Positions 1 through 40,359 are shown, numbered from the stretch's first letter. The stretch: 40,359 nucleotides of DNA from an uncultured Pseudomonadota bacterium (GCA_964454175.1 CAYVSA010000008.1:1-40359), one strand, 5' to 3'. Made by a program: numbers and translations. The notes: generated from the letters alone by a model not told the origin.

Positions 1-1
1 C

Positions 2-547
2 CTCGCGGCGCCAGAAGGAGGCCGGCTGACAGAATCCTCCGCACTCCCAGTAAAGCAATTTGGATAAATTCTGATAGACCCCGGTATCGAAAGCTGGTTT
101 GCTGTTTTGTGTCACCAGCGGTCTTGCTGACTCATCGATAAGGACGCATCCTCCCACGACGCAGTCGACTTCACTGTGCCTGCCAAGGTAGGATCCCACT
201 TTCGCCAGAGCCCCCGGAAGCAGGATATCATCAGAGTTGAGCCATCCCAGCACATGACCGGTTGACCGCTCGAAACCCTCAAATATGGCATCAGCCTGGC
301 CCCTGTCTTTACCGGTTCTCCAGAAGTCCAGTTCACCTGCATACTTTTCAATGATGCTGACCGAATCGTCAGTGCTTCCACCGTCTAAAACCAGGTATTC
401 AACGTCTGGATACTCCTGGGATATTACGGACTGGATCGCAGCCTCAAGATATCGCCCCTGGTTAAAGGAAGGGGTGACAATGGTGATCCTGGGCAGGATG
501 TTCTTCTTTTCCACTGAGTCCGGTTCAACTGCAGACATCGTGCTCAT
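2..547 (-). CDS. Glycosyltransferase family 2 (partial, runs off the left edge; absent from the ORF track)
   Basis: Manual translation from ATG 547: MSTMSAVEPDSVEKKNILPRITIVTPSFNQGRYLEAAIQSVISQEYPDVEYLVLDGGSTDDS...GQADAI...GWLNSDD; classic GT2 motifs; overlaps the wecB stop. Confidence 0.9.
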   Translation of the reverse strand, partial: MSTMSAVEPDSVEKKNILPRITIVTPSFNQGRYLEAAIQSVISQEYPDVEYLVLDGGSTDDSVSIIEKYAGELDFWRTGKDRGQADAIFEGFERSTGHVLGWLNSDDILLPGALAKVGSYLGRHSEVDCVVGGCVLIDESARPLVTQNSKPAFDTGVYQNLSKLLYWECGGFCQPASFWRRE

Positions 548-1667
548 CCTGTCCCTTGTAATATGCCTCGATGTTCCTGGCGATCCTGCCGCCGGCACAA
601 CCATCCCCATAGGGATTTTCAACCCTCGCTATCCGCTGGTATCTTTTACTGTCGTCTAAAAGAGAGCAGGTCTCACCAAAGATCTTTTCTTCGTCGGTCC
701 CGACAAGGATAGCTACTCCTGCCTCGGAGGCTTCAGGCCTTTCCGTCACATCCCGCAGGACGAGAACGGGCACACCAAGGGACGGAGCTTCCTCCTGGAT
801 GCCTCCGGAATCAGTGAGTATGAGGTGGGCTTTACTCATGAGATGCACGAAGGGAAGATACTCCATCGGCTCTACGAGACTTACTCTGGCCACTCCTTCC
901 AGGAGCTTTCCAGCAGCACGCCGCACGTTGGGGTTTGGATGGAGGGGAATAACGATCTGGACGTCTTCCCTGGAAGCGATTCGCCTGATTGCCCGGAATA
1001 CGCCCTCCATGGCAGGACCGAAACTCTCCCTTCGATGGGTGGTGACCAGTATCAGTTTCCGGCTTTCCTTAACCTCTTGCCAGGGCGTAGTCCCAGGGAG
1101 GGGGATGTCAAGGGCTATTTGGAGAGCGTCTATAACGGTATTTCCCGTCACTGACACGGAACTTTCAGGCACACCCTCAGCCAAAAGAGCATCCGCTGCT
1201 CCACGTGTTGGCGCAAAATGCAGCGCCGCAAGACGCGTGGTGAGAATTCTGTTCGCTTCTTCGGGAAAGGGTGAATCCAGGCGGCCCGTGCGCAGTCCAG
1301 CCTCCACATGCCCGACAGGCACCCTGTTGTAGAAGGCTGCAAGGGAAGCAGCGAAGGTTGTTGTTGTGTCACCCTGAACCAGGACCATGTCAGGCCGGTT
1401 TTCTGAAAACAGATCGCCCAGTTCCGAAAGGGCCCTCCCCCCAATGCCCCACGGCGATTGTCCCTCTTCCATCAAGTCGAGATCAAAATCAGGTTCCAGA
1501 TTGAACACGCCGAGTACATGGTCGAGCATTTCGCGATGTTGAGCTGTGACACAGATAACAGGTGAAGTGCTCTCAGCTTCGGCCAGCGCCCTGTAGACCG
1601 GAGCCATTTTAATTGCCTCCGGCCTGGTACCGAAAACCAGCCAGACTTTTTTCTCCCCTTTACCCAT
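525..1667 (-). CDS. wecB: UDP-N-acetylglucosamine 2-epimerase (non-hydrolysing)
   Basis: GTRPEAIK, QGDT, HVEAGLR, HRRE, DSGGIQEEA motifs; start placed at ATG 1667 behind GAGG (ORF track starts at 1685 inside a repeat array). Confidence 0.95.
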   Translation of the reverse strand: MGKGEKKVWLVFGTRPEAIKMAPVYRALAEAESTSPVICVTAQHREMLDHVLGVFNLEPDFDLDLMEEGQSPWGIGGRALSELGDLFSENRPDMVLVQGDTTTTFAASLAAFYNRVPVGHVEAGLRTGRLDSPFPEEANRILTTRLAALHFAPTRGAADALLAEGVPESSVSVTGNTVIDALQIALDIPLPGTTPWQEVKESRKLILVTTHRRESFGPAMEGVFRAIRRIASREDVQIVIPLHPNPNVRRAAGKLLEGVARVSLVEPMEYLPFVHLMSKAHLILTDSGGIQEEAPSLGVPVLVLRDVTERPEASEAGVAILVGTDEEKIFGETCSLLDDSKRYQRIARVENPYGDGCAGGRIARNIEAYYKGQDEHDVCS

Positions 1668-1674
1668 TAAAACC

Positions 1675-1730
1675 TCAATGTCCAATCACCAATCACTAAG
1701 CACCAATTCCCATTTCCCAATTTCCAACTC
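1675..1730. repeat. Degenerate 7-nt tandem array (CCAATYA/C-like, 8 units)
   Basis: tcaatgt ccaatca ccaatca ctaagca ccaattc ccatttc ccaattt ccaactc fills the gap between the methyltransferase stop and the wecB RBS. Confidence 0.8.
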
Positions 1731-1733
1731 TAT

Positions 1734-2303
1734 TCATCCCCATATCGCATATTTGACCCACAAAATGACGAAAGCCGCCAGTAGTGCCGGCAGGTTCCTG
1801 ATCTCTCTGTGCTTGACCACCAGACCCCAGCTGAAATAGCCGGGCATATAGTCGGCAAGGGCTGACAGGGAAAAAAAACGCGGGACGGCAGCGTGATAAT
1901 CCGACCATTCTTCAGGAAATTTCATCTCAAGAAACTTTTCCTCATATTTTATCGTGTAGTAGTAAAGCAATGAGAAAAACCCGAGGAAGAACGGAACGAT
2001 CCAGAAATTGCCGGCAGCCGCGACAAATCCCCAGCCGATAACAAAATTGCCAACGTAAAGGGGATTTCTGGAAAGGCTGTATGGTCCCTCTCTACTGATC
2101 CGGTCATTTTTTACAATATGGCCGGAGGACCACACCCTCAAGGCCTCACCAAGACAGATCACCAGAGCGCCCCATTTGAGGGATGCAGGCGAAGGAGTCG
2201 CGAACAGGAGAAAAAGTACCGATGCCAGGGCAGACACTGCTGTCCTGTACTTGCTGGCCAGGGTCGGGATAGTAGGCAGCGGTTCACTGACGGGCCTGCT
2301 CAC
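1734..2303 (-). CDS. Isoprenylcysteine carboxylmethyltransferase (ICMT/PEMT) family membrane methyltransferase; possible lipid A phosphate methyltransferase
   Basis: Multiple hydrophobic helices, GPYSLSRNPLYVG and IKYEEKFL motifs; GTGA overlap with waaC. Confidence 0.8.
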   Translation of the reverse strand: MSRPVSEPLPTIPTLASKYRTAVSALASVLFLLFATPSPASLKWGALVICLGEALRVWSSGHIVKNDRISREGPYSLSRNPLYVGNFVIGWGFVAAAGNFWIVPFFLGFFSLLYYYTIKYEEKFLEMKFPEEWSDYHAAVPRFFSLSALADYMPGYFSWGLVVKHREIRNLPALLAAFVILWVKYAIWG

Positions 2304-3325
2304 CTCATCACCTCATGGGCAGCCGCAGTTATCATTTCCGGACTCAGGTTCGCCATGCAGACGATATTATCACACTCCCTTGCAAAGCACGGGCTGCAAT
2401 CCTCCTGTGACTGCACCCACCTGTGAGCCGGGCCTTCGGGCCCGCTGCGGGCCCCCAGGCTGGCACCGTAAAAAGACACCGTGGGTGTCCCCAACTGGGC
2501 AGAAAGGTGGATCAGACCCGTGTCGCCGCCAATGACAACCCTTGCCTCTTTGAAAAGTCCAGCAAGCACCAATATATCCTGCCTGTACAGAATGCTGCCC
2601 CTCCCAACCCCGGAGATTATTTTCTGTGCCCTCTTTTTTTCATTCTCACTTCCCGCAAGCGCGATGACCGGACCTGCGGCAGCCAGATCCTGTGCAACTC
2701 GGCTGAAGGACTCTGCGGGCAGCACCTTTGTCGGCCATCCCGCTCCCACTACCAGAAGGATCGGGCTCTGAGCACCGAGACCTTTCAATATCCCCCCGGC
2801 TGTCTCCACGGCTCTATCGGGAACGGTAAGTTCCGGGTCTGCCGTCTCGTCAGGAACGTCCATGGTCTGCGACACCAGGGACATTATCTGTTTTGCTACA
2901 GGGAGGCGTCCGTCAACCTTGACTTTTTCCTTGTAGAAGCAGGCGCTGGCCGGCTCCCGGCACAGGTCCCTGGAAAATCCGGCAACGCGGTCCGCGCCGG
3001 ACAGCTTTGCAACTGCCGCGCTCTTAACCAACCCCTGCAGGTCCAGGGCGATATCGTATCTGGTCCGTCTGATGTCCCCGAGCTGGCGTCTTGCCTCCCG
3101 TCCTGTTTTAAGAAGTTTTATTTCCCTCAGATATCTCCCCCACCCCTTCGGATCTATGACATGCAGGCGCGACAAGCCTCCAAAAAGCTCCATCACATCC
3201 GAGTAGCGGCTGTCCACAACCCAACCCACATCCAGATCCGGCCTGGAGTTCATGAGGCTTCTCACCGCGGGCATGGCGTGGAGGATGTCGCCAAGGGCCG
3301 AGACCTTGACTATAAGTACCCTCAT
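2300..3325 (-). CDS. waaC: LPS heptosyltransferase I (GT9)
   Basis: VLIVKVSALGDILH, DLQGLVKSA, GDTGLIHLSA motifs; 4-nt overlap with waaF. Confidence 0.85.
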   Translation of the reverse strand: MRVLIVKVSALGDILHAMPAVRSLMNSRPDLDVGWVVDSRYSDVMELFGGLSRLHVIDPKGWGRYLREIKLLKTGREARRQLGDIRRTRYDIALDLQGLVKSAAVAKLSGADRVAGFSRDLCREPASACFYKEKVKVDGRLPVAKQIMSLVSQTMDVPDETADPELTVPDRAVETAGGILKGLGAQSPILLVVGAGWPTKVLPAESFSRVAQDLAAAGPVIALAGSENEKKRAQKIISGVGRGSILYRQDILVLAGLFKEARVVIGGDTGLIHLSAQLGTPTVSFYGASLGARSGPEGPAHRWVQSQEDCSPCFARECDNIVCMANLSPEMITAAAHEVMR

Positions 3326-4353
3326 GCTGGATCCTCAAGGGTCTTAACACAAGCTTCCAGAACCGTATCCACACCCAGATCCTGGAAACACTCAAGGTCT
3401 GTGGGGCACTCTCTCAAAAAGCACGGCGCACAGTGTGCGCTGCCGGTGAGGACTTTTGCGGACTGTGAAACAGGGCCAGTGGCCACGGGATCGGTTGAAC
3501 CGAACAGGGCCACCAGTCTGGCCCCAACTGCAGCCGCCAGATGCATGAGGCCCGAGTCGTTGCAGATGACAAGACGGGAGCGTGACAAAATGCACGCCAC
3601 TTCCATAAGGGTAGTCTTTCCTGAAAGGTCCACTGCGCCCTTCCCGATATCACTTGCGACCAGACCACAGACCGGGGATTCGGCCGAACTGCCGACTACG
3701 GCGATATCGTGCCCCATGCCCGCGAGTCTCTTCCCAAGTTCCGCATATTTTTCTGATGGCCACATTTTCGCCGGGCCGAAGCTGGCCCCGGGCGCAACTA
3801 CTACCAGACCCTCCAGAGTTTTGCGGCACGGTCCCGGATCGAGATGAGGAACCATACTCACAGCAGCAGTAAATCCGAGTTCGCGGGCTAACTCGGTGTA
3901 GTATCCTACCTGATGACCAGGACCGCCTTTCCTGCGAGGTCTGGGGACCGGGTGGGTGAGCAGGACTCCCCTCATGTCGGTATCGTAACCTCCTCGAAGC
4001 AAAACCCCTGCTGCCCTGGCTATAAATGCAGCTTCGATCGCATTCTGAAACAGTACCGCACAGTCAAAACCTTCTTTCTTCAGGTCTCTCGCAAGGGCAA
4101 ATCGACCACGCAGCCCTGAGTGCCTGCCCGGGTCCAGAAATGGGACAACATGGTCTGCAGAATGCGAGAGCTGCACTATGTCAGCGACCCAGGGTTTGGC
4201 AAGGACCGATATACTGCTCCCCGGTGCCGATCGCTTCAGTTTTTCAAGCCCGGGAAGAGCCATGACAGCATCTCCTATCCAGTTCGGGAACCGGACGAGG
4301 ATCCTGGGTGACTTTGTGCCCGCCGTGAGGGCCTGAAGCAAATTTCGATTCAA
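3322..4353 (-). CDS. waaF: LPS heptosyltransferase II (GT9)
   Basis: PNWIGDAVM, PGASFGPAKMW, NDSGLMHLAAA motifs; likely TTG start at 4353 overlapping the waaA TGA (ORF track extends to 4455). Confidence 0.88.
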   Translation of the reverse strand: MNRNLLQALTAGTKSPRILVRFPNWIGDAVMALPGLEKLKRSAPGSSISVLAKPWVADIVQLSHSADHVVPFLDPGRHSGLRGRFALARDLKKEGFDCAVLFQNAIEAAFIARAAGVLLRGGYDTDMRGVLLTHPVPRPRRKGGPGHQVGYYTELARELGFTAAVSMVPHLDPGPCRKTLEGLVVVAPGASFGPAKMWPSEKYAELGKRLAGMGHDIAVVGSSAESPVCGLVASDIGKGAVDLSGKTTLMEVACILSRSRLVICNDSGLMHLAAAVGARLVALFGSTDPVATGPVSQSAKVLTGSAHCAPCFLRECPTDLECFQDLGVDTVLEACVKTLEDPA

Positions 4354-5630
4354 CACCCGGTACCCATGAGAGAGAGTATCTTCGAGGCGTTCCTTTCGGA
4401 GGCCCCTTCCCGGCCTTCCCTGGCCGCTTTTGCGGCCGCACCCAGGCTTTGACAATATTCCTTGTCATTGATCAGCCTTGTGATGCTTGATTTAAGCTGC
4501 TCGGCATCTTGTACCACGATGCAGCCTCCGGCCTCCACCATCTCCCTTGACATGTCACGGAAATTTTCCATGTAAGGCCCTGTCAAAACTGGAACACCGA
4601 AAGCCGCTGGCTCCAGAATGTTGTGCCCGCCGACAGGAACGAGACTACCTCCTACAAAAGCAGCTCCTGAGATCGAGTAAAATCCTTCCAGAACCCCCAT
4701 GGCATCAACAAGTATCACATCCCCTTCGATGGGATCACCAGCGACAACCCTGGTGAAGCGTGTATAGGCCAGTTTCCGTTCTTCCAGAAGAGCTGCCACA
4801 TCATTAAAACGTTCAGGGTGGCGGGGGGCAAGAGCAAGGATCAGACCAACACCGGACCCGCCAGGGGCCAGCATATCCAGCATCAGTTCCTCCTCACCGC
4901 TATGAGTACTCCCGCCGGTGAGGAGGAGGCGGTCTCCCACCCAGGATCTCACGGCATCAGGAAGCGCTTGAGGCAGGGGCTTTCGGTCATACTTCGTATT
5001 GCCCGTACAGATCACCCTTTCTGCCGGTGCCCCCATAGCAGTGATCCTGTCCGCGTCCTCGAGGCTCTGCATGAGAAAACAGTCGATATTTTTCAGGATA
5101 GGGGCAAAGAACCAGCTGAATCTTCTGTATCTTGCATAGGACCGGTCCGATATGCGCCCGTTAACTACTACAACGGGGATCCCCATTCTGAAGCACGAGT
5201 TCAGAAAATTAGGCCATATCTCTGTTTCTGCGGTCACGAACACTGCTGGACGAACCCGCTTGAGTGCTTTCGAAGCCGCAAATGCCAGGTCCAGTGGAAA
5301 ATAGAACACTTCGTCTGCTGCCGGGCACTCCCTGACTGCTGTCGCCTGTCCCGTGGCCGTGACGGTAGATAAAAATACACCGGCCCTGATCCCGGGCCGT
5401 TTTGAAAGGAACCCTATCATGGGCGCCACTGCCCGCACCTCACCCACGGAAACGGCATGTATCCAGATGGGACCGTCACCACTTTTCGGCGCCTTTCCCA
5501 GTCTCTGGGCCAGTCCGATCCGGCGACGGGGTACAAAGATGAGTTGGAACACCGTCCACGGTAAGGTAGCGACGGCAAACACCGTCATTATCAGGTTATA
5601 GATATATATGCGCAGGGGAAGCGAGGCCAA
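4350..5630 (-). CDS. waaA: Kdo transferase
   Basis: WIHAVSVGEV, ETEIWPN, NGRISDRS, APRHPERF, GGHNILEPA motifs. Confidence 0.95.
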   Translation of the reverse strand: MASLPLRIYIYNLIMTVFAVATLPWTVFQLIFVPRRRIGLAQRLGKAPKSGDGPIWIHAVSVGEVRAVAPMIGFLSKRPGIRAGVFLSTVTATGQATAVRECPAADEVFYFPLDLAFAASKALKRVRPAVFVTAETEIWPNFLNSCFRMGIPVVVVNGRISDRSYARYRRFSWFFAPILKNIDCFLMQSLEDADRITAMGAPAERVICTGNTKYDRKPLPQALPDAVRSWVGDRLLLTGGSTHSGEEELMLDMLAPGGSGVGLILALAPRHPERFNDVAALLEERKLAYTRFTRVVAGDPIEGDVILVDAMGVLEGFYSISGAAFVGGSLVPVGGHNILEPAAFGVPVLTGPYMENFRDMSREMVEAGGCIVVQDAEQLKSSITRLINDKEYCQSLGAAAKAAREGREGASERNASKILSLMGTGC

Positions 5631-7157
5631 TTACAGCCCCCCCGGGACGTCGCTTCCGTCTTCTTCATCAAGGGAACCGTAGGCTGCAAGCTCAGCCGCG
5701 ATGGAACCGACTTTAACTTTGCTCTTCATGAGGACCGGCATTTTCCTGTCGTCGTCGGTTACCCACACAAACAGTTCACCCTTCCTCCTGAAGATGCCTT
5801 CGTACTTGAGGAGCGGATGGATCTTTATGGTCTTGAACGTACCTGCCCTCACCGTGATCTCCTCTTTTGCCAGAACATCAACAACGAGCTCCCAGTTTTT
5901 CTTCCCCTCGAATACTTTAAAACTCAAACTCTCTCCAATTTTGAGATCCTGGTCCCTGATAGCGTAAAAAGAGGACAGGGAGTCGTGGACCATCGAGGGG
6001 GTCTGAAAGACCATGCTGGAAGTGTTTCCCTTTTCCCTTACAAGCCGGGTGACAAGATTTCTTCCCTGGTCGAAAATGAGGACCCGTTCCTTCCTTTTCC
6101 CACCCTCCCTGGAGTTGACAACATATTTTTCGGTCAATCCGCTAGCTGGATCAATGTAGGTCTCCACACGGTTTCTAACCTTATAGAAAATGTCAACGAC
6201 AGACCTTGACCTTGCTGTAGAAACCACCTTATACAGCTTCGCACCGCTGCCGGATCTGTAACTGCTCACGCTCATCACCGAATCGCCAGCGGGTATCCCG
6301 GCCCACTTGAGAACGAAAGTCAGCTGCTCTCCCGGCCTGAACGCCGTAACGGGCAGGGCTTCGGCAGACATGGTCCGTGTTATATTACCAGCAGCAGACG
6401 GGGCAATTCCACTAACAGGTGCCTCGTCGGTATCCTGTTTTGCACCGGGTACCGACTTTTCGGGAGGCTTTGCCCCTGGGTCTCCCACCTGCTCTGACAC
6501 CAGTTCTGTTTGCTCTGACACCAGTTCTGTTTCAGCCTGCTCTACGGGAGATGCAGGCTCCTTTCTGATCTCACCTGACCCGGATCCAGTTCTGCCGCCT
6601 GGTTCAACATCGATCGCATCCAAAACAGTCGATTTTTCCGGTACGGGTTCCACTGCAGCATTTTCCTCGCGAACGGGTTCTACTGGTATCGGTATTTCCG
6701 GCCCATTTTCAACAGGGCTTTTGACTGCATCCGGCCCTTGCTTGAAGAAATCTACAACAATGTCATTTCCAGAGCTTTCGGCGCGAAAAGAAGATGACTC
6801 ATCAATGCATATCTCCAGCCGGCCGATACGGTAGCTCTCCTCGTTAAACTGCACCGGCCTGACTACAGTCACGCCGCCGAGGAAGATATCCAGCTCACTG
6901 TCCAGACCGGAGACGTCGGCGTCGGCAATGTCCATGATCAGCCTGGAAGGTGCGGACATTCTGAATACGCTAAAAGAAAGGGGTGAATCCCCCTTTATGG
7001 TAAGGCGTGCCCCACCTTCCTGTTTCGAAGCGTCCACAGCTGTGATCCTCGTCGGGGCATCAGGGGCAGACTCCTGGGTCGACTGCAGGTCGGGTCCCGC
7101 GCACCCGGCGACCAGGGCAGCTAAAATGACCACTATCAGCGTTCGGAAGAACCGCAA
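5631..7157 (-). CDS. Lipoprotein with N-terminal AMIN-like domain, acidic/Pro-rich linker and C-terminal DUF3108-like domain
   Basis: Lipobox LVAGC; PSRLIMDI AMIN-like motif; C-terminal F..GEQLTF...W.GIPAG...V.AGTFKT...WVTDD.RKMPV pattern recognised as DUF3108-like. Confidence 0.7.
   Translation of the reverse strand: MRFFRTLIVVILAALVAGCAGPDLQSTQESAPDAPTRITAVDASKQEGGARLTIKGDSPLSFSVFRMSAPSRLIMDIADADVSGLDSELDIFLGGVTVVRPVQFNEESYRIGRLEICIDESSSFRAESSGNDIVVDFFKQGPDAVKSPVENGPEIPIPVEPVREENAAVEPVPEKSTVLDAIDVEPGGRTGSGSGEIRKEPASPVEQAETELVSEQTELVSEQVGDPGAKPPEKSVPGAKQDTDEAPVSGIAPSAAGNITRTMSAEALPVTAFRPGEQLTFVLKWAGIPAGDSVMSVSSYRSGSGAKLYKVVSTARSRSVVDIFYKVRNRVETYIDPASGLTEKYVVNSREGGKRKERVLIFDQGRNLVTRLVREKGNTSSMVFQTPSMVHDSLSSFYAIRDQDLKIGESLSFKVFEGKKNWELVVDVLAKEEITVRAGTFKTIKIHPLLKYEGIFRRKGELFVWVTDDDRKMPVLMKSKVKVGSIAAELAAYGSLDEEDGSDVPGGL
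6490..6531. repeat. Exact 21-bp tandem duplication encoding TELVSEQ twice
   Basis: tgctctgacaccagttctgtt at 6490-6510 and 6511-6531, in the linker region. Confidence 0.95.
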
Positions 7158-7162
7158 AGGAC

Positions 7163-7765
7163 TCAGACACCACCCTCCAGTATTATTTCAGCTGCTTCGG
7201 CCAGATCGGCTGCAACTGTCGTCCCCGGGGGGACGTCACCCTTGTCATCCTTGCCCGTCATCACCAGGATCGGATTCAATCCGGAATTCAGGCCCATGCT
7301 GACATCCATGGCAGTGTCGCCCACCACCCAGGATGAGTCGAGGTCGACTCCCAGGTCATATTCTGACCTTCTGACCATATCCACCGCAGGCTTCCTGCAG
7401 GAGCACTCTGCGTCGGGCATGTGGGGACAGAAATATACACCGGCGACCTCTGCATCAACTCCCCGCAGCTGCCTGACCAGCTCAACATTTACCGCCGCGG
7501 CAGCCCCCAGGGTAAAATAACCCCTCGCGATCCCGGACTGGTTTGTGACGATGATCAAAAGATAACCTGCGGTGCAGAGTCTTGCCAGGGCTTTACCTGC
7601 CCCCGGGTACAGCCTGACCCCCTGAGGGTCACCGAGGTAACCCAGTTCGTCAATGATGGTACCGTCGCGGTCTAGAAAAACGCATGGGCGTTTTTCGCGT
7701 CCAACGTCCAACGTCCAACGTCCAATGTCAGGTTGTGATGTATATATTTTGCTTTCAGTCATCAC
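7163..7765 (-). CDS. gmhB: D-glycero-D-manno-heptose 1,7-bisphosphate phosphatase (HAD IIIA)
   Basis: FLDRDGT, TNQSGIARG, CPH...CSCRKP, VGD motifs; start GTG/ATG at 7765/7762 behind AAGGA, although a downstream TTG inside the repeat is possible. Confidence 0.92.
   Translation of the reverse strand: MMTESKIYTSQPDIGRWTLDVGREKRPCVFLDRDGTIIDELGYLGDPQGVRLYPGAGKALARLCTAGYLLIIVTNQSGIARGYFTLGAAAAVNVELVRQLRGVDAEVAGVYFCPHMPDAECSCRKPAVDMVRRSEYDLGVDLDSSWVVGDTAMDVSMGLNSGLNPILVMTGKDDKGDVPPGTTVAADLAEAAEIILEGGV
7698..7729. repeat. 7-nt tandem array (CGTCCAA)x4; left arm of a 32-bp inverted repeat
   Basis: cgtccaacgtccaacgtccaacgtccaatgtc. Confidence 0.95.
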
Positions 7766-7843
7766 ACATCCTTCATCACCATTCTGATCTGTTATCCAAT
7801 ACCGAGTCTCTCAATAACACTAAACTATCTGAACACATATTTA

Positions 7844-8788
7844 CTAACGTTGGACTTTGGACGTTGGACCCTGGACGAGGTCATCACTATCATCAACAGG
7901 TCTCGTCTTCCACCTCTCGTGTAGCCACATCCACTGTTCGGGATGGGCCCTGACGACGTTTTCGGTCCACTGTGTATATGCCAGCGTCCTTTTGTAAACG
8001 TCCTTTTCCCTTTCGCCGGCTATTTCCGGGGCGGGCATGGGCCGGCCCACCACAACCCTGTGACCGCCTTCCTGCCTGTAAGTGAAGACCGGCACCACAG
8101 GAGCGCCGGTTCGGATGGCAATAACCGCCAGGCTATCGAGTGTACAGGCCAGCCTCCCGAAAAAGGGGACGAATATACCGTCTTCCGGCAGAGCATTCTG
8201 GTCCAGGACAAAACCGACCAGACCACCCGACTTCAGCTGTCTCATTATTCCTCTCATGATCCCCGACCCATAAAGGACCGAGACACCCACGCTCTGGCGG
8301 CAGTTTGTCAGCATCCTGTTTGCTGATTCGGTCCTGGCCGCCTTGGCAACTATTGACATCTCATAGCCCAGAGATATGAGTGCCGCCGGCATAAATTCCC
8401 ACAATCCCATGTGAAGCGTCAGGATAAGGGCGCCCCTGCCCTCAGCAAGGGCCGAATCCAGGTTCTCGATGCCCGTGACTTCCGTCATATCATTGATCTT
8501 CGTGTCCGTTAGGGACGGAAATGTGAAAAACTCGGTCAGCCCCATACCGAAACTTGTGAAAGACCCCCTGGCATACCGGACTTTCTCTTCAGGTGATATC
8601 TCGTTACCAAATGATCTGTTCAGGTTTTCCAGCGCGATGCGCCGCCTGTTCCCCGACAGAAGGTAACCGGCAAGCCCGATCATCCTGCCCATGACGAGAT
8701 TTGCCTTCCTCGGAAGAATTCTGCAGAAAGCACCGAAAACCTGAAGAATAAAGGCCGAGGCATTATTTACAAACCAGTTCTCGTACAT
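7844..8788 (-). CDS. lpxL: Lipid A late acyltransferase (LpxL/HtrB family)
   Basis: HMGLWE (HxxxxE), DQN, VPFFGR, PEQWMWLHERWKT motifs. Confidence 0.88.
   Translation of the reverse strand: MYENWFVNNASAFILQVFGAFCRILPRKANLVMGRMIGLAGYLLSGNRRRIALENLNRSFGNEISPEEKVRYARGSFTSFGMGLTEFFTFPSLTDTKINDMTEVTGIENLDSALAEGRGALILTLHMGLWEFMPAALISLGYEMSIVAKAARTESANRMLTNCRQSVGVSVLYGSGIMRGIMRQLKSGGLVGFVLDQNALPEDGIFVPFFGRLACTLDSLAVIAIRTGAPVVPVFTYRQEGGHRVVVGRPMPAPEIAGEREKDVYKRTLAYTQWTENVVRAHPEQWMWLHERWKTRPVDDSDDLVQGPTSKVQR
7846..7877. repeat. 7-nt tandem array (TTGGACN)x4; right arm of the 32-bp inverted repeat
   Basis: aacgttggactttggacgttggaccctggacg; its reverse complement matches 7698-7729 at 27/32 positions. 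Confidence 0.9.
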
Positions 8789-8791
8789 GCA

Positions 8792-9865
8792 CTACTCTTT
8801 TGGGAAAAGGGAAAATATCATGTCAGTCAGGATTCGTTCTCCTGAAAAGAACGCCGGTTCTGCTACCAGTGCAAAGCATGGCAGACCTGACTTTAGGGCT
8901 GGCCATCTGACAAGATCTTTTTCCGTGGTAAGGAGTAATTCTGCACCGGAGTCTCTTGCCTTCTGATTCACCTCGAGCACATCCTGCGCAGTGAAAAAAT
9001 GGTGGTCAGGATACCTGGCATGGCCCGTTATTACTACAGACATATCTTCAGCAAGTGTTTCAAAGGACTGGGGATCCGCTATACCGGAAACCAGAAAAAC
9101 TTTTTTTTCACTAATATGGTGGAGGGGGGACAGATCTCCTGATCCCGCCCGCCTCAGCCTGACAGCTTCGTAGCTTGACCAGCATATCGGTGCGTTTGTG
9201 ACCTTGGCGATGGATCCCGCAAGATCGGGATCGGTCCCTGCGGCCTTGGTGATGATAACAGCATCAGCAAGACCCAGCCTGCGAACAGGTTCCCTCAGGA
9301 TCCCTGCCGGCAGAAGCCGACCGTTTCCGAACCTCCTGGCAAAGTCCACCGCTACTATATCCAGGTCCCTTGCCAGAGAATAGTGCTGGAAACCATCATC
9401 CAGAAGGAATATGTCCACGTCTCCATCCTCGAGTGCAGCAACAGCCGCCTCATACCTGCTGTTGGAGACATAAACCGGGACACCTGTTGTATCAAACAGG
9501 AGACACGGTTCGTCCCCGTGGATCGAGGCATCGGGCGCACTCTGCCGGCCAGGCCCACCAAGGACATGTAAACCTGTGGACTTCCTCCCGTACCCCCTGG
9601 TCAGGATCACCGCCCTTTTCCCTTCTCGCGCAAGCCTCGTGGCAAGCCAGGCGACCAGGGGCGTTTTACCGCCGCCACCCACAGTGATGTTCCCAACACT
9701 GACTACAGGGGTATCAAGGCTCCTTTTGCGGCGCATCCCCACCGCAAAAAGACCCCTGTTGATGGCGGCCAAAAGTCCATAGAAAGCCGACAGGACGATA
9801 AGAAGGCCGGCTACAGCCGGCTTTGGGTTTTCAACCCTCTTTTCAAATCTTCTGCGATCCAGCAT
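8792..9865 (-). CDS. lpxK: Tetraacyldisaccharide 4'-kinase
   Basis: VGNITVGGGGKTP, GDEP, LDDGFQH, LPAGILRE, YPDHH, TTEKD motifs. Confidence 0.95.
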   Translation of the reverse strand: MLDRRRFEKRVENPKPAVAGLLIVLSAFYGLLAAINRGLFAVGMRRKRSLDTPVVSVGNITVGGGGKTPLVAWLATRLAREGKRAVILTRGYGRKSTGLHVLGGPGRQSAPDASIHGDEPCLLFDTTGVPVYVSNSRYEAAVAALEDGDVDIFLLDDGFQHYSLARDLDIVAVDFARRFGNGRLLPAGILREPVRRLGLADAVIITKAAGTDPDLAGSIAKVTNAPICWSSYEAVRLRRAGSGDLSPLHHISEKKVFLVSGIADPQSFETLAEDMSVVITGHARYPDHHFFTAQDVLEVNQKARDSGAELLLTTEKDLVRWPALKSGLPCFALVAEPAFFSGERILTDMIFSLFPKE

Positions 9866-9943
9866 CAATCCCTGTTCGCATCAGCGGGGCCGGTGCCGTT
9901 GTGCTCTACTGGCGCAACCGGCTGGCGGCAGGCGAGCGGCCTG

Positions 9944-10114
9944 TCAGTCAAGAGATTCGGCTTCGTCGATGAGCATGACAGGGATGCCGTCTTCCACCCG
10001 GTATCTGAGGCGGCATGAAGAGCACACGATCCCTGTCTCCTCTGCCTCAAGCTCGACTTCACCCTTGCACTTGGGGCAGGCCAGAATATCCATGAGTTCC
10101 TTACTCACTGTCAT
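9944..10114 (-). CDS. Trm112/YcaR-family small zinc-binding protein
   Basis: LMDILACPKCKG...CSSC...YRVEDGIPVML; start ATG 10114 behind AAGGAG; the usual neighbour of lpxK. Confidence 0.9.
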   Translation of the reverse strand: MTVSKELMDILACPKCKGEVELEAEETGIVCSSCRLRYRVEDGIPVMLIDEAESLD

Positions 10115-10233
10115 AACCCATCTCCTTGCATAGATCCTGTAGACACATAGCACGCTTGCTTTTGATTATCTCAATTCATGAGGCCCTATAAACTGGCCCC
10201 CATCCTTTAATATTACATGACCTTGGACATGAA

Positions 10234-10917
10234 CTACAAATACCCCACTATCCTGTCGGCATCATCCTGAAGATCCAGGAGTACTTTCTGGATCATCCGG
10301 CTGTCTCTTTCAAGCGCCTCCTCACTGGTATCACTGTCGAGGAAGATCGGGCTCCCATAGATCACCACCGCCCGGCTGAATGGATATGGCAGCATGTACC
10401 TGTCCCACGCTCTGGAAAAGATCCGTGCCGGTTTGGCTGATGAAATGAGCGGGAGTAGGGGCGCCCCGACTTTTTTAGCCAGAAATACAGCACCGGGCTT
10501 GGCCTCATTTATCGGCCCGCGGGGGCCGTCCACGGCAAAGGTCGAATGATACCCGTCCTTCATCAGTTTTTTGAGGCCTATCAGCCCTTTTGCCCCTCCC
10601 CGCGAGGCAGATCCCCGGACGATCTTATACCCGAACCCGGAGAGCGTCCTTGCCTGGAGTTCGCCGTCCCTGCTGAGGCTGGACATAACGCTTACTTTTC
10701 GTCCCCTGAGGTGGTCCACAAGGATGAATTGCCTTCCGTGAAAAAAGACGATCACCGCCTCCTGCCCACTGGACTCGAGATCATCGATCGCCTCAACACC
10801 ATTAACAGTAATGGACGCCGTCCTGCAGATCGTCCTTATCATGGTACGGGCAAACCTGGGGATGAACCATCCCCCGAATCCGAGCCTCTCGCCGCCATCT
10901 GCAGGTGACAAATCCAT
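10234..10917 (-). CDS. DUF374 lysophospholipid acyltransferase family protein (LpxJ-like)
   Basis: FFHGRQ, SLSRDGE, RGSASRGG, DGPRGP, WDRYMLPYPF motifs; GGAGG RBS. Confidence 0.85.
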   Translation of the reverse strand: MDLSPADGGERLGFGGWFIPRFARTMIRTICRTASITVNGVEAIDDLESSGQEAVIVFFHGRQFILVDHLRGRKVSVMSSLSRDGELQARTLSGFGYKIVRGSASRGGAKGLIGLKKLMKDGYHSTFAVDGPRGPINEAKPGAVFLAKKVGAPLLPLISSAKPARIFSRAWDRYMLPYPFSRAVVIYGSPIFLDSDTSEEALERDSRMIQKVLLDLQDDADRIVGYL

Positions 10918-11062
10918 TCCTCCCGGGTCGCGGACCTGAAGCCCGTAAATTCCGGTGATAGAGATTTACTCCGGCCGTACCATAAAACCTGTGTAAGCAG
11001 CATCAACACTGTTATCAGGCGCTGCCTGCCCTGGTGATCCGTTACGAGTCCCCGGGAAACAT

Positions 11063-12814
11063 CTACTTTGCGGCCACATCCTCTACCAGTAAAGAGTAGA
11101 GCCGTGCGTATTCACCATCTCCATTCAGCAGATCAGCGTGTAATCCGGACTCCACGATCATCCCGTCTGAGACCACAAGTATCCTGTCCGCGTTGCGGAC
11201 GGTGGATATCCTGTGAGCAATTACCAGGGTCGTCCTGCCCTCTACCAGGTTGTCCAGAGCTTTGGCCACAAGATATTCAGACTCGGTGTCAAGAGAAGAT
11301 GTGGCTTCATCCAGGATCAGTATCGGTGAATCCTTCAAAATGGCTCTGGTAATTGAAAGCCTCTGCCGCTGCCCTCCCGAAAGGCTCGTACCCCTTTCTC
11401 CGATAATCGTATCGAGGCCATTGGGGAGTTTGATGACAAAATCATATGCATAAGCTGCCTTCAGTGCTTCTTCCACTTCCTTTTCATCGGTGTCAGGAAG
11501 ACCGTAGCAGATATTCTGCCGGACCGATTCGTTAAACAAAACCACTTCCTGAGATACTATTGAGACCTGGTTCCGGAGACTTTTCTGGGTGATCATGCGC
11601 ACATCGTAGTCATCGATCCTCACCGAACCCTCGTTAACATCGAAAAATCTGGGTATCAGATTCACAAGGGTCGTCTTTCCACCGCCGCTCGTCCCCACAA
11701 TAGCGAGTTTTGTTCCCGGCTCGATGCGCAGGTTTATGTCCCGGAGTACCCAATCCCTGCCGTAGCGAAAACTGACGTTGTCAAACTCTATGAGTCCAGT
11801 GGATCGTTCCAGTTCAATGGCATCGGGGGCGTCGTCCACTTCAGGTGCAATATCGAAAAGATCGAATACTCTTTCGGCCGCAGCCAGGCCCTGCTGCATG
11901 ACGTTGTTGACCTCGTTAATGTGCTTGACCGGTTCATACATGAGTATGAGGGCAGAAAGGAAAGAGAAGAAATCACCCACTGTCATGCTTCCCCTCATCA
12001 CCATCGTTCCCCCGACCCAAATGATGAGGGACGCCGAGGCGGCTCCAACAAATTCCATGACCGGCTGGGAAAGCGCCCTGACCTTCTGGACTTTCAGGAA
12101 AGTTCCCACCAGCGCATCGTTCTCCTCTTTGAACCTTTCAAGCTCTGATTCTTCGGCACCCGATGCCTTAACAAGGCCCATCCCCGAGATCCTCTCCTGC
12201 ATGAGCTTGTTAAGATCCCCCATCTGTTCCTGAGACCTTGTGCTGGCCCTCTTCATCATGCTGCCGAACCTGACCATGGGTATCATGGCAAAGGGAAAAC
12301 CCAGAAGCCCGAGGGCGCCGAGTGTAGGATTCCTGTAAAGCGCAACGCCCGCAAGGGCAATGACTGTCAGTACGTCCCTGACCGCTCCTGTCAGGGCGTC
12401 AGTGATCGCGCTCTGGATCATGGATACATCATAGGTCACCCTGGACATCAGAATGCCGGTGGGAGTCTCAGTGAAGTAGGACATGGAGAGCCTGTGGAGG
12501 TGTTTGTAAAGATCGTTCCTGATGTCCCTGATTATCCTTATGCCGGCGGCGTTCATGACGTAGGTCCTGATGTACCTGCACACGCCTTTTACAAGGTAAA
12601 CGATGAGTATGGCCACCGGTACGAGGACCAGCATTTTTTCGTCCTGTGTGATGAAAACGTCGTCGAGGACGTTCTTCATCAGAAGCGCTATCCCGGCAGT
12701 ACTTCCGGCGATACCGATCATTGCCAGTGCGGAGATAACCAGCTGCCAAACGTAAGGTTTCACGTATATAAACAAGCGGCCGTAGATCCGGGCCATGTGT
12801 CTTAATTTACCCAT
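11063..12814 (-). CDS. msbA: Lipid A flippase ABC transporter
   Basis: TM domain plus GTSGGGKT Walker A, LSGGQRQR signature, ILDEATS Walker B; start moved to ATG 12814 just after the lpxB stop. Confidence 0.9.
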   Translation of the reverse strand: MGKLRHMARIYGRLFIYVKPYVWQLVISALAMIGIAGSTAGIALLMKNVLDDVFITQDEKMLVLVPVAILIVYLVKGVCRYIRTYVMNAAGIRIIRDIRNDLYKHLHRLSMSYFTETPTGILMSRVTYDVSMIQSAITDALTGAVRDVLTVIALAGVALYRNPTLGALGLLGFPFAMIPMVRFGSMMKRASTRSQEQMGDLNKLMQERISGMGLVKASGAEESELERFKEENDALVGTFLKVQKVRALSQPVMEFVGAASASLIIWVGGTMVMRGSMTVGDFFSFLSALILMYEPVKHINEVNNVMQQGLAAAERVFDLFDIAPEVDDAPDAIELERSTGLIEFDNVSFRYGRDWVLRDINLRIEPGTKLAIVGTSGGGKTTLVNLIPRFFDVNEGSVRIDDYDVRMITQKSLRNQVSIVSQEVVLFNESVRQNICYGLPDTDEKEVEEALKAAYAYDFVIKLPNGLDTIIGERGTSLSGGQRQRLSITRAILKDSPILILDEATSSLDTESEYLVAKALDNLVEGRTTLVIAHRISTVRNADRILVVSDGMIVESGLHADLLNGDGEYARLYSLLVEDVAAK

Positions 12815-12818
12815 AGTG

Positions 12819-13958
12819 TCAGATCGCAAAGGTCTCCAGGGCAGTCCTGGCAGCTGTGAGGGACGCCCCCTCACCCCGCAGTGCCTGCCTCACCTCGTTT
12901 CCCGCTTCGGTATAGTTTCGCCGGGCGTCTTCACTCATCAGCAGACCCAGGCTCTCCATGGCAAGTCTCTCCGGTATGACCTGGTCCTGGAGAAGCTCGA
13001 CAACAACATCTCTTCCCGTGAGCAGGTTGGGCAGACTGACCCTGGGAACGTTGAGCATCCTCATGCCGATAAAATACGTCAACCGCGAGGTCTTGTAGGC
13101 CACGACCTGAGGGGCCCCGAGAAGAAAAGCTTCCAGTGTGGCGGTGCCCGAGGTCACCAGGGATACGTCCGCCGCCCTGAGAACCTGTCTCGACTCACCC
13201 TCAACAACGGTAACGTCCAGGCCGCTATCAGCAATGATCCGCCTGATCATCTCATCGGGAGCAGTGGATGCCCTGGGCAGGAAAAACCGGACGGGACCTT
13301 CCAGTTCCGCAAGGATCAGGCTGCACGCTTCCAGAAACACAGGAAGGAGCCTCTGCACCTCCGCCGGCCGGCTGCCCGGCAGGATCCCCACGACCTTCCC
13401 GGCCCCGTTGAGGGAATGTCTCCGGCGGAACTGTTCGTAGCTGCTGTCCTGTTTGAGAAAATCCATGATCGGATTGCCCACATATGTAACTGGAACCCCC
13501 TGTTCCCTGAAAAACTCCTCCTCGAAGGGGAAAATGGCCAGTATCCTGTCAACGCATCTGCGGAGCTTTCCTATCCTTCCCTTCCTTGATACCCAGAGTT
13601 TTGGTGCGACATAATACACCACGGGCACTCCCGCTTCTTTCGCCTTTTGGGCCAGAGTCATATTCATGCCGGGAAAATCAATGACCACGAGGCCATCGGG
13701 TGGATTGTGGAGAAGTTCGGTACTCAGGCGCTTTTTTATGCGCAGCAGGGGGCGTATTCGGCTGATTATCTCTGCTATCCCCATGACAGATAGATCTTTT
13801 ATGTCAGCTATCAGATTAACCCCGGCCCCGCGCATCTCATCCCCTCCGGCACCGTAAAGTGAGATGCCGGGGACCAGATCCCTGAATGACCGTGCAAGGC
13901 TTCCCCCGTACATATCTCCCGAGGCTTCGCCGGCCACCATCATGACCCTCTTGTTCAC
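12819..13958 (-). CDS. lpxB: Lipid A disaccharide synthase
   Basis: VAGEASGD, IDFPG, IFPFE, LPGSR, SGTATLE, LPNLL motifs; GTG start at 13958 overlaps the lpxI TGA. Confidence 0.95.
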   Translation of the reverse strand: MNKRVMMVAGEASGDMYGGSLARSFRDLVPGISLYGAGGDEMRGAGVNLIADIKDLSVMGIAEIISRIRPLLRIKKRLSTELLHNPPDGLVVIDFPGMNMTLAQKAKEAGVPVVYYVAPKLWVSRKGRIGKLRRCVDRILAIFPFEEEFFREQGVPVTYVGNPIMDFLKQDSSYEQFRRRHSLNGAGKVVGILPGSRPAEVQRLLPVFLEACSLILAELEGPVRFFLPRASTAPDEMIRRIIADSGLDVTVVEGESRQVLRAADVSLVTSGTATLEAFLLGAPQVVAYKTSRLTYFIGMRMLNVPRVSLPNLLTGRDVVVELLQDQVIPERLAMESLGLLMSEDARRNYTEAGNEVRQALRGEGASLTAARTALETFAI

Positions 13959-14794
13959 GTCAGACCCCGCAGATACCCCTCGTCCACTGAGATGAGGCTG
14001 ACACCATTTTCCCGGCACAACCGCAGGACCTGCTCTCTGTCCAGAAGAATGCATTTTCCCGCTTCCAGAACCAGGTGTCCACCTCCAGCCTGTGCCATGG
14101 CCATAACTGTTTCGGGTCCCAGAGTGGGCACATCAAACCTGAAATCGTGATCCTCCGCTGAAACCTTGACTGCCACGATACCACCCCCGGCAAGGCGGCC
14201 GCCGCGCCGGATCGCTTCGTCCGTGCCTTCAAGAGCTTCTACGGCCACTACGGACATGTTCTTGACAACGACTGTCTGCCCGATATCGAGCCCTGCCGCC
14301 TTTTTTGCCAGATTCCATCCGAAGGTGATGTCTCTTAATCGGATCTCATCGGGGTCGCCGCCGGCCAGGACACCGGGCTCGGGGAACATTTCCGGTACCA
14401 GGCTTGTTGAATCGACAACCGAGAAACCCTCTTTTGCAAGGACCTCCGTAAGTGCCCTTAAAATTGTGTGCCCCCTGAGGTCCTCCAGTGAGGAGAGCAG
14501 GCCCGCAAGGCCCGGGTCCATTGGGCCGGACTCCATATGGGTTATGTGATCGATCTTCCCCGCAAGTAGAAGATCTCTGATGCCGTCTTCCCTCAGGGCA
14601 GTGAGGATCTCCCGGAACTGACCAACCTCAAACCACTGGACTTTCCTGCCTTTCAGAGCAAGTGCAGCTGAAGCCTCACCCTCGAGGGCAATAACGAAAA
14701 CACGGCGGCCGGCCCGTTCCGCAGCGTCAGCAAGCTCCACAGGCAGTTCACCCTGACCGGCAATGATCCCCAGCGGTGCAGGGGTGTCTGTCAT
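13955..14794 (-). CDS. lpxI: UDP-2,3-diacylglucosamine diphosphatase LpxI
   Basis: GIIAGQGELP, DIGQTVVV, EALEGTD, DFRFDVPTLG motifs; lies between lpxA and lpxB. Confidence 0.92.
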   Translation of the reverse strand: MTDTPAPLGIIAGQGELPVELADAAERAGRRVFVIALEGEASAALALKGRKVQWFEVGQFREILTALREDGIRDLLLAGKIDHITHMESGPMDPGLAGLLSSLEDLRGHTILRALTEVLAKEGFSVVDSTSLVPEMFPEPGVLAGGDPDEIRLRDITFGWNLAKKAAGLDIGQTVVVKNMSVVAVEALEGTDEAIRRGGRLAGGGIVAVKVSAEDHDFRFDVPTLGPETVMAMAQAGGGHLVLEAGKCILLDREQVLRLCRENGVSLISVDEGYLRGLT

Positions 14795-15585
14795 CTGGTG
14801 ACGCCTCGCTCGGAATTTTTCAGGAAATCCACGAGGTGAGAGACTGCTTCGGATTCCGGGACATTGTGGCCGATCTCCTCCAGGGCCTTTTCCAGTGATA
14901 ACCCCGATTTAAAAAGGGTCCTGTAGGCGTTTTTCAGGCTGCTTATGGACTCCTCGCTCATACCGCTTCGCTTTAACCCTATTAAATTTAGACCGGAGAG
15001 CCTGGCTCGTACGCCCTGAACGGTGGTATAGGGGGCAACGTCCATATTTACGTAAGAGTGAGCAGCAAGCATGGCCAGGGAGCCTACCCTGCAGAACTGA
15101 TGCACACCCGACATCCCCCCCAGGAATGCATTTTTCTCCACGGTCACATGGCCGGCAAGGGTCGCCTGGTTGGCCATGATAACGCCATCCTCGAGGAAGC
15201 AGTCGTGAGCCACATGGCAGTAGGCCATTATGAGGATCCCGTTGCCAAGTCGGGTCACCATACCACCGCCCTCGGTCCCCTTGTTAATCGTAACGCATTC
15301 CCTGATAGTGTTCCCGTCCCCGATAATCAGCTCGCTGTCCTCACCTCCGAATTTGAGATCTTGAGGGTCCGCGCCCACTGAAGCGTACGGGAAAATACGG
15401 TTGTTCCTGCCTATTGTTGTTCTGCCGCCGATTACCACATGGGAATCAACGACCGTTTTAGAAGCTATCCTGACGTTGGGCCCTATTATCGAGAAGGGAC
15501 CGACACCGACATCCTCGTCAAGCTGAGCTCCAGGATGAATTAAGGCCTTCGGGTCCACAACAGGTTTTGTGTCATTTCCCGACAT
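14791..15585 (-). CDS. lpxA: UDP-GlcNAc O-acyltransferase
   Basis: Hexapeptide repeats, PQDLKF, IRECVTINKGT, HVAHDC, HQF motifs. Confidence 0.97.
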   Translation of the reverse strand: MSGNDTKPVVDPKALIHPGAQLDEDVGVGPFSIIGPNVRIASKTVVDSHVVIGGRTTIGRNNRIFPYASVGADPQDLKFGGEDSELIIGDGNTIRECVTINKGTEGGGMVTRLGNGILIMAYCHVAHDCFLEDGVIMANQATLAGHVTVEKNAFLGGMSGVHQFCRVGSLAMLAAHSYVNMDVAPYTTVQGVRARLSGLNLIGLKRSGMSEESISSLKNAYRTLFKSGLSLEKALEEIGHNVPESEAVSHLVDFLKNSERGVTR

Positions 15586-16067
15586 CAGCCATCCTTTTGA
15601 GAAGATTCTTCCGAATCATCCCTGTCAATGAGCATAGCCTTGATGTCAGCTTCGGCAACAAGCGAATCATCCACGAAAGCTTTGCAGGAAAACCCCCAAA
15701 CAGTTTTCCTGCTTCTGGTTATGACGACCTCGTTTCGGAGCTGGTCGCCGGGCACGACCGGCTTGCGGAATTTAACGTTGTCCATCCCGAGAAAATAAAC
15801 CACCTTGTTCTGAATCTCTTTTTCAAGATCTTCCCTGTTGGAAGTTGACAAAAAAGCCAGGATCCCGGCTACCTGAGCCATGGATTCGATAATAAGCACA
15901 CCAGGCATCACCGGATGGCCAGGAAAATGCCCCTGGAAAAACTCCTCGTTAAAGGTCACGTTCTTTATACCGACCCCTTTTTCGTTGGGAATAATTTCCA
16001 CTATCCTGTCCACCAGCAGGAAGGGGTACCTGTGGGGGAGTATTTCCATAATCCGCCTGACATCCAT
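15585..16067 (-). CDS. fabZ: 3-hydroxyacyl-ACP dehydratase
   Basis: LPHRYPFLLVD, FQGHFPGHPVMPGVLIIESMAQ, FRKPVVPGD motifs. Confidence 0.97.
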   Translation of the reverse strand: MDVRRIMEILPHRYPFLLVDRIVEIIPNEKGVGIKNVTFNEEFFQGHFPGHPVMPGVLIIESMAQVAGILAFLSTSNREDLEKEIQNKVVYFLGMDNVKFRKPVVPGDQLRNEVVITRSRKTVWGFSCKAFVDDSLVAEADIKAMLIDRDDSEESSQKDG

Positions 16068-17110
16068 TATCTTCCCTCTCCTTTGTCATCGTCCTCCAGT
16101 TTTGCGACCAACTTTTCCAGTTTCCTCATCTTTTTTCTCATGGTCCCCAGGCCGGCCGCGAGGACAGTTCTCTTGCGCCACTCGGCAGCGTCCGTAGCAG
16201 GGTATCCGGCGACACTGGAACCGGGTGGAACATCTTTAAGAACGACCGAGTTGGCAAGCAGTGTTGCACCCTCACCTACCTTGAGGTGACCAACAACACC
16301 TGATCGTCCGGCCATTGTGACTCCATCCTCGAGCGTTACGCTCCCGGCAAGACCAACGAATGAGACCAGGACGCAGTCCCTGCCTATCTTCACATTATGC
16401 CCAACCTGGATCAGGTTGTCTAACTTCGTCCCCTGCCCTATGATGGTCTGCCCCATTACAGCCCTGTCGACAGCACAGCATGCCCCGATCTCCACATCAT
16501 CTTCGATCAGGACTGTCCCGGCATGTATTATTTTCCTGCAGCTGCGCCCCTTTCTGGCGTAACCAAATCCATCGCTTCCAACAACTGATCCAGCGTGGAT
16601 CACGACCCTGTCACCAAGGATCACTCCCTCTTCCAGAGTTACATTGGGGTGGATCATACAATCGTCGCCAACCCTGGCACCGGGCCCAACATACGAACCC
16701 GGCATGAGTGTTGTCCTGTCCCCGATACAAGCGCCCTCGCTGACAACAACAGATGCTCCCACGCTCGGTTCACTGCCGATAGTTGCCTTTTCATGAACGA
16801 TCGCAGATGGACTGATGCCCGATGCCTTGTACTCTTTGCCATAAAAGATCTCCATGGCAGCGGCAAATCCAAGGTACGCGTCTTTTACCCTGATGAGGTT
16901 CTTTCCTTCTGCCTCTACGCCTCTGGAAGCAATGATGCCTCCGGCGTTTGTGGACTCGAGATCCTCGCGATACCTGGGATTGGAAAAGAAGGACAGGTCA
17001 CGGGGTCCAGCCTCCTCAAGGGACTTGATGTCTGTGACTTCAAGATTACCGTCCCCGACCACCTCTCCTTCCAGGAGGCCGGCAATTTTACGCAGTGTAA
17101 ACTTTCTCAA
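16067..17110 (-). CDS. lpxD: UDP-3-O-acylglucosamine N-acyltransferase
   Basis: GSDGFGY, DDVEIGA, TKLDNLIQVGHNV motifs and hexapeptide repeats. Confidence 0.96.
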   Translation of the reverse strand: MRKFTLRKIAGLLEGEVVGDGNLEVTDIKSLEEAGPRDLSFFSNPRYREDLESTNAGGIIASRGVEAEGKNLIRVKDAYLGFAAAMEIFYGKEYKASGISPSAIVHEKATIGSEPSVGASVVVSEGACIGDRTTLMPGSYVGPGARVGDDCMIHPNVTLEEGVILGDRVVIHAGSVVGSDGFGYARKGRSCRKIIHAGTVLIEDDVEIGACCAVDRAVMGQTIIGQGTKLDNLIQVGHNVKIGRDCVLVSFVGLAGSVTLEDGVTMAGRSGVVGHLKVGEGATLLANSVVLKDVPPGSSVAGYPATDAAEWRKRTVLAAGLGTMRKKMRKLEKLVAKLEDDDKGEGR

Positions 17111-17655
17111 TTGCCGCTCCCGCCTGAGCCCTGGTGATCCTCGTTGTATATTTTGACGACTCTTTCCGTCAGATCCAGGCTGTCGATAGCGTAGATGATC
17201 CCACCGCTGTTCTTTTCAAGCATGACTGTGTAGCCTTCATCCTGCCCGATCTTCCTGGCTATCTCAACCAGGCCTTTGAGTATTCTTCCCGACAGCGCCT
17301 GGTTCTCCTTTTCCTCTTCCTGTTTGGAAACGGTCAGGAACTCTATAATCTCCTGTTTCTTGGCCCGGTATTTCTCCTGGAGATCGGAAAGGGCTTCTTT
17401 GGAAAGGACCGGACTTTTCAGTTTGTCCTCCATGGCTTTCAATTCCTCCTGCATGGAGTCGAGCTTGTCCTGCTTTGCGGAGTGCCTGGTTTTCAGGCTC
17501 TTCTTTGCCGCCATGCCCTCAGTTGTAGCATTCAGGGCCTTCTGCAGATCAACAATACCTATCTTGACAATTGACGCGGCCTGGACCGTTGCCGGGAGCA
17601 TTGCAAGCGCCGAAACCAGTACCACGGATAAAACAGATCCAGCAAAATACTTCAT
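17107..17655 (-). CDS. skp: Skp/OmpH periplasmic chaperone
   Basis: Signal peptide, KIGIVDLQKAL, coiled coil, DLTERVV C-terminus; ATG 17655 behind AGGAGG; located between bamA and lpxD. Confidence 0.9.
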   Translation of the reverse strand: MKYFAGSVLSVVLVSALAMLPATVQAASIVKIGIVDLQKALNATTEGMAAKKSLKTRHSAKQDKLDSMQEELKAMEDKLKSPVLSKEALSDLQEKYRAKKQEIIEFLTVSKQEEEKENQALSGRILKGLVEIARKIGQDEGYTVMLEKNSGGIIYAIDSLDLTERVVKIYNEDHQGSGGSGN

Positions 17656-17711
17656 ATCGATATTCCTCCTTTTATTACACAGCGAGATCACATTATTCGC
17701 CAGATGAAAAC

Positions 17712-19979
17712 TCAGAACAGTGTTCCGATGGAAAATTCCCAACCCGGGTTCTGCTCATCACCCTTCGGATCCAGGTTGAATCCCCACTCCAGCCTCAAAA
17801 GCCCCACCGGGGAACTCCAGCGGAACCCGAATCCGGCGCCTTTTCTCAGGTCGCCGACCCCGACGTTCTCTTCTTCAGCCCACACGTTGCCCACGTCGAG
17901 GAAGAGTACACCGGCGATCCCGGCATCTCTGACAAGGGGGTATTTTATCTCAAAATTCGTTAAAAAGGACTTGCTGCCCCCCAGGGGCTCGCCATCTTCA
18001 TCCAGTGGGCCAACTGTACGGAACTCAAATCCCCTTACAGTATTGAGGCCACCCATAAAAAACCTCTCAGTCACCGGTATGTTGTTGTTATCGTAAGCGT
18101 TTACAACGCCAAGCTCGGAGTGGATCGAACCGATGAAATCCTTGTAAAGAGGAACAAAGTAACTACCCTCAAGGAGCGTCCTGACAAAATCGTTTGTCCC
18201 TCCCATTAGGCCGCCAGCTAACTCGACAGAGGATGAGAGCATGATCCCCGTCCTGGGGTCCCTGGGAAAGTCCCTGGTGTCGTATCGGAAGTCCAGGCTC
18301 ATGGACGAAGTGGTTGAGGTCCCCTCCTGCTGTTTGATCAGATTGGAGGCATCAAGGGCCAGATCATACACTGTGAGTTCGGCGTTGCGGTATCTGGCAG
18401 AAACGGACGTATTGTCGGTGATCCGATAACCCAGCTTTATGCTGCCTCCCTTGGAATCCTGGGTGTAGTTGGAATACTCCCTGCTTCGATCGAAGATATC
18501 CGTTTTCAGGGAGTATAGTCCGGAAAACAGCCTCGGTTCGGTAAAAGTAACGCTGTATGATGTTTTTTCAGACCCGAACTCCGAGTCGAGATTCAGTTTC
18601 TGGGCACGTCCAAAAAGGTTCCCCTGTGACAGTGAGAGGGTCCCGATAAGCCCATCAATACTGGAATAGGCAAATCCCGCCGTGAATGTTCCGCTGGAGC
18701 CTTCCTTGACCCTGACGAGGAGATCCGCCTGATCCTTACCGACTTCTACGACACTTATGGACACTTCATCAAAAAAGCCCAGTGACCTGACAAAACGCCT
18801 CGAGTCCTCCACTTTCTTCTGGCTGAAGATCTCACCTTCTGTGAGTCTCATTTCGCGCCTGATCGCATAGTCCCTTGTCTTGAAATTGCCTTCGATCTCG
18901 ATCCACCTGACCCTGACCAGTGGTCCTTTGATCAGACGCAGTTCAATATCGATCAGCCCTGAGTCAGGATCCTTGCTGAAGCCTGTCTGAACTTTAGCCC
19001 TGGCGTATCCGACATTTCGGTAGACGTTCTGAAGCTGTTTCAGATCCTCAATGAGTTCGCTCCTGACAAAGACCTTGCCGGTGCTCATCCTGAGTTTGTC
19101 CGCATCCTTTTCGCGCAGATCATCCCACTGGCCGGTGTATTGTACCTTGCCCACCCTGTACTGGGGTCCCTCATGGACCCTGATGGCGATATAAAGGCCC
19201 GAGCCGGAAGGATGCGCCTTTATCTCAGGTTCTTCGACAACAACATCCAGAAATCCGTGCTCAAAGTAAAGCAAACGGATCCTGGTGAGGTCGTCGGCCA
19301 TCTGTCCCTTGACAAAGATCCCGGAGGTTGAAAGCCATGCAAGGGGCCCTTTTTCCTTGGTCTGCAGAAGCCTGGTTATCTGGTAATCGCTGAGGCTCCT
19401 GTTTCCAATGATGTCCACCTCGTTGACAAGAGCCTTTTCGCCCTCGACGAATCTGTAGGTAAGACGCACGCCGGTTTTTGTCTTCTCCGTTTCTTCCTTC
19501 ACAGCAATGTCATAATACCCCGCTTTTCTATATACACCTTTGAGGGCCTCTATTTCTGAAAACGTGTCTGCCGGGTTGTAGAAGCTGAAGGCTTTCATAT
19601 CCAGGACCTTCTTCAGATCGGAATCCGACACGCTCGAATTCCCCTTGAAACGGATACTGCGAACCATTGGAAACTCTTCAACGCGCACTTTTACAACTAT
19701 CCCTCCTCCTGACTCTTCCTCGTCGATCTTCACCCTGGAAAAAGCTCCCAGCCTGTAAAGGGCCTTTACGTCGCGGCTGACTTTCGCGGGGTCCCAGGGG
19801 TCACCTGCCTTCCAGGATAGAGTTTTCTCTACACTTGAGCTGTCGACCCTCACATTACCCTCAACCCGAACCGCCACAACACTCAGGGGCTCTCCAAAAA
19901 GAGGCAGCGGTGAAAAAGCCTCAAAGATGAGCAGAATCGAGGACAGGAGGACCACTGATCTTGAGAAAACAACCTTCAC
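17712..19979 (-). CDS. bamA: Outer membrane protein assembly factor BamA
   Basis: POTRA repeats (GNVRV, GNFKTRD..IRRE), VRGF loop-6 motif, C-terminal FSIGTLF. Confidence 0.96.
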   Translation of the reverse strand: MKVVFSRSVVLLSSILLIFEAFSPLPLFGEPLSVVAVRVEGNVRVDSSSVEKTLSWKAGDPWDPAKVSRDVKALYRLGAFSRVKIDEEESGGGIVVKVRVEEFPMVRSIRFKGNSSVSDSDLKKVLDMKAFSFYNPADTFSEIEALKGVYRKAGYYDIAVKEETEKTKTGVRLTYRFVEGEKALVNEVDIIGNRSLSDYQITRLLQTKEKGPLAWLSTSGIFVKGQMADDLTRIRLLYFEHGFLDVVVEEPEIKAHPSGSGLYIAIRVHEGPQYRVGKVQYTGQWDDLREKDADKLRMSTGKVFVRSELIEDLKQLQNVYRNVGYARAKVQTGFSKDPDSGLIDIELRLIKGPLVRVRWIEIEGNFKTRDYAIRREMRLTEGEIFSQKKVEDSRRFVRSLGFFDEVSISVVEVGKDQADLLVRVKEGSSGTFTAGFAYSSIDGLIGTLSLSQGNLFGRAQKLNLDSEFGSEKTSYSVTFTEPRLFSGLYSLKTDIFDRSREYSNYTQDSKGGSIKLGYRITDNTSVSARYRNAELTVYDLALDASNLIKQQEGTSTTSSMSLDFRYDTRDFPRDPRTGIMLSSSVELAGGLMGGTNDFVRTLLEGSYFVPLYKDFIGSIHSELGVVNAYDNNNIPVTERFFMGGLNTVRGFEFRTVGPLDEDGEPLGGSKSFLTNFEIKYPLVRDAGIAGVLFLDVGNVWAEEENVGVGDLRKGAGFGFRWSSPVGLLRLEWGFNLDPKGDEQNPGWEFSIGTLF

Positions 19980-20675
19980 TTATTCCTCCGGATCGAGCAG
20001 ACCGTCACGGAGAACATAACGGGCATGAAATTTTGAGGCCATCTCCCTGTTGTGAGTGACAACCAAAAATGTTGTTCCAAGTTCTTCATTGAGTTCGAGA
20101 AACAGATCCTGAACGGACCTGGCCGTGACTGAATCAAGGTTCCCGGTAGGTTCATCCGCCAGGACAATATCAGGTTCGTTGACCAGCGCCCTGGCCACTG
20201 CCGCCCTCTGCTGCTCGCCGCCTGAAAGCTCACCGGGCCTGTGAGAAAGCCTTGAAGACAATCCAACCCGCTCCAGGATATAACCGGCTCGTTCAGCTAC
20301 CTCAACCCTGTCGAATCCCGCTATTATCCCCGGCATCATGACGTTCTCCATACAGGTAAATTCAGTAAGGAGATAGTGCATCTGGAATATGAAACCAATA
20401 TTCCTGTTGCGGAAACTCGACAGCCCCTGTTCGCTGAGCTTGAATATATCTTCCCCTGCTACAGATACCCTTCCGGTCGTCGGTGAGTCCAATCCTCCAG
20501 CGATGTGTAAAAAAGTACTTTTCCCTGCTCCAGAAGCTCCAAGTATGCCCACAATCTGTCCATGGTTAAGAGAAAAATCGACCCCTCCCAGAACTTTTAT
20601 GTCCTGACCGCCCTTCCGAAAGGTCTTTACAAGGCCTTCTGCGCTGAGGACCGATCGCACTCCAGGATCACTCAT
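19980..20675 (-). CDS. lolD: Lipoprotein-releasing ABC transporter ATPase
   Basis: GASGAGKST, LSGGEQQR, ADEPTGNLD motifs; start ATG 20675 overlapping the end of lolC/E. Confidence 0.9.
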   Translation of the reverse strand: MSDPGVRSVLSAEGLVKTFRKGGQDIKVLGGVDFSLNHGQIVGILGASGAGKSTFLHIAGGLDSPTTGRVSVAGEDIFKLSEQGLSSFRNRNIGFIFQMHYLLTEFTCMENVMMPGIIAGFDRVEVAERAGYILERVGLSSRLSHRPGELSGGEQQRAAVARALVNEPDIVLADEPTGNLDSVTARSVQDLFLELNEELGTTFLVVTHNREMASKFHARYVLRDGLLDPEE

Positions 20676-21894
20676 AGCGCAGGATCTCCACCGGGTTGAG
20701 TCCAGCTGCTTTTCTTGCGGGATAGATGATGGCAGCGAAGCTGACAGCAATGGCAGCAAGGCAAATTACGGCAACATCCGCCGGGTCCACCTTGACCGGG
20801 AGCGTTGTCACATAATAAACACTCGCCGGGAGTTCAACGAACTGATATCGCGTGAGCAGCCAGCAGAGTCCCAGACCGAGAATAAGCCCCAGGACTGTTC
20901 CCCCGATCCCGATCACCAGTCCTTCCAGGAGAAAGATCCTGCCGATCGAATTTTTTGTGGCCCCCATGGCCTTGAGAATAGCTATTTCCCTCCCCTTTTC
21001 CATTACTACCAGGATGAGGGTGCCGATGATGTTAAAGGCCGCGACTACAATGATCAAGATCAGTATTACGAACATGGTGATCTTTTCCAGCTTGAGGGCT
21101 GAAAACAGGTTCTGATTCATCTCCTTCCAGTCTCTCACCCAGTACGCATAACCCAAAGAGGCCTGGATCTGCTTGACGATATCCCCTGTCTTGTAAATAT
21201 CCCTGACCTTGACTGCGATACCGGAAACGTCCTCACCCATATCAAAGAATGTCTGCCCAGACCTGAGGCTGATAAGGACCAGGCCCGTGTCGTATTCGTA
21301 CATACCCGTCTCGAACACACCTTCGACCGTGAAGCGCTCCATAAGGGGTATCATACCGAAGGGGGATGATACTTCAGACGGGGATACCAGGGTGATCTTG
21401 TCGCCAACCTTGACCCCGTGCAGACGCACCATCTCAACACCGACCACGATGCCGTCGTTGTCAAGGTTCTCCAGAGAGCCGCTGATCATGTTTTTAGCGA
21501 GGTCTGTCACCTTTCCCTCGCCCTCCGGATCGACCCCCCGGACTACCACCCCCGTTACTTCTCCTCCGACCTTCAGGAGCGACTGGCCCATGACATATGG
21601 TGAGAGGGCCGCCACCTCCTGATTTTCGGAGATCTGTTCCATGGCCTTTTCATAATCAGGAATTCCATTCACCCCCTGGACGAGGATGTGTGAAGTAGTG
21701 CCCAGAATACGATCCTTCATATAATCGGAAAAACCGGTCATGACGGAAATGACCGTAATAAGGGCTGCCACACCAAGCGCCACCCCCAGGATCGAGATCA
21801 CCGTTATCAGGGAGACGAAGGCATGCCGACGGCGTGAACGCAGATGGCGAAGGGCTACCATCCACTCGAAAGAAAGTTTCAAGGTGCTCCTCAC
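20668..21894 (-). CDS. lolE: Lipoprotein-releasing ABC transporter permease (single LolC/E-type subunit)
   Basis: FVSLITVISILGVALGVAAL, WKEMNQNLFSALKLEK, EIAILKAMGA, LRYE C-terminus. Confidence 0.9.
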   Translation of the reverse strand: MRSTLKLSFEWMVALRHLRSRRRHAFVSLITVISILGVALGVAALITVISVMTGFSDYMKDRILGTTSHILVQGVNGIPDYEKAMEQISENQEVAALSPYVMGQSLLKVGGEVTGVVVRGVDPEGEGKVTDLAKNMISGSLENLDNDGIVVGVEMVRLHGVKVGDKITLVSPSEVSSPFGMIPLMERFTVEGVFETGMYEYDTGLVLISLRSGQTFFDMGEDVSGIAVKVRDIYKTGDIVKQIQASLGYAYWVRDWKEMNQNLFSALKLEKITMFVILILIIVVAAFNIIGTLILVVMEKGREIAILKAMGATKNSIGRIFLLEGLVIGIGGTVLGLILGLGLCWLLTRYQFVELPASVYYVTTLPVKVDPADVAVICLAAIAVSFAAIIYPARKAAGLNPVEILRYE

Positions 21895-23381
21895 GTTTGT
21901 TCAGATCTCTGATGGGGAAAAAGTATCACTTCTCTAATGGAAGCCGCATCAGTCAGCAGCATTGTGAGACGGTCGATCCCGATACCTTCGCCGGCTGTTG
22001 GGGGTAAACCGTATTCCAGCGCTCTTATGTAATCCCTGTCCATCATGTGGGCCTCGTCATCACCTGCTTCACGTTCAGACACCTGGTTCAGGAAACGACC
22101 CTCCTGGTCCCTGGGGTCGTTCAGCTCGGAAAACCCGTTTGCTACCTCCATGCCCGCAATGAAAAGTTCAAAGCGCTCGGCGATCTCCGGATCGTCGTCG
22201 CTGCGTCGGGAAAGTGGAGAGACGTCCACCGGATAATCGTGAACAAAAACGGGATCAAGGAGCCCGGGCTCCACGAACTTATCGAAGATCTTCTGCTGGA
22301 TCTTGCCGAGCGGGTCATTTTGATCAACTGCAATGTCTCTTTCCTTTGCAAACATCTCGGCTGCGCTGCGGTCCTTTTGTTCCTCTTCGCCGAAACCATC
22401 TAACTGGAAAAGACACTGGGAAAATTTCCTGCGTTCAAAGGGTCTGGAAAAATCGAGGACTTTTCCCTGGTAAGAAACCTGGGCGCGGCCAAGTGTATTT
22501 TCAACTACCTCCCTGAGCAGCTCCTCGGTGAAGTCCATCATGTTCTGGTAATCGGCATAAGCCATATAGAATTCCAGCATGGTGAATTCAGGGTTGTGCA
22601 TAGTTGAAACGCCTTCATTCCTGAAGTTCCTGTTCAGTTCGTATACCCTTTCAAACCCTCCAACAACCAGACGCTTCAGATACAGTTCGGGGGCGATCCT
22701 GAGATAGAGGTCCATGTCCAGAGCGTTGTGGTGGGTTACGAAAGGGCGTGCCACGGCCCCTCCGGCAACAGGCTGCATCATGGGGGTCTCTACCTCCATG
22801 AATCCTCTGCTGTCCAGACACTTTCTCAGGTTCGAAATGAGACTGCTCCTGGTGCGGAATATTTCCCTCACCTGTGGATTGGCAATGAGATCCACATACC
22901 GCTGGCGATATCTCAGCTCAACATCCTTGAGGCCGTGCCACTTCTCCGGGAGGGGTCTCACTGACTTGGTGAGGAGCGTTGCGGTTGACGCCAGGACAGT
23001 CAGTTCACCCGATCTGGTTACGAAGGGGGTACCGGAAATACCGACGATGTCTCCAACATCCCACTTTTTAAAACCGCCGAAGGGTCCCTCCCCGACAGTG
23101 TCCTTCTTCACAAAGACCTGTATCCGGCCTGATGAATCCTCGAGATGAAGAAACGCCGCCTTACCGAAACTTCTAAGAGCGACTATCCTGCCCGCCAGGG
23201 TAAAGGTTCTCCCCGAACCTTCCACCTCTTCCGGGCTCTTGCCATCCATTTCAGCATGAATGACCTGGGCAGTGTGCTCCCTGTTAAATCTGGTCACGTA
23301 TGGATCGACACCGATCTCCCTGATCTGCTCAACTTTTTCCATACGGAGTTTATGGAGCCTGTTTTCGCCGTCTGTCACCAT
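21891..23381 (-). CDS. lysS: Lysine--tRNA ligase (class II)
   Basis: RYRQRYVDL, YLRIAPELYLKRL, FRNEG, HNPEFTMLEFY, GIGIDRL motifs. Confidence 0.98.
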   Translation of the reverse strand: MVTDGENRLHKLRMEKVEQIREIGVDPYVTRFNREHTAQVIHAEMDGKSPEEVEGSGRTFTLAGRIVALRSFGKAAFLHLEDSSGRIQVFVKKDTVGEGPFGGFKKWDVGDIVGISGTPFVTRSGELTVLASTATLLTKSVRPLPEKWHGLKDVELRYRQRYVDLIANPQVREIFRTRSSLISNLRKCLDSRGFMEVETPMMQPVAGGAVARPFVTHHNALDMDLYLRIAPELYLKRLVVGGFERVYELNRNFRNEGVSTMHNPEFTMLEFYMAYADYQNMMDFTEELLREVVENTLGRAQVSYQGKVLDFSRPFERRKFSQCLFQLDGFGEEEQKDRSAAEMFAKERDIAVDQNDPLGKIQQKIFDKFVEPGLLDPVFVHDYPVDVSPLSRRSDDDPEIAERFELFIAGMEVANGFSELNDPRDQEGRFLNQVSEREAGDDEAHMMDRDYIRALEYGLPPTAGEGIGIDRLTMLLTDAASIREVILFPHQRSEQT

Positions 23382-23442
23382 TAATTTTCCTCGCGTTGAT
23401 GGCTCGTAAATACCTGATTATATCTTTGAAATTAAATGCTTA

Positions 23443-23471
23443 AACCTAGTCGACAGGGCAGATTTCGTCAA
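23443..23471 (-). promoter_or_regulatory. Putative sigma70 promoter for the lysS-lol-bam-lpx operon
   Basis: Minus strand TTGACG-N17-TAGGTT, about 60 nt upstream of lysS. Confidence 0.55.
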
Positions 23472-23486
23472 GGTTTTTCGGGTCGG

Positions 23487-23549
23487 GGGTAACAGGCTGT
23501 AGGCTATAGGCAAGGGGCCATGAGTCATAGACGTTAGGCGTTAAACGTT
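23487..23549. repeat. Degenerate 7-nt tandem array (AGGCNNT-like, 9 units)
   Basis: gggtaac aggctgt aggctat aggcaag gggccat gagtcat agacgtt aggcgtt aaacgtt; 23502-23518 is the exact reverse complement of 40284-40300. Confidence 0.8.
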
Positions 23550-23560
23550 GCTCCAAAACA

Positions 23561-23782
23561 CTATCGTCGGAACAGATTAAGTAATAATGTGAGCAGGAGG
23601 CTCAGAACGATTGATGTGGCAAGAGGAAAGTAGAGGGTAAAGCTCTTCCTTTTAAGGATAAAATCGCCGGGAAGTTTCCCTATCCAGGGTATACGCGGAG
23701 CCATGACCATGATCAGGCCAACGACGACAAGGCACCCGCCAACCAGTATCAATACCCTGCCCGGGGAGCCTGTGGGACTCAA
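23561..23782 (-). CDS. DUF2905 small membrane protein
   Basis: WIGKLPGDF...FYFPLATSIVLSLLLT-like pattern; TTGA overlap with the Mut7-C gene. Confidence 0.85.
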   Translation of the reverse strand: MSPTGSPGRVLILVGGCLVVVGLIMVMAPRIPWIGKLPGDFILKRKSFTLYFPLATSIVLSLLLTLLLNLFRR

Positions 23783-24294
23783 TCTCTGTTCCCCGCCATG
23801 ATCTCCATCATTTCCCGGGCTTCCTCCCTCATTCTGACCTCATGTGTACCCTTCCAGTAGACTTTCCTGCATCCCGGACACAGGAGGAATCTCTGCCGGG
23901 TCGAAAGGACGTGCGGAGGTACCCTGTCACGGACCTGATCGGGGAGTTTCCTTTCGAGTTTGCCGTTACAGATCGTACAGCGGCCCAGCAATACCGGTGC
24001 GAAACCCAACTCGGCCAGGCTGCAGGAGATGGACCAGAACTCCTGCATGTATCCATTACCGCTGACTTGCCAGGCCACCAGACCCTTGCTGGACCTGATG
24101 CGTCTGTTTCGGGTCAAAAGTATCCTGGACTCCGCTCTGCAGTGATATTTAAGCTCTCCGAGAGTGATCTCCGGAAAGTAAGTCGTGTCATATCCCAGCA
24201 TTCTGAGTTTTCTGGCAAGAGAACCCAGCATGGTGTCGGCGGCAAAAGCCGGTCGGGAACTGCGGCCTTCGAGGGAACTGCAGGGCGGCGGCAC
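23779..24294 (-). CDS. Mut7-C RNase domain protein (PIN-like fold with zinc ribbon)
   Basis: ADTMLGSLARKLRMLGYDT, RILLTR, RCTICNG, CPGCRKVYWKGTH; start codon uncertain. Confidence 0.88.
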   Translation of the reverse strand: MPPPCSSLEGRSSRPAFAADTMLGSLARKLRMLGYDTTYFPEITLGELKYHCRAESRILLTRNRRIRSSKGLVAWQVSGNGYMQEFWSISCSLAELGFAPVLLGRCTICNGKLERKLPDQVRDRVPPHVLSTRQRFLLCPGCRKVYWKGTHEVRMREEAREMMEIMAGNRD

Positions 24295-24659
24295 TAAACC
24301 TCCATACGATGGATCCTGACAAATGAGTCCAGGATGGCCTGGTCTTCCTCCTCCATGTCCAGGAACTGAACGCCCATCCCCGGATCATGCTCAAAATGGG
24401 TGGCAGGGCGGCTCCAGACAACGAGCCCCTTAACCCTGAACACATGGTTGAAATCCGGTAGGGAAAACTCCAGGTCGACTTCCGATCCGACTTTCAGCGG
24501 GTTCTCACACACTACGAAAAGCCCGCCTTTGCTAACGTTGAGCATGTAGTCCTGAACGAAGTCGGTTCCGTCGGTGTACTTTACTTCCACATGGACCGGG
24601 ACTCGGGCGTGTTTTCGGCGGGAAAGATTGTCTGCTGAATCGTTTTTATCTGATGGCAC
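24294..24659 (-). CDS. Stand-alone PilZ-domain protein (TIGR02266-like)
   Basis: RRKHAR (RxxxR) and NVSKGG (N/DxSxxG) motifs, PGMGVQF; AAGGAG RBS before GTG. Confidence 0.9.
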   Translation of the reverse strand: MPSDKNDSADNLSRRKHARVPVHVEVKYTDGTDFVQDYMLNVSKGGLFVVCENPLKVGSEVDLEFSLPDFNHVFRVKGLVVWSRPATHFEHDPGMGVQFLDMEEEDQAILDSFVRIHRMEV

Positions 24660-24677
24660 TGCGGCTCCTTGCCGGAT

Positions 24678-25334
24678 TCAGGGTGCGGCCGCGGGTTCGA
24701 GTACCATGATGCCCGACGGCAGTTTTTCTTTCGTAAATTCCGCCTCTGAAGAACCGGTCCTGGTGACATCTCCACGGCCCTCCAGAAAATCGTCTACTGG
24801 TGCGATCGGAAAGTCAAGGCTTTCAGTCTTGTAATGCATTGGAATAACAAGCTTCGGGGCCAGGGTGCCTATAACTTCGTCAGACTCACCGGTCCCAATT
24901 GTAAAGAACCCGCCCACCGGCATCAGCAGCACATCAACAGGCTTGATCTGTTCTGCGCTGCTGTCGTCCAGAATGTGCCCGAGATCACCGAGGTGACAGA
25001 TCGAGATCCCATCGACTACCGCCCTGAAAATAATGTTGCTGCCCCTTTCGGAACCTTTTGTTGTGTCATGGTAGGTCCCCAGTCCCGAGATCTCAATATC
25101 TTCCACAATCTGGTTCCCGATGGAGCTGATTATCACCGGCTCACCGCGTATATCAGCCGTGTAATTGTGATCGGGGTGACCGTGGGAGACAAGGACTATG
25201 TCGGCTTCCTCATCGACTGGTTCGTACCTGATGGCCCCTTCATAGGCAGTGTGATCATAGGGGTCTGTCACTATTCTCGTACCATTCACGGAAACAAACA
25301 GGAAACACGCATGCCCGATATATTTTACCTTCAC
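24678..25334 (-). CDS. Metallo-beta-lactamase-fold hydrolase
   Basis: GHACF, TDPY, SHGHPDH, HLGDLG, IPMHY motifs. Confidence 0.9.
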   Translation of the reverse strand: MKVKYIGHACFLFVSVNGTRIVTDPYDHTAYEGAIRYEPVDEEADIVLVSHGHPDHNYTADIRGEPVIISSIGNQIVEDIEISGLGTYHDTTKGSERGSNIIFRAVVDGISICHLGDLGHILDDSSAEQIKPVDVLLMPVGGFFTIGTGESDEVIGTLAPKLVIPMHYKTESLDFPIAPVDDFLEGRGDVTRTGSSEAEFTKEKLPSGIMVLEPAAAP

Positions 25335-25401
25335 GATCTCCCCCTTTTGCCAAATTCTTTCGGGTACCGGGAACCATCAACGAAGTTCAGTACCGAAAGG
25401 T

Positions 25402-25572
25402 TCAGCTCTGTGTGTTCTCCCCCGCCTCTGCCTCAGGAGAAACCTCACCTTCAACCTCTTCCTTGTGGACAAGGATAATACTCCTGACCTCTATACCGGC
25501 TCCCTGCAGTGCCTTTCTTACGTCAGGAAGTTTAGCATCTGTTACTTTGACAAGAAAATTGCTGTTAGTCAT
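25402..25572 (-). CDS. Small hypothetical protein, 56 aa (below the ORF-track cut-off)
   Basis: GGAGGAG RBS before ATG; MTNSNFLVKVTDAKLPDVRKALQGAGIEVRSIILVHKEEVEGEVSPEAEAGENTQS; co-oriented and fills the gap between its neighbours. Confidence 0.75.
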   Translation of the reverse strand: MTNSNFLVKVTDAKLPDVRKALQGAGIEVRSIILVHKEEVEGEVSPEAEAGENTQS

Positions 25573-25639
25573 CTTGCTCCTCCGTTTTTAATCTGTATTG
25601 GAATGCTCTCGCCTGGACGCATATCCGGAAACCACGCCG

Positions 25640-26611
25640 TTATCTGACTTCACCCGCAGTCTCCGCTGCTTCCGAAGTTTTTTCATAAAGGGGCAGCAGA
25701 ACGATCTCAATGCGCCTGTTCTGCGACCTGCCCTCCTCGGTCTCGTTGGATGCCGTCGGCTGAAATTCTCCGTAACCGGCAGACGACAGGAGGCCGGCTT
25801 CAATACCCGAATCCTCCTGGAGGATATGGACAACTGCCAACGCCCGGGACGCTGAAAGCTCCCAGTTCGTTGGGAATTTCTCCCTGAGGCGCCCACCGAT
25901 CGGAACATTATCGGTGTGCCCTTCGATCTGGATCCTCTTGCCCTGGATCTTTGCCAGCTGTGAACCGACTTTCCGGAGAATTTTCACTCCAGACTGCTTG
26001 ACATTTGCCTTGCCCGAGTCAAACAGTATCTTCTCCACAAGATTGACCGAGAGCCTGTCCTTCATGCGTTTTATCTGGACTTCTCCTGCCTCGATCTCGC
26101 TTTTTAGTCCCGTTACGAGTTCATCATAAGTGTTCTTCAGGCGATTTAATTCTTCATCCTTCCTCCGCAGCAGCTCTGTATTCTCGGCCCTTGAACGTTT
26201 GAGCTCATCTTCCCTGATAACAAATTTTTCCCTGAGCTCCGCATTCGTTTCCTGAAGCCTCTTGTTTATCTCCATCGTCTCCTTGATAATCCTCGTCTGT
26301 GAAACCTCTTTTGACTGGAGAATGTCACTCAAACGCTCATTCTGGACCCTGAGCTCTTCGCCTACAGCCTGTTCCTTTTCCAGCTTGCCTGCCAGAGCGT
26401 CCCTTTCCTCAGTGATAGCCATGTTTTCCTCGCTAAGGGTTTCCAGGTCCCTCCTGAGAACAGCGTTTGCGGCCTTTTCCTTCTGAAGACCCGTAGCGAA
26501 CATGTCGGCCTCTTCGGACTTTAGAAGATAGTCCTTCTTGCTGACCACACAGCCGGAGATCGTAACGGACAGAAGAAGCAAACAGATGATAAGGGTAAAT
26601 GTCTTTTTCAT
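25640..26611 (-). CDS. OmpA/MotB-family peptidoglycan-binding lipoprotein with long coiled coil
   Basis: Lipobox ISGC; coiled coil; ILFDSG, IEGHTDNVP, NWELSASRA, NRRIEI motifs. Confidence 0.88.
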   Translation of the reverse strand: MKKTFTLIICLLLLSVTISGCVVSKKDYLLKSEEADMFATGLQKEKAANAVLRRDLETLSEENMAITEERDALAGKLEKEQAVGEELRVQNERLSDILQSKEVSQTRIIKETMEINKRLQETNAELREKFVIREDELKRSRAENTELLRRKDEELNRLKNTYDELVTGLKSEIEAGEVQIKRMKDRLSVNLVEKILFDSGKANVKQSGVKILRKVGSQLAKIQGKRIQIEGHTDNVPIGGRLREKFPTNWELSASRALAVVHILQEDSGIEAGLLSSAGYGEFQPTASNETEEGRSQNRRIEIVLLPLYEKTSEAAETAGEVR

Positions 26612-26724
26612 ATGGGCCTCCTCGGCAGGTCTGAAATTATCCCATAGTCATTTTTGCTGTCAAGGTAATGAAAATATTCGTTTGCCTGTCCGAATGTTCC
26701 TCGGTGCCCCGCAGCGGGTGAAAA

Positions 26725-27669
26725 TTACATGACCATGAAAGGGTATGGCACAAAGGTGAGCACCAGTATAGCAAGGGCGGCGAATCCCGCCTTTCTTCTG
26801 GGAGGATCAAGGTCGATGTGGGGCAGGAGTATCGGCGGATGACGCACGCCAAGGAAAAGAAGGAGCAGGGCCCATATGAGCCACCCTTCCCAGAAGAAAA
26901 CACCCATGAAGATAAGACCTATGTGTACCGCCCTGGCGATAATATCTGCCTTCTCCGGAAAGAGTGCCTTGGCAATGTGGCCCCCATCCAGCTGACCGAC
27001 GGGCAGCAGGTTAAGTGAGGTTATAAACATCCCGATCCATCCTGCGAACCCGATCGGGTGAAGGATCAGGGTCTGGCCCTCCGGCAGGGCCCCCACCAGC
27101 AGCTTACCCACCAGGTAGACTATCAGGCTGTCCCCCAGGGATATAGCTCCGGAATCCGCACCAGCGGGTACAGCAGAAGACAGGAAAAAACCAATAGCCA
27201 GTGCGGGTAGAGCCAGTACGAAACCAACCAGGGGGCCTGAAGCGCCGATGTCCAGCAGGGTTCTTCTGTCCCAGATAGCCCCCCTCATCCTGATCACTGC
27301 CCCGAAGGTGCCCACCAGGGAGGGTGCCGGGATAAAGTATGGCAGAGTGGCGTCTACCCTGTGCACTTTTGAGGTGAGATAGTGACCCATTTCGTGTCCC
27401 AGGAGGATGATCATTAACGTAACAGAAAAGAACAGGCCCTTGACCAGACCAGCCGGATCGCTGAGAGGATTTATACCCTGCTGCATGGCACCAGCCGCAG
27501 TAGTTGTAAGGAAAGTTACCAGGAAAAGAACAATGTGGATCTTAGGACTATCCTTGCGCGGTGTGACATCCTTGAGCCCTGACTGAGGGCCGTCTGGCAC
27601 CCTTTGGCCGCGCCTCCAGCTCCTGCCGCTGAAACCCATCCCCAGCATATGAGTGAATCCTGGACTCAT
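26725..27669 (-). CDS. Site-2 protease (M50) family intramembrane metalloprotease
   Basis: HEMGH and NLLPVGQLDGG motifs, multiple TM helices; start uncertain (ATG 27669 chosen). Confidence 0.9.
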   Translation of the reverse strand: MSPGFTHMLGMGFSGRSWRRGQRVPDGPQSGLKDVTPRKDSPKIHIVLFLVTFLTTTAAGAMQQGINPLSDPAGLVKGLFFSVTLMIILLGHEMGHYLTSKVHRVDATLPYFIPAPSLVGTFGAVIRMRGAIWDRRTLLDIGASGPLVGFVLALPALAIGFFLSSAVPAGADSGAISLGDSLIVYLVGKLLVGALPEGQTLILHPIGFAGWIGMFITSLNLLPVGQLDGGHIAKALFPEKADIIARAVHIGLIFMGVFFWEGWLIWALLLLFLGVRHPPILLPHIDLDPPRRKAGFAALAILVLTFVPYPFMVM

Positions 27670-27682
27670 CAACAGATCCTTT

Positions 27683-28396
27683 TCACCACAGGTCAAGAAG
27701 CCTGCCCAGGGCATCCAGGTCGCCGGAAAAATCCGGATCAGCAGCAGGCTCCTGTCTGTCGATCATGTGTGTTGTGGCAAGGAAAGTCTTCATGCCTGTC
27801 CTCCCTGCAGCCATATCATGTGACAGATCGTTGCCTGCCATCAGACACCGTTCGGGGGGAATGTGCAGAGCGCCTGCCAGATCTGTAAAATATCGTGCTT
27901 GAGGTTTACAAAACCGTGTGGATTCCATGTCTGCGATTATCTCGAAGTGCACCGGGGGGATCCTGCACCACTTCATCCTCTCAAGTATCGCTTCTCTCGG
28001 GAAAATGGGTGAGGTAGCGAGAACAAGCGCAATTCCCTCGGCAGAGGCTGCCTCGACGAGCCTGGCAGCGCCTGCTACAGGAGTTCCATGTCTCGAAAAC
28101 CCGGGGAATATGTCACGGTAAAAAGAACTGAACCTGTCTTTAGCTGTTGACTCAGGTACTCCTGTGGTGCTGGAAAAATATGAATAGAAGATATACTCAT
28201 TATTCTGTCCATCTTTCCTTGGAGCAACTGTGAGTTCCCTAATGCTTCCGGAAAGCCCTGCTTTGAAAAGGTCCCCGGGAACGAGGTCTTCAAAGTAGCT
28301 CACCATGGAATCAGTCATAGTCCGCAGAAAAAAAGAAACCTCGATGTCCAGAAGTGTCCCATCGAGGTCCAGAAGCAGCGCTTCTATTTTATTCAT
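27683..28396 (-). CDS. HAD-superfamily hydrolase
   Basis: LLDLDGTL motif I, ATSP, KP, GNDLSHD motif IV. Confidence 0.88.
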   Translation of the reverse strand: MNKIEALLLDLDGTLLDIEVSFFLRTMTDSMVSYFEDLVPGDLFKAGLSGSIRELTVAPRKDGQNNEYIFYSYFSSTTGVPESTAKDRFSSFYRDIFPGFSRHGTPVAGAARLVEAASAEGIALVLATSPIFPREAILERMKWCRIPPVHFEIIADMESTRFCKPQARYFTDLAGALHIPPERCLMAGNDLSHDMAAGRTGMKTFLATTHMIDRQEPAADPDFSGDLDALGRLLDLW

Positions 28397-28427
28397 AGTA
28401 GTTGATCTGTCGGCTGGCGGCAGACCG

Positions 28428-29672
28428 TCAGGGTCTGAACTTCCTGAAGGCCACGCAGGAGTTGGTTCCGCCGAAGCCGAAAGTATTACTCATAGCAACC
28501 TCAACTTCTACATCCCTTGCCTCATTCGGCACATAATCCAGATCGCACTCGGGGTCGGGTTCCTCGTAGTTGATCGTGGGAGGGACCCGGTCGTTCTTCA
28601 CTGCAAGAACAGAGACGACGGCCTCAACGCCACCGGCTGCTCCAAGAAGGTGGCCGATCATGGATTTGGTTGAACTGACGGGCACGTTATAGGCAGCCTC
28701 ACCGAAAACGGATTTGATCGCCTGAGTCTCGTACATGTCATTGTAGTAGGTACTGGTACCGTGGGCATTGATGTAGCTCACGTCCTCAGGATCTATACCC
28801 GCATCCTTCAGGACATTTCGCATGCTCTGAGCCGCTCCGGTGCCCCCTTCCGACGGGGCGGTGATATGGAACGCGTCTCCCGACATACCGAAGCCTGAGA
28901 CCTCCGCAAGGATATCTGCGCCCCTTGCAAGTGCGGATTCCATCTCTTCCAGAACCAGGATGCCTGCCCCTTCCCCCATGACAAAACCGTCTCTACCCTT
29001 GTCGAAGGGACGGCTGGCACGCTCAGGTTCGTCGTTGCGCCTGGAAAGTGCTTTCATGGAGTTGAAACCGGCAAAAGCCAGCGGGGTAATGGTCGATTCA
29101 GCACCACCGGCGATCATAGCATCGGCATCGCCGTACTGGATCATCCTGAAGGCGTCACCAATGCAGTGTGTACCCGTCGCACAGGCCGTTACGACACAGC
29201 TGTTGGGGCCTTTGGCCCCCGTCATTATGGATATCTGGCCAGAGGCGAGGTTGGCGATAACCATGGGGATAAAGAAAGGCGAAATCCTCCTTGGGCCGGA
29301 CTTGGAGAGCACCTCGGCATATTTTTCGATATGCGGGAGACCTCCCAGACCAGCACCGACGCAGACGCCCACCCTTTCCTCGTTGGTCTCATCCACCGTA
29401 AGCCCTGACTGTTTGAGGGCTTCCATGGCAGCGAAGATGGCAAACACGATGAACGTGTCCATCTTCTTGAGTTCCTTCCGGTTGATCAGATCCTCGGGGT
29501 TCAGTCCCTTTACCTCGGCGGCGATGTGGGTACCAAATGCCTCCGGGTCAAATTTGGTTATGGGACCTGCACCCGATTTTCCCGCAAGGAGATTCTCCCA
29601 GCTTTCAGCCGCATCGAGACCGACGGGTGTTACAGCTCCTAACCCTGTGACTACAACTCTTCTCTTCACCAA
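28428..29672 (-). CDS. fabF: 3-oxoacyl-ACP synthase II
   Basis: [33 protein letters not shown] motifs. Confidence 0.97.
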
Positions 29673-29681
29673 ATTATCTCT

Positions 29682-29912
29682 TTAGCTTTTCTCCGTGATG
29701 TAATTTATAGCATCCTGAACGGTAAGGATCTTCTCTGCGTCCTCGTCCGGGATCTCCAGATCAAAGGACTCCTCAAAGGCCATCACCAGTTCCACGACGT
29801 CCAGAGAGTCAGCGCCCAGGTCATTGACGAAGTGGGAAGATGTATCGACGGTGTCGGCGTCCTGGTTGAGCTGTTCGGCAATAATCTCCTTCACTTTTGC
29901 TGTAACATCCAT
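29682..29912 (-). CDS. acpP: Acyl carrier protein
   Basis: [14 protein letters not shown] phosphopantetheine site; GGAGG RBS. Confidence 0.98.
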
Positions 29913-29957
29913 ATTTTCCTCCTTATAGGCCTGTTTACAGTTTCAGCTATTTACCGG

Positions 29958-30695
29958 TTACATGTACATTCCGCCGTTAACGGCGATTAATTGTCCTGTT
30001 ATATACGAGGCGTCATCTGACAAAAGGAACATCACTGCTGAAGATATATCGTCCGGAGTCCCCAGACGCGGTATGGGTATCTGGCTGATCAGCATGTCCC
30101 TCGCTTTTTCCGATATCGAGTCCGTCATTGCCGTTTGAATGAACCCGGGTGCCACGGCATTGACGGTAATATTCCTCTGTGCAACCTCTCTTGCAAGGGC
30201 TTTGGTAAAACCGACTACGCCGGCCTTGGAAGCTGCATAGTTGGTCTGCCCAATATTGCCCATGGCTCCGACAACGGAGGAAATATTTACTATCCGGCCG
30301 AACCTTTGTTTGATCATATGACTGACTGCCGTTCGGGAGCATAGATAAGTCCCGTTGAGATTAACATTTATCACCGCATTCCAGGCATCATCCTTCATTC
30401 TCATAAGAAGGCTGTCTCTGGTGATACCGGCGTTGTTGACAAGGAAGTCGATCCTTCCAAAGGTGTCGATGGTCTTGCCGATCAGTTCTTCCACGCTCGC
30501 GGCATCGGCGACGTTCACCTCGCAGGGGATCGCCTTTACGCCTGCAGCAGCAGCTTCCTCAGCAGCCTGCGCTGCTGTATCCAGGTTGATATCAGCAGAT
30601 ACGACGTTTGTCCCGGATGATGCCAGCGAAAGCAGGATGGCCTTGCCGATACCCTGCCCGCCGCCTGTAACTACACCAACTTTTTTCTCGCTCAT
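29958..30695 (-). CDS. fabG: 3-oxoacyl-ACP reductase
   Basis: TGGGQGIG, NNAGITRD, YAASK, VAPGFI motifs. Confidence 0.96.
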   Translation of the reverse strand: MSEKKVGVVTGGGQGIGKAILLSLASSGTNVVSADINLDTAAQAAEEAAAAGVKAIPCEVNVADAASVEELIGKTIDTFGRIDFLVNNAGITRDSLLMRMKDDAWNAVINVNLNGTYLCSRTAVSHMIKQRFGRIVNISSVVGAMGNIGQTNYAASKAGVVGFTKALAREVAQRNITVNAVAPGFIQTAMTDSISEKARDMLISQIPIPRLGTPDDISSAVMFLLSDDASYITGQLIAVNGGMYM

Positions 30696-31636
30696 TACCC
30701 ATTCTCCTCAGCCATTGCAGCGGCGGCATCGAACTCGTCCGGGATCCCGAAAGATACAGCCTGGGCGGTCTTTTCTATGCGCCGCATCAAACCCGACAGG
30801 ACCCTGCCCGGACCCAACTCCAGGAAGGCATTGACCTCTTCCCTTAACAGACGCCGGATAGTATCCTCCCACAGCACAGGAGAGGTTATCTGCCTGATCA
30901 GGGAGGGTGTTATCTCGGCCGCCGAGGTTAGCGAAGCCGCTTCAGCGTTGTTTATCAGAACGGTCTTCGGGCTGTCAATGTTAATGTCGCTCAGTACCTC
31001 CTGCATCCTGTCAGCAGCAGGCGTCATCAAGCTGCAGTGAAACGGCGCACTTACGGGAAGTAATACTCCCCGCCTGCCGCCCCGCTCCTTGAACAGGGCA
31101 AGCGCTTCTTCCACCCGGCTGCTGTTTCCTGCGATAACGATCTGTCCTGGAGAGTTGAAGTTAGCCGGCGTCACAAGGCCCTTTTCATCTGTTAGTTCTT
31201 CACAGATCGCTGTTATTTCTTTCCTGTCCAGACCCATCAGGGCGGCCATCGCTCCCCTGCCGGGCGGCACAGCGTCCTGCATGGCCCTTCCCCTCTCGCG
31301 CACGGCCATGAGGGCGTCGGCAAATGATATGCTGCCGGCTGCCACAAGTGCTGAATACTCTCCAAGGCTGTGGCCTGCTACGAACGCAGGAGTGAGTTCG
31401 GCCTGGTCATTCAGGGCCCTTAAGGCAGCAACGGACACCGCGAGTATTGCCGGCTGGGTATTTTCCGTGAGCATCAGGTCTTCTGCCGGCCCGGAAAAAC
31501 ACATTCTGCTTATGAAGAACCCCAGGGCGTCGTCTGCTTCCTCGAGTGTGTGTCTGGCCGAAGCTGACCATTCTGAAAGATCCTTACCCATTCCAACAAA
31601 CTGCGACCCTTGACCGGGAAAGAGAAGCGCCAGCAT
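30695..31636 (-). CDS. fabD: Malonyl-CoA:ACP transacylase
   Basis: FPGQGSQ, GHSLGEY, VSAPFH, ELGPG motifs; start overlaps the etfA stop (TGATG). Confidence 0.96.
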   Translation of the reverse strand: MLALLFPGQGSQFVGMGKDLSEWSASARHTLEEADDALGFFISRMCFSGPAEDLMLTENTQPAILAVSVAALRALNDQAELTPAFVAGHSLGEYSALVAAGSISFADALMAVRERGRAMQDAVPPGRGAMAALMGLDRKEITAICEELTDEKGLVTPANFNSPGQIVIAGNSSRVEEALALFKERGGRRGVLLPVSAPFHCSLMTPAADRMQEVLSDINIDSPKTVLINNAEAASLTSAAEITPSLIRQITSPVLWEDTIRRLLREEVNAFLELGPGRVLSGLMRRIEKTAQAVSFGIPDEFDAAAAMAEENG

Positions 31637-32841
31637 CAGGAACCGCTCCTCGCCTGTTTGATAGTCCTCACAAGATCGGGAATAACATCGAAAACATCTC
31701 CAACCAGACCGTAGGTCGCAACGTCAAAGATCGGAGCGTCAGGGTCCTTGTTGATGGCTACGATAATTTCTGATGACTGCATCCCCGCAAGATGTTGAAC
31801 CGCACCTGATATTCCGCAGGCAATGTAGAGCTTGGGCTGAACCGTCTTGCCGGTCTGTCCGACCTGGTGAGAATAGGGCACCCACCCGGCATCGACAACC
31901 GACCTCGATGCTCCCACAGCGCCGTCCAGCAGCACAGCCAGTTCCCCTATCAGTCCGAATCCCTCGGGATCTTTCATGCCCCGTCCGCCCGAAACAATAA
32001 CATCGGCCTCGGCAAGGTTTACGGTGTCCATGATCTCCTCGACAACCTCCAGGACCTGCGCACCCCTGTTGCCATCCAGGTCTCCGATACCCTGAAGAAT
32101 GTGTACCTGCCCCTCGCGGCTGTCGTCGGGTTTTGAGGGTATCAGGACCTTGGGCCTGACGGTTGCCATCTGCGGCCTGTGATCGGGGCAAATGATCGTT
32201 GCCATGATGTTCCCGCCAAAAGCGGGCCGGGTCTGAAGCAGGTCGCCTGTCTCACCGTCGATGGAAAGTGCGGTACAGTCAGCAGTCAGCCCCGCATCCA
32301 CCTTGGTGGCAACAGATGGCATGAAGGATCTGCCCATGGAAGTCGCCCCGGCCAGGACCACTGAAGGCTTTCTGTCTCTGATAAGTCTGGAAAGGGCCAT
32401 AGCGTAGGGGCCGTCATTAAACATGGCCAGATCCGGGTCATCCACGTACAGCACTTCGTCGGCCCCGAAGCGGATGAGTTCTCTTGCTGATTTTTCCATG
32501 TCGTGGCCCAGAAGAACGGCAGTCAGCTTCTCACTGCTCGTGTCGGCCAGCTTCCTGCCCTCCCCCAGAAGCTCCATGGTTACGCCCGCTACTTTTCCGG
32601 AGCGCTGTTCTGCAAAGATCCAGACACCGCTGAACGAACCCTTGTCGATCACTGGAACTGCGGTGTCGGATTCCTCGTTTATTATCGCCTCTTCCGGGCA
32701 GGCTTCGATACAGGCCATGCACATGGTACATTTTTCGTTTATCCACGCCTTGCCGTCCACCATTTCGATAGCATCAAATGGACACGACTCGAGGCAGGCT
32801 TCACAGCCCGTACACATATCCTTAATGACAACTACCGCCAT
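31636..32841 (-). CDS. etfA: Electron transfer flavoprotein large subunit with N-terminal 2x[4Fe-4S] ferredoxin domain
   Basis: CTGCEACLESCP and CTMCMACIEACP; GLTADCT, RPAFGG, SGGRG, QVGQTGK, GISGAVQH motifs. Confidence 0.95.
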   Translation of the reverse strand: MAVVVIKDMCTGCEACLESCPFDAIEMVDGKAWINEKCTMCMACIEACPEEAIINEESDTAVPVIDKGSFSGVWIFAEQRSGKVAGVTMELLGEGRKLADTSSEKLTAVLLGHDMEKSARELIRFGADEVLYVDDPDLAMFNDGPYAMALSRLIRDRKPSVVLAGATSMGRSFMPSVATKVDAGLTADCTALSIDGETGDLLQTRPAFGGNIMATIICPDHRPQMATVRPKVLIPSKPDDSREGQVHILQGIGDLDGNRGAQVLEVVEEIMDTVNLAEADVIVSGGRGMKDPEGFGLIGELAVLLDGAVGASRSVVDAGWVPYSHQVGQTGKTVQPKLYIACGISGAVQHLAGMQSSEIIVAINKDPDAPIFDVATYGLVGDVFDVIPDLVRTIKQARSGS

Positions 32842-33011
32842 AACATTTCGTCTCCCGTTGCTGAAATTTTCCTGATCTTATATTTGCCTGTATGTGATCC
32901 GGGTTATCAAAGCAGGATGATCTCCCCGTCCGGAACGCAGGAAAGAATTATCAAATGTCATGAGATCCGGCAGACTGATCAAAAAACACTCCAGCCCTCG
33001 GATCTGCAGGA

Positions 33012-33797
33012 TCAGACGAGCTTCTGTTCTCTGAGGGCCGCGACCAGCTTTCCCGCTAGTTCCCCGGACTCACCTTCCCACTTCACCCCGGTTCTCTTGA
33101 GGTTCGGGGAAAAGATCTTTACAACCCGTGTGGGAGAGCCGTCCAGGCCGATCTTGATATCTTCAACATCGAGGTCTGCTCGAGTGAGTTTCACGATTTC
33201 GCATTTCCTGGACCTCATCTTACCCTTGAGGGACGGGATCCTCGGCTCGTTGATCTCCTTGACAACCGTTATCAGACCGGGGACGGGCAAACTGAGGACT
33301 TCGTATCCGTCCTCGTACATACGCTCAAGGATTATCCCCTGGTCCTTGACTTCTCTGATCTTCCTGACAAAGGCGACATAAGGTATGCCCAGCTGTTCCG
33401 CAAGGGAAGGCCCTACCTGCGCGGTATCTCCATCAATAGCCTGCTTCCCGCACAGGACAAGGTCGAAATCACCCATATTGCGAATGGCAGCAGCGAGTGT
33501 ATAGGAAGTTGCCCACGTGTCGGCCCCGGCAAATGCCCTGTCAGTGACCAGGAAGGCCTCGTCGGCTCCAAGGGAAATCGCCTCGCGGAGGGCATCTTCC
33601 GCCTGGGGCGGTCCCATTGACAGGACTTTAACTGTACCGCCGTGCTCCTCCCTGAGCCTTATTGCCTCTTCAATGGCATAAAGATCAAAGGGGTTGACGA
33701 TGCTCTCGACACCCTCCCTGACCAGCGTATTGGTTTCAGGATTGATCTTGACTTTCGTCGTATCCGGAACCTGCTTGATGCAAACTACAATTTCCAT
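33012..33797 (-). CDS. etfB: Electron transfer flavoprotein small subunit
   Basis: CIKQVPDT, NPFDLYAIE, DRAFAGADTWAT, GKQAIDGDTAQVG motifs. Confidence 0.95.
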   Translation of the reverse strand: MEIVVCIKQVPDTTKVKINPETNTLVREGVESIVNPFDLYAIEEAIRLREEHGGTVKVLSMGPPQAEDALREAISLGADEAFLVTDRAFAGADTWATSYTLAAAIRNMGDFDLVLCGKQAIDGDTAQVGPSLAEQLGIPYVAFVRKIREVKDQGIILERMYEDGYEVLSLPVPGLITVVKEINEPRIPSLKGKMRSRKCEIVKLTRADLDVEDIKIGLDGSPTRVVKIFSPNLKRTGVKWEGESGELAGKLVAALREQKLV

Positions 33798-33894
33798 CTA
33801 AAACTCCTGCTCATCAGTTGTCAGGAATTGACTTTCCGCACCATGAGTCCGGTCCATTTGTTTTCCGGTGTCCACGGTTGCCTGTTTACCAACA

Positions 33895-33922
33895 TGGGTC
33901 CTGGTACCTGGGACAAGGGCCG
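33895..33922. repeat. Short degenerate 7-nt array (4 units)
   Basis: tgggtcc tggtacc tgggaca agggccg just downstream of the acyl-CoA dehydrogenase stop. Confidence 0.4.
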
Positions 33923-33932
33923 AGTTGCATTA

Positions 33933-35093
33933 TCACAACTTCTTTTTCGCATATTCCTTGATGAGAGCTGCACCTATGACGTTCCTCTGGATCTGGTTCG
34001 TTCCCTCGTAGATCTGAAGGATCTTTGCATCCCTCATCATCTTCTCGACCGGGTATTCCCGCATGTAGCCATAGCCGCCCAGGACCTGAACGGCGTCAAT
34101 GGTAACTTTCACTGCAGTGTCCGCCCCGAGAACCTTGACCATTGCAGACGATTTTGAAACATCGGATGCCCCACTGTCGACATAACGAGCAACGGCCATT
34201 GTCAGGGCCCTGGCAGCCTCGGTCTGAATAGCCATATCCGCCAGCATGTGCTGGATAGCCTGGAATGAGATTATCGGCTGGCCGAACTGATGGCGCTCCC
34301 GGGCGTAATCAACAGCAACGTCCAGCGCTGCCTGGGAGACACCTACGCCCTGAGCGGAAATACCAGGCCTTGAAAGGTCCAGGGTCTTCATTGCGATGAG
34401 AAACCCCATACCCTCACGACCGATCCTGTTCTCCTCCGGTATCCTGCAGTCTTCGAAAACCAGTTCCCTGGTAGCTGAGCACCTGATGCCCATCTTTTTT
34501 TCTTTCTTTCCAAAGGAAAAACCCGGCGTACCCTTCTCAACGATGAACGCGGAGGCTCCCCTTGCTCCCTTTTTCTTGTTGGTGATCGCGATAACGGTAT
34601 ATATCTCGGCTTCGCCGCCGTTGGTGATCCACTGTTTGGTCCCATTCAGTACGTAAGAGTCACCATCTTTTACAGCAGTAGTCCGGACTCCACCGGCATC
34701 GCTCCCCGCATCGGCTTCAGTGAGGCCGAAGGCACCAAGGCGCTCGCCGGAAGCTATCTGGGGCAGGTACTTCTTCTTCTGTTCCTCTGTCCCAAAGAGA
34801 ATAATGGGATAGGACCCAAGGCCGGAGGCTGCAAAACTCACAGACACGCCAAGACATCCGCGGCTGAGTTCTTCCACAGCGATAACGCTCTCCACAACAC
34901 CGCCGCCGAAACCCCCGTACTCTTCCGGAATGTGCAGCCCGAAAAGATCAGACTGAGCACAGGCCTTAACAGCATCCCACGGGAACTCCTCCGTTTGATC
35001 CAGTTCTGCCCGGACGGGAAGAATTTTTTCCTCGGTGATCTGCCTGGCGATCTCCTGGACAGCTTGCTGTTCCTCTGTAAGAAAGTAGTCCAT
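33933..35093 (-). CDS. Acyl-CoA dehydrogenase family protein (butyryl-CoA dehydrogenase/CarC-like)
   Basis: FGLTEADAGSD, NGTKQWITNG, RHQFGQPI, GGYGY, IYEGTNQIQR (catalytic Glu); GGAGGAGG RBS. Confidence 0.95.
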   Translation of the reverse strand: MDYFLTEEQQAVQEIARQITEEKILPVRAELDQTEEFPWDAVKACAQSDLFGLHIPEEYGGFGGGVVESVIAVEELSRGCLGVSVSFAASGLGSYPIILFGTEEQKKKYLPQIASGERLGAFGLTEADAGSDAGGVRTTAVKDGDSYVLNGTKQWITNGGEAEIYTVIAITNKKKGARGASAFIVEKGTPGFSFGKKEKKMGIRCSATRELVFEDCRIPEENRIGREGMGFLIAMKTLDLSRPGISAQGVGVSQAALDVAVDYARERHQFGQPIISFQAIQHMLADMAIQTEAARALTMAVARYVDSGASDVSKSSAMVKVLGADTAVKVTIDAVQVLGGYGYMREYPVEKMMRDAKILQIYEGTNQIQRNVIGAALIKEYAKKKL

Positions 35094-35165
35094 ATCCTCC
35101 TCCGTTGTCTGGCTGGTTCAATCTAATCCGATATTCAAGGATCTTTAACCCTGGACTCTAAAATA

Positions 35166-36143
35166 TCACCATCTGATCAGGGCCGCACCCCAGGTTAGCC
35201 CGCCCCCGAAGGCTTCCAGAAGTACAGTGTCTCCCCCCTTTATCAGGCCTTTTCGTACAGCTTCGTCCAGAGCCAGGGGTACTGAAGCCGCAGAGGTATT
35301 GCCGTGTCTCTGGATGGTCTGTACGACCTTGTCTTCAGAAAGCTTCAGCTTTTTGGCCGTAGCCTTGATTATCCTCAGATTGGCCTGATGGGGTACCAGA
35401 AAATCTATGTCCTCTTCGGTGAGCCCATTACTTTCAAGAGCTTCATCGACAACCTCACTCAGCTTTTTGACGGCCACCCTGAAGGTTTCGTGGCCTTTCA
35501 TTTTTACGGTATTGAGCTTCTTGTCGATAACCTCGTAGGATGGCGGCATTCTGGATCCGCCGCCTGGCGCAAAGAGAAGGTCCATCAGCGATCCATCGCA
35601 GTGCAGATGGGTTGAAACTACCTGTGAATCGCCCTCACCCGGGGCCAGAACGGCCGCTCCGGCTCCGTCGCCGAACAGGACACATGTCGATCTGTCGTCC
35701 CAGTTGATATACCGTGAGAGGACCTCCGCCCCCACAACGAGAATGTTCCTGTACATGCCTGTCCTGATGAACTGATCACCAACCGAGATCCCGTAAATAA
35801 ACCCGGTGCAGGCAGCTTCAAGATCAAAAGCTGCCGCTTTCGCTGCACCAATGTTTTTCTGGACCAGCGCGGCAGTGGAGGGGAAAAAATGATCCGGCGT
35901 TATAGTTGCGACGATGATCAGATCAAGGTCAAGCGGCCCGATCCCGGCCATTTCCAGAGCTCTTCTGGAAGCTTCTGTGGCCAGATCGGATGTCGCCTGT
36001 TCCGGCGAAGCAATGTGCCGCTGCTCTATCCCTGTTCTTGATACTATCCACTCTTCTGTTGTGTCTACCATCTTCACCAGGTCGGCGTTCGTGAGTACTT
36101 TTTCGGGAAGGTAGGATCCCGTTCCTGCGATCATGCTCCTCAC
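35166..36143 (-). CDS. fabH: 3-oxoacyl-ACP synthase III
   Basis: AACTGF, LFGDGAGA, PHQAN, GNTSAAS, FGGG motifs. Confidence 0.97.
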   Translation of the reverse strand: MRSMIAGTGSYLPEKVLTNADLVKMVDTTEEWIVSRTGIEQRHIASPEQATSDLATEASRRALEMAGIGPLDLDLIIVATITPDHFFPSTAALVQKNIGAAKAAAFDLEAACTGFIYGISVGDQFIRTGMYRNILVVGAEVLSRYINWDDRSTCVLFGDGAGAAVLAPGEGDSQVVSTHLHCDGSLMDLLFAPGGGSRMPPSYEVIDKKLNTVKMKGHETFRVAVKKLSEVVDEALESNGLTEEDIDFLVPHQANLRIIKATAKKLKLSEDKVVQTIQRHGNTSAASVPLALDEAVRKGLIKGGDTVLLEAFGGGLTWGAALIRW

Positions 36144-37258
36144 GATTTATCCTTCTCACCCGTACCGTCTGCGACTTCAGCCTGCTCAACAAGCCCGAGA
36201 TCAAGTTTCTTGTCCTTGAGATGTTCTATGACCTGGTGAACTTTCTCTCCGACAGTCTGTTTCAGGTCGGCGCTGCTTTCCACTTCCTGTCTCACGCTCT
36301 CAGAGACCCGCGCACGAGCATAGCCGGCGGTAGTGATAATGGCATTCTTGATCGCACGGGCGTTGGATCGCCCGTGAGAGATCAGGCCCAGGCCATCGAT
36401 CCCCAGAAGAAGCGCTCCCCCGTATTCAGCGTAGTCGAACCTGCGTTTGAACTTTCTCAGTGCAGGCCGCATGAATAGGTAACCGAACCTGCCGAGAAGA
36501 GAGGACTTGATCTCGTCCTTGAGGCGCATGCCCAGGGTGTAAACGACACCCTCTGCCACCTTGAGCGCAACATTCCCCACGAAGCCGTCGCAGACAACTA
36601 CGTCCACCTTATCCTGAAAAATATCCCCCCCTTCGACGTTCCCAATGAAGTTTAGATCGCTTTTCATCAGAACACCGAAAGTGGTTCGTACGACCTCGTT
36701 ACCCTTGCCAGCCTCTTCACCGTTGCTCAGCAGCCCCACCCTGGGGCTGTTGATATTCATGGTTTTTTTTGCCAGAGCATTTCCCATGAAAGCAAACTGG
36801 ACCAGGTTGTGGGACTTGCAGTCCACATTGGCGCCCGCATCCAGCAGGACCACGCTTCCACTATGTGTCGGGATGATTGAGCCGATAGCAGGCCTCTCAA
36901 CATTGGGCAGCAGTCCAAGGACAAAGATCCCTGCGAGCATCGCCGCACCTGAGTTGCCAGCGGAGATAGCAGCGTTGGCCTCGCCTGATTTAACCAGCTC
37001 GAATGTCCTCAGGATGGAAGAATCACGCTTTTTCGCCAGCGCTTTTCGCGGCGTTTCATCCATGCGGATGACTTGCGAAGCGTGCTTTATGAGAATACGC
37101 CCTTCCGGGAAACTGGCCCGCTGGACCATCGGCTCCAGGATCTCACGGTCACCGACGAGGATCACGTTGCACTCGTGATCTCTCACCGCAAGGACCGCAC
37201 CCTCTAAAACGGCCTGGGGGGCAAAATCTCCCCCCATTGCATCGATGGCTATTTTCAC
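36140..37258 (-). CDS. plsX: Phosphate acyltransferase PlsX
   Basis: DAMGGD, AGNSGA, DAGANVD, CDGFVGN, HGRS motifs. Confidence 0.96.
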   Translation of the reverse strand: MKIAIDAMGGDFAPQAVLEGAVLAVRDHECNVILVGDREILEPMVQRASFPEGRILIKHASQVIRMDETPRKALAKKRDSSILRTFELVKSGEANAAISAGNSGAAMLAGIFVLGLLPNVERPAIGSIIPTHSGSVVLLDAGANVDCKSHNLVQFAFMGNALAKKTMNINSPRVGLLSNGEEAGKGNEVVRTTFGVLMKSDLNFIGNVEGGDIFQDKVDVVVCDGFVGNVALKVAEGVVYTLGMRLKDEIKSSLLGRFGYLFMRPALRKFKRRFDYAEYGGALLLGIDGLGLISHGRSNARAIKNAIITTAGYARARVSESVRQEVESSADLKQTVGEKVHQVIEHLKDKKLDLGLVEQAEVADGTGEKDKS

Positions 37259-37281
37259 AACAGCGACTCAGAGCTCAAGGG

Positions 37282-37464
37282 TCAGACCTCCTCAACCTCT
37301 ATCACCTTACGCCCCCGGTAAAAACCGCAGTGGGAACAGACCCTGTGAGGCATCTTGGGTTCTCCGCACTTTGCACAGACGGAGCTTTTCGGCATCTCCA
37401 GGCTATCGTGGGACCGCCTTCTCCTCGTGCGTGATTTGGATGTTTTCTGCTTCGGTACCGGCAT
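37282..37464 (-). CDS. rpmF: 50S ribosomal protein L32 (zinc-binding, four Cys)
   Basis: MPVPKQKTSKSR...CAKC...PHRVCSHCGFY; AGGAG RBS before ATG 37464. Confidence 0.97.
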   Translation of the reverse strand: MPVPKQKTSKSRTRRRRSHDSLEMPKSSVCAKCGEPKMPHRVCSHCGFYRGRKVIEVEEV

Positions 37465-37527
37465 TTCGACTCTCCTTCTATTCAGCCCGCAAAACAAGCG
37501 GCGCTGTATTGGCTGAAAATGTTCATT

Positions 37528-38046
37528 CTAGTCGTCTTTTTTCCTGAGACCCGCAAGGGCGTTCCATCTCGGGTCGATGTTCTCGCCGCCGCAGGTGCAC
37601 TCACCACCATCTGCGACCCTGCCGCACCTGGGGCAGAGGCCCTGACATTTTTCTGAACACAGGGGCTTCATGGGCAGCGACAATCTAATCTGCTCTTCGA
37701 CCAGATGTCCAAGATCGAGGGCATCGCCGTCGAAGTACTCCACGTTCAGGTCGTCAGATGCCAGCTCCATGTCGTCTCCCCTCCGCTCTGCGGAAAGGGG
37801 GCGCAGCTCAACCAACACCTCTTCAGCCACAGACCGGAAAATATCCTCCAGACACCGCGAGCACTGCAGACGCACAGAGCCCACGACTGAGCCTTTGACC
37901 AGAAGTTGAGAGCCTATTCTGTCAACCCTTAATGCGGCGGTTATCGGTCCTGCAGCGAGGATCGATTCCGCCTCAGGGCTATCCGGGTCCAGCTTAAACT
38001 CAACGTTCAGCCCCTCATGGGGAATTTCACCAAGCCGGAGGATCAT
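37528..38046 (-). CDS. yceD: YceD/DUF177 family protein
   Basis: CSRCL, PMKPLCSEKCQGLCPRCG, DPRW motifs; directly upstream of rpmF. Confidence 0.92.
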   Translation of the reverse strand: MILRLGEIPHEGLNVEFKLDPDSPEAESILAAGPITAALRVDRIGSQLLVKGSVVGSVRLQCSRCLEDIFRSVAEEVLVELRPLSAERRGDDMELASDDLNVEYFDGDALDLGHLVEEQIRLSLPMKPLCSEKCQGLCPRCGRVADGGECTCGGENIDPRWNALAGLRKKDD

Positions 38047-38074
38047 GGTAACCTCCCGTCAGGTCGAGATGAAA

Positions 38075-38103
38075 TAGATACAGCAAGCAGGTCCCTTTGT
38101 CAA
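38075..38103 (-). promoter_or_regulatory. Putative sigma70 promoter for yceD-rpmF-plsX-fab
   Basis: Perfect TTGACA, then N17, then TATCTA (weak -10), about 30 nt upstream of the yceD start. Confidence 0.45.
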
Positions 38104-38465
38104 TGTGCCCGACTACTTATTATAAACCCGGAAAACATCCGTTAATTCAAGATGATAGCACAGTTATTCAAACACATCATGACCCAGTCGGCACAGGTTG
38201 ACTGGAACTGATTTCGGCATCATTCAACTGGATACGCTTTCGCACAATTTATGCCGTGGTTCAGGATTGACAGGACCCGGAATACAGCATATCCCCGGCG
38301 CTGTTCCCGAAATCTGCAGACCCTGAATTGCCTACTATTATAGTCGGGCAATCGATTGCCAATTGCAGCTTAATCTTGTATGATTTCCGGAGTTTTGCAG
38401 GGGCCCGGTGACGCAGGACCCTGGACATAATTCGACTAGGCAATTGATCACATCAGGAGGTAATC

Positions 38466-39305
38466 ATGAGATCAAGAATTCTTTTTATCCTCTTTGTCTG
38501 CACATTTCTTCTGGTCCAGGCCCAGGCGTCCATGGCCGCCTTTGTTATACAGCAGCAGGGCACTATGAGCCTGAATGAAACCCCGCTGGACATTGCGGTG
38601 TCGTCAGACGGGCAGTGGTCTTTTGTTCTAACTTCAAAGGGGAACATCCACATTCTTGCAGCCAATGGCGCACCGGTACAGGTCCTCGCCGGCGCTGAAG
38701 GCTACGACAGGATCCAGTTCGCCGGCGGTAACAGGCTGGTACTGACCAGCAGTTCAAATAAGGAACTCAAGATCATAGTTCTGGACCAACTGCATGAACT
38801 GGACATCTCCAACTCACCCTACAGGGGACCATCAGATGCACGGGTATGGGTGGCTGTTTTTGACGACTTTCAGTGACCGTACTGCGCGAGGCTCATGCCT
38901 CTACTCGAGCAGGTGCTCGACAAGTACCCAAAGGATGTCAAGCTGATATACAAGAGCTTTCCCATCGCCAACCACAAGTATGCGAGGCAGGCGGCAGCCA
39001 CGGCTCTGGCTGCCTGGAAACAGGGGAAATTCTGGCAGGTCCATGATCTTTTTTTCAAAAACTTCAACAAGCTCAACGATACCGAGATCAGAAAAATCGC
39101 TCAGGGTCTTAAACTGGACATGAAAAAACTTGACAGAGACATAAAAAGCAACGAGATACAGAGTATGATAGACAGGGATATACAGGAAGGGCAAAGACAC
39201 GGCGTCAGGGGGACCCCTACCATATTCATAAATGGCAAGCTGCTCCAGCAGCGTTCCCTTGCCGGGTTCTCAGCGCTGATCGACAAAGAGCTTGGCAAAA
39301 AATAA
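38466..39305 (+). CDS. Secreted DsbA-like thioredoxin-fold selenoprotein (U137-P-Y-C140), 279 aa
   Basis: ORFs 38466-38876 and 38895-39305 are in the same frame, separated by TGA 38874-38876 which reads FDDFQ-U-PYC; signal peptide; GVRGTPT cis-Pro motif; AGGAGG RBS; SECIS-like hairpin downstream. Confidence 0.88.
38905..38920 (+). promoter_or_regulatory. Candidate bacterial SECIS hairpin
   Basis: TCGAGC-AGGT-GCTCGA perfect 6-bp stem with a G-containing loop starting 34 nt after the TGA; a second hairpin GAGGC-TCAT-GCCTC lies at 38888-38901. Confidence 0.6.
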
Positions 39306-39364
39306 TCGTGATTCGGTTCTTTTGAGCACCAGGGAGATTAGAGCCCTAACGGAGGCAATGACAG

Positions 39365-40150
39365 ATGAGAGCTGCAGTTAGAGTTGCCACTCTGATAATA
39401 ATATTTCTGGGGATCGCTGCCCTTCATCCTGTACTTCTCCAGGCATTTACAGGCGAGGGATGCTCTGAGGGGGCCTGCTCTGATTGCCACAGTCTGAAGG
39501 TCGACGAAGCGTCAAAGCTCCTCCAGGGGGTCGTGGAGAAGGTTGACCAGGTGGAATTTTCCGAAGTTCCGGGCCTCTGGGTCGTCCACGCCCGGGACAA
39601 GGGCAGGAAAGGCCTCGTGTACATTGATTTTTCCAAAGAATACCTGATATCAGGGCAAGTTATCAGAATATCCAACCGACAGAACATTACACGCAAGAAG
39701 TTCAGTGAGTCCGTGAGAGTGGATCCCGCCGTTATTCCCATTTCCGATGCCCTTGTGCTGGGCAGACGTAAAGCAAAGCATCAGGTTATTGTATTTACCG
39801 ATCCCCAGTGCCCATTTTGCAAGAAGCTGCATCCCGAACTTGTCAGAGCTGTTAAAATGGACCCGGAGGTGGCGTTTTTCATTAAACTCTACCCACTGCT
39901 GTCGATCCACCCCGACTCAGGCAGGATATCCCGCAGTATTGCCTGCTCCAGGTCAATTGATGTGCTGGAAGACAGTTTTGCCGGAAGGCCTGTCCCTGAT
40001 CCAGTATGCGAGACGGATATAGTGGAGAAAAACCGGGACCTGGCAAGTAAACTGGGAATAAACTCAACCCCGACCATGGTTCTTTCTGACGGACGGGTCG
40101 CCACGGGCGCCATGACGGCGGAAGAGATCCTGAAGTTGATATATAAATGA
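39365..40150 (+). CDS. dsbC: DsbC-family thiol:disulfide isomerase with N-terminal CxxCH motif
   Basis: Signal peptide; CSDCH; dimerisation-domain pattern (VPGLW...YIDFSKEYLISG); FTDPQCPFC; GINSTPT. Confidence 0.85.
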   Translation: MRAAVRVATLIIIFLGIAALHPVLLQAFTGEGCSEGACSDCHSLKVDEASKLLQGVVEKVDQVEFSEVPGLWVVHARDKGRKGLVYIDFSKEYLISGQVIRISNRQNITRKKFSESVRVDPAVIPISDALVLGRRKAKHQVIVFTDPQCPFCKKLHPELVRAVKMDPEVAFFIKLYPLLSIHPDSGRISRSIACSRSIDVLEDSFAGRPVPDPVCETDIVEKNRDLASKLGINSTPTMVLSDGRVATGAMTAEEILKLIYK

Positions 40151-40211
40151 CCCAGTTTCTGGTTTCTAGTGTCGCTTCGCTCCAGCCCCAGGTTCCAGGA
40201 GTGTTAAGAGC

Positions 40212-40331
40212 TGTCCAACGTCCAATGTCCTCTTGCCCCTAGCCTAAAGCCTACAGCTTACAGCCTACAGCCCATCTCCTATTGCCCCTTGCCTATAGCC
40301 CATCGCCCCTTGCCCTAGACCTCCTGCCTTT
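40212..40331. repeat. Long degenerate 7-nt tandem array (about 17 units, GTCCAAY then WGCCYNN)
   Basis: tgtccaa cgtccaa tgtcctc t tgcccct agcctaa agcctac agcttac agcctac agcccat ctcctat tgcccct tgcctat agcccat cgcccct tgcccta...; shares exact 17-mers with 7713-7729 and (inverted) 23502-23518. Confidence 0.88.
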
Positions 40332-40359
40332 CAACTATCTTACCTGCAGCTTCTGAAGT

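Follow-up and report, generated by a model that had tools for sequence, protein, structure and literature searches.

A bifurcating-type dehydrogenase-Etf module in a FAS II operon as a candidate enoyl-ACP reductase

Within a 40,359-nt stretch of DNA from an uncultured Pseudomonadota bacterium (the window, meaning the whole stretch analysed), genes for an ACAD-family flavoenzyme (Acd) and two Etf subunits lie between fabH and fabD. Sequence comparisons suggest that acd-etfB-etfA encodes a Bcd/CarCDE-type flavin-based bifurcating complex belonging to the FAS II operon, and we take this complex to be a serious, if as yet unproven, candidate for an enoyl-ACP reductase of a new kind. Our best reading, offered tentatively, is that of an NADH-driven, ferredoxin-reducing enoyl-ACP reductase. 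What we observe directly are the gene identities, an Etf of bifurcating type, a ferredoxin domain fused to EtfA and a tightly spaced operon membership that is conserved across phyla. No earlier description of a fab-embedded acd-etfBA module was found in the literature searched.

The module and its fab operon

Eleven genes on the minus strand follow one another in the order yceD-rpmF-plsX-fabH-acd-etfB-etfA-fabD-fabG-acpP-fabF, as assigned from the ORF list using Pfam and NCBIfam. They are listed here together with the ferredoxin domain of EtfA and the separately located fabZ.

37528..38046, minus strand: yceD (DUF177), usual leader of the rpmF-plsX-fab cluster (Pfam PF02620, 106 bits)
37282..37497, minus strand: rpmF, ribosomal protein L32 (Pfam PF01783, 90 bits)
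36140..37258, minus strand: plsX, phosphate acyltransferase (TIGR00182, 361 bits, cut-off 243)
35166..36143, minus strand: fabH, beta-ketoacyl-ACP synthase III (TIGR00747, 447 bits, cut-off 292)
33933..35093, minus strand: acd, ACAD-family flavoenzyme of 386 aa, proposed catalytic subunit (Pfam PF02771, PF02770, PF00441)
33012..33797, minus strand: etfB, small Etf subunit of bifurcating type (PDB matches LctB, CarD, 5ol2_B, 4kpu_B)
31636..32841, minus strand: etfA, large Etf subunit of 401 aa, ferredoxin-fused (PDB CarE 6fah_A; Pfam ETF, ETF_alpha)
32674..32835, minus strand: N-terminal 2x[4Fe-4S] ferredoxin domain of EtfA, residues 3-56 (Pfam Fer4, Fer4_9, Fer4_10)
30695..31636, minus strand: fabD, malonyl-CoA:ACP transacylase (TIGR00128, 341 bits)
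29958..30695, minus strand: fabG, 3-oxoacyl-ACP reductase (TIGR01830, 325 bits, cut-off 298)
29682..29912, minus strand: acpP, acyl carrier protein with DSL motif, Ser36 (TIGR00517, 107 bits; alignment)
28428..29672, minus strand: fabF, beta-ketoacyl-ACP synthase II (TIGR03150, 661 bits)
15585..16067, minus strand: fabZ, within an lpxD-fabZ-lpxA-lpxI-lpxB cluster (TIGR01750, 197 bits; Pfam)

The TGA of etfA and the ATG of fabD have base 31636 in common (TGATG), a 1-nt overlap. The fabH-acd spacer is 72 nt long with a ribosome-binding site, GGAGGAGGA, at its end, and the acd-etfB and etfB-etfA spacers measure 135 and 170 nt; a pattern scan of the minus strand found no terminator-like site in any of the three. 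The co-orientation of the genes from plsX to fabF, the etfA-fabD overlap and the 72-bp spacer free of a clear terminator had all been put forward in a sequence-only reading of this DNA, and each of them holds.

The product of FabZ is enoyl-ACP, which a reductase has to consume. Among the 42 ORFs of the 40-kb window, a count that refers to the window and not to the whole genome, Pfam detected no FabI-, FabK-, FabL- or FabV-like protein: the only SDR is FabG, and neither an NMO (FabK-type) nor a FabV-type protein is encoded. This agrees with the earlier inventory, in which the window held FabH, FabD, FabG, FabF, ACP and FabZ but none of the four known reductases. The chemistry of the module fits the one FAS II step that has no gene in the window.

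Recurrence and neighbouring genes

The sequence-only reading had proposed a survey of synteny, and we examined 80 loci from public genomes, with 6-kb flanks, that carry the closest relatives of Acd (63-84% identity). FAS II genes are present at 49 of the 80 loci, a recurrence of the fab-module arrangement far beyond chance, and at 45 the module directly abuts a FAS II gene (within 400 bp), on the upstream side in 39 and the downstream side in 33. The fab-linked loci span at least four named phyla (Thermodesulfobacteriota, Nitrospirota, Omnitrophota and Margulisiibacteriota), the lineages involved being mostly anaerobic. Intergenic gaps of fab-linked modules are often only 2-30 bp, for example 2 bp between etfA and fabG at locus L046 and 15 and 18 bp at L032. 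Gene orders include fabH-acd-etfBA followed by fabD or fabG, plsX-acd-fabD, rpmF-acd-etfBA-fabG and, in Omnitrophota, fabF-(rnc)-acd-etfBA. A fab-linked Acd is usually accompanied by EtfB and a ferredoxin-fused EtfA, an adjacent etf being truly absent at 11 such loci.

The remaining 31 loci have no FAS II gene nearby, and 17 of these also lack an adjacent etf. They belong to Nitrospiraceae, Bacillota (where acd-etfB-etfA stands alone), Actinomycetota, Spirochaetota, Elusimicrobiota, PVC phyla and Brocadiia; eight phyla beyond the fab-linked ones hold Acd orthologues without fab linkage. The Acd tree tracks taxonomy with gene contexts mixed within it, which argues for orthologues and not for recent transfer.

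Classical clostridial bcd/etf genes sit with crt, hbd and thl. In contrast to such butyrate-pathway genes, the Acd family has no crotonase, 3-hydroxyacyl-CoA dehydrogenase or thiolase among the 253 neighbour ORFs scanned (115 + 62 + 76, out of 378 candidates), and none occurs among the 42 window ORFs, suggesting that Acd has no CoA pathway nearby to supply it with substrate. The 253 neighbours likewise contain no CoA-transferase and no SDR-type or FabV-type reductase candidate. In the fetched flanks, a FabK/FabX-like NMO gene stands beside the module at two of the 80 loci. At L032 (Margulisiibacteriota), acd-etfBA shares its fab cluster with an NMO gene located between acpP and fabF, whose FabK-model score is 180 bits (cut-off 453) and whose best PDB matches are FabX (143 bits) and FabK (127-137 bits). 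At L055 (Spirochaetales), a FabK-like gene directly follows acd (FabK model 256 bits, C. difficile FabK 205 bits). At these loci, then, the module has a rival for the reductase role and, judging from these genes, can apparently coexist with a likely known enoyl-ACP reductase.

Subunits and related enzymes

Acd belongs to the ACAD superfamily, with its three-domain fold (N-terminal alpha, middle beta, C-terminal alpha): all three Pfam domains exceed their cut-offs, and the AF2 model (pLDDT 90) matches ACAD structures with Foldseek TM scores of 0.94-0.95. Among solved structures, its nearest relatives act on short and medium chains, C. difficile Bcd being the closest (PDB 5ol2_C; 54% identity, 421 bits). 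The Glu of the YEGT motif, E363, which we take to be the catalytic base, is part of an E363-G364-T365 stretch that is conserved without exception in the 44 family sequences compared and aligns with the 5ol2_C motif. Unlike clostridial Bcd, the Acd family stays under the NCBIfam equivalog cut-offs; the best model for Acd is AcrC (457 bits, cut-off 640), and the other acryloyl-CoA reductase equivalogs, AcrB (245 against 475) and AcrA (358 against 600), are not reached either. Relatives of Acd are annotated at source as butyryl-CoA dehydrogenase. When the family was compared with 109 more distant ACAD representatives, only five positions were near-invariant in the family yet rare in the others, and no clear ACP-specific signature emerged. 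Acd has no obvious new docking surface except for a short basic C-terminal tail, and a search for family members fused to ACP or FAS domains gave none.

Both subunits place the Etf in the bifurcating class by similarity. EtfB scores 221-256 bits against five bifurcating Etfs in the PDB (241-256 for LctB, CarD, 5ol2_B and 4kpu_B) versus 81-96 bits against non-bifurcating ones (about 95 for the human and Paracoccus proteins), and for EtfA the corresponding ranges are 292-410 and 134-164 bits. An Etf of this kind suits the reductive direction. The ferredoxin domain of EtfA carries two CxxCxxCxxxC motifs, as in CarE, and at least one such motif occurs in the first 90 residues of 43 of the 45 EtfAs from related loci, the remaining two being fragments or having a miscalled start. 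The domain had been overlooked in the sequence-only reading.

The closest overall parallel in subunit composition (ACAD, EtfB and EtfA) is provided by CarCDE, the caffeyl-CoA reductase-Etf of Acetobacterium woodii (PDB 6FAH). The alignment of EtfA with CarE spans residues 1-394 (410 bits) and includes the N-terminal two-[4Fe-4S] domain, and EtfB matches CarD with 252 bits. CarCDE reportedly carries out electron-bifurcating enoyl-thioester reduction, a reaction like that proposed here. Acd, however, resembles CarC only distantly (313 bits, rank 22 of its PDB matches), the CarCDE genes form a phenylacrylate-respiration operon instead of a FAS II operon, and the substrate proposed for the window module is ACP-bound. 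The clostridial Bcd/EtfAB complexes (C. difficile 5OL2; A. fermentans 4L1F and 4KPU) share the same chemistry and resemble the module in their Etf as well (EtfA 318 bits to 5ol2_A, EtfB 247 bits to 5ol2_B), but their EtfAs have no ferredoxin domain, the 5ol2_A alignment beginning at residue 73 of the window EtfA.

The reaction proposed for the module is that of FabI, FabL and FabV (SDR) and of FabK (FMN, NMO family). In S. pneumoniae-type clusters, fabK lies just before fabD, and the window module likewise is placed just ahead of fabD. Acd, as an ACAD, has no sequence or fold relationship to these reductases, which in contrast to the module are single-subunit enzymes that take NAD(P)H directly; to our knowledge, none of the four reduces ferredoxin. 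ACAD-family enzymes with the fold of Acd and substrates tethered to 4'-phosphopantetheine do exist, namely prolyl-ACP dehydrogenase (4IRN), RedW, PigA and MbtN, and we count this in favour of an ACP substrate for Acd. Acd scores 220 bits against 4irn and 278, 253 and 79 bits against RedW, PigA and MbtN, the last three far under the NCBIfam cut-offs of 500-700. Unlike the enzyme proposed here, these dehydrogenases are oxidative and belong to secondary metabolism, and we know of no use of a bifurcating Etf by any of them.

Proposed reaction and alternatives

In the proposed scheme, NADH would reduce the bifurcating FAD of EtfB by hydride transfer, and one electron would then run downhill through the FAD of EtfA to that of Acd. 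After two rounds, the Acd FAD would reduce the FabZ-made trans-2-enoyl thioester on ACP, and the other, low-potential electron would leave through the two fused [4Fe-4S] clusters of EtfA and reduce ferredoxin. An ACP-bound substrate is pure supposition on our part; we further infer the direction of the reaction and ferredoxin as second acceptor, with the module acting as either the sole or an additional reductase. The enoyl/acyl couple lies near -10 mV, NAD at -320 mV and ferredoxin near -420 mV, so that the reaction would be strongly favourable in the reductive direction only. If the scheme is correct, lipid synthesis would give back reduced ferredoxin and the large driving force of enoyl reduction would not be wasted. 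The persistence of the FAS II linkage despite varied placement favours this NADH-driven, ferredoxin-reducing reading, as does the conservation of Acd, whose median identity to the window (68%) is the highest in the cluster. The sequence-only reading had already suggested an enoyl-ACP reductase, and synteny, the bifurcating Etf and the lack of beta-oxidation or butyrate-pathway neighbours in the scan speak for that suggestion; it is weakened by the FabK-like genes at L032 and L055, by the 31 orthologous loci away from fab genes and by the missing ACP signature in Acd. The 11 fab-linked loci with no etf beside acd, the chain-length class of the nearest solved relatives and the lack of ACP or FAS fusions also count against it.

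Less probable, though deserving weight, is a conventional enzyme acting at the CoA level, either an enoyl-CoA reductase or a short-chain acyl-CoA dehydrogenase and in both cases with a bifurcating Etf. It would serve as a housekeeping redox device for making reduced ferredoxin or trimming or producing short acyl-CoA primers, and would owe its place beside fab genes solely to regulation shared with lipid and growth functions. Acd has 47-54% identity to established CoA enzymes (the Bcd of C. difficile, A. fermentans and M. elsdenii) and almost no family-specific invariant residues; the unrelated housekeeping neighbourhoods at 31 of the 80 loci, the solitary modules of Bacillota and the source annotation of the relatives point the same way. 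Such an enzyme would, however, have no evident route to enoyl-CoA given the scan of 253 neighbour ORFs, and gaps of 2-30 bp among genes handling ACP thioesters in at least four phyla are hard to explain by co-regulation alone. The provision of acyl-CoA primers for FabH, raised earlier as an alternative, loses ground specifically because the module follows plsX or rpmF without an intervening fabH at 17 loci.

We consider it unlikely that the module runs in reverse, dehydrogenating acyl-ACP and perhaps isomerising it too; it would then oxidise medium-chain acyl-ACP to the trans-2 enoyl form, with isomerisation to cis-3 following, and so start anaerobic unsaturated fatty-acid synthesis where FabA/FabB are missing. 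ACADs are oxidative by nature, and intrinsic enoyl isomerase activity has been reported for some. Conserved fab-operon membership would serve this role equally well, the FabK-like genes at L032 and L055 would be expected, and FabA, FabB and FabM are all absent from the 40-kb window, which has only FabZ and FabF. Reversal, however, would be unfavourable at the potentials given above, since reduced ferredoxin and NAD+ would have to draw electrons from the enoyl/acyl couple at about -10 mV, and the bifurcating-type, ferredoxin-fused Etf argues against it; no isomerase signature was identified in Acd. A precedent is FabX of Helicobacter pylori (PDB 7E1Q-7E1S), which uses a flavin and a [4Fe-4S] cluster to interconvert acyl-ACP and enoyl-ACP in FAS II by backtracking dehydrogenation (PMC8626469). 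FabX differs from the module in being an oxygen-dependent, NMO-family FMN protein, oxidative with isomerisation and unrelated to ACADs or Etf, and the NMO protein of L032 is as FabX-like as it is FabK-like, so that two enzymes would be present there for one step.

Very improbable, in our view, is the absence of any functional link, with the module being a selfish or neutral insert carried in an ancestral fab cluster. Its variable position and the loss of linkage in many lineages would be compatible with such an origin, but the association holds over several gene orders and phyla and the GC content is even throughout the region. Acd is moreover the most conserved gene product of the cluster, with a median identity to the window of 68% versus 47-58% for FAS II proteins and 54-57% for EtfA and EtfB, and is thus more tightly constrained than the FAS genes are.

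The module and the FAS II operon in the window

The sequence-only reading had placed co-oriented genes for an acyl-CoA dehydrogenase (Acd) and two Etf subunits between fabH and fabD of a fatty-acid synthesis (FAS II) operon, and the ORF list, Pfam and NCBIfam confirmed both the gene order and the orientation.

28428-38046 (-): operon of yceD, rpmF, plsX, fabH, acd, etfB, etfA, fabD, fabG, acpP and fabF
33933-35093 (-): acd
33012-33797 (-): etfB
31636-32841 (-): etfA
2300-17110 (-): lipid A/LPS-core block
38466-40150 (+), divergent: 136-aa ORF with no Pfam match, DsbA-like thioredoxin-fold protein and DsbC-like protein

For PlsX, FabH, FabD, FabG, ACP and FabF alike, at least one NCBIfam model of the respective family matches above its cut-off. 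As proposed, the etfA stop codon overlaps the start codon of fabD, with one base in common (TGATG). The 72-nt spacer between fabH and acd carries a strong ribosome-binding site at its end and, in agreement with the earlier claim, gave no terminator in a simple pattern scan, a result of little weight because that scan was not enriched over shuffles of the window (7 promoter-like sites versus 6.0 expected and 14 terminator-like sites versus 9.7). No Rfam family or terminator-like site was detected in the acd-etfB spacer (135 nt, 33798-33932) or the etfB-etfA spacer (170 nt, 32842-33011), Rfam and tRNA scans of the window returned no matches, and the GC content of the region is uniform. Most related loci have far shorter spacers at these two positions, often below 60 nt. 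After fabF, the window encodes a HAD-family hydrolase and an M50 peptidase (26725-28396, -); in 18 related deltaproteobacterial-type loci fabF is followed by rpiB, and then often by a cytidine/deoxycytidylate deaminase-family gene and nrdR or glyA.

Among the 42 ORFs scanned in these 40 kb, FabG is the sole SDR and there is no FabK-type (NMO) or FabV-type protein, so that the reported lack of a known enoyl-ACP reductase in the window holds. The fabZ gene lies 12 kb off in the lipid A cluster. This block comprises two heptosyltransferase genes, kdtA, genes for a DUF3108/AMIN protein and a HAD phosphatase, lpxL, lpxK, a DUF374 gene, msbA, lpxB, lpxI (not lpxH), lpxA, fabZ and lpxD, with ompH, bamA, a lolCDE-like ABC pair and lysS upstream, a gene content that marks the organism as an LPS-bearing diderm.

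Recurrence of the link to FAS II genes

We searched 185,579 species genomes with Acd and confirmed 593 relatives. The best 80 of them (63-84% identity) were retained, and the window proteins were mapped onto their loci by tblastn. One or more FAS II genes (plsX, fabH, fabD, fabG, acpP or fabF) were present in 49 of these best 80 of 593 loci, which shows that the fab-linked arrangement recurs, and absent from the fetched stretch in the remaining 31. In 45 of the same 80, at most 400 bp separate the module from a FAS II gene on its strand (upstream neighbour in 39, downstream neighbour in 33), frequently across gaps of 2-30 bp. By context, the best 80 of 593 divide into loci with FAS II and etf genes (35), FAS II genes only (14), etf genes only (14) and neither (17), where three of the FAS-only loci (L001, L062 and L077) are modules cut by a contig end.

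Several gene orders recur. Nitrospirota, Desulfobulbia, Thermodesulfobacteria and Margulisiibacteriota show the order plsX-fabH-acd-etfB-etfA-(fabD)-fabG-acpP-fabF, Desulfobacca and Syntrophobacter relatives show rpmF-acd-etfBA-fabG, and Omnitrophota show fabH-fabD-fabG-acpP-fabF-(rnc)-acd-etfBA. The intervening rnc gene, encoding RNase III (5102-5923 in L028, 1824-2672 in L030 and 4728-5408 in L075), means that in Omnitrophota-type loci the module comes after the whole fab cluster rather than interrupting it. A clade including Syntrophorhabdaceae and Syntrophaceae has plsX-acd-fabD-fabG-acpP-fabF without fabH or etf, and its electron partner and FabH are therefore encoded elsewhere or replaced. 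Loci of this kind are L004, L013, L018, L021, L025, L034 and L047, with acd at about 6001-7160 in most; fabD was not detected in L004.

Loci without a fab link have housekeeping surroundings, such as hpt-queD-tldD-acd in Nitrospiraceae, or genes for biotin carboxylase, a carboxyltransferase/BCCP protein and BioY ahead of acd-etfBA in one Actinomycetota locus. The Nitrospiraceae orthologues (L006, L007, L012, L015 and L058, upstream of acd at 6001, with L010 and L014 similar) are 69-74% identical and lack etf and fab genes; their conserved context consists of phosphoribosyltransferase, PTPS (QueD-like) and TldD/PmbA genes with acd, into which a LuxR-type regulator and a PilZ gene are inserted in some loci.

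A tree of 81 Acds (maximum likelihood, quick search, LG+G4) grouped the proteins broadly by phylum with gene contexts intermixed, from which it follows that they are orthologues and that the fab link was gained or lost repeatedly. The fab link is not a recent mobile insertion. Acd is also the most conserved gene of the cluster, with a median identity to the window of 68% across the related loci; the FAS II genes reach 47-58%, EtfA and EtfB 54-57%. The operon link of the module to FAS II is strong and ancient, and that it should carry no function at all seems very improbable.

Acd and its Etf partners

Acd (386 aa) contains all three ACAD domains according to Pfam. Among proteins of solved structure it comes closest to the butyryl-CoA dehydrogenase subunit of Bcd/EtfAB from C. 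difficile (5ol2_C; 421 bits, 54% identity), followed at 43-49% identity by A. fermentans Bcd, M. elsdenii BCAD, bacterial short-chain enzymes and mammalian SCAD/MCAD, and its AlphaFold2 model (pLDDT 90) superposes on these structures with TM scores of 0.94-0.95. The top NCBIfam model was acryloyl-CoA reductase AcrC, at 457 bits and thus under the cut-off of 640. A representative library contained no full-length representative above 55% identity, which makes the Acd family a subclade of a broad Bcd-like cluster, and an ESM Atlas search returned generic ACAD clusters only. Comparison of 44 members with 109 distant representatives yielded five near-invariant family-specific positions (Y3, A88, Q154, E161 and K197). 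Members also share a short conserved basic C-terminal extension (...KE-Y/x-xxKK; window 33933-33960), missing from most of the more distant ACAD representatives, and have a median net charge of -2 versus -5 in the latter. The five positions and the basic tail are too little to make a case for an ACP docking site. No fusion of the Acd family to a PP-binding or FAS domain occurred among the 120 matches listed of 763 longer proteins; the fusions among the matches listed were Acd-Etf and Acd-rubredoxin, none above 51% identity to the Acd of the window.

EtfB scored 241-256 bits against LctB, CarD and the EtfB subunits of C. difficile and A. fermentans, and only about 95 bits against human and Paracoccus ETF. 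EtfA (401 aa) aligned from end to end with CarE, a subunit of the caffeyl-CoA reductase-Etf complex of A. woodii (410 bits), and carries an N-terminal domain with two 4Fe-4S motifs (residues 3-56; Pfam Fer4 families), a feature absent from the sequence-only reading. The same ferredoxin domain is present in 43 of 45 associated EtfAs, the exceptions being one fragment and one doubtful start call. The matches of all three proteins, together with this domain, identify the module by homology as a putative Bcd/CarCDE-type complex. In such complexes NADH jointly reduces an enoyl thioester and ferredoxin.

Proposed function and competing explanations

Of all steps in fatty-acid synthesis by bacteria, enoyl-ACP reduction varies most; it is a classical drug target, and four unrelated enzyme classes are known for it. 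The module has its three parts in place and its operon membership is conserved, and the most likely reading, which we put forward tentatively, is that the complex reduces the trans-2-enoyl-ACP made by FabZ. NADH would reduce a bifurcating FAD on EtfB, from which one electron would pass via the EtfA FAD and the Acd FAD to the enoyl thioester, and the second via the fused ferredoxin domain to ferredoxin. We infer that the substrate is ACP-bound, that the reaction runs in the reductive direction and that ferredoxin is the co-acceptor.

The module can coexist with a probable known reductase and is thus not always the sole one, as two loci illustrate. The fab cluster of L032 (Margulisiibacteriota) contains acd-etfBA and, between acpP and fabF, an NMO-family gene (11197-12171, +) that scored 180 bits against the FabK NCBIfam model, far under the cut-off of 453; its best solved matches were H. 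pylori FabX (143 bits; 7E1Q, identified as this enzyme in PMC8626469) and several FabKs (127-137 bits). In L055, from a Spirochaetales MAG, acd lacks an adjacent etf, and a clearly FabK-like gene lies 25 bp downstream of it (6001-8220, +, for both genes; 256 bits against the FabK model, 205 bits against FabK of C. difficile). The two genes stand outside any fab cluster. Of the other 378 neighbour ORFs, 253 were compared with Pfam (115 + 62 + 76, the third batch restricted to ORFs of 220-470 aa), and these 253 included no SDR-type enoyl reductase or FabV. Redundancy of reductases is common among bacteria, and coexistence in L032 and L055 does not refute a reductase role for the module.

Such coexistence would be well accounted for if the module were a FabX-like backtracking dehydrogenase for unsaturated fatty acids, but, judged by midpoint potentials, the reaction is strongly favourable when it runs reductively and unfavourable in reverse, for which reason we rank this explanation below enoyl-ACP reduction and consider it quite unlikely. 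A role at the CoA level, merely co-regulated with the fab genes, is somewhat unlikely and keeps its weight because the Acd protein looks so ordinary. No crotonase, 3-hydroxyacyl-CoA dehydrogenase, thiolase or CoA-transferase was found in the same 253 of 378 neighbour ORFs, which places the Acd family outside any recognisable CoA pathway, and this speaks most strongly against the module acting as an ordinary Bcd. The alternative raised earlier, that the module supplies primers to FabH, is weakened by 17 of the best 80 of 593 loci, in which plsX or rpmF precedes the module and fabH does not intervene.

Enoyl-ACP reduction by the module can be extended, as a possible and still more tentative proposal, to a fifth class of enoyl-ACP reductase with a new mechanism, a flavin-based bifurcating assembly of ACAD, EtfB and ferredoxin-fused EtfA that would couple every FAS II elongation cycle to ferredoxin reduction by NADH, be widespread in energy-limited anaerobes and feed low-potential electrons into energy metabolism. 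Its carriers would include Thermodesulfobacteriota, Nitrospirota, Omnitrophota and Margulisiibacteriota, among others. Its parts are members of known families, and it is their setting in the operon and the substrate put forward that would set the module apart, in function, as a new enoyl-ACP reductase class. The full texts searched contain no description of a fab-operon ACAD/Etf module or of such a module serving as enoyl-ACP reductase, and an earlier mention in subscription journals or the main review of reductase diversity is possible. If the Etf-dependent, ferredoxin-reducing form exists, it would bring in a class whose mechanism differs completely, give a physiological reason for "butyryl-CoA dehydrogenase/EtfAB" in many anaerobes without a butyrate pathway, require correction of metagenome readings of such genes as butyrate fermentation or beta-oxidation, and place energy conservation by electron bifurcation within biosynthesis itself. 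If the enzyme is CoA-specific instead, the strong, ancient FAS II operon link would still have to be explained.

In Actinomycetota MAGs, a BioY biotin transporter gene precedes acd-etfBA (L072:1944-5776, -; L048:1136-1849, -), and L072 also encodes a biotin carboxylase and a carboxyltransferase/BCCP protein upstream of the module. These biotin genes hint at a further, weaker link to fatty-acid synthesis.
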